In this document: positions 1 to 48,583 of the stretch, piece by piece
Position numbering within the stretch: position 1 is the first letter of the stretch
Layout of the letters: each line of letters begins with the position of its first letter
Source: a virus
Virus record (IMG/VR): IMGVR_UViG_3300045988_178905
DNA length: 48,583 bases
Direction: 5' to 3' (one strand)
Notes under the pieces: generated by a model
What the model was told of the DNA's origin: nothing
The model's database searches: none
The model's input: only the letters and a program-made list of their open reading frames with translations
Translations under genes and position numbers: made by a program

Positions 1-99
1 ATTTTTTTTATTAAGTTGTCAATGTACCGTGTTTCTTCTATATAAATGTGTTTTGGAAATAAGCAATTAGCAGACCGCTAACGCTTGACTAAAAGAATG
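1..99. repeat. Terminal direct repeat, copy 1 (identical to 48485..48583)
   Basis: Read directly: nt 1-99 (ATTTTTTTTATTAAGTTGTCAATG...GACTAAAAGAATG) recur exactly as the last 99 nt. This implies a circular or terminally redundant molecule of ~48,484 unique bp. Confidence 0.95.
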
Positions 100-221
100 T
101 TCCATGATAATATTTTAGATACCAATATATGTGTTAAGTTTACCAGGCTTACACAATTACCATGAGCCTTTAGCATTGGATGTTACCAGCATCCAGATTG
201 TTGCTATTGGCTTTTTCTTTT
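16..221 (+). ncRNA. Candidate small non-coding RNA bounded by promoters and an intrinsic terminator
   Basis: Two sigma-A-like promoters: TTGTCA(16-21)-17nt-TATATA(39-44), and TTGACT(85-90)-17nt-TAATAT(108-113). A compound hairpin follows: GCC-tt-TAGCA-t-TGGATG-[ttaccag]-CATCCA-gattgt-TGCTA-tt-GGC (166-211), then TTTTTCTTTTT. No ORF with an RBS lies inside. Confidence 0.3.
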
Positions 222-316
222 TATGTACCAATCACTTTTATAATTGCATTTGAAATACTTTGTAATGTGTCTCGAAAACCTTTGTATCTCTCTTGCATGG
301 TCTTACTATAACACTG

Positions 317-429
317 TATGTACATATTGTCAATCATTTTTACATAAATATGTACATATTTCATTTTTATATGTGTTTATAGGCTTATTCTTTACATATC
401 TACTATTCCGCATTATAATATGTACATAT
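317..429. promoter_or_regulatory. Three identical palindromic boxes TATGTACATAT (317-327, 349-359, 419-429)
   Basis: Exact 11-mer seen three times upstream of the 450..1532 HTH gene. The third box overlaps the -10/TSS of its promoter, so these are likely operators. Confidence 0.6.
391..419 (+). promoter_or_regulatory. Sigma-A-like promoter of the 450..1532 gene
   Basis: TTTACA (391-396), 17-nt spacer, TATAAT (414-419). Confidence 0.55.
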
Positions 430-449
430 CACTCAAGGAGGTAATTCTA

Positions 450-1532
450 ATGTTTCCTGAAAAAATAAAAATAACAGATGAACTTATACAGTTAATTATA
501 GATACAAGAAAAGAACATAATTTGACAGCATACCAATTATCAGAGAAAATCGGCAAAAACAAATCATGGCTGCCAAACATAGAAAATAGACGGACAAAAA
601 ATATTTCACGAGACGATCTTATATTGCTATTTAAGGATTTTGCAAAAGATAAAAATATGGATGCAGAGGAATTTGTTATCAAATATTTATCTCCAACCGC
701 AACAGTAGAATTAAATGATAATGTTTCAGTACCTAATCATTACCTACAAAATTCTATGGGTATTTATTCCCCAGATCATGATATGTTGCATATATCTGAT
801 GAAGAACGTATCAAAAGAATGGAATACTACATACAAGATAAACCATATGAAGTTGATTTAATGCGTCTAAAAAAGAATTTAAAGGATTTATCAGATACGA
901 TCATTGATGAATTTAGTTACTGTGAAACACCAGACGATAGAAGAAATATGATCAATTTGGTTAAAACAATGCGAGTAAACTTTCAAGGAGAATTTGCATA
1001 TACTCAAAAATTATACCAGTTCCCTTTATTCCACGGTGACGCCGAAACATGTTTTGGAAAAACTGTTGGAGAAGATTATTTACAGAAAACCAATAGTAAT
1101 ATTGAAAGTTTTTCTGCAAAACAAAAATTGCTATATTCGTATGCAGACATATGTAGCGACATAAACTTTGAAGAAGGCAGCTATAATCTATTTGTTGATT
1201 TAATGTTCATAAATGAGAAAACCGACATTGAAAAGTTAGATGATATTCTTTTCGGATTTGAAAGTTTCATATATGAATTACATGAATATCTTTTAGCTGC
1301 CAAAAATGAAGCACTAATAAATCATCATCCATGCAAAATTAACTTCATAAGGTTATTTGAGCACATTATTAAATCATTAAATGATTTTATTAGTAATGTA
1401 AAATTAGATTACCATTTTGAATATACAATTCCGACACAGGATACCGATGTAGATGAATTGATTAAAAAATGTTTGGAATTAAATACTATTACTTATGGAA
1501 TAAAACAAGCTATACGAAACAAAAAACAGTAA
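450..1532 (+). CDS. XRE-family HTH regulator with a long unknown C-terminal domain (360 aa)
   Basis: ORF 420..1532 trimmed to Met11 (MFPEKIK), which has AAGGAGG upstream. The N-terminus LTAYQLSEKIGKNKSWLPNIENRRTKNISRDDLILL is a Cro/XRE-type helix-turn-helix. Confidence 0.8.
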   Translation: MFPEKIKITDELIQLIIDTRKEHNLTAYQLSEKIGKNKSWLPNIENRRTKNISRDDLILLFKDFAKDKNMDAEEFVIKYLSPTATVELNDNVSVPNHYLQNSMGIYSPDHDMLHISDEERIKRMEYYIQDKPYEVDLMRLKKNLKDLSDTIIDEFSYCETPDDRRNMINLVKTMRVNFQGEFAYTQKLYQFPLFHGDAETCFGKTVGEDYLQKTNSNIESFSAKQKLLYSYADICSDINFEEGSYNLFVDLMFINEKTDIEKLDDILFGFESFIYELHEYLLAAKNEALINHHPCKINFIRLFEHIIKSLNDFISNVKLDYHFEYTIPTQDTDVDELIKKCLELNTITYGIKQAIRNKKQ

Positions 1533-1574
1533 AATTCCACATGAAATTGTTCTTTCATTTTAGGCATTAAAAAG

Positions 1575-1620
1575 TACAATATATAGTGTTTTATCAGTTC
1601 TATATACACTATATATTGTA
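1575..1620. repeat. Perfect 15-bp inverted repeat TACAATATATAGTGT / ACACTATATATTGTA
   Basis: Arms at 1575-1589 and 1606-1620. Each arm is a degenerate copy of the TACACT-N4-AGTGTA operator (TACAAT-ATAT-AGTGT and TACACT-ATAT-ATTGTA). Confidence 0.8.
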
Positions 1621-1629
1621 TATTTATTG

Positions 1630-1678
1630 ATAAGCATATCAAAAACAGGTAGAATCTGCGGAGATGTGCTTATTTTTG
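1630..1678 (+). terminator. Intrinsic terminator after the 450..1532 gene
   Basis: Stem ATAAGCATATC / GATGTGCTTAT (one U-G pair valid only on the plus strand) followed by TTTTT. Confidence 0.6.
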
Positions 1679-1684
1679 TGCATT

Positions 1685-1711
1685 AGAAAAAGCCATAGCG
1701 TGAACTATGAC
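1685..1711 (-). terminator. Putative terminator after the 1813..2385 gene
   Basis: On the minus strand GTCATAG-ttcacg-CTATGGC followed by TTTTTCT. Confidence 0.45.
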
Positions 1712-1812
1712 CTTTTCCGTTTCAATCAATCAACCATATTTAGAAAGTTTTCCTAAATACCAATATATTATACTATCAATCTAGCTCGTTTTCCATATGT
1801 AAATTTCAGAAG

Positions 1813-2385
1813 TTATACCGCAACTTTGATATATGTATCATCTGCAACTTTCTCACAGACATAATCATCATCTTTTCCGAAAAACAATTCATTGCAGCAC
1901 TCTGGGTAATCTTTGTCCAAAACTCGGATAGTTCCATCTGCATCCTGTATAATCCATCTATCAGGTGTCTCGTGATTATATTTCAAAATAAAGAAATCAT
2001 ACATTTCTGTCTCATTAGAAAGTAACGCATACTTGCCTTGAAAACAATCTATATATCCTACTTTCCTCTCTGGATCTGTTTCTTTTCTATGTAATACTGG
2101 CATTGGTGCTTCATATACTACTGCAATTTCTGTAGGTACACCATTCTTGTTAATATACTGCTTATGATCTGCATTGATATAATCCCATGCTTCCTGTTCT
2201 GTATCAAAGAACTTCATGCCCTCATGTAGATTATTTTCTAAATTGCCTTTTGGTTCATTTTGCATATATACAACCCATCCCGTTTCCATTCCTGGCTGAT
2301 ACTTTGTTGCTCTTACCGGCTTGGTCTGATATACTTTTGCATTCTCCTTAAAAATATCATTCAATATAAAATTATTTGTGTCCAT
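1813..2385 (-). CDS. Hypothetical protein (190 aa)
   Basis: Long ORF in operon context; no motif recognised. Confidence 0.7.
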   Translation of the reverse strand: MDTNNFILNDIFKENAKVYQTKPVRATKYQPGMETGWVVYMQNEPKGNLENNLHEGMKFFDTEQEAWDYINADHKQYINKNGVPTEIAVVYEAPMPVLHRKETDPERKVGYIDCFQGKYALLSNETEMYDFFILKYNHETPDRWIIQDADGTIRVLDKDYPECCNELFFGKDDDYVCEKVADDTYIKVAV

Positions 2386-2388
2386 AAT

Positions 2389-2559
2389 TTAATGTTCCTT
2401 TCTTCTAAAAATGTAGCCTTGTGCAGCAGTGTAAAAAGCATCCTTTATTTTTTCCAACTGCTCCGATGTGAATTTATCTTTTAAACTCTCTTTGTAGTCA
2501 TTCCACGCTTCATCCTTTACTTTGTTGCTTTCAATAATATCTTTCATTGTTATAGCCAT
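2389..2559 (-). CDS. Small hypothetical protein (56 aa, MAITMKDIIESNKVKDEAWNDYK...)
   Basis: Not in the ORF track (<60 aa). ATG has GAAGGTGA upstream. It fills the gap and abuts the next gene start. Confidence 0.5.
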   Translation of the reverse strand: MAITMKDIIESNKVKDEAWNDYKESLKDKFTSEQLEKIKDAFYTAAQGYIFRRKEH

Positions 2560-2696
2560 TGCTTCACCTTCTTTACAATCATTTCCTTTGTTGGGAAGAT
2601 TCCTCCATATACCACTTCTGGTCTAGGAGTTTTGGGAAATTTCTTTCCATCGCTTGTTACATTATTTTTGTCAGTTAAAATTATTTCATCATTCAT
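2550..2696 (-). CDS. Small hypothetical protein (48 aa, MNDEIILTDKNNVTSDGKKF...)
   Basis: ATG at 2696 with GAGGT upstream. Its stop overlaps the next ATG (ATGGCTATAA). Confidence 0.45.
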   Translation of the reverse strand: MNDEIILTDKNNVTSDGKKFPKTPRPEVVYGGIFPTKEMIVKKVKQWL

Positions 2697-2710
2697 TTGT
2701 TATTACCTCT

Positions 2711-2947
2711 TCACTTATATAATGCACATTTTAGATTACGTTTTCCCATGTGTTGAGAAATTTTTTTAATTTTTTCTTCAATGATACTTTTACCTATTAT
2801 GAAAAACCAATATATTGCTAATGGTATGAGAATCAAAAGGATTTTCATTGTTACATTTTCCACAATCAGAGATGCGACCAAACCGCACGCCCATACAACC
2901 ATGCTTATATAGAATCCATATGTAAAAAATTTCAATTTTCTCTTCAT
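2711..2947 (-). CDS. Small membrane protein (78 aa, two hydrophobic spans)
   Basis: FYISMVVWACGLVASLIV and ILLILIPLAIYWFFII segments. Confidence 0.65.
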   Translation of the reverse strand: MKRKLKFFTYGFYISMVVWACGLVASLIVENVTMKILLILIPLAIYWFFIIGKSIIEEKIKKISQHMGKRNLKCALYK

Positions 2948-2948
2948 T

Positions 2949-3158
2949 CTAATACCTCTCGTTCTTCCTGATTTTCTCTAACTTTTCCTTTTTCTGATTT
3001 TTATATCTTACCCTTGCCCTTGGTTTATATTTGTTACAATGCTGGCAGTAATGAGCGTGATCCGCTTTTCTACCCTTGGTGCAAAGTCCTGCACACACAT
3101 AATATAAACATGGTGTCTGTCTATCTGTTGCCATTAGTTGTGACCTCCTTATCTTCAA
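2949..3158 (-). CDS. Small basic Cys/His-rich protein (69 aa)
   Basis: CLYYVCAGLCTKGRKADHAHYCQHCNKYKP followed by a lysine/arginine-rich tail. Probable zinc-binding nucleic-acid binder. Confidence 0.6.
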   Translation of the reverse strand: MKIRRSQLMATDRQTPCLYYVCAGLCTKGRKADHAHYCQHCNKYKPRARVRYKNQKKEKLEKIRKNERY

Positions 3159-3166
3159 TTTTAAAA

Positions 3167-3571
3167 CTAATCGGCTATTCTATTAGGCATATTCTCCCAT
3201 AAATAGTATTCTACTAACTTTACAGCTTCTCCACATTCCATCATTTTATCTGTAGCAGTTTCCCAATACCCCCGTTCATTCCAATAATTAGGTTTTTTAT
3301 AAATATTATTATCAACCATATAGCTATATAATTTCTGGTGTAAATCATATAATATTGGATCAACACAAACTTCTGCATCATAAGACAACAATTCCCTCAT
3401 TGTCCTATGTAAAATACTTTCCCCCTTTGCAACTTCCTTATTCCAGGAATCAGCTAACTTTTTTATACCTTCTTCAAGGTTTTCATATATCTCGCCATTA
3501 TCACTTTTGTCAAAGAATGAGGTTTCATGTACAAACATTTTTTTTACAGAAAGACCACATTTTTTACACAT
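3167..3571 (-). CDS. Hypothetical protein (134 aa)
   Basis: ORF in operon; no motif recognised. Confidence 0.65.
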   Translation of the reverse strand: MCKKCGLSVKKMFVHETSFFDKSDNGEIYENLEEGIKKLADSWNKEVAKGESILHRTMRELLSYDAEVCVDPILYDLHQKLYSYMVDNNIYKKPNYWNERGYWETATDKMMECGEAVKLVEYYLWENMPNRIAD

Positions 3572-4023
3572 TGCCTTCCTGTTAAAGAGTTAATAAAACT
3601 CGAAAAGATTATCTTTGGTTTATATCCACAAGAACATGTATCAAATTTGCAGATACTATTTGCAGATACTGTAAAATCCAATGGAAGTTGTATAAACTTG
3701 TCATCTTCAAAATATTTCTTATTATCCATTGCAATCAGTATTATATTTGCGATGACAAAATAATCATAAAAAGGAGTATTTTTTGATATTGACCTGCCAT
3801 TAGGATTTAAATAATTTTTTACCAGCATATGTATTGCATCTATATTTTCATTGCCTTTAATATAGTCAACATTTGCTGTAATCAATAAAAGTGCTGTATC
3901 ACATGGTAACTCTATTTTATTTTCCTCCCTTTTTAGTTGATCTACCATATTACAAAAATTGTGAAAACATTTGTCTGAATATAATTTTGTAAATAATTCC
4001 TTATAATCCATCTTCAATACCAC
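3544..4023 (-). CDS. Hypothetical protein (159 aa)
   Basis: ORF in operon; short overlap with the next gene. Confidence 0.65.
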   Translation of the reverse strand: MVLKMDYKELFTKLYSDKCFHNFCNMVDQLKREENKIELPCDTALLLITANVDYIKGNENIDAIHMLVKNYLNPNGRSISKNTPFYDYFVIANIILIAMDNKKYFEDDKFIQLPLDFTVSANSICKFDTCSCGYKPKIIFSSFINSLTGRQCVKNVVFL

Positions 4024-4030
4024 CCTTTCA

Positions 4031-4234
4031 TCACAAATATACTTTCGTATATACTCTCATAATCTTTCGTTGTCCTTCTGCGTAGATTTTACAGTTCTGA
4101 ATTATTTCTTGAACATCATTCCTCTGCAAAAGACCAAAATCATCCGCTAGTGTTTCTAAATCCTTCTTCCCCCATTTATTCATAAACTTCTTAACAGATA
4201 CTTTTGAACTACATTGCGCTACCCTTTTCCGCAT
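4031..4234 (-). CDS. Hypothetical protein (67 aa)
   Basis: ATG preceded by AAAGGAG and an unusual CA-rich leader. Confidence 0.6.
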   Translation of the reverse strand: MRKRVAQCSSKVSVKKFMNKWGKKDLETLADDFGLLQRNDVQEIIQNCKIYAEGQRKIMRVYTKVYL

Positions 4235-4398
4235 TGTTGGGTTGCTCCTTTCTTGTGGTGTGTGTTGGTTGGTTTGTTAGTTTGTTGTAATAATACTGGT
4301 TACATTAAAAACTTGCTTTCCATATGCGATAAGCCATTTTGGGGCTTAATTCCTTATTTATGCCCTATATAGTAGGCTTTTTCAATGTCGCAAGTTAA

Positions 4399-4414
4399 TA
4401 CACTTATTAGTGTA
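4399..4414. promoter_or_regulatory. Perfect operator palindrome TACACTTATTAGTGTA
   Basis: Same TACACT-N4-AGTGTA site as the 10748-10910 array. On the minus strand it lies between TTGAAA and a -10-like element upstream of the 4234 operon. Confidence 0.6.
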
Positions 4415-4562
4415 CGCATTTTCAATATTACTCACTACATAGGAATGATTCTCGATATTTGATAATTCCTATTATATCGGTAGGCTATCGCACTTCCTAA
4501 ACAAAGAAGTATAGGAAAATCAAGCATTTCCGCATTTTGCGATATAGGGTACGATAACCAAT

Positions 4563-4844
4563 TTATTCATTCTTTTTCATTTCTGCGTTATACTCTGCTT
4601 CAATATCATCCATAATATCACGCAAGTTTTCCTTTGCTCCCTTCAACCAGTACAGATTGTCGTTTGCAAGAATCGGTTTTCCTAACTGATACTGTCGCTC
4701 AATCTTATCCATCATATACTGAATACCCATCTGAAATCCTGCATTAAAAATCTGCTGTCTATCTTCTGTTTTCTGCTCCTGTGAACCGTTCATCTTATCC
4801 ATTCCCTTTGCTTCCTTTAATAACTCTAATAATGTCTTATCCAT
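4563..4844 (-). CDS. Hypothetical protein (93 aa)
   Basis: ORF with GGAGGT RBS. Confidence 0.65.
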   Translation of the reverse strand: MDKTLLELLKEAKGMDKMNGSQEQKTEDRQQIFNAGFQMGIQYMMDKIERQYQLGKPILANDNLYWLKGAKENLRDIMDDIEAEYNAEMKKNE

Positions 4845-4859
4845 TCTCTTACCTCCGTT

Positions 4860-4952
4860 TTATGTGTAAATTATCAGCAATACCGCAATTATGCTTCCTA
4901 TAACCATTTGCAGTATAGTTTGCTTTGTTATTGGTTTAGGCTCTCTGTTCAT
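4860..4952 (-). CDS. 30-aa single-span membrane peptide (MNREPKPITKQTILQMVIGSIIAVLLIIYT)
   Basis: Not in the ORF track. GGAAGGAG RBS 8 nt upstream. Stop lies 15 nt before the next gene start. Confidence 0.45.
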   Translation of the reverse strand: MNREPKPITKQTILQMVIGSIIAVLLIIYT

Positions 4953-5034
4953 TCAATAACTCCTTCCTTTAGACCCTTACATATATCTAATACACATTTT
5001 GTAACCGATTTCCCCCCACTTGTGCGGAAAAAAT

Positions 5035-5910
5035 TTATAATAATTCGCTTTTCTTTTTGATTTGTTCCAGATTCGGGTTCAAGTATTTTAATGTGGTTTT
5101 TATACTTGTATGTCCTGCTTGATTTGATACCTCATTGATGCTATATGCTCCACTCTCTAATGCGTTATAACAAAAGAAGTGTCTAAGCATATGCGGATGG
5201 ATATGGTAGCCATCAATACTAAATTCATCAAATACTTTATTGATAGTAGACGGATTCAAAATCTTCCCTTTGCTGTTATGGAATAAATAATCTGATTCCA
5301 CATTATCTGATCTCTGGTATTCCCTTATTGCCGAGATAACCTTAGAATTGATAATAACAGTTCTTTGTTTTTCGCCTTTTCCGTCTGCTACTCTAATCTG
5401 ACTCGCAGCAGTGTTTACATCTACCTTTTTCAAATGCAATACTTCTGATATTCTTAATCCTGCATAAGCCATAATGGTGACTATTGCATAATTCCGTTTT
5501 GCGGAACATCCTTCAGATTGCAACACTCTTTGTCTGAACTCTTCAACTTCCTTTTTCGTGATATTGGTAGGACTGATTATTTCCGCTTGTATCTTTATTA
5601 AGTCTGCTTTGCTTATTACAATGTTATCTGGTTGCATCAGCTCATTATATTTAATAAGTGCAGATAACTTTGCATTGATGGACTTTGCATTTAGATTCTG
5701 TCCTGTTCTCTTACAGATTTTCACATTCTTCAAATAGCTTTTATATTCCAGAATATTTTCCCTATACAGCTTCTTAAATTCTACATCCCCGAAGCTGTCA
5801 TTAAACCATCTGAAAAATTCCTTTACCGAAGCAACATATATTTTGATTGTCTTTTCGGATTTTCCCTCTAAGTGCATCTTGTTTTCAAAATCCCTTATCA
5901 GTTCATCCAT
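5035..5910 (-). CDS. Tyrosine recombinase, XerC/XerD-like (291 aa)
   Basis: AGLRISEVLHLK (Arg I), HPHMLRHFF (H-x-x-R), GHTSIKTTLKYL (His..Tyr nucleophile). N-terminal SAM-like core-binding domain. Confidence 0.9.
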   Translation of the reverse strand: MDELIRDFENKMHLEGKSEKTIKIYVASVKEFFRWFNDSFGDVEFKKLYRENILEYKSYLKNVKICKRTGQNLNAKSINAKLSALIKYNELMQPDNIVISKADLIKIQAEIISPTNITKKEVEEFRQRVLQSEGCSAKRNYAIVTIMAYAGLRISEVLHLKKVDVNTAASQIRVADGKGEKQRTVIINSKVISAIREYQRSDNVESDYLFHNSKGKILNPSTINKVFDEFSIDGYHIHPHMLRHFFCYNALESGAYSINEVSNQAGHTSIKTTLKYLNPNLEQIKKKSELL

Positions 5911-5990
5911 AAGCGCACACCTCCTAGAAATTTTATTGAATTATTATTTTGCATATTTTCAGAAATTTTATTGAAATTTCTTTTTGCTTC

Positions 5991-6028
5991 CTACTTACTA
6001 ATGCACATTTTTTCAGTAATATTCCCCT
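5991..6028 (-). promoter_or_regulatory. 38-nt conserved upstream motif, copy A (paralog at 48437..48474)
   Basis: Plus-strand CTACTTACTAATGCAC-N-TTTT..ATTCCCCT is shared with the tubR upstream region (16/16 identical core plus the ATTCCCCT block). Confidence 0.5.
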
Positions 6029-6068
6029 TATATTGAAAAAATAATTGAGGTCATTTTTGCCTTATTCA

Positions 6069-6097
6069 TTGTATATATTCCGTATCTCCGTTATACT
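6069..6097 (+). promoter_or_regulatory. Sigma-A-like promoter for the 6112..6375 gene
   Basis: TTGTAT(6069-6074)-17nt-TATACT(6092-6097). Confidence 0.5.
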
Positions 6098-6111
6098 ATA
6101 TAAGGAAGGAG

Positions 6112-6375
6112 TTGATTTACATTTACATCGAGATTCAGAAGCCGAACCGCTTCAAAGATATGCTACATAAGATTCAGTCTAAACTGGAAGATATGTTATT
6201 TTCCATTCTACAACACACACCAGATAAATTCATTCCAAAATCCCTTATGCGTTGGTTTGAGAAATACACCAACAAACGACTTGCACAACTGAAAAGTGAT
6301 GTGATCCGCAAACGCTGGCAGACAATAGAATTAGAAAAGGCTGTTGATAATATCCACCAGAGGCAGCAGCCATAA
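6112..6375 (+). CDS. Hypothetical protein (87 aa; start codon uncertain)
   Basis: The ORF starts at TTG directly abutting GGAAGGAG, so the true start may be a downstream ATT/ATC or the ATG at 6160. Confidence 0.55.
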   Translation: MIYIYIEIQKPNRFKDMLHKIQSKLEDMLFSILQHTPDKFIPKSLMRWFEKYTNKRLAQLKSDVIRKRWQTIELEKAVDNIHQRQQP

Positions 6376-6379
6376 AAAT

Positions 6380-6427
6380 AAGAGGTCTTTCTTCTATATA
6401 TAATATAGTAGATTTACCTCTTTTTTT
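6380..6427 (+). terminator. Intrinsic terminator
   Basis: AAGAGGT ... ACCTCTT stem with an internal sub-hairpin, followed by a T7 run. Confidence 0.6.
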
Positions 6428-6429
6428 GT

Positions 6430-6458
6430 TTGAACATCTGTTCCCTTTATGCTATACT
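6430..6458 (+). promoter_or_regulatory. Strong promoter of the small-toxin mRNA
   Basis: TTGAAC(6430-6435)-17nt-TGcTATACT(-10 at 6453-6458). Confidence 0.6.
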
Positions 6459-6541
6459 GTTATTGTGTAATTGAAACGAAAGCAGGATGTGATTTTCCGA
6501 TTATTAGATGCCCTCTAGTTTACAAAGGAGGGTGATGCCCT

Positions 6542-6628
6542 ATGAACACGCTTGAAGTTTTAACTTTAGTGCTAGTAATTTTTGCGGCTCTGTCTTACAT
6601 AGACAATCATAACAATAAAAAGAAATAG
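6542..6628 (+). CDS. 28-aa hydrophobic peptide, holin-like-toxin (Hol-Tox) type; putative type I toxin
   Basis: MNTLEVLTLVLVIFAALSYIDNHNNKKK. AAAGGAGGGTGA RBS. An upstream CCCTC can pair with the GAGGG of the SD. The layout matches ~30-aa Firmicutes Hol-Tox peptides (M-x-T-x-E-x-L-x-L hydrophobic core with a basic tail). Confidence 0.6.
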   Translation: MNTLEVLTLVLVIFAALSYIDNHNNKKK

Positions 6629-6716
6629 CATCCCACACCGTCCAAAGTTTAGGATGCTATTCTTATAAACATTTTAACACTGAGGGCAAATCGGAGTCAT
6701 ATCCGATTCACTTTCT
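6615..6716 (-). ncRNA. Putative antisense antitoxin RNA convergent with the toxin 3' end
   Basis: Minus-strand promoter at 6723-6751. Hairpins AATCGGA/TCCGATT and AGCATCC/GGATGCT. The latter is followed on the minus strand by ATTTCTTTTT, which overlaps the toxin stop codon. Confidence 0.45.
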
Positions 6717-6722
6717 AAGTAA

Positions 6723-6751
6723 ATTATACACTAGGGCATTTGAGAAATCAA
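6723..6751 (-). promoter_or_regulatory. Near-consensus minus-strand promoter (TTGATT-17nt-TATAAT)
   Basis: Reverse complement of 6746-6751 is TTGATT and of 6723-6728 is TATAAT, with a TG just upstream of the -10. Confidence 0.55.
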
Positions 6752-6761
6752 GTGCCCCTTT

Positions 6762-7232
6762 TTAATTATCCTGTGATTCTGCTTGCTTCTTTGCGTTCCT
6801 TGCCTTTGTTGCTTCTGACTTCTTCTGTGCAGCCTTTTTCTCTTCTTCTGTCATATTTCGCTTTGATTTTCCTTTTTCATCTTCTGGATAATCAATAATA
6901 TGTTCCTGTTTTTCTAACAGAAATTGAACAAATGGCTTTACATATGATGTAGTAGTTTCAATATCTTCATCTGATATTTCATTGTCTTTCATATATTCTT
7001 TATAGTCATTTATAATAGAATCTATGTCTTTATCTCTCAAAATCAGATTCATTTCCAGAGCATCCGCAATTTCCACTAATTCAAGAGAAGAAAATTTGTC
7101 TCTGCTCATTTTATTGCTCAAATTCTGCCTAGTGACATTTATTTCCTCTGCAAGTTCTATCTGCGATTTTCCCTTTGCTTCTAATATATCCTTAATTACT
7201 GTCGTTGCTGACATATCAATCAAACCTTTCAT
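6762..7232 (-). CDS. XRE-family HTH protein with an acidic/lysine-rich C-terminus (156 aa)
   Basis: KSQIELAEEINVTRQNLSNKMSRDKFSSLELVEIADAL is a classic Cro/CI-type HTH. Confidence 0.8.
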   Translation of the reverse strand: MKGLIDMSATTVIKDILEAKGKSQIELAEEINVTRQNLSNKMSRDKFSSLELVEIADALEMNLILRDKDIDSIINDYKEYMKDNEISDEDIETTTSYVKPFVQFLLEKQEHIIDYPEDEKGKSKRNMTEEEKKAAQKKSEATKARNAKKQAESQDN

Positions 7233-7289
7233 TTTATGTTTACTTCCAATTATACTTGATTTCCCCTATTTTTTCAAGGTCAGCAAAAT

Positions 7290-7838
7290 TCACTTGATGC
7301 ACGATTGCAACAATCTATGTACAATTTTCCATTTTAACGAATGTGTTGTTTTCTTTTCTGTTTGATACATAAAAATTTCTGTTACCTTTTGGAACAAATC
7401 TACTGGTAATATTGAGCCTTTCATTTGATTGCACTGATAGCAACAAATCTGTAAATTTTCAACTTCATCCTCTCCATTTTGATTCAGTGGAATTATATGA
7501 TCCAATGTAATCTCCGAAAAAAGTAGCTGTTTCCCACATATTGCACATTTTCCTTTTACGTTATCATACAAAAGTTTTCGTACATCCTGTGAATAGTGTT
7601 TTCTATTGTTTTTCTTTTTAACATATGTATCTTCTGTATCAAATAAATAATACCCCTTGCATTGTGCTGGTTTACCTAATATTTTTCGCATTGCCTTGTT
7701 TACGTTATAAAATTGAGTTGCCTCGTTTATATCCTTTGTCTTTTTTACTTTTCCATTCTTTGTATTTTGTATATAATACTCTCCATTTGTGATTACTATA
7801 GCCATAATATCAACCTCTTTTCCATTAAGGACAGCCAT
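7290..7838 (-). CDS. HNH endonuclease (182 aa; start may be Met12 at 7805)
   Basis: CAICGKQLLFSEITLDHIIPLNQNGEDEVENLQICCYQCNQMKG is an HNH motif with flanking Cys pairs. Confidence 0.85.
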   Translation of the reverse strand: MAVLNGKEVDIMAIVITNGEYYIQNTKNGKVKKTKDINEATQFYNVNKAMRKILGKPAQCKGYYLFDTEDTYVKKKNNRKHYSQDVRKLLYDNVKGKCAICGKQLLFSEITLDHIIPLNQNGEDEVENLQICCYQCNQMKGSILPVDLFQKVTEIFMYQTEKKTTHSLKWKIVHRLLQSCIK

Positions 7839-7874
7839 ATTTCAGACTGTCCTTTCATCCTTTACAGTTCACTT

Positions 7875-8183
7875 TTATCTTTCATCAGGGAAACAAACTG
7901 TTGTCGCATTGTCTCCTGGTGTTTCGGAGATTCGATTTGTAATAATCCAAATTCTGCCTTTTGAGGTATTGTAAGCACCCATAAGATACAAATCATCTGG
8001 ATAATTCAAAGCATCCTCATTTGTCTGTTTATCTTCTGCGTCCATATCTCCCCAGTCTTTAACTGCAAATCTCTGTAATGCAACTGTGACCTCAACCGCA
8101 AATTTCTGTTCCGCTGCCATAAGATCATTGATTGATCTTGTAGTTACTACCTGTCCCATATTGAAAAATTTTGATGTAATCAT
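7875..8183 (-). CDS. Conserved mobile-element protein of unknown function (102 aa)
   Basis: The pattern ...DWGDMDAEDKQTNEDAL...IWIITNR...TTVCFPDE resembles a small protein family I recall from plasmids/ICEs. Not verified. Confidence 0.7.
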   Translation of the reverse strand: MITSKFFNMGQVVTTRSINDLMAAEQKFAVEVTVALQRFAVKDWGDMDAEDKQTNEDALNYPDDLYLMGAYNTSKGRIWIITNRISETPGDNATTVCFPDER

Positions 8184-8202
8184 TTTGCTTTCAGTCCTTT
8201 CC

Positions 8203-8436
8203 TTATTCGTTCAATGTCTTTACTGCCTCTATCATTTTCGCATTGTATTCATCATAGATTAAAAAGCTAACAATTCTCTTGCCTATACAAATTAAAGCCT
8301 CGTGGTTTTTATATACCTCTTCCTTTTTTCCTTGATTAACTTTTCTCATGTTTGAAAAAATACTATTGTCAAACATTTTCTGCTTATATTTTTCAATGGA
8401 CTTTTCTTTATTAAAATAGACATAATTTTTATACAT
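8203..8436 (-). CDS. Hypothetical protein (77 aa)
   Basis: ORF in operon. Confidence 0.6.
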   Translation of the reverse strand: MYKNYVYFNKEKSIEKYKQKMFDNSIFSNMRKVNQGKKEEVYKNHEALICIGKRIVSFLIYDEYNAKMIEAVKTLNE

Positions 8437-8454
8437 TCCTTATCACCCATATCC

Positions 8455-8688
8455 TTATATCAAACCAACCATACAAGCCATTTTATACAATGGATTCTTT
8501 GCAAGTTTCCTCATATGCTCCGCTTTCTGTTTGGCTTTGCGTTCCATCCTGTCCATAAATGCCATCTGATTATCAAGTTCTGTATATTCCAACGTCTGCG
8601 TTGGTGTCAGTGCGTTATATGGTGTTTTTAAGTTTCTATCTATGATCTGGTTTCCGTCTGCTGTTGTGATGATTCTAAAATTAAACAT
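8455..8688 (-). CDS. Hypothetical protein (77 aa)
   Basis: ORF in operon. MFNFRIITTADGNQIIDRNLKTPYNALTP resembles small proteins common in clostridial mobile elements (recollection only). Confidence 0.65.
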   Translation of the reverse strand: MFNFRIITTADGNQIIDRNLKTPYNALTPTQTLEYTELDNQMAFMDRMERKAKQKAEHMRKLAKNPLYKMACMVGLI

Positions 8689-8705
8689 ATTGTTTTCCGT
8701 CCTTT

Positions 8706-9248
8706 CTATGCTTCCATTACCTCTGTAACAATTCGCTTTACCTTGTCAAACTGTTTATATACTCGTTTCTGTTTGATTCCGTGATTATCCGCTATTTCCT
8801 TTAGTGAATAACCTTCCACCTTGTCAGAAAATATTTTCTTTTGTTCTTCTGTCAATCCGTTTTCAATCTGCTTTACCATTGCCCTATATTCCAGATTAGA
8901 TGCTGTTTCCATTGTAGAATGATTAGAAATATTCATATCCATTGAATCTAAACTAATATCTGATCCGGCTTCTGTACTTCTCTTTTGTGCTTTCTGTTTT
9001 CTAAAGTGAACAAATACCGCCTGTTTCATATACATATAGGAAACCGCTTCAAAACTGCATTTCGCTTGTAATTGCGGATCATTCAAATACTTTTCTACTG
9101 ATAACAGAAAATCAAACACAACAATATCAAAAAATTCTTCTGCATCCAGTTTTGACTTCTTCAAAAAGTCCATGATTAGATGATAATTTTCTTCTGAAAA
9201 CTTGCGTTCTTCCCTTGTCAATGGTCTTAATTGCTCTTTGTTTTCCAT
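8706..9248 (-). CDS. Sigma-70 family (ECF-like) sigma factor-like protein (180 aa)
   Basis: C-terminal LTEEQKKIFSDKVEGYSLKEIADNHGIKQKRVYKQFDKVKRIV is a region-4 HTH. The N-terminal half is region-2-like. Confidence 0.75.
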   Translation of the reverse strand: MENKEQLRPLTREERKFSEENYHLIMDFLKKSKLDAEEFFDIVVFDFLLSVEKYLNDPQLQAKCSFEAVSYMYMKQAVFVHFRKQKAQKRSTEAGSDISLDSMDMNISNHSTMETASNLEYRAMVKQIENGLTEEQKKIFSDKVEGYSLKEIADNHGIKQKRVYKQFDKVKRIVTEVMEA

Positions 9249-9310
9249 GTGATAACCTTCTTTCTATTGGTGGCAAGTGTGCCATTTCTGACACACCGCC
9301 CAACTCCAAT

Positions 9311-10021
9311 TTACATATCAAGTAAATCTCTCCATTTGTGGTATTCATCAATGTTTCCAAAATACTTTGTATCATTGAATAATCTTGCCATAGCACAATT
9401 TCCTGTTCTTCTAAGTGTTAAAAGTCTAATAAGCTCTTTTATCTCTGCAAGTGTCCACTCTCTATACTCGTCTAATTCAATCCTAGCCTGTCTTGCAATC
9501 TCTGTATCTGTATAACCCTGTATTCTCATAGCAAGAACTATTTCAAGAAGTTCAGGCTCTGCATATCTGCCAACATTTGCAAACAAGTCACGCAAAAACT
9601 CTTTTTCAATTACATATGCTTCAACATTTTTTGTTTTATCAATCCAATATGCATCTAACGGATGTCCTGAAAAAGGATTATCGCCCTCTAATTCATAATC
9701 AAGACTAACAAAACCGCCCTCTGGCATACGCTTTTGTGTGTGATCTGCTCTATGCTTGCCATAAACCGCACGAGAAAGAACTTTTTCAGCAACCGCATAA
9801 AATGGATAGATATGTAACTCTTCTCTACTGCAATACTTCTTTACTGCGTTAAGATAAGGGATGACCAATTCGTCATACCAATCTTCTACTGGTAAATGAT
9901 TCCATCTCATAAACTGATATAAATAGTCGTGATGTTCTTCTGCAAACACTCTTTCTTCTACTGTCAAAGGTCTGTCGGTGTAATCTGCTTTCTGTCCTCT
10001 TCTCCATGTTTTTTCTGTCAT
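9311..10021 (-). CDS. Second sigma-factor-like HTH protein (236 aa)
   Basis: Trimmed to MTEKTWRRGQ (TAGGAGG RBS). C-terminal LLEIVLAMRIQGYTDTEIARQARIELDEY is region-4-like. Confidence 0.65.
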   Translation of the reverse strand: MTEKTWRRGQKADYTDRPLTVEERVFAEEHHDYLYQFMRWNHLPVEDWYDELVIPYLNAVKKYCSREELHIYPFYAVAEKVLSRAVYGKHRADHTQKRMPEGGFVSLDYELEGDNPFSGHPLDAYWIDKTKNVEAYVIEKEFLRDLFANVGRYAEPELLEIVLAMRIQGYTDTEIARQARIELDEYREWTLAEIKELIRLLTLRRTGNCAMARLFNDTKYFGNIDEYHKWRDLLDM

Positions 10022-10137
10022 AATGCTACCTCCTAAAATATGTATTTTGATTGATTGATTTTGTACGACTACTATTGAGCCGATAGGCAAGCGGAGGACT
10101 GAACCTCCCACGGCTGAACTGTCACCGCCTTAATTGA

Positions 10138-10329
10138 TTAGAAATTATATTCCGGGTAAACATCCTCGATATTGAAATCATTTTCAAACCAACAGTGATT
10201 AGATACTTCTGGAATATCAATAATAATGTGGTCTGTGTGGGTTTCTGTAACTGTACCCTTGTAAAATGTTCCGTCCATATTGCAACGGACTTTCTGACCG
10301 ACTGAAAACAAATGTATTAAATTACTCAT
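10138..10329 (-). CDS. Hypothetical protein (63 aa)
   Basis: ORF with GGAGGG RBS. Confidence 0.6.
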   Translation of the reverse strand: MSNLIHLFSVGQKVRCNMDGTFYKGTVTETHTDHIIIDIPEVSNHCWFENDFNIEDVYPEYNF

Positions 10330-10404
10330 ATATAAATCCCTCCTATTCTTTAGGGTATCGGGTGGATTGCTCCACCCTTTGTCCTGTTGATTGCTAACCG
10401 CTTA

Positions 10405-10677
10405 TTACTTGATTCGTAACACACTGTATGTCGTTGTTTTGGTGTACTCTTCCAGACTTCCTAAATCTTCCTCAAGTCTTTTCTTGTCTAAAGTAGAGCG
10501 AACCTGCGACTTATAGGTAATTTTTGCCGTGTCTGTAATTTCTTCTGTAAGGTTGTTTTCATTCATATAAGAAATAACCTCAGCTTCCAGAGCATTTTCA
10601 ATGTTGCTTGCTTCCTCAATCATTGTTTTGTACTTTCTGATTTCTTCAACCTTTGCTTCTAATTCTTTTTTTGTCAT
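10405..10677 (-). CDS. Coiled-coil protein (90 aa, MTKKELEAKVEEIRKYK...)
   Basis: Trimmed to the internal Met with AAGGAGG RBS. The upstream part of the track ORF runs through the operator array. Confidence 0.65.
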   Translation of the reverse strand: MTKKELEAKVEEIRKYKTMIEEASNIENALEAEVISYMNENNLTEEITDTAKITYKSQVRSTLDKKRLEEDLGSLEEYTKTTTYSVLRIK

Positions 10678-10747
10678 AATGACTACCTCCTTAAATATGT
10701 TTGATTGATTTTGTGTAGGTCTGTTTTGTTTGACCTTGTAACTGTAT

Positions 10748-10910
10748 TGTACACTCGTTAGTGTGCAATGTCTATTGACGAAATATACAAAATGTACACT
10801 AGTTAGTGTCGTTTTATTATACAAGTTCACTACTTAGTGTACATATTACACAAGATCATTGTACACTCTTTAGTGAATTTGTATATTGATATTGTACACT
10901 TGTTAGTGTA
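10748..10910. promoter_or_regulatory. Array of five operator palindromes tGTACACT-nnTT-AGTGTa in a divergent promoter region
   Basis: Copies at 10748-10765, 10793-10810, 10825-10842, 10860-10877 and 10893-10910. The last fills the spacer of a TTGATA(10886-10891)-17nt-TATTAT plus-strand promoter. Confidence 0.75.
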
Positions 10911-10963
10911 TTATAATGATATCAAATCAATCAACAATATATTTTTAAAGGAGGTTTTTCTAT

Positions 10964-11476
10964 ATGAAATATTTTAAGAATGTAGAAACACTGGAAGAAT
11001 TAAGAAAACAGTACAAAGAGCTATTAAAGAAGTACCATCCCGACAACCCAAACGGATCTACAGAAGCAACGCAAGAAGTCAATGCTGAATATGATACATT
11101 ATTCAAGACATTAAAAGACAGACACGAACACGGAGCAAGCGACACCAACGACAACAAAACAGATTATAATAATATGAAGTATGATTTTTCAGAAGATGAA
11201 AAACTAAGGGAAGTATTACAGCATATTGTTACAATGGAAAATATCAATATTGAAATTGTAGGTTGTTGGATATGGATAGACGGCAACACATACGAACACA
11301 AAGACACTTTAAAGGCTTTAGGGTTCAAGTGGGCAAGAGAAAAAAAGAAGTGGTATTTTCATACAGAATCATTCAGAAAAAGAAGCCACAAAAAATTATC
11401 TATGGACGATATAAGAAACTACTATGGAAGTACAGAAGTAAAGACAGAGGAAACAAAGAGATTAAAACAAGCGTAA
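10964..11476 (+). CDS. J-domain (DnaJ-like) protein (170 aa)
   Basis: EELRKQYKELLKKYHPDNPNGSTEATQEVNAEYDTLFKTL with the HPD tripeptide. Confidence 0.85.
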   Translation: MKYFKNVETLEELRKQYKELLKKYHPDNPNGSTEATQEVNAEYDTLFKTLKDRHEHGASDTNDNKTDYNNMKYDFSEDEKLREVLQHIVTMENINIEIVGCWIWIDGNTYEHKDTLKALGFKWAREKKKWYFHTESFRKRSHKKLSMDDIRNYYGSTEVKTEETKRLKQA

Positions 11477-11537
11477 AAAATAAGGGTGTAGACAATAACA
11501 AGCCTACACCCTACCATAAGAAAAGGAGATCAAAACC

Positions 11538-11840
11538 ATGAAAAAATCTATTGAAAAAATCGGAACTATTGCAACTATCGTTATTATGTCGGTATGCTCT
11601 TACATTGCAGGAACTACACAAGTAAAAACGGAAACAGTCACAAAGACTATTACAAAAGAGGTTGAAGTTATCCCCGATAATTATATATCACTTGATGATG
11701 TATGCGGTTGGTACTATGATAAGTACGACTATATTTGTTTTGAACTCGGAGACATTGGGAAACAGTTAGACAATCCAAACGGAAAAAGTTACAATGATAT
11801 TATTTCAGACTTGCCACACTTGACAGATTTAGAAGAATAA
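11538..11840 (+). CDS. N-terminally membrane-anchored small protein (100 aa)
   Basis: IGTIATIVIMSVCSYIAG hydrophobic span; AGGAG RBS. Confidence 0.65.
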   Translation: MKKSIEKIGTIATIVIMSVCSYIAGTTQVKTETVTKTITKEVEVIPDNYISLDDVCGWYYDKYDYICFELGDIGKQLDNPNGKSYNDIISDLPHLTDLEE

Positions 11841-11869
11841 AGCAATAACATAATATAATTATAACACAA

Positions 11870-11901
11870 GGGTGTAACCGATAAAGTTACACCCTATTTT
11901 T
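11870..11901 (+). terminator. Intrinsic terminator
   Basis: GGGTGTAAC-cgataaa-GTTACACCC followed by TATTTTT. Confidence 0.75.
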
Positions 11902-11934
11902 GTATGCTCTATTGATATTTTTTAATGTCATTAT

Positions 11935-12660
11935 ATCCTACTGGTTTAGTAGGTATTGTGTAGTCCAGGGTAGCAAAAACTAAAAAAGGGAATTGTTTTT
12001 CTCTGCCGCCCTGTAGTTGGTTCTTCTCGACACGGACTTGAAAAATTTACCCCTACGATATTTTCAATCCTAAAATCTGTCGCTTTGAAATGAACGGAAG
12101 TATTATTTATAAAACCTCTATTACGGAAGTGGGATTTACAACACTTCTATTCCCACCTAAAGGGAAAATTCCCCTAAGTGAAACTGTTCCACTTAGAAGA
12201 TAAAATTTTTCGCACACTTGTATGCGAAAGATTTTTATTCTTCAAGGTGTGTCCATTTGAACACAAGGCGTTTAAAGTTTTCGCCACTTCTGGCGGTATC
12301 TCATGGGGAACGAAATTTAGTTTCCTTCAACTATTGCAAATATGAAACATCTCTAAACCAACACTATCTGTTTCAGATAACAGCGCAAAATTGCGCTGTA
12401 CCACTGTGGACTAACCGCTTTTTCGGAATCTGAAATTCCGATTCATTCTTCCCCAGTTCCCCACGGAGAACTTACCCCATATCCTTAGAGAAAATCAATA
12501 GAAATCGCACCAAATCCGCTTCAAAATCCATCATAGATAACCTTGTTCGCCTACACAATTACAAAGCCGATTTGCCCTAAAAATCACTTATTTTCACAAA
12601 GGATAATAGCATATAATACAGGGAGGGGTACACTTAAACTATGCTATATTAAGTACCTAA
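11935..12660. ncRNA. ORF-free, hairpin-dense region; candidate large structured RNA (strand undetermined)
   Basis: No plausible CDS for ~0.75 kb between convergent genes. At least 10 local hairpins, e.g. 12126-12147, 12174-12196, 12208-12229, 12282-12295, 12366-12378, 12381-12398, 12423-12441. Possible long-range GGGGAA(12305)/TTCCCC(12449) pairing. Visibly GC-richer than the flanks. Confidence 0.35.
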
Positions 12661-12683
12661 CAGCAGCAGACGTACCAATAAAA

Positions 12684-13061
12684 TTACTCTTCCGTTTTCT
12701 TAAACGTCCAATATTTATCCTTAATCAAATACTCTCCATCCTCGTAAACAACATTATATCTGGACTTCTTCGTATCACCTTTATATTCATAATAAAAATA
12801 TCCCTTTTCTGGAACTAACACTATTTTAGATGGATCATCGACTTTATCTCCATTGCTCAAATATGCACTGTCGTTATCAATGGTGAAAACAAAATCATAT
12901 TCAGAAGCACCCGTTCTCCATATACCATTTATCACTTCTGACATTTCATCTTTACTCTGGAACTTAGCATTTTTATTGGATATTACCATAATCAAAATAC
13001 ATAGAAATAAGATTAAGGTCATCACAAAAAATGATATAATGATTGCCTTTTTATTTTTCAT
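12684..13061 (-). CDS. Membrane-anchored/secreted small protein (125 aa)
   Basis: N-terminal KKAIIISFFVMTLILFLCILIMVI anchor; GAGGAGG RBS. Confidence 0.7.
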   Translation of the reverse strand: MKNKKAIIISFFVMTLILFLCILIMVISNKNAKFQSKDEMSEVINGIWRTGASEYDFVFTIDNDSAYLSNGDKVDDPSKIVLVPEKGYFYYEYKGDTKKSRYNVVYEDGEYLIKDKYWTFKKTEE

Positions 13062-13079
13062 TCACTGACACCTCCTCTA

Positions 13080-13526
13080 CTATTCACTTCCACACGAATT
13101 ACAATGCCATTGCTTCTTAATCTTTTGCGAAAATATTCCCCATAATGCTACACTTCCTGCTTTTGTCATAGTAGAAATTTTTTTAATATTTTCGCTTTGG
13201 CAGATTGGACATTTCTTTAATATTGCCAAATCTTCACTAACCTCTGGGTCTTTTGCTTTTGAAATTTTATTACCTAAATACTTTGTAACCACATTGATTA
13301 CATCTTTGTTATAACATCCTAAATTAAGCTGCTCAATTATTTCTTCTTTTATTGTGAGCAGTTCTGATTTTGTCGGATGTATTCTCTTCTGGTATAAATC
13401 GTTAAGCACTGAAGGCATTTTTTCAAAGCAATCAGAGCATATAACCAACTCTTCATTTTCTAATAAAGGAATGCGTACTGTAAGTAATCCAATATTTTTA
13501 CCACAACACAAACAATTCTTAGCCAT
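13080..13526 (-). CDS. Double zinc-ribbon protein (148 aa from MAKNCLCCGK)
   Basis: CLCCGK...CSDCFEK and CPICQS...CNSCGSE Cys pairs. The track ORF starts at an upstream TTG. Confidence 0.65.
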   Translation of the reverse strand: MAKNCLCCGKNIGLLTVRIPLLENEELVICSDCFEKMPSVLNDLYQKRIHPTKSELLTIKEEIIEQLNLGCYNKDVINVVTKYLGNKISKAKDPEVSEDLAILKKCPICQSENIKKISTMTKAGSVALWGIFSQKIKKQWHCNSCGSE

Positions 13527-13689
13527 ATATGCAACTACTCCTTTTTCTCTACAGCAATCCAATTATTCCAAGTATAAAATCGCACACAAAACCAAATTCC
13601 CCTTATTGTGTAATTATACCATACATCATACAAAAAAGGTAAAAAAATAGGGTATATCAGATAAACTAATATTCAATATGCCCTAATCT

Positions 13690-14289
13690 CTAATCCCACA
13701 ACGAATAGAACCACTTAGAAAATAATTCCAATGCCTCATTCTTGCAATCTTCCCTGTACTGGCTCAATGCTTTTTCTTCCTCATAATATTTTTCCTCAAT
13801 ATCCTTATACTCTGGTATTTCACTAGGAAAATGCAAAACTCTACTATGTTTATTTTTCTTTTCTTCTTCGAGTTTTTGTCCAAAGATTCCATATTTTGCT
13901 TCAAACTCTTGTAATACACCCTCATGCTTTTTCTGATATGGATTTTTCTTCTGGCACATTTCCTCATTCATTTCTCTAAATAAGAATATCATCTTATCCA
14001 AAATTTTATCCCACTCTGCATGACATTCATCATTGCAGGAAATCCCATGTTCATCCACGTACTCTGTCCCCAAACAGCTCGGACTTCCATGCTTTGTATC
14101 TTTGAATTGTTGCAACATATCTGGCATAAGATTCATAAACCAATAATCAATGTTCCATAAATCCTTATCGCAATAACCTTTTGTCACTCTCTGAAAGCTG
14201 TATTTTATATTCCGCAACACAAGACCAGGTATCTTCCACGGTCTTTTTCTTTCATACCAAAAATCTGTTTTATTCCATACATTATCCAT
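13690..14289 (-). CDS. Hypothetical protein (199 aa)
   Basis: GGAGGG RBS 9 nt upstream of the ATG at 14289. It overlaps the upstream HTH gene by 85 nt. Confidence 0.65.
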   Translation of the reverse strand: MDNVWNKTDFWYERKRPWKIPGLVLRNIKYSFQRVTKGYCDKDLWNIDYWFMNLMPDMLQQFKDTKHGSPSCLGTEYVDEHGISCNDECHAEWDKILDKMIFLFREMNEEMCQKKNPYQKKHEGVLQEFEAKYGIFGQKLEEEKKNKHSRVLHFPSEIPEYKDIEEKYYEEEKALSQYREDCKNEALELFSKWFYSLWD

Positions 14290-14552
14290 TGTGTAGCACC
14301 CTCCATCAAAATAGCAATATCCCCGTCAATGACGAGGATATCTTCTATACTGGTATGTAACACTTTGCTTAGAATCAGCAGATTATCCAAGTTGGGTAAC
14401 GATTTACCAGAAAGCCATTTATAGACTGCCTGTGGATTTTCAAATCCCATAACTTCTTGAATATCTTTTACTGTATATCCATTATTCAATAAAAGTTCTC
14501 TGATTCTGTTTCCTGTTGCTTCTTGTTGGATTGATAAATATATAGGCTTCAC
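14205..14552 (-). CDS. XRE-family HTH regulator (115 aa, GTG start)
   Basis: AGGAGG-6nt-GTG. TGNRIRELLLNNGYTVKDIQEVMGFENPQAVYKWLSGKSLPNLDNLLILSKVL is an HTH_3 pattern. Confidence 0.75.
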   Translation of the reverse strand: MKPIYLSIQQEATGNRIRELLLNNGYTVKDIQEVMGFENPQAVYKWLSGKSLPNLDNLLILSKVLHTSIEDILVIDGDIAILMEGATQWIMYGIKQIFGMKEKDRGRYLVLCCGI

Positions 14553-14737
14553 ATTGCTCCTCCTTATACATCTTCCATCCCGATACACAAACATATTTTA
14601 TCATTATTTCAATGTTTCTTCCAGTAATTTTATCTGACAGCACCTCGAAATTATATTTAATTTTATGCCTATAAGCATTATCTGTCATTAAACTATTGGT
14701 TTAATTCAGTTTTACAACGTTTCCCTCTTTGGAAACG

Positions 14738-15817
14738 TCAATCTTCATACGGACTATAAGGATGCACCTCATATTTAATCAATGCATCAAATAGCCTGTC
14801 TGGTATCTTATCTCTATATCTCAATGCCAATACCCTAATCTCCGATTCCTTAAATAGTTTATATTCTTGAAAAGCTTCTTCTTCCGTATTCCAGTAATGC
14901 AGCTTAACTTGTTTGTCATGCCCGAATGGTGTGATCCTTGCAAAGAACTTATCCCTTGCTTTGTCATAATCAACACCGATAGCATAAACCTTTGCTGATT
15001 TGTAACGGCTTCTTCTCTTTGTAGCACTTGCCAAGGCAGAATTGATAGTCTCAGGCAATATACAACACTTGTCTGGTGCATACTCTTTATTGCCACGACA
15101 TAATAAATCCTTATCAACTGCCATGCGTTCTCCGTCACACTCATAATAGTTAGCAGAATACCATTCAGCAAAAGAATCTCTGCTATTCTTCCAATCGTCA
15201 CACATATAAGCATCATCATAGCATTGATTCACCAATAATGAACTACCACCATAACACCTTGCATAAATCCCCTCATAAATTTTATAAGCTGGATTGCCCT
15301 TTACCGTATTGTAATCATAATATTCCTGTTCTCTGCTAATCTCTGCAACTGTTTTGACGTGCTTACGTAACAACTCATACTCTTCCGCAGATACATAAAT
15401 CAGATTCTTATAATAGTTGTTATTCATATTTTCGTCTATATGCCATATCTTATTGCATCCTGTCGGCTTGATTAAGAAATACTTTGCTACAAGAATTTCT
15501 GGACTTGTTTCTTCATGTAAAGCAGTTCCGTCAATATCATAGGTTACAATCGTCCAATGCACACTTCTTTTGGGATCACCGCTATCCATTTTATGAAAGA
15601 AGAATGTTTTATCTTTCCTCATATTGTTTGTAAGTCTGCCATGACTTGAAATCCAATAATGCTGTGTATCTTCCAACTGTACAAATATTTCATCATCTCC
15701 AAGTAAATCTATATTATTCTTTTTTGTGTCAAGCACTTTATCATCTGATAGCTTTATGTAATCTCTGAACTCTTTTCGTTCAAATCTTCTTCTATCTTTG
15801 ACCTTTATATAAGCCAT
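14738..15817 (-). CDS. Homing-endonuclease-like DNA-binding protein (NUMOD4/degenerate HNH_3 plus AP2-like C-terminus), paralog 2 (359 aa)
   Basis: YWISSHGRLTN; WHIDENMNNNYYKNLIYV; YEGIYARCYG...CDDWKNSRDSFAEWY; GVDYDKARDKFFARITPFGHDKQVKLHYWNTEEEAFQEY (AP2-type). Confidence 0.7.
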   Translation of the reverse strand: MAYIKVKDRRRFERKEFRDYIKLSDDKVLDTKKNNIDLLGDDEIFVQLEDTQHYWISSHGRLTNNMRKDKTFFFHKMDSGDPKRSVHWTIVTYDIDGTALHEETSPEILVAKYFLIKPTGCNKIWHIDENMNNNYYKNLIYVSAEEYELLRKHVKTVAEISREQEYYDYNTVKGNPAYKIYEGIYARCYGGSSLLVNQCYDDAYMCDDWKNSRDSFAEWYSANYYECDGERMAVDKDLLCRGNKEYAPDKCCILPETINSALASATKRRSRYKSAKVYAIGVDYDKARDKFFARITPFGHDKQVKLHYWNTEEEAFQEYKLFKESEIRVLALRYRDKIPDRLFDALIKYEVHPYSPYED

Positions 15818-15881
15818 AATTCCTTTTTCTCCTTTATAAACTGCAAAGAGGCAGCAGGGTTAAATCTGCCACCTCCGATTA

Positions 15882-17141
15882 TTAGTCAATTTCAATCTTA
15901 TAATTCAGCATACCTTCATACACATAATCTGGCACTTTGTCCTTACACTTTTCTGCAAGGTCACAAATATAATCAATCTTGCCATCTATAAATCCAGTAT
16001 GTGCTTCTTCCTCTGAATCGAATACACCTATATCCATCTTCTTATTAAGAACTATCATTGATACTGAATATGTACCATCATCATTCTGTTTGATGTTGCT
16101 CTCAATTCCTCTATCCTCAAATACTGTATTCAAGAAATGCGTCATAAACGCACACGTTTCTGGACTGTAGATATTACCTTCCTTATAGAGTAAATCTTTG
16201 TCTAAATCGACCTTAGTCCCAGGAATATAATGTGCGTCAAACCATATCTTGAAATTCTGGTAGTTCTGCCATTCAATACAAACTTCCTTATCCATGTAAT
16301 AAGGTTTTAATTTATGTACAACATCGCTATAGCACCTCTGGATCATATTCTTCCACTTTACAAATGAGTATGATTCATAATCAATATCTGAAGTATCAGC
16401 ACCGACATAGCCGACACCTTCATAAGTTCTTTTATTATGCCAAGGTTTCCAATCATCGGGTTTAAACTCCACAGCATTGACAATCTCCATAATCTGCCTA
16501 TCTGTGATTGTTCCGTCCTGTTCATATATGCTTAAAATCTCATTGTATTGTTTATCTGTGACTGGGAATAAATGCTTATAGTAATTATCCTTTGTATCAT
16601 TCTTCTTATGCCAAACCATTGTATTATTTTTCATGTCATAATTGACAACGAACATCTGAATTACAAGATCACTGGCAGTTACCTTCTCTTTCCTATATCC
16701 CCATCTGTTCTTAGATTTGAAATAAATATTCCTGTCAAGTGTATAGGTCAATTCCTTTGTGGCTCTTGAATATACACCTTTTACAAGCTGGTATGTTCCA
16801 TCATTCAATCTCTGAATTATCCTACCATAATTAGAAGTCCATACAGATTTATAGTCAAATAAACGCACAAACACTTCATCTTTTGCAATAGTATCAATAC
16901 CAGATTCCGACCTATACAAGATTTGAAAATGGTATGGTTTCTTATATTTCCTCTGTATCTTCATCGACTTATCTTTATGATATATTTCTATGCCATCTGA
17001 TAATCTTTGTTGATAACGCTTTTCTCGCATTCCTTCATTAAAACACTCTTTACACATACTTCTTGTATAATTATGGTTTATTCCAAATTTATCTATTGGG
17101 AGTTCTCTCCCACATTTCTTACATATTTTTGCTGTATCCAT
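15882..17141 (-). CDS. Homing-endonuclease-like DNA-binding protein, paralog 1, with N-terminal zinc ribbon (419 aa)
   Basis: CKKCGRELPIDKF...CKECF; VWTSNYGRIIQ; WHKKNDTKDNYYKHLFPV; WKNMIQRCYS...CIEWQNYQNFKIWF; C-terminal AP2-like VSMIVLNKKMDIGVFDSEEEAHTGF. Confidence 0.7.
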   Translation of the reverse strand: MDTAKICKKCGRELPIDKFGINHNYTRSMCKECFNEGMREKRYQQRLSDGIEIYHKDKSMKIQRKYKKPYHFQILYRSESGIDTIAKDEVFVRLFDYKSVWTSNYGRIIQRLNDGTYQLVKGVYSRATKELTYTLDRNIYFKSKNRWGYRKEKVTASDLVIQMFVVNYDMKNNTMVWHKKNDTKDNYYKHLFPVTDKQYNEILSIYEQDGTITDRQIMEIVNAVEFKPDDWKPWHNKRTYEGVGYVGADTSDIDYESYSFVKWKNMIQRCYSDVVHKLKPYYMDKEVCIEWQNYQNFKIWFDAHYIPGTKVDLDKDLLYKEGNIYSPETCAFMTHFLNTVFEDRGIESNIKQNDDGTYSVSMIVLNKKMDIGVFDSEEEAHTGFIDGKIDYICDLAEKCKDKVPDYVYEGMLNYKIEID

Positions 17142-17168
17142 TTATAAAATTTCTCCTTATTCTTCGCA

Positions 17169-17205
17169 TAAAAATAAGACAGCAGAATCAAATTCATACT
17201 GTCTT
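17169..17205 (-). terminator. Intrinsic terminator downstream of the primase gene
   Basis: Minus strand AAGACAG-16nt-CTGTCTT followed by ATTTTTAT. Confidence 0.6.
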
Positions 17206-17226
17206 TCAGTCAATCAATATCGAATA

Positions 17227-17294
17227 GGGGGTAAAAGGGGTGGGTAGTAACATATATATATCTTAGTTACACCCCTACCCTTTTACCTACCCTT
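17227..17294. repeat. G-rich iteron-like inverted repeat flanking an (AT)n spacer
   Basis: Left arm GGGGGTAAAAGGGGTGGGTAGTAAC. Spacer ATATATATATCTTA. Right arm GTTACACCCCTACCCTTTTACCTACCC containing tandem CCTACCCTT x2 (17274-17282, 17286-17294). It abuts the stop codon of the replication protein. Confidence 0.6.
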
Positions 17295-19158
17295 ACATCT
17301 CATCTTCAATTATTATGTAGGGATAGCCGTCTGATTTTATATCAAATTGTTCCTTTAATACCTTATTAGCTTTGACTTTCTTCAATCCATAACAATCCAT
17401 AATCTCATTTAAACATCGCTTAATCTGTGTCTCTGTGACTTCGTATCTATACTCATTACCAAGAATATAAACAACCTCTTTCTCGGTACAATATCCTTTT
17501 CTTTGAATACAATGCAAAATCACTTCTGAAATCTTCAATGTACATTCATCACTAGCCTTTGTGGTAGTTCTGTTTACAATCTCACCATATTCATTTTTCT
17601 TTTTCTTATACTGGGGATATAATGAGGCGGCTACCTCAAAACCTTCAGAACGATAGAACATATCAAACGATACACCGCCAATTCTATAACCTTTATCTTT
17701 CCAACGGATTCCGTTATCTTCTATTGTTTTCAACTGTTGTACTACCCATGATGGAATAGCATAGAAATTGACACGATTCTTATTGCCATTCGTATATTTT
17801 AATGCGTTTTTCAATAATTCCTTTGGTATCTGGTCATTATCTAATATCCGTATTAAATCGTGATAGATAAGCATTTTCACATACTTATTGATCTTGTCAA
17901 TCTTCTTCTGGCTATTACCTTTTCCCATGTATTCAGCCAACTTTTTATTAGTAACATAAAAGATTATTTCTCCATCGTCATTAGAAAACTTCTCGCTATA
18001 AATATTGTTTCGTGCAATAGACAGCATCATAAGAAATGTGTCCTTTGCATATTTGATATTTTTATCAGCCTGTGGACATAGTTCTTGAAATTTATTCAGA
18101 GTGATATTACTTATCATCATGTCTATATTTTCTCGCTGTTCAATGCTCCAATTAGATTCCTTAATAGACAGGTTATAAATATCCATTATGAATTGAATTG
18201 CTTTAAATTCAGACTTGAAATCTCCTAACATTTCAATCAACTGTTTTATGTTAAGAGTAAGATTTTCAGAACAACATCTATACTTTTGAACTCCATTTTT
18301 CGTAGTAAAGATGTTTGCAGAAGGGTTATGATCTTCATGCAGAATACAGCAAAAAGACCTCGGATTATCAATATCTATCAGCTCTGCAATATCCAGTTCT
18401 GAATAGATATAATCCCAAAATTCATTTTTTGTATCAAATTCAATCGGTTCATGTGCTAATGCTGTACGCAGATATTCAACATCATGATCCTTAATTGCTT
18501 TAACATTTAAGTTTTCATATACAGGTTTTACCTCCGTATCAGCTTTTTCCTTTTTTGCAGCAGGCTTCTTCTTTGATTTTGGCTGTGCATTTGATATATA
18601 TTGCTCATACTCATCTTTCCAGTATTTATCAATAACTGATTCTACATTGATTCTACTGTCATAAGATGGATATAATACCTCATTCCCTTTACCACCGAAA
18701 AACAATCTATCTCTATTGAAACATACCTCATCAATCCCACCTACCGCACCCATAAGCGTAGCTTGTAATTTATCTCTGATGCTGCCATCTGTAATAACTG
18801 TATCATTGCAGAATATCATGCGGAATTTATGATGTTCTTCCTTGTGTGAAAATGTGGTGTACATAAAACATGGTACAATTCCAAGAGAAATGACCTTGTT
18901 ATATGCTTCTTCTATGCACATTCCATTGTCAAAATCCAAGCCAAATAACTGTTGCTGTGTCCAGTTATTAGCTTTCATACCGCCAACTAAAACTCCTGGC
19001 TTAAATGATGCTCCATGACATAAAGCATCTGCCAAATCTTCTATTGTAATTTCTGTCTCAACTAAACTTTTCTGCACCCATCCACATTGTTTTCCTTGTG
19101 GTTTCTCGCTGAATCGTTTATTGAAATACATACATTTAATCTTATTGTCACTAATCAT
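17293..19158 (-). CDS. Primase/replication protein: AEP (primase-polymerase)-like N-terminus, zinc-binding element, C-terminal DNA-binding region (621 aa)
   Basis: LFGLDFDNG (DxD motif I), TTFSHKEEHHKFRMIF (motif II His), FNRDRLFFGG. Central CCILHEDHNPSANIF...KYRCCS resembles a CHC2-type primase zinc finger. Confidence 0.75.
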   Translation of the reverse strand: MISDNKIKCMYFNKRFSEKPQGKQCGWVQKSLVETEITIEDLADALCHGASFKPGVLVGGMKANNWTQQQLFGLDFDNGMCIEEAYNKVISLGIVPCFMYTTFSHKEEHHKFRMIFCNDTVITDGSIRDKLQATLMGAVGGIDEVCFNRDRLFFGGKGNEVLYPSYDSRINVESVIDKYWKDEYEQYISNAQPKSKKKPAAKKEKADTEVKPVYENLNVKAIKDHDVEYLRTALAHEPIEFDTKNEFWDYIYSELDIAELIDIDNPRSFCCILHEDHNPSANIFTTKNGVQKYRCCSENLTLNIKQLIEMLGDFKSEFKAIQFIMDIYNLSIKESNWSIEQRENIDMMISNITLNKFQELCPQADKNIKYAKDTFLMMLSIARNNIYSEKFSNDDGEIIFYVTNKKLAEYMGKGNSQKKIDKINKYVKMLIYHDLIRILDNDQIPKELLKNALKYTNGNKNRVNFYAIPSWVVQQLKTIEDNGIRWKDKGYRIGGVSFDMFYRSEGFEVAASLYPQYKKKKNEYGEIVNRTTTKASDECTLKISEVILHCIQRKGYCTEKEVVYILGNEYRYEVTETQIKRCLNEIMDCYGLKKVKANKVLKEQFDIKSDGYPYIIIEDEM

Positions 19159-19487
19159 TTTCCTCCTTTTTATCGAATCAGAAGGTCAAGAATGGGTACG
19201 GCATAAATGACGCACCCCTAATAAACTGCTATATTCCACACATCTGTGGAAATATAATTAACCAGCTTATTTTTTAGCTCATTAAAACAACTCAAAGGAA
19301 TTATCCCTTCAGTCATATAAACTGCTATATGTAGCAGTCAAATTTATTCAATTTCTCATATTGGGAAATGTGCAGAATTGCACGTTAGATATTCTTGATC
19401 TCTGATACAGGCTTTCTTTTACTTCCTGCCTGTTGGGAAATATCCATACATTTGTTTAGAATCGGTGTATGTCTGCCGATTATCTCT

Positions 19488-19676
19488 TTATTCAACATAC
19501 CCAAGAATAATTTTAGCAATGCATTTTGCATTATGTTCATCTAAATCCTCGATTATTGCTTTGGCAAGATCGAGATTGAGATATCCTAATGTCATTCTTT
19601 CTTCTTCTGTTGGATCGTAATTATGTTCAAGGGCTGCATTGAATTTATTACAAGTTTCTATAATATTTTTAAACAT
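19488..19676 (-). CDS. Hypothetical protein (62 aa)
   Basis: ORF in operon. Confidence 0.55.
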   Translation of the reverse strand: MFKNIIETCNKFNAALEHNYDPTEEERMTLGYLNLDLAKAIIEDLDEHNAKCIAKIILGYVE

Positions 19677-19703
19677 TTTTACACCTACTTTCTATGTCTG
19701 CCA

Positions 19704-20141
19704 TTATCTGATTGTAAACTGTACCGCTCTTATAAGTTGCTTTATACCCTCATAACTATATACAGTATTTCTATAATTAGATCTATCTGGATATAATTCA
19801 GTAGCAATATTTCCAAGTATGATTGATATTGTATCAATATCCTTACAATCTTCAAAAGTAACAATAATATTAACATTGTAGCATTTTTCTATATTTCCAC
19901 ATATTAAAAGTTCATTCTCAGTAACCTCGACAGATATAAAATTATCATACCCGAACACGGACATATCATTAGCAAAAATAAAATTATCTTTTATGTACTT
20001 CATTCCATATTCTTTTAAACAATGCTTGTGAGATTCTTCACCCTGTAAATAATTCTCAAAATACTCTAAAATATCAGAGTTATTGGAAATCTTGTCAATC
20101 AGTTCCTTCTTAATCTTTTCAATGCTTAATTCTTTTGTCAT
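19704..20141 (-). CDS. Hypothetical protein (145 aa)
   Basis: ORF in operon. Confidence 0.65.
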   Translation of the reverse strand: MTKELSIEKIKKELIDKISNNSDILEYFENYLQGEESHKHCLKEYGMKYIKDNFIFANDMSVFGYDNFISVEVTENELLICGNIEKCYNVNIIVTFEDCKDIDTISIILGNIATELYPDRSNYRNTVYSYEGIKQLIRAVQFTIR

Positions 20142-20322
20142 AATATTTAGTCTCCTTTACTTTCTTTGGACACCATATAGGACTAACTTCTGGTGGACTA
20201 TACGCACCAAGCAATCCATATATCTGTGTCGGTTCGTTTTCTTCGCAACAATAATAATCATCAAATAAATATTCCATACTTTTACAGCGTTCACATTTAC
20301 TGCAATCTGGTATATCATTCAT
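20119..20322 (-). CDS. Cys-rich small protein (67 aa)
   Basis: CSKCERCKS...YYCCEENE...WCPKK. Confidence 0.55.
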   Translation of the reverse strand: MNDIPDCSKCERCKSMEYLFDDYYCCEENEPTQIYGLLGAYSPPEVSPIWCPKKVKETKYYDKRIKH

Positions 20323-20336
20323 GCTTTACGTCCTTA

Positions 20337-20510
20337 TTTTGTTATCAATTCATATTGTATTGTACATTTTTCTTTATCAGTGGCTTTTGAAAGTCTCTGC
20401 TCGTCTCGTTGTAAATGTACGCCTAATAAAGTTACCATACAGCCTATATTATCATTGCATTTCTCTGGTAACTCAAAATAAGCATCCTTAATATGTAATA
20501 TTTGTGCCAT
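20337..20510 (-). CDS. Small hypothetical protein (57 aa, MAQILHIKDAYFELPEKCNDN...)
   Basis: Not in the ORF track. Its ATG overlaps the HU stop (TAATG), with GAGGATGA upstream. Confidence 0.5.
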
Positions 20511-20815
20511 TATTCATCCTCGTTTTCTGTATTCTGTTTTCTGTATCTATCCCTAAGATTGTTACTCGGTGTAATCTTCACAACTTGATATGCCTTATGC
20601 TGATACACTTTATCACGCACAATATCATATCTATTTCTAGGCGGTATTGTTACTGGCTCAATCTTCAAAAGATTATTCAGAATAATAGCATTATCATTAT
20701 CCATTTCCTCATATACCAACTCATTCAATGCAACAAGCATTGCTTTTATATCCTTTTTGTATAAGCCTGTCTTTTCAGATAGCTTGTCTATTACATATTT
20801 TTTATATAGAATCAT
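20510..20815 (-). CDS. HU/IHF-family DNA-binding protein (101 aa)
   Basis: Length and pattern KKYVIDKLSEKTGLYKKDIKAMLVALNELVYEEM ... PPRNRYDIVRDKVYQHKAYQVVKITPS (beta-arm). Confidence 0.85.
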   Translation of the reverse strand: MILYKKYVIDKLSEKTGLYKKDIKAMLVALNELVYEEMDNDNAIILNNLLKIEPVTIPPRNRYDIVRDKVYQHKAYQVVKITPSNNLRDRYRKQNTENEDE

Positions 20816-20833
20816 TCAGTTTTCCCTCCTTCC

Positions 20834-21274
20834 TTACACTCTGACTGTAAATCCTTGACTTTTCAAATAAGCAACTGCATCTCTTACCAATTCTCCATTA
20901 TCAACAGTATTTGCCATCGTTGCATCCCATACATGCGGTGTATTAGTTGCTAAATTCTTTCCACCATGCAGACCTTCATTCGCCCATGTTGCGACCTGTT
21001 GACCAGTTACACCATAGTAATTACTCATATAATCCACATCAATATAAACCGATGCTACCGCCTTACCTCTGACAATTCTTGCGTCAACTTTAAATCCTGA
21101 CCTTAGAAAGTCATATTGTCTGCGATAATAAATCGGATCATATGAATCGTAATATCTCTGTAGAAAGAAATTCAATGTCTCATATACTCTATTTGCCATT
21201 CCATCAACCATTTTCTGCATTGTTGGCTGCAATGCCTTTTCTAATTCATCCATATTATTTATGTGTTTTGCCAT
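20834..21274 (-). CDS. Hypothetical protein, possibly phage-structural-like (146 aa)
   Basis: ORF with RBS. Only weak resemblance to phage minor structural proteins; not verified. Confidence 0.6.
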   Translation of the reverse strand: MAKHINNMDELEKALQPTMQKMVDGMANRVYETLNFFLQRYYDSYDPIYYRRQYDFLRSGFKVDARIVRGKAVASVYIDVDYMSNYYGVTGQQVATWANEGLHGGKNLATNTPHVWDATMANTVDNGELVRDAVAYLKSQGFTVRV

Positions 21275-21384
21275 ATTCCATCCTTTCTGCTAATCCTCTG
21301 GATTTTCAATCACATTGAGAATCACTGCATTATTTTTTCTATTTTTTGATTTATAGTGTGAAAAGTAGACCAAGCTACCTGTTC

Positions 21385-21805
21385 TTACATATTCACCATT
21401 TGATTTGGTGTATGCAAAATTTTTGCACTCACCTTTTTATGCTGATTTCCTTGAAATGAAGTTGCTCCATGCTGAATTCCATAAATCCTTTCAAGTTCCT
21501 TAATACATCTACCAAGCTTTACAGGATTAGGATTTCCAATTCCACGCTGACGAATATTCGTTTCAATAAGATCCTTTAACACCTTATCATCATTTTCATA
21601 CTTCCTAATATCCACCATAATAGTAGACATATTAAGTTCCTTTGCAGCTCTTACACGCTGATGACCTGATACAATAACCATATCTTGAGTCACAACAATT
21701 GGTTCTCAGATCTTTTTTGTGAATAAAATAGGTTTCTCCGTTAGTCATACTTTGAATAAACCCATATCCCTTGTCGTTGAAGTATTTTGTAATCACTCCA
21801 TACAT
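21385..21805 (-). pseudogene. Chimeric remnant: N-terminal half of a cold-shock domain joined out of frame to the middle of a ParB/Srx nuclease domain
   Basis: MYGVITKYFNDKGYGFIQSMTNGETYFIHKKDL (AAGGAGG RBS, start 21805) breaks off mid-domain. The +1 frame, right after a TGA, reads EPIVVTQDMVIVSGHQRVRAAKELN...NIRQRG (ParB core) and lacks both the ParB N-terminal box and the C-terminal HTH. Confidence 0.6.
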
Positions 21806-22242
21806 TGATGTTCCTCCTTTGGTTAGTTTTTCTTCCAATGAAATGCATATTTCTTAATTCGGTCATATAAAGGCTCTCTGACGCTCTCTGTGGCTCATAC
21901 AGGCACTTTATGACCATTAGTGGGTATTTGGTGTCTTTCGATTTTAAGGCACTAAAATAAGCCCACATACTCATAATAAATACAAGTATATGGACTTATT
22001 TAGATGTCCTAATTATATTAAATTATCTATGCTTTTCTTTAAGACTTACTGTTCCATTTTCTGTGCCAATTTTATATCAAACTGCACCAAATAGCGATAA
22101 GTTACGATAACTTATTGTGAGTACCACAATTCATACAAACCGCATAAACACAAGCTTTATAGGTATTTTCAAGGGTAATAGACAGAACATAACAGAGAAC
22201 TCGATAAATTCGCTCTTATAACTCTCCATCTTGTCATTTCCT

Positions 22243-22260
22243 CCTTATTTTAAGCCATTT
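22243..22260. repeat. 18-bp direct repeat CCTTATTTTAAGCCATTT, copy 1 (candidate att site)
   Basis: Exact second copy at 32824-32841, and both are followed by NNAGG. It lies 58 bp beyond the integrase stop codon. Confidence 0.9.
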
Positions 22261-22288
22261 CTAGGTATTTATTTGATTTATTTTCGTG

Positions 22289-22310
22289 CTACTGTACCAC
22301 TACTGTACCA
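22289..22310. repeat. Tandem 11-bp repeat CTACTGTACCA x2 next to the integrase stop
   Basis: Read directly; candidate arm-type integrase binding sites. Confidence 0.85.
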
Positions 22311-22318
22311 ATTTGTAT

Positions 22319-23467
22319 TTACCCTACCTGTCTTTCCTCAAACTGTTCCAATCCTTTAAACAAAGAATCTGTTGTAACGTGCATATATAAATCTGTTGTT
22401 AATTGTAATTGAGAATGTCCGAGTATTGCAGATACTGTCTTTATTGGCACTTCTGCCTCAAGCCATCTTGTAGCAAATGTGTGTCTAAAGCAATGAGGTG
22501 TAAATTTTTCAAAAACTAAATCTGGATAATCTTTGTGTATTTTTATCATAATTCCTTCTATGCATTCAGATACTAAAAATTGCGTAGTAGGTTTATTATT
22601 TTTAGTAACAAATACCAAATCTTCAAAACCTTCCATTGGCTCTTTATCACAGACCGACTTTTTCACAAAATACTGTCGCTTTAATGCCTTGATAGCCTTC
22701 TCTGTTAAAGGAATATCTCTCATACCCTTATTAGTCTTTGTTGGATGAAGTTCAAAAGTATATTTCCCATCTTTTGAAAAATATGTCATGGAATGCCTAA
22801 CATGGATAATTTTATTTTTATAATCCACATCATCCCATTGCAACCCAGAAAGTTCACCTATTCGCATTCCTGTTTCAAGTGCAACAATGAAAAGACTATA
22901 ATAGAATGTGTCCTCTGCATATTCTAAAAATAGCTTTGTTTCTTCCACTGTTAATACTCTTCTAGGTTTCTTATCTTCTTTGGTTATCTCTGTAGTAATT
23001 TGTTTTGCAACATTTTTGGTAATGAGATCACTTGCCAATGCCTTTTCAAGCATATCTACAAGTATTTTCTTACTATTTTTTCTCTCATTATCAGTCCTCA
23101 ATTCGTTAATTGCATCCTGCATAACAACCAAATTCAATTTATTAAGTTTTCTCCATCCTAATGCTTTTCTTACACGTTTATAATGTCTAGCATATGTATC
23201 TTTTGTATTATTCCTACAATTCTTTTTACAAGTTGCCATCCATTTTTCAAACCATTCATCAAGTGTCATATTGTTACTGACAACATTTATTGCTTTATCA
23301 TCAGCAACTATCGCTTCACGCAATTTTTTCTGTACACCATTATAAGTTTTATCGGATATTACTTGTCTCTTGCCAAATCTATTTGTAAATCGTGCAATGT
23401 ATAAACCATCTTCTTTCCTCTGGCTGATACCTTTCCCCAGCTCTTTACCATTTAATGATTTACCCAT
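22319..23467 (-). CDS. int: Phage-type tyrosine integrase (382 aa from MGKSLNG)
   Basis: GMRIGELSGLQWDDVD (Arg I), TPHCFRHTFATRW (HxxR), LGHSQLQLTTDLYMHV (H..Y). N-terminal arm-binding-like GISQRKEDGLYIARFTNRFGKRQ. Confidence 0.9.
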   Translation of the reverse strand: MGKSLNGKELGKGISQRKEDGLYIARFTNRFGKRQVISDKTYNGVQKKLREAIVADDKAINVVSNNMTLDEWFEKWMATCKKNCRNNTKDTYARHYKRVRKALGWRKLNKLNLVVMQDAINELRTDNERKNSKKILVDMLEKALASDLITKNVAKQITTEITKEDKKPRRVLTVEETKLFLEYAEDTFYYSLFIVALETGMRIGELSGLQWDDVDYKNKIIHVRHSMTYFSKDGKYTFELHPTKTNKGMRDIPLTEKAIKALKRQYFVKKSVCDKEPMEGFEDLVFVTKNNKPTTQFLVSECIEGIMIKIHKDYPDLVFEKFTPHCFRHTFATRWLEAEVPIKTVSAILGHSQLQLTTDLYMHVTTDSLFKGLEQFEERQVG

Positions 23468-23606
23468 ATATATCAATCCTTTCTGATCTGTCAGCAAATC
23501 AAAAAGTCAAGCATAGATATACTTTTCTAGTATATCATCCTCTTGTTGCTTTTTCAACTGACAAATCCGTATAACCTCAATATTTTCTACATTTGTTCTA
23601 TTTATG

Positions 23607-23783
23607 CTACATTGTCTCATTGTCAATCCATTCATCTAATTTTTTCTTATTGGCATACCAACGATTACCTATCTGTACTCCAAATCCGTTATATCCTCTC
23701 AAAAGCTCTCTTGCTTTTGTTTTTCCAATTCCAAGATAATCACATACTTCTTGAATATTTAATAAAATTCTGCCATTATTCAT
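23607..23783 (-). CDS. xis: Excisionase-family HTH protein (58 aa from MNNGRIL)
   Basis: LLNIQEVCDYLGIGKTKARELL...WYANKKKLDEWI (HTH_17/excisionase pattern), directly upstream of int. Confidence 0.75.
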   Translation of the reverse strand: MNNGRILLNIQEVCDYLGIGKTKARELLRGYNGFGVQIGNRWYANKKKLDEWIDNETM

Positions 23784-23867
23784 TACTGCACTTTCTATAA
23801 TAATCACGCTCCTTAATATAAAAGGCAAAAGTTATTATAACCTCTGCCCTAATCAAAATCATATATT

Positions 23868-24488
23868 CTATTCCCATTCTTTTGATAAACTGTCAGCAAG
23901 CAGATATACAAGACCTCCTGCTAATGCTATACCAAAACATTTGACCATTTCTTTCTGATATACTGGTATCGACTTCTGTACAAGTCCTACATTAATACCG
24001 CAAATATTTCTTAATGGAATTTCAATTCCACAATCATATTTCAGTGCATATATCATACACCCCATAGCCTTTTCAAATGGAATCTCAAACTGTTTCATAA
24101 GCTTTTCCAAGCTATTCCATATTTTTTCCACTTTGGATTTATCATATCCCATGCCTGTAAACATATGGATATATGTACTTTTCTTTGTTTCTTCATCTGA
24201 AATTTCACTGTTTATATCTGTATCTGCCAAGAAATCCTTGCACATAAACTCAATATCATCAAATTTGATAATCTCACTTGAATAACTCCATACAGATTTA
24301 GAAGTATCAAGACAAATGACTGTTACTGGCTCTGCTTCTTCATTCTCTTTAAATTCTCCGACACAAGTAATCTTTCATGTGTATTCCTTATCCGCAGTTC
24401 GGCATATTACCTTATCTCCTTCGTGGAATTTATCTGTAATGCCATCCTTTGTATATTCTATATAATGTTTTGCTGTAATATTGTTCAT
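23868..24488 (-). pseudogene. 206-codon reading frame interrupted by one in-frame TGA (24375..24377)
   Basis: ATG at 24488 (GAGGTG RBS) gives 37 codons, ...ADKEYT, then TGA. The same frame continues KITCVGEFKENEEAEPVTVICLD... for 43 codons into the 125-aa track ORF (23868..24245). Confidence 0.55.
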
Positions 24489-24491
24489 CTT

Positions 24492-24773
24492 TTACACCTC
24501 ATCTTCCTTCTGTTCACAGAATGCTTTTAATAATCTTTTGTCATAGAAATGTCTATGAATTTTCTTACAAATTCCCACAATAACACCTACACCCATATCA
24601 AGTACATTGATTGCAATAAACATAGCAACTGAACTAATAACAAGCATCGCAATAGCCTTGATAAAGTTAAAAGGTTCTGTCCACATACTGTAATTGCAGA
24701 TTGTAAGCACTACCGCAACAATCTTACTGATGCTCCAATAATTTCTAATAAGTTTTTCCATTTTCTTTGTCAT
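24492..24773 (-). CDS. Membrane protein (93 aa, two or three hydrophobic spans)
   Basis: IVAVVLTICNYSMW, AIAMLVISSVAMFIAINVLDMGVGVIVGI. Confidence 0.65.
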   Translation of the reverse strand: MTKKMEKLIRNYWSISKIVAVVLTICNYSMWTEPFNFIKAIAMLVISSVAMFIAINVLDMGVGVIVGICKKIHRHFYDKRLLKAFCEQKEDEV

Positions 24774-24900
24774 TTAATTTTTCCTCCATGTTTTATATTT
24801 CACAAATGTCCTTATATTTCTGTAGCAAGTCGTTATTCATTTCTTCATCAATCAAAAACCTTGCGCTCGATTTTTGTTGTATATATTTTCATCCTTCCAT

Positions 24901-24931
24901 TAAAAAGAGAGTGCCATAAAGACACTCTCTT
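24901..24931 (-). terminator. Intrinsic terminator after the tape-measure gene
   Basis: Minus strand AAGAGAGTG-tctttatgg-CACTCTCTT followed by a T-run. Confidence 0.65.
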
Positions 24932-24946
24932 AAAGATTAGACATAT

Positions 24947-27900
24947 TTATTTATATAACCTCGCATTACCTATACCATTCTTACCAAGTTGTTTGGCAGA
25001 AACTGCTTCAGTAATACATTGTGTTGTCTTTCCGTTCCTGAGAATTTCTTCTCGTAATTGTCTACCAAAGGTTTCAACATCGTTGACACCTTCCATTTTG
25101 ATATCACCAATCTGGATAGTAGTATTTCCAGAGTTGCTTACATTCCTTGACATATCAGGTAACTTCGTAAACTGACTTGTAATTCCCATCTGTGCAGGAT
25201 TCATCTGTGCCATTTTCCAAAGATTCTCAGTCATCTCATTTGTGAACACTTTATCTCCTGGATTAAGTTTTGTTAAAACTGCACCGTCAGAAGCACGATA
25301 AATCATTTCTCGTTTATCTTCTTGTGTCCATGCTAATTGACGCTTATCAATATGTTTTGAGCCTTTTTCGTAACCTTTAAGACTTACTAAATCTTTATCA
25401 AGTTGTGCCGACTGCTTATCAAGATCAGCTATGAATTGTTGCAACATATCTTTGTTATGAGTTACATCCTGTATCATAGCATTGAGTCCACTCTTTTTCT
25501 CGATATAATTATTTTTTAAATCCTGTAGTTTATCTTTATTCTTCGTAGAAGATTTTTCAAACTGGTATTTATTTTCTATAGAATTCAATTCACCGTATAA
25601 CTGTTTTAACTGACTTTCAAGTTCCTTAATCTGATTTTGAAAAGACTGCCTCTGACCATTAATTGCTTTTTTCTTTTGTGCGATTCCGTTTTTCTTTTTA
25701 GCTATATCAGCCTCTTTCGCAGGATCATAACTGCTAGTATCAGTTTTAGAATTAACCTTATTTTGATCATTAGTCACAGTATTATGAACGTAATCTTTTG
25801 CGGCTTGACCACCATCGCCACCATTCGTGGTACTAGAACCAATTTGATCTTTTGTATCATTTGTAAGATTAGAATCTAATCCCTTAATTGTTTCAATAAT
25901 ATCACTGCCAAGAAGAGTTTTAATCTCATCAAGAATAGTATTTGTATCATTGAGCTTTTCATCAATGAATTCCTGGTAATCATTCATTAAATCATCAAGC
26001 ATATCCTCAGTATCGGAAATGAATTTTTCGTATTGTGTATCTTTTAAATCGCTTTTAGCTTCTTCAAGCTGTACTTTTAGTTTCTGAATTTGTGCACGAG
26101 ATTCCTCAGAATCATTACCATTGTAAGCAGTTAACTGTTTCTGTAAAGAAGCAATAGTCTTTGTTTTTTCAGCAATTTCCTTTTGATATTTATAGGCTTC
26201 AAGTTCGGAGTCTTTCAGTTTCTTGTATTTATCAATCAACTCGCTCAATGCATCAGTTTGAGCTTCGTAACCCTGTTTTACCAAATCCTGAATTGACTGT
26301 AATTCATCTTCGGCAGATTTCTTCGCATCTCTATGAGCATCCTGTAAATCACGCAGACGTTGAATAACATTTTCGTCAGACAGGGATAATTCACCCTTTT
26401 CTATCTGTCTCATAATCTTGTTATATTCACGTTGATACTCATCTGCCTGTGCAAGATAATTATCATAATTTGTTTTATGCAGACCAATAGTAGCTGTGCC
26501 ATATTTTGTAAAGTTACCAGTGTCTTTATCCGTCATATCTTTATGGCTCATAAGATCAATATAATAATCATTTTCACTGTTGATACGTTTTACAGTTTCC
26601 ATAGATTTATCAAAAGCATCCCATTTTAACTGACGAAGAGCATTCTGATATTCAACGATAGACTGTGTAGACTCGTCTATAGCATTTGTTACTTCGTTGA
26701 TTGCAGAAACCATTTCATGCCATTCATCGCTGCCTTTTTTGATAGAACCTTTGATAACAGCATCATTTAGACTCTTTTGAAGATCTTTTCTTTCTTTAAT
26801 AAGTTTGTTTTTCTCACCTTTTTCAGAGGAGATAAGAGACTTATAATAAGCCGCACTTATCTGTTTGCCCTGTTCTTGTGCGAGTGAAATCTTATTATTA
26901 AGTGCTGTCTTTTTCTGCTCGTTGCTAGAAATTTTGTTGTCGTAATCACTTGAGATATTATCAAATTTTTCTTTCGCAAGATCTGCTTTATCCTGTTTTG
27001 CTGTTTCTTTATACAGGTCAGCAGTTGCTTTGTCTGATTGTTTTGCATCCCAATATGCATTGTACTGTACACATGCATTGTAGAGCTTACCATTATCATT
27101 CAGTTTAGAAGCCTTGTCCAATAAAGATTGTGAAATACGTTTGTCAGCTTTTGCAGCTTTCTTGATAGAAGCAAGAACCTTTTTATTTTCTTTAGTGGAT
27201 TTGAATTTACCGATCGTTTTCTTTGCAGATTTGAGATTTTTATTATCAGTTGTTACAACAGAATTATATATATTCTGTCTCTTTGTGATATTAGAAATCT
27301 TTTTATTAATCAACTTATTCTTTGTCTTTGCAGACGTAGCATTGTCAATTTTAGCATCATACAATTCGTCTTGGGAATCATATTTCTCTGTCTTTTTATC
27401 AGCAGTAGCTTTTGCTAATTCAGCAGCGGCAGTAGCATTTTCCTGCATTTGCTGTTTCAAATCAATCAGAGAAGCTTTGTTCGAATCAATACGCTCATTA
27501 TACTCATACCAAGCTTCAGAGCCTTTTGTCACTGTTTTCTGTAACAATTTTAACTGCTCATCTTGCTTGATAATAAAGTCAATCTGCTTTTGGATATTTT
27601 TGTTCATACTATCATAGTTCTTAGTATTTGCAGAAAATCCCCATGATTCTTTTAAAGAGATCCATTTCTCCATGCGGTCATTCGCATTTTCAACTTTTGT
27701 AGAAAGCTTTTCATACTGAGTGATAAGTAATTCGATACTTGCTTGAGTTAATTCAAGCTGTTTATCTTTTAACTCATCTATTTTATCCAAACAATCCTGC
27801 GCTTTATCGTACCAACTCTGATAGTCTTTGATTTGCTGTTTTACAGTATCATCTGAATAATCCCATATATTAGAAGCTCCACCACGAACAGCAGAAGCAA

Positions 27901-30900
27901 TATCTTCATTAAGACCAACTTCATTTGCTTTCTGCATATATTTGTTGTAATCATCTGTGAGAAGTTCAATGCCAAATGTTGCAGCGTTTAAAGCCTCTTT
28001 ATATGCATTTAAACGAGATGTGAACGAAGAAGAAGTTTTGTCTACTTTATCTTCGAGTTTAGAAAATGCTTTATCAAAACGATTGATACCATTTTCAATA
28101 AAATCAAATGTTTCTGCAACAGCTTCTTTTACATCTTTTGCAGCATCCTTGGCTGCTTTTGCAGCATCATTGACCGCTTTACTTGTAGCAGAGCCACCAG
28201 AATAATTAGCATAAAAATTGGATGCGTCAAGATTGTATGCACCATTTTTTATATCGTCTAATGTCTTTGCAAGTGTATCCGTAGCATCCTGTACAGCATC
28301 TTTCGTCTTCTGTGCCTGTTGCTGTTTTGCAAACTGGTCAATCTTAGAATTCCCGCTAGAAGGTGTATTTAATTTCCCAGGGTTCAGAAGATTAAGGCTA
28401 TTCATCCCACCGCCAGAGTTTGCCCATTTATCAATCTTCGCATTACTAAGAGAAGCTAACGCAGTTTTTAATGCTGCAATCTGAGCTGCACTTGCACCTG
28501 CCGCATTTGCGATAGCAATAATGTTATCTACATCGGCTTTTGTGTCCAGCTTAATATTATTAATATCAATTTTTGACAGTGCTAAATTAGCAAGATACTG
28601 TTGTGTCTCCTGAGAAGCGTTACCTTCAGCAATTAATGCAGAAATTTCTTCCCATGTTGCATTCGCAAGATCAATACATCCATTAGCTGTAGCATATTTC
28701 TGTGCTGCTAAACGAGCCTCGACCATTTCTTCTGCATTGGCTACGCCCATCTGTTCAAGCATAGCAACAGTGCCAGCTTTTGTATCTTCTGTAAGATTTT
28801 TCATTACATCTGAATTATTGATATATTCAGTTGTAAGTTTATTAAAAGCAGATTGACATGCACCTAAGTCGGAAGGTGAATTTGCAATTGTTTTAATAAA
28901 ATCATCATAAACGCTTCCTAATTCACCAAATTGTTTTTTGAAATCTTCATTATTAAGAATAGAAGACCAATCAAAATCTTCTTTATCGTATACATCAGCA
29001 TAGATTTTATCTAATTGGTCTAAACCTTCGGAGAGGGCTTGAACTTGTGCAAGTGTACCAGTAAATGTTTTTGAAAAGTCCTCTTGATTCAACAATTCAT
29101 CTACTTTATCAAGTTCGTTCTCCAGAGGAATGCTGTAATAGCCTTCAAACTCAGGAACTGTCGATAGATAATTGTTAATCGCATCGGTAATCTCCTTTTC
29201 GTTTCCAATAAATTGTTCGCTTGCAACTGCTGTATCAATCAGCTCTTGCTTAAATTTGTTAAAATCTTCTTCTGTCTTAGGTAATTCATTACCCTGTAAC
29301 GCTGTCAACATTGTCTGTTGAGCCAAGTTTTCATTTAAGTTATCAATAGATGAATTGTATGCCTCTACTGATTCCTTCATCTCACTATATCTACTATAGA
29401 TAGAATTAAACAGTGAATTGTCTGATAATTCATCAGCCGTGAATGCTTCTGAATCTCTTAATGCGTTTACTGCATCTTCAAGTTTTTTGTAATTTTCTAA
29501 TGCTCCCTCAACTGTATCATCGCCAATTAAAACCAACTGACCACCACCAGTACCATATGAACCACTATCAATTACACCAGCTTTTTCAAGCTCTTTAAAT
29601 GCTTTTACTGCTTCTTCTCCCGATGCACTAATAATGTTGTTAGTACCCCAGAAGTTGTCTTTTGCAACATCCATCAACTCTTCTTTTGCTGCATTTACAC
29701 CAGCAATCAAGTCTGTCTGTTGATTTTTCAATGAATCAATGCTTGCTTGTTTAATGGCATTTGATAATGAACCATACTTTGCAATTAAATCATCAATGCT
29801 TTCTCCTTCAAGTCCAAGTTTCTTTAATAACTCTGTCTGTGTAGTCATTAAGTCTTCTTTAGCACTTGCATCTGTTTTTACCGCATCCGATAATTGGATG
29901 TATTTGTTTGCTAATGTAGCAATCTCGTCACCTAATGTATTGGCTGCATCTGCTGCTTCTTTAGCTTTTTGTCGTGCTTCCTCTACAGCTTGATTATGCT
30001 TAGATACTGCGGATGTTACTGCACTAACTCCAAGACTTATACCCATAAGTACAATTCCTACTGGATTGCTAAGAAATACACTCTTTAATGTAGCACCAAG
30101 TCCAGTCATAGCCGCTTTCAGCGAAAATGTACTTGCTGTACTAGTTGTATTAGCTGCGGTCTGTGCATTTGTCGCTTGCGTCAGATTCATCTCAGCAAGT
30201 TTCTGTAATGCCATCTCTTTTGTCATACCTTGCATCTGTAAAATACGCACTCTGTCAGCCTGAGTAAGTGTGTTTGTGGCTAATACATTTCTTAACTGTT
30301 CTGTTGTCAATGTACTTGTTGCCTGTGCAATACTCTTTAATGCCTGGAATCTAGCAGATAAGTTACCATTCGGAACATTACTTGCCATCTGTAAGGCTTT
30401 TCCATATTGCTCTACTTGTTTTGTAGCTGTAATGAGTGCCATACCACCAGTAGCAATAAACTTACCAAGATTGAGTGCAATTACACCTTTTAGCGTACCT
30501 TCTACAATTCCCCAATTATTAGCAAATTCCAAAACTGCCGAACCTAAATTGGCAAGGTCACGTACTGTATTACCATTGATAATACTCTGATATGTCTCTG
30601 TAAGAGTGTTAGAAAACCTCTGACACGCTGCGTCAGCACTGGTCATCCAAGTTTGATACTCTTCTGTAGCACTTCCTGCACTATTGATTGCATCTTCATA
30701 AGCTGATGCAGATTCCTTCATACCAGATAAAATAGCGGCACCTGCTGCACTTCTCGATTTACCGAACATAGTCTCAAGAACATTCGCACGTGAGGTATCA
30801 TCCAACTTATCCATAACTTGTGAAATCTCGTATAACTGGTCATAATAAGATTTGAATGTATGCTCATCTTCCATAATATCAACACCAGTTAATGCCATGA

Positions 30901-32143
30901 GCTTTTCACGCAAGTTACTTGTGGCTGTTGCTAAATCGTCAACTTCTTCGCCCATCTCCTGCAACTCTTCAATAGCATCTGTATCACCAGATGAAGCTCT
31001 CATTCTTAATGAACCGATCTTTGCTGTGTTACCGAGGTATGACGGATCATTATAGTATTTATTTGCTGTAGCAAACATTGTAGCAGCTTGTTCAATACTC
31101 ATATGTGCTTCTGTCAATGTACCAGCCGATAATCTAATGCTTTCGGCTAACCCTTCCGCATCAATACTGTACTTGTTTGACATATTATTGATGAGGTCTG
31201 TATAGGCTTCAAGTTTCTTGTCCATCTGGTCGTTTCCATAACCACCAATTTCATCAAATGAAGCAATAGAAGTCTTAATTGAACCGATTGCCGTATCAAT
31301 GTCTACATCTCCAACGTTTGATAAGATGTTCGCCCACTTCGCCCCAAGTTCCGCATCGTCTAAATCCCAACCAAGTTTTTTGAGCTCTGTCACAGCATCA
31401 ATCAATGAACCAACTTTTACATTAAGTTCCTGTGCCTTGCTAAGAGATTTATCAAAATACTTATATAATGCGTCTCTGTCAGAAATTTCATCTGTTACTT
31501 TCTGAAGATTTACAAGACTATCATCTAATGTCTTTGCTTCGGTTGCTGCATTTCTGACCTGATTAGAAATGGCATAAACAAGACTTGCACCACTAAAAAA
31601 TTTCGTATAACTCTTAACAGATTCTTTAAATTTACTTCCCCAAGTCATACCTGCATTATTCGTTGCTACAAGCTCCGTCTTAAATGCCGATAACTCACCT
31701 CTGAGAGTTTTTAATTCACCTGTACTCTTTGCTACATTAGCAGCATTAAGCAACTGATTGTATTTAGCGGTCATTTCATGATTATTGAAAAGTTTGTTGT
31801 TGTTTCTTCCCAGAATCTTAATCTGGTTCACTAACTGTTGCTTGCTTGTATCAAAGTTCAGATGAACCTTATTATTATTTGCAACCCTCTGTGCGTTGTT
31901 AATTGCCTGTTTGGTTGCCGACTGTACACCTTTTGTATTTACATTCGGTGTGATGTTGAATGTAAGATTATTTAATCCCTTCAACTGTGCTTTGATTGCT
32001 TTCCTTGTCTTTGACATATCAAGGTTTCCAATCAGCTTGACGTACATATCGCCAAGACTTTTTGCGTCTGACTTAATCTGTTGCTTGCTTTTCGTTTTGC
32101 TAAGACCAGCAACAAGATTTACAATAAAGTCATTTACTGCCAT
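24947..32143 (-). CDS. Phage tail tape-measure protein (~2398 aa)
   Basis: Trimmed to MAVNDFIVNL (AAGGAGG RBS; coordinate +/-1). Minor-tail/TP901-type core ...NNMSNKYSIDAEGLAESIRLSAGTLTEAHMSIEQAATMFATANKYYNDPSYLGNTAKIGSLRM. Hydrophobic Gly/Ala-rich segments (GIVLMGISLGVSAVTSAV) and very long coiled coils. C-terminal GYEKGSKHIDKRQLAWTQEDKREMIYRASDGAVLTKLNPGDKVFTNEMTENL resembles the canonical TMP C-terminus. Confidence 0.85.
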   Translation of the reverse strand: MAVNDFIVNLVAGLSKTKSKQQIKSDAKSLGDMYVKLIGNLDMSKTRKAIKAQLKGLNNLTFNITPNVNTKGVQSATKQAINNAQRVANNNKVHLNFDTSKQQLVNQIKILGRNNNKLFNNHEMTAKYNQLLNAANVAKSTGELKTLRGELSAFKTELVATNNAGMTWGSKFKESVKSYTKFFSGASLVYAISNQVRNAATEAKTLDDSLVNLQKVTDEISDRDALYKYFDKSLSKAQELNVKVGSLIDAVTELKKLGWDLDDAELGAKWANILSNVGDVDIDTAIGSIKTSIASFDEIGGYGNDQMDKKLEAYTDLINNMSNKYSIDAEGLAESIRLSAGTLTEAHMSIEQAATMFATANKYYNDPSYLGNTAKIGSLRMRASSGDTDAIEELQEMGEEVDDLATATSNLREKLMALTGVDIMEDEHTFKSYYDQLYEISQVMDKLDDTSRANVLETMFGKSRSAAGAAILSGMKESASAYEDAINSAGSATEEYQTWMTSADAACQRFSNTLTETYQSIINGNTVRDLANLGSAVLEFANNWGIVEGTLKGVIALNLGKFIATGGMALITATKQVEQYGKALQMASNVPNGNLSARFQALKSIAQATSTLTTEQLRNVLATNTLTQADRVRILQMQGMTKEMALQKLAEMNLTQATNAQTAANTTSTASTFSLKAAMTGLGATLKSVFLSNPVGIVLMGISLGVSAVTSAVSKHNQAVEEARQKAKEAADAANTLGDEIATLANKYIQLSDAVKTDASAKEDLMTTQTELLKKLGLEGESIDDLIAKYGSLSNAIKQASIDSLKNQQTDLIAGVNAAKEELMDVAKDNFWGTNNIISASGEEAVKAFKELEKAGVIDSGSYGTGGGQLVLIGDDTVEGALENYKKLEDAVNALRDSEAFTADELSDNSLFNSIYSRYSEMKESVEAYNSSIDNLNENLAQQTMLTALQGNELPKTEEDFNKFKQELIDTAVASEQFIGNEKEITDAINNYLSTVPEFEGYYSIPLENELDKVDELLNQEDFSKTFTGTLAQVQALSEGLDQLDKIYADVYDKEDFDWSSILNNEDFKKQFGELGSVYDDFIKTIANSPSDLGACQSAFNKLTTEYINNSDVMKNLTEDTKAGTVAMLEQMGVANAEEMVEARLAAQKYATANGCIDLANATWEEISALIAEGNASQETQQYLANLALSKIDINNIKLDTKADVDNIIAIANAAGASAAQIAALKTALASLSNAKIDKWANSGGGMNSLNLLNPGKLNTPSSGNSKIDQFAKQQQAQKTKDAVQDATDTLAKTLDDIKNGAYNLDASNFYANYSGGSATSKAVNDAAKAAKDAAKDVKEAVAETFDFIENGINRFDKAFSKLEDKVDKTSSSFTSRLNAYKEALNAATFGIELLTDDYNKYMQKANEVGLNEDIASAVRGGASNIWDYSDDTVKQQIKDYQSWYDKAQDCLDKIDELKDKQLELTQASIELLITQYEKLSTKVENANDRMEKWISLKESWGFSANTKNYDSMNKNIQKQIDFIIKQDEQLKLLQKTVTKGSEAWYEYNERIDSNKASLIDLKQQMQENATAAAELAKATADKKTEKYDSQDELYDAKIDNATSAKTKNKLINKKISNITKRQNIYNSVVTTDNKNLKSAKKTIGKFKSTKENKKVLASIKKAAKADKRISQSLLDKASKLNDNGKLYNACVQYNAYWDAKQSDKATADLYKETAKQDKADLAKEKFDNISSDYDNKISSNEQKKTALNNKISLAQEQGKQISAAYYKSLISSEKGEKNKLIKERKDLQKSLNDAVIKGSIKKGSDEWHEMVSAINEVTNAIDESTQSIVEYQNALRQLKWDAFDKSMETVKRINSENDYYIDLMSHKDMTDKDTGNFTKYGTATIGLHKTNYDNYLAQADEYQREYNKIMRQIEKGELSLSDENVIQRLRDLQDAHRDAKKSAEDELQSIQDLVKQGYEAQTDALSELIDKYKKLKDSELEAYKYQKEIAEKTKTIASLQKQLTAYNGNDSEESRAQIQKLKVQLEEAKSDLKDTQYEKFISDTEDMLDDLMNDYQEFIDEKLNDTNTILDEIKTLLGSDIIETIKGLDSNLTNDTKDQIGSSTTNGGDGGQAAKDYVHNTVTNDQNKVNSKTDTSSYDPAKEADIAKKKNGIAQKKKAINGQRQSFQNQIKELESQLKQLYGELNSIENKYQFEKSSTKNKDKLQDLKNNYIEKKSGLNAMIQDVTHNKDMLQQFIADLDKQSAQLDKDLVSLKGYEKGSKHIDKRQLAWTQEDKREMIYRASDGAVLTKLNPGDKVFTNEMTENLWKMAQMNPAQMGITSQFTKLPDMSRNVSNSGNTTIQIGDIKMEGVNDVETFGRQLREEILRNGKTTQCITEAVSAKQLGKNGIGNARLYK

Positions 32144-32358
32144 AAATCTTTTTCCTCCTTTTTGAATTTTTCTTATTGACAATTCCATTTCCCATCTGAT
32201 ATAATCAAAATGGTTTATTTTACTCATTTTGTCGCATAAAAAATAAAAGGTTGTGAGATAAACACTCACACATAATTGGAATTTCTGATTGAATTATCAT
32301 AGAAAAATAGAATTGATATTTATTATATAAACGCATAGAAACGTAAATATCTGAAGGA

Positions 32359-32535
32359 TTATTTTTTCTGGTCTAAATAATTTCTGATCTTGTTTTCCAC
32401 TTCATCCGTCATAAGAAGTTTCCCATGCAGAAAATTACTTAGTTTTGAACCACTCATATCGATTTCGTCTGCAACAAAGGATTTCTTCAATCCATTCTTT
32501 TTAATGTAGTCGTTTAATTCTTGTTGTAAACTCAC
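32359..32535 (-). CDS. Small HTH protein (58 aa, GTG start)
   Basis: AAGGAG-6nt-GTG. LKKSFVADEIDMSGSKLSNFLHGK is an XRE-like HTH. Confidence 0.6.
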   Translation of the reverse strand: MSLQQELNDYIKKNGLKKSFVADEIDMSGSKLSNFLHGKLLMTDEVENKIRNYLDQKK

Positions 32536-32574
32536 ATAATACTCCTTTCTGCCAACAAAAATTTTTGGCATAAT

Positions 32575-32613
32575 AAAAAGGTAAAGCAGCTAGTACGACC
32601 GAACCACTTTACC
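32575..32613 (-). terminator. Terminator-like hairpin ending the RNAP operon transcript
   Basis: Minus strand GGTAAAG-20nt-CTTTACC followed by TTTTT. Confidence 0.5.
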
Positions 32614-32823
32614 CTTTTATGGGGTGTCATATAAACTGTTTTTCGTGTGCCAATATCATTTATTGTTTTGAATACGATACTATTTTTATGAAATACACAA
32701 GCTGTTTGAGGACTTATGTATCTTTGAAGAAGTACACTCATAACTTGTCGGTGTCAAACTCACCTTCAAGCCCAATTTATATGTCTTTCCATATATATGC
32801 GAAAATAATCACTCCAAGAAAAC

Positions 32824-32841
32824 CCTTATTTTAAGCCATTT
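32824..32841. repeat. 18-bp direct repeat CCTTATTTTAAGCCATTT, copy 2
   Basis: Exact match to 22243-22260 in the same orientation. Confidence 0.9.
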
Positions 32842-32893
32842 GCAGGACTTTAACTTGCGAAAATATGTTCGATTTTACGAAAACTAACACGAA

Positions 32894-34279
32894 CTATCGT
32901 CTGTTACACTTATCGCAATTACCAGTACCATTCCCCATCTGCTTTGCATAAAACATCCTACCGCATGAGGAACATCTTTTAACCGCCTTATATTTCATAT
33001 AGACACGCTCATTATCCTTTTTCAGAATCTGCACTTTATTCTTCTTACTATCAATGATAAATACGTTTACTTCCTGTCCTTCCTTGTATTTACCATTAGA
33101 AGTGAATGGGTACTCTCGCCCTTTATCCTCAATAAAAACTTTTCCCGACTTACTTCTTGTATCATATGATTGTATGATACCTTTTTTTATGTCCTTTTCT
33201 TTCGGCTGTTCCAATACATCAAACTCACCAAATGCCACTACAAATATCTGCTCCCATATATTTTCAAAATCAGTTATTACAAGTGCCACTTCTTCATTAT
33301 CTGCATTATCCCTATCAACACAAAAGGTCATACGATAATACATATTTACTTCTATCTCTCTAGGAACTGCCACTTTCGGCAATACCTTTTCAAAATATCC
33401 ATCGTCCTGTAATTTCTTATAATCTTGAATCATAGCTTTGCTGTCACTTCTGCCCTCAACTTCAACAATCGGATTATATTCAAGCAATCGTTCCATGATA
33501 TACACCGCATAATCCCTATGATTATAATATCTGTTCTGATCCGCTTTCTGCCATGCCAATAATAGACAAGCTAATCTTACTATCCTGCGACCATCTTTAT
33601 CATTGGTGCGATACTTCTTACTGATTTCCTTTATCTTCTGAATCTCACTCTTGTATATCACAATCGGTTTGTCATTAAAAAATACCTCACAATCACGATC
33701 TTGTTTTGTGTCGTTCAAATACTCTCTGATAAAGTTTACCAGTGATTCACTTTTCTTAGGATTTCCGTCTTTATCATAAGAATCGACTTCATATAGATTT
33801 TTGAAAATCTTTTTACTCTTTCTATCCTTATTCTTTTCATCTGCAATATACTCTTCATTGGTGTATAAGCAAAGTCGCTCCATAATTTCATCTTTTCTGG
33901 TCTTGAAAACCTCTTCAATATCATCAATCGTCCAATCTTTCTTGCCTGTCATTTTGACAATATCATATTTTATCATCTTCTCTATTGTACGAGGCTTATA
34001 TGTAGGTATTTTGCGGATATATTCATACTCTCTGACATTGATTTTGTCATTAAGTATTTTATCCAATAGTTGTTTATCCGTAATATTTAAGGCTCTCTTT
34101 ATATGTGCAAAATGCAGCAGTATTTGCTTTTTCTGCTCTTCCTCTGATAAGCTGTCGTAATTCTCAATAACATCATGGATTACAGCAAGGTTGTCCTTGC
34201 CATAATCAAATGTTTTCATTATGCTTCTACATTTATATTCGTCTGAAAAATCAGCACATAGTATATTACTTCTAATCAT
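32894..34279 (-). CDS. Unknown protein translationally coupled to the RNAP gene (461 aa); OB/S1-like segment plus C-terminal zinc ribbon
   Basis: Start at MIRSNIL (GAGGAGG-6nt-ATG, with ATGATTAG overlapping the RNAP stop). GIIQSYDTRSKSGKVFIEDKGREYPF...EGQEVNVFII. C-terminus CSSCGRMF...CDKCNRR. Confidence 0.7.
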   Translation of the reverse strand: MIRSNILCADFSDEYKCRSIMKTFDYGKDNLAVIHDVIENYDSLSEEEQKKQILLHFAHIKRALNITDKQLLDKILNDKINVREYEYIRKIPTYKPRTIEKMIKYDIVKMTGKKDWTIDDIEEVFKTRKDEIMERLCLYTNEEYIADEKNKDRKSKKIFKNLYEVDSYDKDGNPKKSESLVNFIREYLNDTKQDRDCEVFFNDKPIVIYKSEIQKIKEISKKYRTNDKDGRRIVRLACLLLAWQKADQNRYYNHRDYAVYIMERLLEYNPIVEVEGRSDSKAMIQDYKKLQDDGYFEKVLPKVAVPREIEVNMYYRMTFCVDRDNADNEEVALVITDFENIWEQIFVVAFGEFDVLEQPKEKDIKKGIIQSYDTRSKSGKVFIEDKGREYPFTSNGKYKEGQEVNVFIIDSKKNKVQILKKDNERVYMKYKAVKRCSSCGRMFYAKQMGNGTGNCDKCNRR

Positions 34280-37200
34280 CTTCTTCCTCCTCAATGTTTC
34301 TATCTTCTTCCCAGAATACAATGTCTTTTCCAAGAATTGTTATCGGCTCATTGTCTGTATATTTCTTTGCTTCTGAAGGTACAGCAAAATCAATTTTCTT
34401 CTTGCTATAAGGAATAACATCTAAAATATCATCCCCCATAACCTTCCAGATAAAATTATTGATACTGGTGTACTTGCTCTTTGGATATTCCTTTAATACA
34501 GTTACCAGCATATTAAAGATTTCAGCAAATCCAACCTTTAATTCTGTGAGTAATTCCTTCCTTGTGTCGAATATCAAGGCATCTAATTTACTAACTGTAA
34601 AAGTCTGCGTCTTTTCTTCTGTACTCTTGTGATTCTTTTTGCTGTAAATCTTCATCAGTTCCGACACAAACTTTTCATAGGTGGACTTGATAAACTTCTT
34701 TTCGGATGGTGTGACCTTTACTTCCTTTGCATAACTCATAAGGATATAGCTGTCTGCACTCTTCCATTTTTCCTTCATAGTCTTATCAAGTTCTTCCTCA
34801 AAGATTTCCAGTTTCCAACAAATCTTATTCATAAGGCAGTCTGTAAGAAGTAAAGGGCAGTTATCCTTGTAATAATTCCAGAAGTATTTTTCGTCCTCTG
34901 TTACTAATTTTCTCTTACCATGCATTACATCCTTTACAAATGTATCAATGGATTCAAAGGTGTACATCTTGCAAATATCCCTCATTCTGGACTGATACTT
35001 TGTGTACTTATCCTTGTAATTACTCTTAACATTGATGAAAAAGTATGGTAAATAGTTCGGAATATACTTGTTACTCTCTTGAAGTTTCTCTGCATACTTT
35101 TCTTTTTCTTTCTGTGTGGATCTTCTGATTTCATCTTTCTGCTCTTTCCAATTAGCAATCTTAAATTCCTGTGATAGCTTCGGTTTCACACCTGTCTTTG
35201 TAGAATCAATCTCTTCTCCGATTAAGAATCTATCCTTCTTAATGCTCTTAAATAATTCAAGCTGTCCAACGCTGCAATCATACTCTGGATAGTTCAGATC
35301 AGTATGGTGTAGATATTCTGGATGCTTTACAACCTTATTTCCATTTTCATCTACTGTGATTTCCGCTTTTTCTTCATCAACCGGGAATAATGGCATCATT
35401 GCAAATAGGCTTGTACTCATATTAGAATATACACCGACCTCATTACCAAATCCCTGTTTATCTGATTCCGTGGCTTCTGTAATGTCATATTTTTTCGGTG
35501 TCATGTTGTCTACACCTTTTTCATAAGTCGTAGGGTAAACATCCCACGCATTATTGATATAAACCTCTGAATTGAACGTACAAACCATGTCACTGTCAAA
35601 ATCACTATCACTGTGTTTTACTGTAGATAAATCATGTAAACTGTAGATAATTCCGCTATTGATATACTTATAATATCGTTCCATTTCATCATAGATTTCT
35701 GGTGTGATACCAAGCCTATACACGTTATCTTTGTTGCAAACATCCAAAATATTATGTTCTGCAATATCGGTCATTGGAGAACGGCAAGCATCAATTTTTT
35801 CAACTCTCTTTTTCATCCAATACTTGCTATATACTGCATTAGGTGGAATAAGACCAATTCCATTCGCTTCAATATCTCTTGTGACCTGTGTTGCTCTATG
35901 CTTATGTGAATCGGAAATACCCCCTTTTTCATCCATCCAATAGTACCAATTAAAAGCCCATTGACATAAAGCATATGGATCACTAATCATAAACTGATAA
36001 TTACTGTTCCCATCGGGATATAATTTTCCTGCCTTTGCACGATTCAAATAACTTTTGATGATTTTCTGAATTTGACCGCCCACATATTTATCTTTTATCA
36101 AATCAGGATTTTTCAGTAGGGCATTATTCAATGTGGTAGTTTTCAATTCCTCTTCTGCATCTACATCCTCATTATCTGCCCCATTATCTTCCTCACAATC
36201 AATGTCTGATTCTTCATCGTCCATATCTTCTTCATCTTCTGTGTCCGACAAATCTTTTATATCTTTTGCAAGTGCATATAAAATGTATTCTGGCTTACCT
36301 TCGGCAAGTAATCTTAAATACTTCTCTGTAGGCGCAATCAGCTTATCAATATCTTCATCTTCACGAACATTACTTGTCGTTGTGAGCTGGTAATTCTGAC
36401 GCACACAATCTTTTTCATCCTTTGGTTTAGGCGCAACTCTCTGTACTCCCCACAATGCTTCTGGATTTCCATTATAAAGGTCAAAATTGCAACCCATACC
36501 ATCTGATTTATACAATTTCTTATATTTCCATTGTGATTCTGTCAGAATAACATCCACATCCTCAATCGGGATATACTCTATTTCGTCCTCACTCATACCT
36601 TTGTATCTGACATCTACAATCGTTTCAAATCCTTTTTCCCTGGCATATTCCATAATAGGAAATGTTACAAGCAAGCCTTTTACACCAATACTTCTAGCAT
36701 TAAAGGCAGATGGGATATAGTCAATGTGTAAATCTTTCGCCCATTTCTCCGCGAATGTCGGTGTAATCAATCCCATACCATCAAAGGAATTGAGATATGC
36801 TGTATGAATAATATTTCCATTTTCATCTTCTTCCCACTTTGTTTCAAAGAATGGTCTTGTATCAATGTCATAAGTGAAACTATCTGAATCTTCATCCTTA
36901 TTTTTCTTCACAAAGTAGACCAAATGATTTTTATTGTTCTTATCCTTAAAGGTTATATATTCAAAATCGGGAATAACCACAACTCTAGGCTTTCTAACAA
37001 ATATACAGCCTGTTGTAGTAAGTCCCTCATATGCTCCAAATTTAGAAGGTGGTAATATTTCAGATGTTTTTACATCAAGCTGGAAGCCTACTCTGATTTT
37101 CGGCAACACCTTATCAAGAATATCTTCCTGTATGAATAAAACTGTGTTCTGTTTCAGATTTCCACTACTAGCACTTCTTCTGACATACTTTTTGCCATTG

Positions 37201-37703
37201 TAATAAAATCCTTTTTTTGAAAACTTGTCATAGCCTGTCTTATTTGTTTCAACGCTGATAACATATGGGAAAAATAAAAACTTCTCCATGTCCATTATCT
37301 TGTCATTGATAGCATTGATCCTACCCTCTGTCGGATGCTCATTTGCTTTTCGTTTCAACTTCTTAATCTCTTTTCGCATCTCTTTTAATTTCAGATATGC
37401 TCTATATTGTTGTTCATTCGGTGTAATATCTTCCCCATTTTCATCTATGGTTGTTTCAGGACTTACAACCTCTCTGATTTTTTGAAAAAGAATGTTATCA
37501 CCAATAGTAACAAGTCCGCTATCTCCATATGATTTAGTCAGCCAATCAATCAACGGAATTTCTGGAATACTATAAAATTCAATCTCTCCACTACCCTTTT
37601 CTTTCTTTTCATGCTTTCTGTTAGGTGTATTGATTATCATTCTTGAACTCAATTTCAATATTTTATATTGAACTGGTACAAATCCTTCCTCTTTCTGTTT
37701 CAT
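34272..37703 (-). CDS. Single-subunit double-psi-beta-barrel RNA polymerase, cellular-RdRP/YonO-like (1143 aa)
   Basis: Track numbering: aa 313-355 FDGMGLITPTFAEKWAKDLHIDYIPSAFNARSIGVKGLLVTFP; aa 645-659 ACRSPMTDIAEHNIL; aa 704-713 SDSDFDSDMV (nt 35589-35609, DxDxD metal loop). The order and spacing match the RDR/QDE-1/YonO family signature. Start trimmed to Met7 (GGAGA RBS). Confidence 0.75.
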   Translation of the reverse strand: MKQKEEGFVPVQYKILKLSSRMIINTPNRKHEKKEKGSGEIEFYSIPEIPLIDWLTKSYGDSGLVTIGDNILFQKIREVVSPETTIDENGEDITPNEQQYRAYLKLKEMRKEIKKLKRKANEHPTEGRINAINDKIMDMEKFLFFPYVISVETNKTGYDKFSKKGFYYNGKKYVRRSASSGNLKQNTVLFIQEDILDKVLPKIRVGFQLDVKTSEILPPSKFGAYEGLTTTGCIFVRKPRVVVIPDFEYITFKDKNNKNHLVYFVKKNKDEDSDSFTYDIDTRPFFETKWEEDENGNIIHTAYLNSFDGMGLITPTFAEKWAKDLHIDYIPSAFNARSIGVKGLLVTFPIMEYAREKGFETIVDVRYKGMSEDEIEYIPIEDVDVILTESQWKYKKLYKSDGMGCNFDLYNGNPEALWGVQRVAPKPKDEKDCVRQNYQLTTTSNVREDEDIDKLIAPTEKYLRLLAEGKPEYILYALAKDIKDLSDTEDEEDMDDEESDIDCEEDNGADNEDVDAEEELKTTTLNNALLKNPDLIKDKYVGGQIQKIIKSYLNRAKAGKLYPDGNSNYQFMISDPYALCQWAFNWYYWMDEKGGISDSHKHRATQVTRDIEANGIGLIPPNAVYSKYWMKKRVEKIDACRSPMTDIAEHNILDVCNKDNVYRLGITPEIYDEMERYYKYINSGIIYSLHDLSTVKHSDSDFDSDMVCTFNSEVYINNAWDVYPTTYEKGVDNMTPKKYDITEATESDKQGFGNEVGVYSNMSTSLFAMMPLFPVDEEKAEITVDENGNKVVKHPEYLHHTDLNYPEYDCSVGQLELFKSIKKDRFLIGEEIDSTKTGVKPKLSQEFKIANWKEQKDEIRRSTQKEKEKYAEKLQESNKYIPNYLPYFFINVKSNYKDKYTKYQSRMRDICKMYTFESIDTFVKDVMHGKRKLVTEDEKYFWNYYKDNCPLLLTDCLMNKICWKLEIFEEELDKTMKEKWKSADSYILMSYAKEVKVTPSEKKFIKSTYEKFVSELMKIYSKKNHKSTEEKTQTFTVSKLDALIFDTRKELLTELKVGFAEIFNMLVTVLKEYPKSKYTSINNFIWKVMGDDILDVIPYSKKKIDFAVPSEAKKYTDNEPITILGKDIVFWEEDRNIEEEEDD

Positions 37704-38048
37704 ATAAATTTCTCCAATCATACTAATTTTGTATTATGCCTGTTACAGAACGTGCTTTTATCAATGGAGATGTTTGAACTCTCTACAAATAAATACACCT
37801 TCTATTTATAATATTCTCCACTTAGGAAGAAACTTTTTTGATTTTTTCGTGTTCCATATTCAGTTATCATCATTACTTTTGAATACTGCGTGAATAACGC
37901 TTGAAAAGCCATTACATAAGCTATGAAAACTCATGTAACGACTATTGAAAATTCTTGATAAGAAATACTGGTTTCATTGGATATTTCAAAATAAAATGTT
38001 GCCTACATAGGGAAGATATTGAAGGTCACTTTTTCGGAAAATGCAATT

Positions 38049-38747
38049 TTACTTCACAATCTGCATAAATGAAGGCTTATTGCTCATTTTTGCAATTTCG
38101 CCACTCTGATTATCAATAAGCAGACCATTTTCTCTGTCTATAGTGTAAGTACCGATTCCGTTATCTTCACAGAATTTTTCAGCCATATCAACACCTGTCT
38201 GCTGTTTGTACATTGCACTCATGCAGCTCATATAGAACACTGTAAACTCTCTCAAATCATTATTCATGTAATCCCACATAAGATCGAATACACCATCATG
38301 ACCAACCGCATTGTCAAGACCTTTTTCCTTCAGAACATTCATTGTGAAGAAATAATCCTTACAGCCCCACTTATCGCCATCATAGGTTTTATCTATCGGG
38401 AATATCTTAATCAGATTGCCTAACTTAATCCGACCAATAATACCGAATATAGCATCTATCAGATTAAATGAATTTTGCTTAACTTCAAATGGTGTCTGAT
38501 ATGTGCTGTCTAATCTATGATTTATAGCATCAATATCAATCGCATAATTTATATATTTTACACCGCATAGTGCAACCTTCATCAATTCATCCTGTGACCA
38601 TTCATCTATGCTCTTGTGCTTTTGAAATAAACTGCTAACTGTATTATGATACTGTCTGTTCCATATGTCATGTAAAGCAATCGCCCTTGTTAGTCTGTTC
38701 AGTTCGGTTATGTCTTTGTTTCCTGTTATTACTGTAAATTTATCCAT
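38049..38747 (-). CDS. Hypothetical protein (232 aa)
   Basis: ORF with AGGAGA RBS. Confidence 0.7.
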   Translation of the reverse strand: MDKFTVITGNKDITELNRLTRAIALHDIWNRQYHNTVSSLFQKHKSIDEWSQDELMKVALCGVKYINYAIDIDAINHRLDSTYQTPFEVKQNSFNLIDAIFGIIGRIKLGNLIKIFPIDKTYDGDKWGCKDYFFTMNVLKEKGLDNAVGHDGVFDLMWDYMNNDLREFTVFYMSCMSAMYKQQTGVDMAEKFCEDNGIGTYTIDRENGLLIDNQSGEIAKMSNKPSFMQIVK

Positions 38748-38907
38748 ATATTATATATTCTCCTTCTGAAATTCATTGACCATCGCTGCGGTTCGTTTGG
38801 TGAGTACAAAAATTTTGCGCACACCACTGTGTTGATTCCTTCAAACCTACATCCTGTCGGATTGAAAGATCTTGTAAATTTGTAATTAGTCCAGAAGCAT
38901 TTTATTA

Positions 38908-39876
38908 CTACACATACTGTTCATGCAATTTTGCTATTTCCACATCCATTTCAGCTTCTGCTATTTCTCCACATTGGCACTTATCAACCACATCTTTCAT
39001 TTTTTTCAAAATATCCCTATTATGATTTAACTTATTGACAACATCATCTGTAACATAATGCGTCAAATCTCCACTACCATCACCATAAGATGTTCCAAAC
39101 AGAGTGTCCATCCAAAACATTGCATAATACCCATCTATGCTTCGCAGACTAAAATTTGACAAAATAAACATCTTTAATTTCAATTCATCATCTGTTTTGC
39201 AATCTTTTCTATGTTCCTTTTCTTGACAAGCATAATAGGCACGAATTTTCTTAATACCTAAATCTTTGCAAGCTCTTACTCTTTCATGTCCAGAAATAAT
39301 TGTATTATCTCTTGCAATCATAATTGGCTCATATATACCATATTTATCAACCGAATTTAAAAATGAAATCCAGTCCTTGCCTGTTCTTTTGAAGAAATAT
39401 TTATCATGTTGTGGTAATGGTTTTAAACAATCTACATCTATCTCAATATCTTCATAGTCTCTTACATAGTCGATAACACTATCTGTTTTGGTATGATCAG
39501 ATTCACCTTTAATTGCAGCTTTTAATTCTCTTGTTGACATTTCCTTTACATTATGTTCTGCAATAAAATTAGCTCTTTTATCTTCTGGCACATCCAATAA
39601 TAATCCCAATTTTGTTACTTCCAAATTGGAAATCGCTTGCGAATTTGAACCAAATTCTTTTGCAATTCTCATATAAATATTTGCTGTTCTTTGTGAAAAA
39701 TTAACTTTATCTCTTAGCCATGTTCCCCATTCTCCATGTGGTACTTTTTCTTTTGCTCTATTCAATTCATTACCAAGTTTAATGAGATTTTGTGCAGTCT
39801 CATTTTTAAGCCGGATTATTCTGTTTTCTATTGCTTTAAGTTCCAAATCATTGTTACATCTTACTTCATTATTCAT
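38908..39876 (-). CDS. DUF3102-like N-terminal domain fused to a ParB/Srx nuclease domain (322 aa)
   Basis: KLGNELNRAKEKVPHGEWGTWLRDKVNFSQRTANIYMRIAKEFG; YEPIMIARDNTIISGHERVRACKDLG. Confidence 0.8.
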   Translation of the reverse strand: MNNEVRCNNDLELKAIENRIIRLKNETAQNLIKLGNELNRAKEKVPHGEWGTWLRDKVNFSQRTANIYMRIAKEFGSNSQAISNLEVTKLGLLLDVPEDKRANFIAEHNVKEMSTRELKAAIKGESDHTKTDSVIDYVRDYEDIEIDVDCLKPLPQHDKYFFKRTGKDWISFLNSVDKYGIYEPIMIARDNTIISGHERVRACKDLGIKKIRAYYACQEKEHRKDCKTDDELKLKMFILSNFSLRSIDGYYAMFWMDTLFGTSYGDGSGDLTHYVTDDVVNKLNHNRDILKKMKDVVDKCQCGEIAEAEMDVEIAKLHEQYV

Positions 39877-39896
39877 ATTTTATAGTCTCCTTCCAC

Positions 39897-41117
39897 TTAC
39901 GCAATCTTCTTATTCCTTGTACCATAAACCAATGCATCCGCTTTTCCTTCTACACAATCAGCAGTTACAACAACTTTCTTTGCACTTGCCATATCAGGAA
40001 CATCAAACATGACTTTCTGCATAGCGGATTCAATGATACTTCTAAGACCTCTCGCCCCTGTTTTCTTTTTAATAGCCAATTCAGCAATCTTTCTCAATGC
40101 TTCGTCCTCAAATTCCAGCTTAACACCATCCATTGATAATAACTCCTGGTACTGCTTTGTAATCGCATTCTTAGGCTCTGTGAGAATATGCACCAAATCT
40201 TCCTCTGATAGCGGATTCAATGCAGTTATAATAGGAAGTCTGCCTATTAACTCTGGCATAAGACCATACTTAACAAGATCGTGCTGCTCAACCTTTGACA
40301 AATCGGCAACTGATTCCTTTTTATCGGCAACATTAGCACCAAATCCAATAGAATTATGTGTCTCTTCCTTGCCGATAAAGTTATCAATGCCATCAAATGC
40401 ACCACCACAAATGAAAAGTATGTTAGATGTATCAATCTTTATTGTTTCAGCTTGCGGATGTTTCCTACTGCCTGTTACTGGCACTTCTGATACTGTACCC
40501 TCAATAATTTTAAGAAGTGCTTGCTGTACTCCCTCACCAGATACATCACGAGTAATTGACATATTCTCGCCTTTACGACTGATCTTATCTATCTCATCAA
40601 TGTAAATGATTCCTCGCTGTGCTGATTCAATGTCATAATTTGCATTCTGTAAGAGTGTTCTTAACATGACCTCTACATCGTCACCAACATAACCAGCTTC
40701 AGTAAGTGTTGTAGCATCAGCAATAGCAAATGGAACACCTAAGAATTTTGCAAGTGACTGGGCTAAATATGTCTTTCCACTGCCGGTTGAACCAATCATA
40801 AGGATATTGGACTTCTGTATCTCAACATCTGATTTTTTATTTTGCTTTAATCTCTTATAGTGATTGTAGACTGCAACTGCAAGTATTCTCTTTGCTTCAT
40901 CCTGTCCGATAACATACTGATCTAAATGTGCTTTTATCTGTGAAGGTGTAGCCAACTGCATATTATTTGTAATAGATTCCTCTTCCTCATCATTGAGTAG
41001 GTCACTTGCAATGCTGATACAACTATCACAAATGTAACCATACTTACCCTTTATTAACATATCTACTTCATCTTTTTTGCTTCCGCACATACAACAGTAT
41101 TCGTTATTTTTCACCAT
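39897..41117 (-). CDS. clpX: ClpX ATP-dependent unfoldase homolog (406 aa)
   Basis: C4 zinc ribbon [26 protein letters not shown]. Walker [16 protein letters not shown]. Walker [22 protein letters not shown]. Collinear with bacterial ClpX. Start at MVKNNEY (AAGGAGA RBS). Confidence 0.9.
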
Positions 41118-41162
41118 TATAAATTCTCCTTTATTTATGAAAATTGTACTTATCAATTATCA

Positions 41163-41432
41163 CTACTTATGCTTATGTTTTCTCTTATGGTATCTATCCC
41201 AATGATTCCAATAATCACATTTTTCTTCTGCATTTTCCTTATCCTTAGTTTCAAATATTACTCTTCTACGAATTGATACAATATTCTGATCTGAAATTTT
41301 AATCTCAACTCTATGATTGTTTCCTTTATCAGATACTACTATTGCAGGTTCAACAACCCATATATGGGTGTTATGATGTTTCTTTTTGATTCTGTTCAAA
41401 AAATATACATCTTGTCCTTCCTTAAATACCAT
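41163..41432 (-). CDS. Hypothetical protein with His/Lys-rich tail (89 aa)
   Basis: ORF with AAGGAGA RBS. Confidence 0.6.
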   Translation of the reverse strand: MVFKEGQDVYFLNRIKKKHHNTHIWVVEPAIVVSDKGNNHRVEIKISDQNIVSIRRRVIFETKDKENAEEKCDYWNHWDRYHKRKHKHK

Positions 41433-41606
41433 TATTAAAATCTCCTTTACTCATCAATACTCGTGCATATTTGCATACGCTTGTTGCTTTTTCTGTTCAA
41501 TTTCAGATTCTATATCTTGATATAGTTCATACTGTTCACTCGGAGGAATATCTGAATTGTCGATCTGTTCCAATAATTTATAAAATTTTTCATATGCTTT
41601 TTCTAT

Positions 41607-41939
41607 TTACTCATACACAATTACTTCTACAGGTGTACACTCTTTCATAAGTTCATCCCATGTAACTTCAACAAATTTACCACCCTTATAGTCATAATTA
41701 GCTTCATCCAAATAGACAAAAATGCAGCAGTCCTTTACACTTTCATCAATAATTTTTCCATCAATCGGAGTACATAGCTTATATGCCTTTTCCCATTTCA
41801 TAGAACTTATCACTTCAAAGCTATGTGTTGTAATCCATATACCAAAAGGAACATCCAATAATCCGTGGTAATCTTTATCTGTATTGGAAAACGTTTCACC
41901 TACTCTGTAATATTTTTTCTCTGTAATTGCTTTACTCAT
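41607..41939 (-). CDS. Hypothetical protein (110 aa); frame stays open for 50 more codons past its TAA
   Basis: ORF with GGAAGGAGA RBS. See the finding on the 41457..41606 extension. Confidence 0.65.
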   Translation of the reverse strand: MSKAITEKKYYRVGETFSNTDKDYHGLLDVPFGIWITTHSFEVISSMKWEKAYKLCTPIDGKIIDESVKDCCIFVYLDEANYDYKGGKFVEVTWDELMKECTPVEVIVYE

Positions 41940-42186
41940 ATATATAATTCTCCTTCCATCAAGTGAAAAATTGTAAACTTATTATTCCGGTAAATAGTGA
42001 GTGTTTATTTCGGATGCCGCTAGGCAGCCGACATACTCTCTTTTTATCGAAAAGAATAATCAGCTTAATTCATATTTTGAGCCATTCAAGATACGCTCAA
42101 ATTAAGTATCTATAAGATATATTCTCTCGTTGAAAGATTTGTGTAGCCATAGCGGAACAAATCTTTTTTGTGCTGTAAAGCACCCA

Positions 42187-42531
42187 CTATTCAAGAAAGT
42201 AATATCCATTAGTAATAATTTCTCTTATCTGATCACATACTGCATTGGTAGGAATATTTTTATCCTTCACACTCTGCAATGCAGTTTTAATATCATCCAA
42301 TGACATTCTGTATTCTTTCATAAGAACATCAATAAAAGGTTGTCTGTATTCTATCAGCTTATCCAGTTCCAACTTATGATTGTTATAATTGGATGTTCTG
42401 TACTGCTTTTCCTTATAAGCAAGGTCATTGATTTTCTTCTCATGCTTTGCTATGCAATTTAATATGTACTCTTTTGTAAGAGTATTTGTATTCAATTTAT
42501 CTTCCATTTTTAATCTATAACTTCTATCCAT
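42187..42531 (-). CDS. Hypothetical protein (114 aa)
   Basis: ORF with AAGGAGA RBS. Confidence 0.65.
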   Translation of the reverse strand: MDRSYRLKMEDKLNTNTLTKEYILNCIAKHEKKINDLAYKEKQYRTSNYNNHKLELDKLIEYRQPFIDVLMKEYRMSLDDIKTALQSVKDKNIPTNAVCDQIREIITNGYYFLE

Positions 42532-42645
42532 GTCTTATCTCCTTAGTGGGTGTCTGCGTGGCAGCCACAAATGATGTTTGTTCCGTTCCTTGCGTCACTA
42601 CACAAAATCATTGATTCTCGTATGATTTTTATGTATTTTCAAAAA

Positions 42646-42703
42646 TTGGCACTTTATAATGCCATATAAAGGATTGTTTATATATCCCGTTTTAAAGTGC
42701 CAA
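42646..42703. terminator. Strong bidirectional intrinsic terminator
   Basis: Perfect 11-bp stem TTGGCACTTTA / TAAAGTGCCAA with a structured loop. It is flanked by an A5 run (42641-45) and a T5 run (42705-09). It follows the stop of the 511-aa gene. Confidence 0.75.
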
Positions 42704-42713
42704 CTTTTTATAA

Positions 42714-44249
42714 TCACTGGTCAAATACAAATAATTCATCAATATCTGAATTACTTTCCAGAAATTCTTCCATTGAAAATGTTCTATCCTTATGACCTAT
42801 CCTTATTAGTTCATCAGTCAAAATTCTCTGTGCATCTAAATATGTATCTGGTGGGTTCCACATTTTCTTTTTATGTGATTCAATTCTTGGAGTATCACCC
42901 CAATATTCTTCAATCAAATTTTTCATCTGCTGTTGATATTCTGCTTTATTTTTTTCATACAGGTCTTTAGCATTTGAATTTAGATAATCGACTACTTTCT
43001 TATTTAATAATTCCTTTTGTAGCTTCATTTCCAATTCTGGTAATGCCTCTTTAACTCCATCAAATGTATAAATCACTTTTATCTGCTTAAAGTAGTGATT
43101 CCATCCGTACTGCTGATACAATAAATCATTCACTTGTTGATAAAAATCTGCTTGTTGGAATCTGATAAAGACTTGGAACATTTTTTCATATCCCATAATG
43201 TTATGTAAGATGTGTCTTTCGACTTCAAGAATTTGCTTTTTCTGAAGATCAGTAGCTTCAAAATACTGTTCTTTACCTCTTTTATCTTTTGTGACAATAA
43301 CTGTCTGAATTTCATAAGTAATTAGTTTTCTATTTTTCAAACTATTTAATGCAGAAAAAAGAATCTGCTCTAATTTTTTATTACATCTTTGATAAAAGTG
43401 CCTAACTTCCCATGAGGTAATTCTATAATCGAGATTTTTTAATTTATTTTCTGGTGTTCTTCCATATTTATGACTTGCCATGCCTAACATTTCCCACCAG
43501 TTGCGTTTCGTAAATGTTCTTGTATAGCCTTCCTGTTTTGATAGGTACTGTAATAAAATCACTTCTATACACTGCACATAAATTGAATTATTACCCAGTT
43601 TGCGCTTATCTTCTTTCGTTAATGGAGTATCGTATATATCTGAAATAATAAATTTCTGTCCTGACTTTTCCCATTCAAAGTAACGTGCAAAATCTTCTAG
43701 TTGATATTTCTTTGATTTACCGCTTTTAACTTCCTGCCCTAGCAATTCACATAGCATTTTATAGTTTTTAACAGTCATACCAATTTCAAGTTTTGATATA
43801 TCAATACCACCTACAACATTTTGCGGTAGTAATAAGCTATCATCCTCTTCAAATCCTTTTATAAAATCCTTTTTCAATTCTTCAAGAGATTTAACCCATA
43901 CATTTTTTAGCTGTTCTTTATTCTGAATCTTTTTATTTTGGCTCAAAACATCGGCAATATTTATAGCAATAATCTTATCCAGCAAGGGATCTATGTCACA
44001 CGCATACTGTTTTAAGACGCTTTCTTCTATATCCATATCCTTATATTTATCAGCATTCATGATAATTTCTTTTGCATATGTGACTACTCTATTTGTATCT
44101 TCCTTCACTTCGTCAAGTGTTGGTAATTTTGTTATTCTTTCTGCTTCATCTGGTATAACAGATATATACTCTCTCCCATTTGAGACATAAAAGAATCTCT
44201 CCAATACCTTTGCTGTCTGATTTTTGTTACATGGATTCAGATAATTCAT
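42714..44249 (-). CDS. Hypothetical protein (511 aa); possibly N-terminally truncated by an in-frame TGA
   Basis: Long ORF; no motif recognised. The nearest GGAGG is 33 nt upstream of the ATG. Confidence 0.7.
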   Translation of the reverse strand: MNYLNPCNKNQTAKVLERFFYVSNGREYISVIPDEAERITKLPTLDEVKEDTNRVVTYAKEIIMNADKYKDMDIEESVLKQYACDIDPLLDKIIAINIADVLSQNKKIQNKEQLKNVWVKSLEELKKDFIKGFEEDDSLLLPQNVVGGIDISKLEIGMTVKNYKMLCELLGQEVKSGKSKKYQLEDFARYFEWEKSGQKFIISDIYDTPLTKEDKRKLGNNSIYVQCIEVILLQYLSKQEGYTRTFTKRNWWEMLGMASHKYGRTPENKLKNLDYRITSWEVRHFYQRCNKKLEQILFSALNSLKNRKLITYEIQTVIVTKDKRGKEQYFEATDLQKKQILEVERHILHNIMGYEKMFQVFIRFQQADFYQQVNDLLYQQYGWNHYFKQIKVIYTFDGVKEALPELEMKLQKELLNKKVVDYLNSNAKDLYEKNKAEYQQQMKNLIEEYWGDTPRIESHKKKMWNPPDTYLDAQRILTDELIRIGHKDRTFSMEEFLESNSDIDELFVFDQ

Positions 44250-44672
44250 ATAGTCTGTTCTTTCTTCTGTAATAATAACTCATTCCTCCAATTCTAATTT
44301 AATTAATGTAGGCATAATGCCATTTCTGACACTATGCCTGTCTATCCGTCCAATATGTATAACCATTATCTTCAATGGTATTGTGATTCCGTCAAATATG
44401 TAATCAGCATCTTCACTGATAATTGTTTTAATAAAAAAAGGGATATGTAAATCCGTTCTGAACTGTAACTATTCGCTTCAATTTATACAGACAAAGCATC
44501 AAAAATTTTTTCCTTTAACTGTTTTTTGACCTCATCACTTGCAACACCATTTTTAATATATCACAGGAGTTTTTTATCGATTTTCTCATCATTTCCAACT
44601 GTTCCATTCTCCCCAGTATACTGGGGATTTGCTGGAGATTAGACATTTCATTTATATGAATATTTATTTTTC

Positions 44673-44700
44673 TTGACATTTAAGAAAATGACTGTATAAT
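44673..44700 (+). promoter_or_regulatory. Consensus sigma-A promoter TTGACA-16nt-TATAAT
   Basis: TTGACA at 44673-44678 and TATAAT at 44695-44700, preceded by TG. Confidence 0.7.
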
Positions 44701-44857
44701 TAAATTAAAAAACCATAATTTTACAACAATCAAAATAAAACCAAATCAGAAAATAAATCAACTAAAACTAATTCAATACAACATTTTATTTTTATTACTT
44801 CTTTTAATATTTGTAACTGTCAACCTTACACCAATTTTCTGAAAGGTGGTGCTTCTT

Positions 44858-45013
44858 ATGGGAGCAATTTTGGGAGTTGTTTTTGCACTGACTTTATCAG
44901 TTATGGTTATTATTAGCATTATAACCATTTTGCATAAATGCTTAAATGATAAACGACATGATGTAAAAATAAGGACAAAATACTTTGATATTGAGATAAC
45001 TCAACATGATTAA
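44858..45013 (+). CDS. 51-aa hydrophobic peptide with a charged tail; candidate second type I toxin or small membrane protein
   Basis: MGAILGVVFALTLSVMVIIISIITILHKCLNDKRHDVKIRTKYFDIEITQHD. AAAGGTGGTG RBS. ~150-nt A-rich 5' UTR from the consensus promoter. Own terminator. Confidence 0.5.
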   Translation: MGAILGVVFALTLSVMVIISIITILHKCLNDKRHDVKIRTKYFDIEITQHD

Positions 45014-45020
45014 TGATATT

Positions 45021-45052
45021 AGGCAGCCGATAATCGGTTGCCTTTTTATTTT
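45021..45052 (+). terminator. Intrinsic terminator
   Basis: AGGCAGCCGA-taa-TCGGTTGCCT (the G-U pair is valid only on the plus strand) followed by TTTTTATTTT. Confidence 0.75.
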
Positions 45053-45186
45053 CGTCATAATTACTTCAATTAATATGTATTCATAAATAACCTCTTTTTC
45101 TTCTATATATAAGACACGAATGAGAAAGTATCTCATGAATTCCTTTATCAGTCCAACCGGCTGACCTCTACTATATTGTTCTCTCT

Positions 45187-45528
45187 TTATGCTGACAATC
45201 TTTCATTGAGATCTTCATACAACTCTTTTGTGGCAGTTTCCATATCCACACCATCACTAAGCTGCAAAGTTACATCTATATCGTCATAGCAGTAACAACT
45301 TGCTTTTCCGATTGCAATATGCAACTTATCTTCTGTAATTTTTTCATACGAAAAATCAATCGTATCTGCAAAAATACCTGAATTAGCATAGAACTCTAAA
45401 TCTTCCTTGAATTTATCAACTGATATTGGCTCTTTCATACCTTCATCATGGTTCACTACTGCACTTGTGACTGATACAAGATTATCTGTGATAGCTTTTA
45501 ATAATCTGTTTGCATTTGTTTTTCTCAT
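45187..45528 (-). CDS. Hypothetical protein (113 aa), last gene of the tubRZ operon block
   Basis: ORF with RBS. Confidence 0.65.
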   Translation of the reverse strand: MRKTNANRLLKAITDNLVSVTSAVVNHDEGMKEPISVDKFKEDLEFYANSGIFADTIDFSYEKITEDKLHIAIGKASCYCYDDIDVTLQLSDGVDMETATKELYEDLNERLSA

Positions 45529-45541
45529 AATGTATATTCTC

Positions 45542-45943
45542 CTAATAGATTATGTTGATCGTGATTCCTGAACCATCTACCATAACAATGTTAATATCAA
45601 GCACATTGTCTGGATTATCTTCATTGACACAACCAAAAATATCTCCAATCTCATTTACTGCAATAAATGTAGATGAAATAACTTCTTCATCTTTTACATA
45701 AGAATAAGCAATCAAATCCTGCTCTTTCTTATTTTCAGCCTTTAGATAATTCATCTGTGTAAAATATTGGCTTGAACCACAAGTACCAATCTTACAATTT
45801 ATGTTTCCAATCAGTCCAAATTCTGTCATCTGAATAAGTTTTTCAACACACATTCCATTCAAGATGCCATTCCTCAGAATCTGTCTTGCCTGTTCCCTTG
45901 TATCTTCGTTCTTCTCAAACTGAATTACTTTTGTTTTGCTCAT
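45542..45943 (-). CDS. Hypothetical protein (133 aa)
   Basis: ORF with RBS. Confidence 0.65.
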   Translation of the reverse strand: MSKTKVIQFEKNEDTREQARQILRNGILNGMCVEKLIQMTEFGLIGNINCKIGTCGSSQYFTQMNYLKAENKKEQDLIAYSYVKDEEVISSTFIAVNEIGDIFGCVNEDNPDNVLDINIVMVDGSGITINIIY

Positions 45944-45969
45944 ATGCTATTTACCTCTCTTTAGTTTTT

Positions 45970-46278
45970 CTAAACACTAAACACAATTAATACATTTTGA
46001 CCACTTAGCATCTGCAACTCTATTGATTTTTCCTTTGGAAGATTGCATTTGCGTACATTCATCGGCTCTACCTTTACTGCTGTATATCCAATTTTTTCTT
46101 TATTCTCATACAATTCAAACCATAGCAAATCCGGATTTGAAAACCTTATTTGTGAAAATGGCATTGAACGGAAATCGTTTTTATTTCTATTGATATACAC
46201 ACTACCTTTTGCTTGTATAACATCCTGTTTTAGTACTTGCATAAATCCTCCGTTATGTAGATAGGCTGGATTTTCCAA
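45970..46278 (-). CDS. Hypothetical protein (102 aa)
   Basis: ORF in operon. Confidence 0.6.
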   Translation of the reverse strand: MENPAYLHNGGFMQVLKQDVIQAKGSVYINRNKNDFRSMPFSQIRFSNPDLLWFELYENKEKIGYTAVKVEPMNVRKCNLPKEKSIELQMLSGQNVLIVFSV

Positions 46279-46304
46279 CCTACCTACTATATTGTTCTGT
46301 TTTT

Positions 46305-46964
46305 TTACTTGCTGTTTTCCTTTGATACAAGGATAGAAATTTCTAAGAATGGCTGACCGTAAGGACGAATCAGAATTGTATCTGTAACGCTACCTTCCTT
46401 GATGTAGATTTCATTGCAGCTATCATCCATAAGCGGAAATGTTATTGTGTCGATCTGCATTTCAAACGCTTCTTCTGTTTCTGTTAAAGTACAATTTCTA
46501 ACACTATTCATTTTAATCTCAAGACCAAACGAATCATGGATAATTGCCATCATCACTTTATGATCTTCCTCATTCAGATAGTCCATAAGTGAAAAGACAT
46601 CGGATTCATAATAGCTTTCAGACACTTCCCTTTTCTCATTTGTATCTACATGATAGATAACAACTGCCAGCTTGCTGCCATCTTTCAAATCTGCTTCGAT
46701 CAAGAATGTGTCCATGCCGTCAAGCATTCTCCCTGTTACAGAAGCAATGCTGCTTTCTTCTACAGAATAGTGTGTAGAGGTGCATTTTTCTCTAAATTCA
46801 AAGAAACCAGGATATGCTTCAACCTCGTTAATATCCATAGAAATAACATCTTTTCCATCCCTCTGTAATGTCACTTGTGAATACTCATAGATGTTTACCA
46901 GTTCAAAATAATCCTGTGCCTTTGCATCCTTATTGTTTAATACTGCTTCGATTTTTGTTCTCAT
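46305..46964 (-). CDS. Hypothetical protein (219 aa) immediately downstream of tubZ
   Basis: ORF with AAGGAAGG RBS. Confidence 0.7.
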   Translation of the reverse strand: MRTKIEAVLNNKDAKAQDYFELVNIYEYSQVTLQRDGKDVISMDINEVEAYPGFFEFREKCTSTHYSVEESSIASVTGRMLDGMDTFLIEADLKDGSKLAVVIYHVDTNEKREVSESYYESDVFSLMDYLNEEDHKVMMAIIHDSFGLEIKMNSVRNCTLTETEEAFEMQIDTITFPLMDDSCNEIYIKEGSVTDTILIRPYGQPFLEISILVSKENSK

Positions 46965-47031
46965 AATTTTTTACCTTCCTTTTCTTAATGTAGGCGAGTA
47001 GGCTTTGAACCTACCCACCACAATTTTTATG

Positions 47032-48150
47032 TTACTTGCTAATTCTCTTTGCTCTTAACTTCTCTAATGCTGTCAATCCCTTTGGCTTATTTGCTGTAGA
47101 TACCGTCTGTTCCACTGTTGGGGTAGCGAAAATATCAATGTTCTTTCCTGTCCTAACCTCTGTTGTAGCCTTTTGCGAATTTTTGATAATGTCCGCTTCT
47201 TTTTGAATGCTCTCTGTCATTGCATCCACTCTACTGTACGGCATTGTCAGACCGCTAAGAATAATCACATTTTCCTCTGATTCTGACAGATAGCCGTGAA
47301 ACTCGGTTGGTGCAATTCCGATCTCTTTTCTAAGATCAGTCATATCAATTTTGCTTTCCTTTGCAGATACCGCTTCGGAGATACCCATTGTCGTAATGGT
47401 CTTATCTTCCCTCTTTGCAAAGATATTACTGTCACGATTCAGTACATCAATAATATTCGCTGTCGTTCCGTTGTTCTTATTGGCTCTTGTGATAATGGAA
47501 AATGATGGAGTTAAAATGCACGCTTCGATCTCGGCTAAATCCATGTTTCCATCCTGCGACTTATTATTGATGCAAAGAATGCTTGCAAATAATGAAGCAA
47601 ATGTGCTGTTAATCTTCATCTTCTCGGTTGCGTTGTTGTCCAGAATGTAGATACTTCCCATTCGTGGCTTCAATTCCTCGATCTCATAAAATGTCTGTCT
47701 TGCATTGTCTCTAATTTTTAACGATTCATTATCAGCCGGTAGTACCACGATCATTCCTACCTTGTAACCTTCATCAAGAAGAATTTCCGCAAGCTGTGGT
47801 GCGATTGCCGAACCGGTGCCTCCTCCTAATGATGTAGCAATGAATACAATCGAATCTTCTATAATATAGCTGTGAAGTTCATCCAGTATCGTATCAATGC
47901 TTTCTGCTAAATCCTGTACACCGTTTTCCCGGTTACAAGCTGCCCCCTTTGAATTGTTCATATGAATCTTGTGGGATAACTTGACAGATGCCAAATCCTC
48001 TGTACTGGTGTTGATGCCTACAAATGATGTATTGGCTTTATTACCGCCTAAATCATTCACGCTTTCTTCAATCCTTGCCGTGATCGAACCGCCAGCCTGT
48101 CCACATCCAATAACTGTGATCTTCAATCTCTCGTTGATGTTTTTATTCAT
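47032..48150 (-). CDS. tubZ: TubZ/PhuZ-like tubulin-family GTPase (372 aa)
   Basis: T1 loop ITVIGCGQAGGSI. Tubulin signature SLGGGTGSAIAP. Typical size, with an extended basic C-terminal tail (KPKGLTALEKLRAKRISK). Confidence 0.85.
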   Translation of the reverse strand: MNKNINERLKITVIGCGQAGGSITARIEESVNDLGGNKANTSFVGINTSTEDLASVKLSHKIHMNNSKGAACNRENGVQDLAESIDTILDELHSYIIEDSIVFIATSLGGGTGSAIAPQLAEILLDEGYKVGMIVVLPADNESLKIRDNARQTFYEIEELKPRMGSIYILDNNATEKMKINSTFASLFASILCINNKSQDGNMDLAEIEACILTPSFSIITRANKNNGTTANIIDVLNRDSNIFAKREDKTITTMGISEAVSAKESKIDMTDLRKEIGIAPTEFHGYLSESEENVIILSGLTMPYSRVDAMTESIQKEADIIKNSQKATTEVRTGKNIDIFATPTVEQTVSTANKPKGLTALEKLRAKRISK

Positions 48151-48430
48151 TCTCTGTGTCTCCTTCCACTTCTTTCATCCACTCAATACCTTCAGAAGTT
48201 AAATAGAAAGTATTGGAGTTACTTTTTCTCAGTCCTTCTTTTACATAGCCTTGGGTTACCAATGCTCTAATCTTGTTGTAAACTGTCCTCTCACACCACT
48301 TTTCACCATCAGCAATCAACGCTTCTTCAATGTCTTTCTGTGTTAAAGCGTATAATTTGCTCTGCGCCTTGTTCGTGTAGAGGATGTTCAATATAGAATA
48401 CATAATTCTCAAATTGATTCCTCCTATCAT
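48143..48430 (-). CDS. tubR: TubR-like winged-helix DNA-binding protein (95 aa; likelier TTG start at 48412)
   Basis: Small wHTH pattern TQKDIEEAL...CERTVYNKIRALVTQGYVKEGLRKSNSNTFYLTSEG. Overlaps the tubZ start by 8 nt. GGAGG-6nt-TTG at 48412. Confidence 0.6.
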   Translation of the reverse strand: MIGGINLRIMYSILNILYTNKAQSKLYALTQKDIEEALIADGEKWCERTVYNKIRALVTQGYVKEGLRKSNSNTFYLTSEGIEWMKEVEGDTENE

Positions 48431-48436
48431 GTGTCT

Positions 48437-48474
48437 CTACTTACTAATGCACCTTTTACAAGTGAAATTCCCCT
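48437..48474 (-). promoter_or_regulatory. 38-nt conserved upstream motif, copy B (paralog at 5991..6028)
   Basis: CTACTTACTAATGCAC...ATTCCCCT immediately upstream of tubR. Confidence 0.5.
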
Positions 48475-48484
48475 GTGATACAGA

Positions 48485-48583
48485 ATTTTTTTTATTAAGT
48501 TGTCAATGTACCGTGTTTCTTCTATATAAATGTGTTTTGGAAATAAGCAATTAGCAGACCGCTAACGCTTGACTAAAAGAATG
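48485..48583. repeat. Terminal direct repeat, copy 2 (identical to 1..99)
   Basis: Exact 99-nt match to the window start. Confidence 0.95.

Follow-up and report, generated by a model that had tools for sequence, protein, structure and literature searches.

Positions 12066-12471 of the phage genome analysed here may well hold an optional stack of independent stem-loops of the terminator type, comparable to the promoter-early stem-loop (PeSL) cassettes of T4-like phages; weighing what sequence comparison brings to each side, we find about as much reason to accept this reading as to doubt it. Judged by the same comparisons, the stack occupies a slot that borders the hypervariable accessory-gene region in a family of temperate phages found in Lachnospiraceae (Roseburia, Coprococcus, Eubacterium). 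Each stem-loop would act by itself and not as part of one large folded RNA. The role of each would be to end transcription or to protect the 3' end of an RNA, insulating convergent transcription units, while the short palindromes would also give breakpoints for recombination that shuffles modules. The array would have accumulated at a hot spot between convergent units, its elements being traded between the spacers of related phages. We infer both the step from 'stem-loop' to terminator or 3'-end protector and, from the positions of breakpoints alone, the promotion of recombination by palindromes. What speaks for this reading is that single hairpins have been lost, exchanged or inverted among relatives and are used again in a second intergenic region, and that other hairpin-rich spacers exist in the window.

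A gap between convergent genes

The window, that is, the whole stretch of 48,583 nucleotides that was analysed, is a temperate phage genome of about 48.6 kb with nearly all of its genes on the - strand. It encodes two tyrosine integrases, a tape-measure-like protein of 2440 aa, HNH proteins, two ECF-like sigma factors, a ParB-like protein and TubZ. The TubZ-like and ParB-like genes (47032-48150 and 38908-39876) suggest maintenance of the plasmid type, which contrasts with the two tyrosine integrases and with the relatives that are integrated in contigs of 115-645 kb. The two sigma factor genes are adjacent (8706-10111), 2-3 kb upstream of the locus, and no matching promoter motif was identified.

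A small + strand unit, made of the gene for a J-domain (DnaJ-like) protein (10964-11476) and of a 100-aa ORF (11538-11840), converges on - strand genes. The gap considered here, 11841-12683, separates the end of the 100-aa ORF (+, 11840) from that of a 125-aa ORF (-, 12684). The original prediction placed it between convergent genes, after a terminator; the flanks are confirmed, and so is the terminator, at 11869-11901. In 18 related contigs, too, the gene callers placed no gene in the gap. The ORFs that can be read in it (37-91 aa) are indeed implausible, with no Pfam match and with frames that are not kept among relatives. The gap had further been taken for the longest non-coding stretch of the genome. 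The longest stretch of the window without an ORF of at least 80 aa is 44250-45186, which with 937 nt exceeds the gap and has no Rfam match at gathering score. The J-domain protein itself combines an N-terminal J domain with a C-terminal part that weakly matches DUF5710 and the ZorC 'EH signature'.

A search with a motif from the gap matches genomes of Lachnospiraceae (Roseburia, Coprococcus, Eubacterium sp. MSJ-13). The motif is also found in human-gut contigs of up to 645 kb, and the elements in such contigs are therefore integrated prophages. Comparison of the gap by blastn with isolated phages and plasmids gave no match; the closest isolated phages show just 24-26% identity to a 621-aa protein of this phage, the gene of which is considered below. 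The tRNA/tmRNA scan found none, and PADLOC, applied to the neighbouring genes, found no defence system.

Four pieces, one of them structured

The gap is a composite of four pieces rather than one element: the terminator of the DnaJ-like unit, a conserved unstructured block of about 130 nt, an optional array of about 406 nt and a conserved right core of about 190 nt. The features are listed here with the gene that follows them.

11869-11901, no strand assigned: intrinsic terminator, bidirectional-looking, ending the + strand DnaJ-like/100-aa unit (two-strand terminator scan)
11937-11953, no strand assigned: short hairpin CCTACTGGTTTAGTAGG, between terminator and block (folds; partly kept in relatives)
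11968-12050, + strand: conserved block of about 85 nt (nhmmer, profile of 122 distinct variants)
12066-12471, no strand assigned: accessory mosaic stem-loop array (z -5.8/-5.6; missing in short forms)
12472-12660, no strand assigned: conserved right core (alignment of 66 distinct copies; z +1.6/+0.5)
12684-13061, - strand: first gene of the hypervariable - strand accessory region, 125 aa, without family match

The terminator reads AGGGTGTAAC...GTTACACCCT followed by ATTTTTGT, and its stem is kept in relatives. As a whole, the stretch folds far better than its shuffled versions (z -6.7 on the + strand, -4.0 on the - strand). The ORF-free, hairpin-dense region originally drawn at 11935-12660 is thus real, but its excess of structure is confined to 12066-12471 (local-fold z -5.8/-5.6 on the two strands). 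That neither strand stands out is what one expects of near-perfect palindromes in DNA. Neither 11935-12064 (z -1.3/-2.0) nor 12472-12683 (z +1.6/+0.5) is unusual in its folding; twelve control segments of the same size, taken from the mostly coding 13-47 kb of the window, have a mean z of -0.2/-1.1.

Other parts of the genome are as rich in structure. The region at 41.9-42.7 kb is denser in hairpins (sliding z -7.4/-6.1), being a partly coding region with terminators, and that at 19.2-19.7 kb is similarly structured (z -4.5). The former, 41900-42720, is the most hairpin-dense part of the genome, where a plausible 114-aa gene is flanked by long terminator-like stem-loops, one of them with a 16-bp stem around 42640-42710. 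As to base composition, the G+C content of the gap is higher than that of its flanks, as had been remarked (0.38-0.39 vs 0.31-0.34); the rise is small, and the same level is also reached elsewhere, at 9.5-10.5 kb and 29-32 kb.

An insertion hot spot next to the block

Relatives were collected through look-ups of exact proteins and through scans of viral, genome and metagenome collections. The neighbouring 125-aa gene is carried by about 1170 assembly blocks. The comparison set comprises 200 loci (designated below by L and a number), with 156 distinct versions of the region; its alignments are dominated by close relatives. The latter keep the entire gap at 83-100% identity, which is no better than the conservation of the flanking genes (mostly 97-100% identical). 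Among more distant relatives the gap is modular. The hot spot is located at about 12065, directly after the block, where the slot is empty, or protein-coding, or filled with a mosaic array of hairpins. Many relatives lack the 406 nt between block and right core, so that the two adjoin directly, and the array is absent from many viral contigs of 40-57 kb. The insertion point lies between the imperfect direct repeats TTTTACCTCTCCGATAT and TTTTTACCCTCATATCC (12045-12065; 12472-12484), which are adjacent in empty forms such as L040 and flank the cargo in filled forms.

Hairpin arrays are the commonest content of the slot (35 of about 49 distinct non-empty slots). They make one large family of 35 distinct variants, 129-1840 nt long (z -6.1/-4.9), the members of which have common sub-blocks in differing combinations. 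A recurrent breakpoint of these mosaics, at about 166-169 (reference position), falls within the 3' arm of hairpin 12202-12235. Replacement modules unrelated to the array of the window are hairpin-dense as well (z -4.5/-8.7 in L028, -2.5/-4.3 in L046). The remaining contents are protein-coding families, with ORFs of 179-206 aa and of 156 aa on the - strand and, on the + strand, a Big_2 secreted protein of 214-227 aa and small ORFs that have ribosome-binding sites. On the right side of the slot, the gene at the position of the 125-aa ORF varies among relatives, and the set of - strand genes changes from one phage to another (Big_2 proteins, an Ltp-type lipoprotein, zinc-ribbon membrane proteins), so that the gap borders a hot spot of accessory genes. 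A recombination locus had been named as a fallback in the original prediction, and this comes close to what the comparisons display, namely a hot spot of insertion and replacement.

That relatives hold intact genes at the very same position makes one think of a decayed protein-coding gene. We find this scarcely credible: tblastn of the cargo proteins against the gap reveals no similarity beyond the shared flanks, no ORF of the gap has a Pfam match, indels are not multiples of three, and the density of hairpins is far above that of the coding controls, which is unexpected for a gene in decay.

Hairpins as units

The ten hairpins named at the outset all appear in the folds. The array is now read as holding the following hairpins.

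12126-12147: array hairpin
12150-12166: array hairpin
12174-12196: array hairpin
12202-12235: array hairpin, terminator-like, with a T-run after the stem
12248-12265: array hairpin
12282-12295: array hairpin
12305-12327: array hairpin
12365-12380: array hairpin
12381-12398: array hairpin
12423-12441: array hairpin

They all differ from one another. The duplication of ACGGAAGT that had been observed is present, and this sequence is the head of a tandem repeat of 29 nt, 12094-12122/12123-12151, the copies of which are 79% identical. The stem TCGGAAT/ATTCCGA is kept with four different loops. Variants of 12381-12398 comprise CAGCGCA/TGCGCTG, GAGCGAA/TTCGCTG, which is compensatory, and AGCGTAA/TTGCGTT, with two G-U pairs; in the family of 12248-12265 the outermost pair is swapped from G-C to C-G. 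Because stems stay while loops change, with single compensatory changes, the hairpins are units in their own right. One of them, 12202-12235, is inverted in L145 (slot positions 46-81), where 35 nt are 97% identical to the opposite strand; on sequence, this inversion is apparently palindrome-mediated.

Three hairpins, 12248-12265, 12305-12327 and 12381-12398, recur in relatives in quite another place, the spacer upstream of the 621-aa gene. This spacer is built of a hairpin, then TTTATTTC or ATTC, then TTGACC...AGGAGG-ATG. Copies of 12248-12265 and 12305-12327 directly precede TTTATTTC-TTGACC...AGGAGG-ATG and so stand where a terminator stem-loop would stand before a promoter, and with TTTATTTC behind them they have the form of intrinsic terminators. 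The copy of 12381-12398 lies in this spacer too, at a greater distance upstream. The hairpin before the promoter of this gene varies from phage to phage, and the window has yet another. The spacer of the window (19159-19530) is itself hairpin-rich, with z about -4.5. The stem-loops in front of the -35 element TTGACC and those of the array come from one common pool (L062:7100-7200, L017:800-935, L129:1100-1200). Within the array there is only a degenerate look-alike of this promoter, TTTTTATTCTTCAAGG, read from the sequence after 12202-12235.

Intrinsic terminators, defined as a stem-loop followed by a T-run, are found on the + strand at 11869-11901 and 12202-12243 and, in weak form, on the - strand at 12200-12170 and 12229-12208; most other stems of the array do not have this form. 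This speaks against reading the array as a stack of terminator-type units. A canonical T-run is present only at 12202-12235 within the array and at 11869-11901 outside it, and the other stems, which are devoid of it, would be poor intrinsic terminators. Furthermore, at least ten hairpins far exceed the needs of termination, and a few changes to G-U pairs (12381-12398 in L145; 12305-12327) would fit an RNA of the + strand.

Hairpins that appear in two different spacers across a family of phages, in mosaic combinations, one of them being inverted in a relative, might also be small mobile or repeated palindromic elements, of the REP/BIME or miniature inverted-repeat-like kind, building up wherever spacers of the phages, and perhaps of their hosts, tolerate them. 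A perfect TCGGAAT...ATTCCGA hairpin even within a coding-looking region of relatives would agree with this view. Yet no hairpin of the array has a second copy in the 48.6-kb window, nearly all copies across 1.6 Mb of fetched loci fall in the slot itself, and the surroundings of the locus showed neither a transposase nor a RAYT-like gene. We regard such an origin of the array as quite unlikely. A perfect hairpin TCGGAATCTGGTATTCCGA, with the same stem as 12423-12441, lies in coding-looking regions of relatives at L066:8256, L116:11642, L143:7966 and L120:1289.

One large RNA or many small hairpins

The original prediction proposed for this region a large RNA of ornate fold, in the manner of ROOL or GOLLD or of a new class. 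The covariance models of Rfam (4227 models, Rfam 15), among them ROOL, GOLLD, OLE, HEARO and raiA, gave no match in the whole window at gathering score. With permissive filters, 11700-12800 gave eight matches with E values of 1.5-8.8, far below gathering, none of them to a family of large RNAs. For the array, RNAalifold returns a folding energy of -61.0 kcal/mol with a covariation term of +1.06 kcal/mol and 77 predicted pairs. It flags three pairs, two of which depend on the poorly aligned row of L028 alone, and its long-range pairs never vary. Among 13 array-carrying relatives, a shallow set, the changes at Watson-Crick pairs amount to a single compensatory one vs 12 that break the pair, with seven of the G-U type on the + strand and seven on the - strand. 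Stems vary as much as loops (37/196 vs 41/233 in the same 13 relatives). Individual G-U cases favour the + strand in the 12381-12398 variant of L145 (two pairs) and in 12305-12327, and the - strand in 12174-12196 and 12202-12235 of the window, as read from the sequence. The absence of covariation is weak negative evidence because the relatives are so close (83-100% identity).

A long-range pairing of GGGGAA at 12305 with TTCCCC at 12449 had been proposed to enclose part of the structure. It meets with local competition: GGGGAAC pairs with GTTTCC in hairpin 12305-12327, and this hairpin recurs free-standing elsewhere in relatives. The absence of covariation, this local hairpin and the lack of a consensus in the right core leave a single large fold without support; the block has no consensus fold either, and the array is accessory and mosaic. 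As far as sequence goes, we thus find no support for one large folded RNA, which is absence of evidence rather than proof.

An RNA of a looser kind has to be weighed as well. The array might be an accessory non-coding cargo, transcribed rightwards from the block into a multi-hairpin RNA of 200-600 nt that would act in trans, for instance by titrating, as a decoy or sponge, an RNA-binding protein or nuclease of the host or of a rival phage, or into several small RNAs. The candidate promoter would be the weak sigma-A-like TTGGTT-N17/18-AAAAAT (12017-12046), or AAAC-N17-TTTCT further upstream, and a first unit would end at the terminator 12202-12243. It fits this scenario that + strand genes with good ribosome-binding sites follow the block in a number of loci (L077, L078, L102, L178, L175, L105, L144, L093), that the boxes of the block, set apart by variable spacers of fixed length, look like a promoter, that arrays are the commonest content of the slot, with replacement modules likewise hairpin-dense, and that stems are kept while loops vary, with a few compensatory or G-U changes. 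It fits poorly with the neighbouring genes: the first real gene beyond the block is on the - strand in 85 of 122 loci, ending within about 70-115 nt of the block start, so that transcription from a rightward promoter would be antisense in most cases. The two candidate promoters are weak (3/6 in the -35) and were missed by a consensus scan. Neither an Rfam match nor covariation was found, changes of the G-U type are equal on the two strands, and no common loop or stem motif points to one protein partner. We take this RNA cargo to be possible, if doubtful.

A more specific version strikes us as rather unlikely. There the array would be a non-coding 'moron', a multi-hairpin RNA expressed from the block in lysogens and selected for its content in hairpins and not for its sequence, for instance as a decoy for an RNA-binding protein or nuclease of the host or of a competitor; the block, the AAATC repeats and the oriented GGGTAC..TTAAAC motifs described below would form a platform that captures and expresses cargo modules.

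Relation to known systems

The closest parallel that we can offer for a stack of terminator-type stem-loops is that of the PeSLs, described from T4-like phages as regulatory stem-loop modules in hypervariable ('hyperplastic') regions, thought to be points of genetic exchange (Arbiol, Comeau and Krisch 2010, PMC2839356; Comeau et al. 2014, PMC4122927). The likeness is in stem-loop modules that lie in a hypervariable region at the borders of indels or replacements between close relatives, a situation that is also that of the array; moreover, the spacer upstream of the 621-aa gene has the order stem-loop, T-run, then the -35 element TTGACC. As presented there, each PeSL is by contrast one composite unit that includes a conserved T4 early promoter; PeSLs flank ORFs and are found in virulent myoviruses of Gram-negative hosts, whereas the phages considered here are temperate and belong to Lachnospiraceae. 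Here at least ten different hairpins are stacked with no ORFs between them and mostly with no adjacent promoter, and recombination at hairpins is deduced from breakpoint positions and from the reuse of modules. A literature search for arrays of stem-loops or morons in prophages of Lachnospiraceae returned nothing specific.

The morons of temperate (lambdoid) phages are accessory genes with their own promoter and terminator, lodged between conserved genes. The slot resembles them in that it is at the edge of a hypervariable accessory region and is empty or filled; it differs in that the content of an array slot encodes no protein. The REPs of enterobacteria belong to one sequence family, with hundreds of repeats per genome. 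REPs and BIMEs share with the array the form of mosaic clusters of short imperfect palindromes, extragenic and often between convergent genes, while the hairpins of the array are all different and single-copy in the window. With ROOL, GOLLD, OLE, HEARO and raiA the array has in common a large non-coding stretch in a mobile element of Firmicutes; it departs from them in having no covariation-supported multi-stem junctions or long-range helices, and in being accessory and mosaic where they have a conserved architecture.

If the reading as a stack of independent stem-loops is true, we are witnessing ordinary plasticity of phage genomes at a fine scale: palindromic modules of the terminator type pile up, and are traded, at an accessory hot spot of abundant human-gut prophages. 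Density of hairpins alone would then be no marker of a large structured RNA.

The conserved block and the right core

By-products of this analysis may prove of more value than the array itself, first of all the widespread block of about 85 nt that marks the border of the hypervariable cargo region. Among the products of this region are Big_2 surface proteins and a lipoprotein of the Ltp type, a kind known for superinfection exclusion. The block, the phased AAATC repeats and the oriented motif are possible handles for finding accessory genes in gut viromes.

In the block, conserved boxes alternate with spacers that vary in sequence but not in length (profile of 122 distinct variants), some positions appearing conserved by necessity owing to the way in which the loci were retrieved. 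The block begins with GGGTAGCAAAAAC (11968-11980), followed by 15 variable nt, TTTTTCTC (11996-12003), 8 variable nt and TGTAGTTGGTT (12012-12022); then come 17-18 nt, AAAAAT (12041-12046) and the leader TTTACCCCTACGATATTTT (to 12065). It is present in about 150 related prophage loci of Lachnospiraceae (for example L040:1284-1366, L043:3692-3769, L030:3967-4048), with one copy per locus according to nhmmer, always downstream of the DnaJ-like gene, which adjoins it in every locus, and in the same orientation. It is the sole part of the gap that is kept where the J-domain protein is but 60-68% identical. No consensus fold was found for it (consensus energy about -3 kcal/mol), and its motif has no further occurrence within the window. 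The block may be promoter-like or protein-binding DNA, or else a boundary of recombination.

Several candidates were discarded along the way. A role of the block as a genome-wide promoter for the ECF-like sigma factors of the phage was set aside, the motif being nowhere else in the window. A helix GGGTGGC/GCCGCCC in the block, which seems to covary with compensatory changes in L040 and L042, is absent in the distant L049, L056 and L047. A small ORF running across block and right core in empty-slot forms does not keep its frame in seven variants. In the right core, the partners of a long inverted repeat, 12480-12495/12590-12605, change register and recombine independently, and RNAalifold (66 copies) finds nothing there.

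Indeed, the right core has no consensus structure on either strand in the 66 distinct copies examined with RNAalifold. A candidate promoter of the sigma-A type on its - strand, TTGTGT-N17-TATGAT, lies in a sequence where conservation is uniform across the core and not specific to the hexamers. AAATC repeats start at 12492, 12502, 12512 and 12524 (spacing 10, 10, 12). A triple of AAATC with a 10-nt phase occurs once in the window and in none of 100 shuffles; similar AAATC(C) repeats directly follow the block in the distant relatives L178, L105 and L144. The spacing of about 10-12 nt corresponds to one helical turn, as in an iteron-like or phased-A-tract arrangement.

An origin had been the other fallback of the original prediction, and one could more broadly consider an origin of replication, a partition site or a packaging site that works as DNA. 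Repeats phased at about one helical turn, which the right core contains and which in distant relatives follow the block, non-coding DNA that is conserved with no RNA fold, a neighbouring J-domain protein with a possibly DNA-binding C-terminal part and a phage that encodes TubZ and a ParB-like protein would all suit such a site. The array, by contrast, is dispensable: missing in full-length relatives, as in many of the 40-57 kb viral contigs, it cannot be an essential cis site. The GC skew gives no signal of an origin, being monotonic and following gene orientation, and the TubZ operon is 35 kb away. For the region we consider a site of this sort very unlikely. It could hold for the block, which is always present, and for the right core, which is often present, only.

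Finally, the right core ends with a motif resembling box A, GGGTACACTTAAAC (12626-12639), which sits in a hairpin, GGTAC..CTTAA/TTAAGTACC (12627-12657). This oriented motif, GGGTAC.CTTAAAC (12626-12639), resembles the first box of the block, and it recurs downstream of the block on the same strand in 91 of 119 loci, vs 13 on the reverse strand. Second and third copies are seen in L026, L040, L073 and L083, and in some loci the motif brackets single cargo genes, in the manner of a cassette boundary.

Follow-up and report, generated by a model that had tools for sequence, protein, structure and literature searches.

The window analysed here, the whole stretch of 48,583 nucleotides in IMG/VR record IMGVR_UViG_3300045988_178905, represents a circular, plasmid-like element of 48.5 kb from gut Clostridia. 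Its ends overlap by 99 nt, giving a circle of 48,484 bp, and four independent IMG/VR contigs span the junction. The element encodes a TubZ-type tubulin-like GTPase with a 95-aa ORF upstream of it, a ParB-like protein and two ECF-sigma-like ORFs. The TubZ gene lies about 10 kb upstream of the polymerase gene described below, on the same strand, as in the Clostridium botulinum phage c-st, and its product is 27% identical to c-st TubZ. IMG/VR classes the contigs of these elements as viral. No terminase, portal or capsid gene was found with PHROGs, Pfam or NCBIfam among coding-strand ORFs of at least 125 aa, a search that very divergent proteins could escape, and tblastn with the 512-aa pre-portal ORF, the portal and the Mu-F proteins of a related prophage gave no match on the element. 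The same three databases revealed no Rep, primase or DNA polymerase families among the window ORFs. The first-pass annotation had described a TubZ replicon with two sigma-like genes and almost no virion genes, which stands with one correction: a tape-measure-like gene of 2440 aa is present. It is the only virion-type gene found on the element and is isolated from any tail module. Features of the locus are collected in Table 1.

Table 1. Positions of the polymerase, its partner and other features in the window
Feature	Position	Strand	Remarks
YonO-family two-barrel (double-psi beta-barrel) RNA polymerase gene	34272..37703	-	1143 aa; ORF and YonO homology
Alternative upstream ATG of the polymerase ORF	37721	-	34272..37721 = 1149 aa
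Beta-like barrel block F313-P355 (DGMG...PSAFNARSIGVKGLLVTFP)	36657..36785	-	Invariant columns
TESQWK (T394-K399)	36525..36542	-	K399 invariant; aligns to YonO TKSQFK
Acidic loop, residues 489-528	36138..36257	-	Predicted disordered, pLDDT < 50
ACRSPMTDIAEHNIL, residues 645-659	35745..35789	-	R647 and P649 invariant; aligns to YonO LRSPHLFREH
Catalytic metal-binding loop DSDFDSD (D705-D711)	35589..35609	-	Aligns to YonO DNDGD triad
ATGATTAG start/stop overlap	34272..34279	-	8 nt; partner start codon on polymerase stop codon
Partner gene	32894..34279	-	461 aa; enlarged form, in this clade, of the YonO-associated proteins
Conserved partner core, residues ~181-341	33257..33739	-	Homologous to ~250-300-aa proteins downstream of YonO-like genes
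OB/cold-shock-like beta-rich domain (predicted), residues ~353-432	32984..33223	-	Between core and zinc ribbon; clade-specific
C-terminal C4 zinc ribbon, C436/C439/C455/C458, CSSCGRMFYAKQMGNGTGNCDKC	32906..32974	-	Cys columns invariant
Conserved non-coding block TTTCGCAAGTT(G/A)	32851..32862	-	~30-40 nt after partner stop
Second conserved non-coding block GTGATTAT-N7-TATATATGG	32789..32812	-	Alignment; single copy in window
Giant tape-measure-like gene	24947..32269	-	PF10145; 2440 aa from GTG (2426 aa, other call)
TubZ-type tubulin-like GTPase (partition)	47032..48150	-	PF00091, PF13809, PF22340; TubZ_C_3
Iteron-like repeats	10745-10909		22 kb from the polymerase-partner pair

The polymerase ORF runs to a first ATG at 37721. 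The gene end given in the first-pass annotation, 37703, is the second ATG and the better start, because a GGAGA Shine-Dalgarno sequence lies 8 nt 5' of it and the N-termini of relatives agree with it. Residue numbers used here nevertheless follow the 1149-aa frame, in which the three motif blocks claimed earlier fall exactly at their proposed positions and in the right order. The F313-P355 block contains the invariant residues D314, K348 and G349, and pairs with RDR2 DGIGKIS..PSAFQIRYGGYKG in a profile comparison and with YonO DGCG..VRLPWVKGLLVPF in BLASTP. By alignment, D314 corresponds to the fourth catalytic Asp of two-barrel RNA polymerases, and R647/P649 to the R-x-P motif that marks the beta-prime-like barrel. 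K399 is probably the second conserved Lys of the beta-like barrel in the signature of PMC2919709, judging from the YonO and RDR alignments. D707, D709 and D711 are present in 39 of 39 sequences and match the YonO DNDGD and RDR DLDGD loops. The alignment of these 39 sequences spans down to 23% identity, and D314, G315, K348, G349, K399, R647, P649, D707, D709 and D711 are all invariant in it, so that the expected conservation of the Asp triad and the KG block is borne out. PMC2919709 defines eight universally invariant residues of two-barrel polymerases, and the signature is complete in the window protein (the D triad, D314, R647, P649, K348 and K399). Motif matches of this kind go far beyond what chance would produce.

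A poly-acidic insertion between the two barrels had also been proposed and is present, with 23 Asp or Glu among the 40 residues 489-528. It sits in the connector (clamp element) between the K348/K399 barrel and the D707/D709/D711 barrel. The insertion is clade-specific, being 30-54 aa long and D/E-rich in the close clade only and 15-22 aa in distant relatives.

The membership, catalytic signature and predicted fold of this protein identify it as a YonO-family two-barrel RNA polymerase, which supports the earlier reading of the gene. BLASTP against YonO of the Bacillus subtilis prophage SPbeta gave E=4e-14 over residues 170-773 with the motifs in register, and a family HMM matched YonO with E=1e-85. 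The Pfam RdRP family PF05183 is matched by 24 of the 39 family members at E <= 0.01 (best E=1e-23). The window polymerase itself has no Pfam match even at E <= 1 and lies below all Pfam and NCBIfam thresholds; by sequence it is thus a relative of PF05183, not itself a scoring member. The family profile also matches solved RDR2 structures (E=6e-7) over the DG.G...PSAF.R..KG block. An AlphaFold model of the polymerase (pLDDT 85, pTM 0.85) was compared with the PDB using Foldseek, and RDR2 and QDE-1 came out on top (E 5e-14 to 2e-10, probability 1.0). Among 23 matches at E <= 1e-3, RDR2 and QDE-1 chains occupy ranks 1-21, followed by the RNA polymerases P74 gp62 and crAss-like phi14:2 gp66; P32 gp64 and weak matches to the beta-prime subunit of multisubunit RNA polymerases miss this threshold.

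YonO is a processive DNA-dependent RNA polymerase for SPbeta late genes that needs its Asp triad, the 3D>3N mutant being inactive (PMC5467207). The 'flap' SBHM insert of the beta-like barrel is absent from RdRPs and YonO (PMC7824862). The YonO-like family has long been known, and GenBank already labels relatives 'RNA-dependent RNA polymerase'. It comprises 4,238 clusters at 50% identity, and therefore the window enzyme itself is not novel. The more informative part of the locus is the zinc-ribbon partner to which it is coupled.

The start codon of the 461-aa partner overlaps the polymerase stop codon, as the first-pass annotation noted, and a GGAGG Shine-Dalgarno sequence lies 6 nt 5' of it within the polymerase's EEEEDD codons. 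This overlap is kept in relatives. The partner gene always lies directly downstream of the polymerase gene. Among 46 partner homologues, none contains a Pfam domain. The protein had been described as an OB-like/zinc-ribbon specificity or processivity factor. At the level of sequence this description holds up: the ribbon is confirmed by invariant CxxC...CxxC columns, and the OB-like similarity is weak. In the structure model (pLDDT 83.5) the conserved core holds a predicted winged-helix-like unit, to judge from the order of secondary structure. The beta-rich domain that follows resembles CspA, YB-1 and S1 domains in Foldseek, with TM-scores to the target of 0.55-0.63 but E >= 0.08, and is missing from short partners. 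Both the winged-helix and the OB assignments are weak.

The core places this protein in a YonO-associated family, which we define here as proteins of about 250-300 aa encoded directly downstream of YonO-like genes. It aligns with a profile of 29 short partners over 132 columns (hhalign 95.8%, E=7e-9), and the window partner aligns with that of a Caproiciproducens prophage at an hhalign probability of 99.2%. A direct HMM search with the short-partner profile did not reach the window partner, so the link to short partners is at the profile-profile level only. Among 66 plus-strand loci scored, a member of the window partner's family (cluster 1) directly follows the polymerase gene in 43, and a protein of an unrelated second family (cluster 2) does so in 17. 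In 55 of these 60 loci the downstream ORF begins no later than the stop codon of the polymerase gene. We found no description of the partner family in the literature covered here.

Nearly all cluster-1 partners carry a C-terminal zinc ribbon, and YonO residues 797-839 resemble this ribbon and the basic tail that accompanies it. The match in YonO begins right where stand-alone polymerases end. It is short (about 25-43 aa). Pairwise comparison, made in a small search space, gives E-values of 1e-4 to 1e-5, and composition bias is high in the corresponding HMM match. The ribbon signature occurs in 14 partners and in YonO, and nowhere else among 3,713 ORFs. The window partner's ribbon is without the SNK.KYC sub-signature common to YonO and Bacillus-type partners. 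In phage c-st, CST177 is a full-length partner (E=3e-59), independently annotated as 'YonO-homolog (C-ter only)'. At the level of sequence, then, the coupling of polymerase and partner is conserved across the family and YonO bears a partner-type zinc ribbon. We infer that the partner may be an initiation or specificity factor associated with the polymerase.

The region following the partner gene contains two conserved non-coding blocks. The first, TTTCGCAAGTT(G/A), occurs once in the window and at the same position in elements with only about 51-59% protein identity; it is a candidate regulatory signal, either a promoter element or a terminator. The second is a candidate promoter for the downstream genes. 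Each occurs a single time, and they could instead be a host-type promoter or terminator; a search for a family-wide promoter motif found none. The tape-measure-like gene is two genes downstream of the polymerase and is the first large gene after the polymerase-partner pair. The N-terminal third of its product is homologous to tape-measure proteins of Bacillus siphoviruses, and no polymerase domain was found in it. The order of polymerase, partner and tape-measure gene is kept in L005, L006, L009 and L010. The polymerase gene is directly upstream of late or virion genes in SPbeta, BUCT082, PMBT24, c-st and the Caproiciproducens prophage.

YonO (Forrest et al. 2017, PMC5467207) shares 23% identity over 615 aa with the window polymerase, and the DG.G, KGLL, RSP..EH and DxDxD motifs are in register. 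Both proteins contain the two barrels in one chain, beta-like first, and both genes reside on mobile elements of Bacillota. However, YonO has 839 aa rather than 1143, and the window protein has seven clade-specific insertions, including the 40-residue acidic disordered loop. YonO carries its own C-terminal partner-type ribbon with no separate partner gene, whereas the window ribbon is on the coupled 461-aa protein. SPbeta is also a complete phage, in contrast to the window element, which has no recognisable head or packaging genes.

The layout of the element parallels that of c-st, a 186-kb plasmid-prophage with a YonO homologue (CST179/CST178), the partner CST177 and TubZ (CST189). The first-pass annotation considered a YonO-like polymerase on a TubZ replicon unusual; the pairing is present, but c-st already has both and is likewise a TubZ-partitioned episome with its own two-barrel RNA polymerase. 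The two elements share the order, on one strand, of a TubR-like protein (in the window only a candidate), TubZ, a ParB-like nuclease, a helicase, the YonO-like polymerase and an overlapping partner-family protein. Unlike the window element, c-st is four times larger, has the SPbeta-like late genes YonG and YonF after the polymerase module, has its polymerase split in two ORFs, and encodes a short 276-aa partner that lacks the OB-like domain and the N-terminal extension.

The best structural matches of the window polymerase are Neurospora QDE-1 (2J7N) and Arabidopsis and maize RDR2 (7RQS, 7W82; PF05183), which share the DG.G...PSAF.R..KG block and the DxDxD loop. Their identity to it is only 10-14%, however, whole-chain TM-scores are only 0.3-0.5, and they act in eukaryotic RNAi rather than on a bacterial mobile element. 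Other single-subunit two-barrel RNA polymerases are known from phages: crAss-like phi14:2 gp66 (6VR4) and, contrary to the statement that only YonO and crAss-like enzymes have been studied in bacteria, the non-virion gp64 and the tape-measure-fused virion protein gp96 of Thermus phage P23-45. These enzymes share a major clade with QDE-1 and plasmid and phage enzymes (PMC10770324). Structural matches to the P23-45/crAss type are weak, yet they reach significance (E 2e-4 to 4e-4), and no sequence similarity to the P23-45 or crAss enzymes was detectable. P23-45 also links a two-barrel RNA polymerase to a giant tape-measure gene; in gp96 the two are fused, while in the window the genes are only adjacent.

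We consider it likely that the element's YonO-type polymerase and its coupled initiation or specificity partner transcribe the element's own genes on an episome derived from a phage-plasmid. The ORF product would be an active single-polypeptide enzyme, a bacterial or phage relative of the eukaryotic RNAi polymerases. We infer its DNA template, its association with the partner, the partner's promoter-specificity role and the identity of the transcribed genes as follows. The polymerase is most likely DNA-dependent, by analogy with YonO, and would transcribe part of the element independently of the host enzyme. The partner, made in step with it through the overlapped stop codon, would be a nucleic-acid-binding factor in which an N-terminal helical domain is followed by a winged-helix-like core, an OB-like barrel and the zinc ribbon. 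The ribbon would dock it on the polymerase, and it would supply promoter recognition or open-complex formation. YonO elongates RNA alone in vitro, so a partner is not required for catalysis. Archaeal TFE and eukaryotic TFIIE-alpha are winged-helix and zinc-ribbon initiation factors of multisubunit RNA polymerases, and TFIIB has a zinc ribbon. The partner's proposed layout and role resemble theirs, but the analogy is confined to architecture: neither sequence similarity nor significant structural similarity to them was detected. The likely target is the block directly downstream, which begins with a small HTH gene and continues through the giant tape-measure-like gene and beyond; the polymerase would enter it from the single conserved non-coding block right after the partner gene. 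Against this reading, the two sigma-like genes, acting via the host polymerase, could give the element its promoter specificity. The element itself would be a circular episome that is maintained by TubZ and ParB and derives from a c-st/SPbeta-type phage-plasmid, its head and packaging genes either lost or never present.

It is unlikely that the polymerase instead acts on RNA templates, as QDE-1 and RDR2 do, making antisense or double-stranded RNA from element or host transcripts that might, for instance, control copy number, silence competitors or serve in defence. The best matches among solved structures are indeed RNA-dependent enzymes, but the PDB holds no YonO structure and so this ranking mirrors only what has been solved. 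Domains like the cold-shock/S1-like one of the partner often bind single-stranded RNA, and QDE-1 uses both DNA and RNA templates (PMC9508822). However, YonO, which among characterised enzymes is nearest to the window polymerase in sequence, transcribes phage late genes from DNA, and in relatives the gene heads late operons.

There is also a slim chance that the pair primes replication of the episome at its origin, like a primase, rather than serving gene expression. Zinc-ribbon and OB modules are frequent in proteins of priming and replication, and the element has no recognisable classical replication initiator, primase or DNA polymerase, although the gene in the helicase position and several ORFs of no recognised family could serve replication. 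Two-barrel enzymes do include the replicative DNA polymerase PolD (PMC7708050). Against a priming role, the iteron-like repeats are far from the pair, and what follows the pair in related true prophages is virion genes rather than replication genes.

With similarly slight probability, the element is a decaying phage-plasmid in which the polymerase, partner and tape-measure-like genes are what remains, without present function, of a late-gene module. Some relatives do possess full virion modules, and the missing terminase, portal and capsid genes and the isolated tape-measure-like gene would fit such decay. But the polymerase and partner ORFs are intact and long, the catalytic residues and the four ribbon Cys do not vary within a clade whose members have diverged to about 51-60% identity, and many independent contigs of 36-58 kb preserve both synteny and overlap, a pattern that indicates purifying selection. 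Least probable is a virion- or ejection-associated polymerase, like crAss gp66 or P23-45 gp96, on a satellite packaged by a helper phage: delivery of this kind would explain the conserved place of the polymerase and partner beside the tape-measure-like gene, and P23-45 provides the fused precedent (PMC10770324) for an element that is classed as viral and lacks its own head genes. Here, however, the genes are separate, with no polymerase domain in the tape-measure-like protein, and in SPbeta the YonO clade is represented by a non-virion enzyme. Nor was a packaging signal, a small terminase or a capsid-remodelling gene recognised on the element, and RDR and QDE-1 match the model far better in structure than the crAss and P74/P32 enzymes do.

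Beyond transcription of the element by its own polymerase and partner, we tentatively suggest, at somewhat below an even chance, that YonO-type polymerases are as a rule two-gene systems in which the partner is an initiation or promoter subunit, with YonO a reduced form and the window clade an expanded one on a virion-less episome. YonO, the only member studied, would retain nothing of the partner but the zinc ribbon, now the C-terminal part of its own chain. In the window clade the partner would have gained an N-terminal domain and an OB-like barrel, and the acidic loop in the clamp connector could regulate DNA entry. If this is true, YonO-type enzymes would not really be 'single-peptide' polymerases, and the system described here would transcribe a giant tape-measure-like gene on a TubZ-partitioned circular episome. 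Nearly all such polymerases come with a zinc-ribbon partner, and it may be through this protein that they locate their promoters.

The polymerase is encoded in an uninterrupted minus-strand ORF (34272..37721) of 1149 amino acids counted from the first ATG. A second ATG at 37703 has a GGAGA Shine-Dalgarno sequence 8 nt upstream, and its product aligns with the N-termini of relatives (MKK...QY.ILK); 1143 amino acids is therefore the better gene model. Residue numbers here follow the 1149-aa frame, in which the first-pass annotation had named D707, D709 and D711. The three motif blocks on which that annotation based a YonO-like polymerase are exactly where it had placed them, and the acidic insertion it described is present (residues 489–528, 23 of 40 being D or E). 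BLASTP aligns 615 residues with SPbeta YonO (from NC_001884; E=4e-14), with motif pairs in register (DGMG/DGCG, GVKGLLVTFP/WVKGLLVPF, CRSPM..EH/LRSPH..EH and DSDFDSD/DNDGD).

A search of 5.8 billion proteins returned 49 relatives, many with a precomputed match to PF05183 (RdRP); on rescan this domain was found in 24 of the 39 alignment members (best E=1e-23). Down to 23% identity, D314, G315, K348, G349, K399, R647, P649, D707, D709 and D711 are invariant in the 39-member alignment. Eight residues are invariant across all two-barrel RNAPs (PMC2919709), and the invariant residues of the window polymerase correspond to these, K399 by putative assignment. With E-values of 6e-7 to 1e-5, the family profile matches solved plant RDR2 chains, the alignment spanning the DG.G...PSAF.R..KG block. 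An AlphaFold2 model built from the alignment is confident (pLDDT 85, pTM 0.85), and RDR2 and QDE-1 account for its best 21 structural matches in the PDB (probability 1.0, E 5e-14 to 2e-10), followed at lower rank by the Thermus phage P74/P32 non-virion RNAPs, the crAss-like phi14:2 virion RNAP and weak beta-prime matches; the PDB copy searched held no YonO structure. As a lone query the polymerase fell below every Pfam and NCBIfam model in domain scans, matched only unknown-function families in PHROGs and gave only chance-level phmmer matches to PDB sequences. Because profile and structural similarity to double-psi-beta-barrel polymerases was found, and the DFDSD loop and KG block are invariant, the family assignment stands; the evidence of homology is strong and agrees throughout. 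The catalytic core of the YonO family is intact in the window polymerase, and the first-pass observation and its interpretation are supported overall.

Features of the element, the polymerase and its partner protein
Feature	Position	Strand	Basis or remark
Beta-like barrel block	F313–P355; nt 36657-36785	minus	sequence read
ACRSPMTDIAEHNIL	residues 645-659	minus	sequence read
DSDFDSD	nt 35589-35609	minus	sequence read
Helical region	partner N-terminal part		predicted model
Helix/strand unit, element order fits winged helix	partner centre		our reading of the model
Cold-shock/S1 OB-like domain	partner beta-rich domain		structural search; TM to target 0.55-0.63, E at least 0.08
Invariant CxxC...CxxC	partner C-terminus		alignment
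Non-coding block TTTCGCAAGTT	32851-32862		just 3' of partner gene; position conserved in relatives
Non-coding block GTGATTAT-N7-TATATATGG	32789-32812		just 3' of partner gene; position conserved in relatives
DUF3102 domain fused to ParB-like nuclease domain, and adjacent phage-type ClpX-like ATPase with C4 zinc finger	38908-39876 and 39897-41156	minus	
Tape-measure-like protein, 2440 aa	24947-32269	minus	PF10145 domain
621-aa ORF	17293-19158	minus	
Adjacent paralogous ORFs, 359 and 419 aa	14738-15817 and 15882-17141	minus	beside 621-aa ORF
Four iteron-like direct repeats of ~20 nt (TATTGTACACTnGTTAGTGT)	10745-10909		spacings 45, 67 and 33 nt; between divergent ORF 10405..10830(-) and DnaJ-domain ORF 10964..11476(+)
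Direct repeat, 24 nt, identical 18-nt core AAATGGCTTAAAATAAGG (minus strand)	22243-22271 / 32824-32852		10.6 kb apart; just 3' of integrase gene and of partner gene, respectively
38-nt repeat, 84% identical	5991-6028 / 48437-48474		directly upstream of integrase gene 5035..5910(-) and of 95-aa ORF preceding TubZ

Eukaryotic RNAi polymerases arose from the lineage whose bacterial and phage branch is the YonO family, a family that has been discussed as a model of an ancestral single-chain RNA polymerase. YonO-like proteins were reportedly noticed in 2003; a 2010 paper listed about 50 of them from Firmicutes phages and genomes (PMC2919709), and in 2017 YonO was shown to transcribe the SPbeta late genes as a processive, DNA-dependent RNAP that needs its Asp triad (PMC5467207). 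When 1.84 billion cluster representatives were searched exhaustively with a profile, 4,238 clusters scored at E ≤ 1e-3, 1,760 of them at E ≤ 1e-30, and relatives of the window polymerase already carry the GenBank label 'RNA-dependent RNA polymerase'. The polymerase itself is not very unusual: it adds one more member, in a variant setting, to a family that is large and already known.

The window polymerase and its nearest relatives, a close clade that collapses to one representative at 50% identity, are set apart by size (1084–1152 aa versus ~920 aa in typical family members) and by seven insertions, of which the acidic loop is the largest. This loop lies in the connector between the two barrels and is predicted to be disordered; in the close clade it is 30–54 aa long and always D/E-rich with no conserved sequence, and elsewhere it is 15–22 aa. 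In the P23-45 study the inter-barrel connector is a clamp element near the RNA-DNA hybrid (PMC10770324), and a role of the acidic loop in gating DNA entry is conceivable.

The family-wide partner and its relation to the YonO C-terminus are the more interesting result. As had been annotated, the partner ATG overlaps the polymerase TAG (ATGATTAG), and a GGAGG Shine-Dalgarno sequence for the partner lies inside the polymerase's final codons. The partner (461 aa, ORF 32894..34279) has 46 homologues, none with a Pfam domain, and in every related locus it lies directly 3' of the polymerase with overlapping codons. Its predicted model has a pLDDT of 83.5. The earlier description of an OB-like/zinc-ribbon protein is borne out for the ribbon, and the OB-like resemblance is weak. 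No full-length structural analogue was found in the PDB, the partner profile matched no PDB sequence, and domain scans returned no Pfam or NCBIfam match and, in PHROGs, just families of unknown function. In a viral structure library, two proteins of ~250 aa from uncultured gut siphoviruses match best (E 1.6e-4 and 1.6e-3); one of them carries the automatic name 'RNA polymerase subunit'.

We surveyed 63 YonO-like loci from named genomes together with phage, metagenome and IMG/VR loci, and scored the 66 with a plus-strand polymerase. Directly 3' of the polymerase gene, 43 of the 66 encode a member of the family that includes the window partner (cluster 1), and 17 encode in the same position a ~280-aa protein of a second family (cluster 2). 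Three others have less than 0.8 kb of sequence past the polymerase gene, and in three none was found despite at least 0.8 kb. Since the contig of one of these last (L004) stops within the partner gene, only two loci truly lack a partner. Of the 60 positive loci, 55 have a downstream ORF that starts no later than the polymerase stop codon. The set contains near-duplicates, so that the loci cannot be counted as 60 independent events; it covers Bacillus, Paenibacillus, Lysinibacillus, Anaerocolumna, Anaerovorax, Ruminococcus, Lachnospiraceae and others.

Besides the window type, cluster 1 takes in a 274-aa partner from a Caproiciproducens prophage and, from Enterocloster phage PMBT24 and Spbetavirus BUCT082, the ORFs 3' of the polymerase that had so far been without explanation. 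At the profile level, the window partner family matches the Caproiciproducens partner with a probability of 99.2% and a profile of 29 short partners (cluster-1 forms of ~250–300 aa) with a probability of 95.8% (E=7e-9, 132 columns, partner residues ~181–341). Relative to the short form, the window partner has ~180 extra N-terminal residues and has gained the OB-like domain. The PMBT24 and BUCT082 ORFs had seemed unrelated to the partner, single-sequence searches being null; the link emerged with the 29-short-partner profile. The 17 cluster-2 proteins have no detectable homology to cluster 1 or the window partner. A distant clade from gut Clostridia and Oscillospiraceae MAGs (L049–L073) has YonO-like polymerases of ~1008–1090 aa, followed by a different, overlapping ~280-aa protein family that lacks a zinc ribbon and is without detectable homology to the main partners.

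SPbeta is an exception, in that a terminator and the HU gene yonN come after yonO. YonO is the sole polymerase among 69 to end in a zinc ribbon and basic tail, and nearly all cluster-1 partners terminate in a YonO-like ribbon (CSACNTPIKIKSNKTKYCSSC in BUCT082, CVNCHTPFRFKSNKSKYCPSC in B. glycinifermentans). In pairwise alignments, YonO 742–796 corresponds to the extreme C-terminus of separate polymerases (BUCT082 residues 844–899 of 924), and YonO 797–839 to the ribbon and tail of the partners (43% identity, 42 aa, E=7e-5). A first alignment to a short-partner HMM had marked YonO 726–835 as partner-like; that match had high composition bias, residues 742–796 are the polymerase's own C-terminal end, and only 797–839 are partner-like. 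The ribbon match is short, and a regular expression for the ribbon signature retrieved 14 partners, YonO and nothing else from 3,713 ORFs. Independent support for the link comes from Clostridium phage c-st, whose depositors named CST177 'YonO-homolog (C-ter only)'; CST177 is a full-length short partner (E=3e-59).

The simplest reading of these alignments, and one that we consider quite probable, is that SPbeta YonO is a fusion retaining just the partner's ribbon. Such a fusion, and the translational coupling seen almost universally, argue for a partner that acts physically together with the polymerase. Neither the YonO paper (PMC5467207) nor other searchable literature mentions a zinc ribbon, C-terminal module or accessory protein; an earlier description is possible.

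By analogy with YonO, the window polymerase would carry out DNA-dependent, processive transcription of a defined set of the element's genes. The partner is conserved and coupled, and has modules of nucleic-acid-binding type; coupling and the YonO fusion suggest that it may bind the polymerase, and we hypothesize that it could supply promoter recognition or DNA opening. The polymerase-partner pair heads a long co-directional gene block. The two non-coding blocks just 3' of the partner gene are single-copy in the window and positionally conserved in elements whose proteins are only 51–59% identical, and together they are a candidate entry site. Their single occurrence would fit the single YonO promoter of SPbeta; a host-type promoter or terminator is equally compatible. 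No k-mer 3' of partner genes is common across the family, a sigma-70-type scan around the locus gave 26 sites, fewer than in shuffled sequences (31.3), and conservation is poor across the 327 nt upstream of the polymerase. The two sigma-like genes reported earlier are present, are ECF-type, and suggest a second, host-polymerase-dependent control layer.

Window nt 1–99 exactly duplicate 48485–48583, and four independent IMG/VR contigs read straight through the terminal junction; the element is therefore a complete 48,484-bp circle or is circularly permuted. It is one of a mosaic family of contigs 36–58 kb in size, and its genes lie nearly all on the minus strand. The annotated TubZ is present, as are two tyrosine recombinases, several HNH-type nucleases and HTH regulators, and the DUF3102/ParB-like and ClpX-like ATPase genes are both conserved upstream of the polymerase in relatives. 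The element probably has its host among the Lachnospiraceae or another group of gut Clostridia. The window contains no tRNA and no Rfam family, and the whole-element DNA matched no annotated phage.

The earlier remark that the element has almost no virion genes holds for terminase, portal, capsid and other tail genes, none of which was found with three profile libraries (PHROGs, Pfam and NCBIfam), but a tape-measure-like gene is present. A tblastn search with a related prophage's 512-aa pre-portal ORF, portal and Mu-F found nothing in the element, and the size distribution of unassigned ORFs leaves little space for virion genes. The N-terminal third of the tape-measure-like protein is homologous to genuine Bacillus siphovirus tape-measure proteins. 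Its length in relatives varies widely (915, 1061, 1764, 1867 and 2440 aa); it has one DVDID and no polymerase domain.

The 621-aa ORF, considered as a hidden virion gene, has no Pfam domain or name, nor do its more than 400 homologues, which are 82–87% identical and come from contigs of widely ranging size in Lachnospiraceae genomes and metagenomes. Conservation this unusually tight suggests a mobile gene that may have begun to spread recently; Bacillus phage Deep-Purple and cyanophage S-TIM5 carry distant relatives. The neighbouring paralogous ORFs match the PHROG 'HNH endonuclease' family phrog_953 and no Pfam model. Several repeats were also observed. The iteron-like repeats are a candidate origin or operator. 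The direct repeat that brackets the integrase-to-tape-measure segment is possibly a recombination site; it was rejected as a conserved signal, since diverged relatives do not conserve it. The 38-nt repeat is possibly a shared promoter/RBS region or operator.

Gene order points to the origin of the module. The complete Caproiciproducens chromosome has the order helicase, polymerase, partner, small genes, portal, Mu-F, scaffold and capsid, and in SPbeta, BUCT082 and PMBT24 the polymerase lies upstream of the HU gene and the late/virion genes. The order in the plasmid-prophage c-st (TubR-like, TubZ, ParB-like, helicase, polymerase, partner, HU, YonG/YonF) closely parallels the window. The c-st YonO homologue (L090; NC_007581, 8616-12549) is itself split into CST179 (HMM 1–551) and CST178 (571–921) by a 368-nt gap right after the DxDxD region, which could reflect a pseudogene, a programmed split or an intervening element. 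The window element seems to derive from a c-st/SPbeta-type phage-plasmid, as a small, head-less form that kept the partition system, the polymerase-partner pair and the tape-measure-like gene.

The element family is common in gut Lachnospiraceae metagenomes. A phage-type transcription module and a tape-measure-like gene persist on a plasmid-like replicon without head genes, which raises the question of whether such elements are satellites, defective phage-plasmids or something else. A polymerase and factor that are orthogonal and have a promoter of their own would make a compact synthetic-biology tool for Gram-positive anaerobes. Whether YonO needs additional promoter-recognition factors was left open, and how YonO-like enzymes find promoters has been an explicit question since 2017 (PMC5467207). 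The partner bears on this question in a directly testable way: coupled to the polymerase and sharing its ribbon with the YonO C-terminus, it is a concrete candidate for how these enzymes find their promoters.
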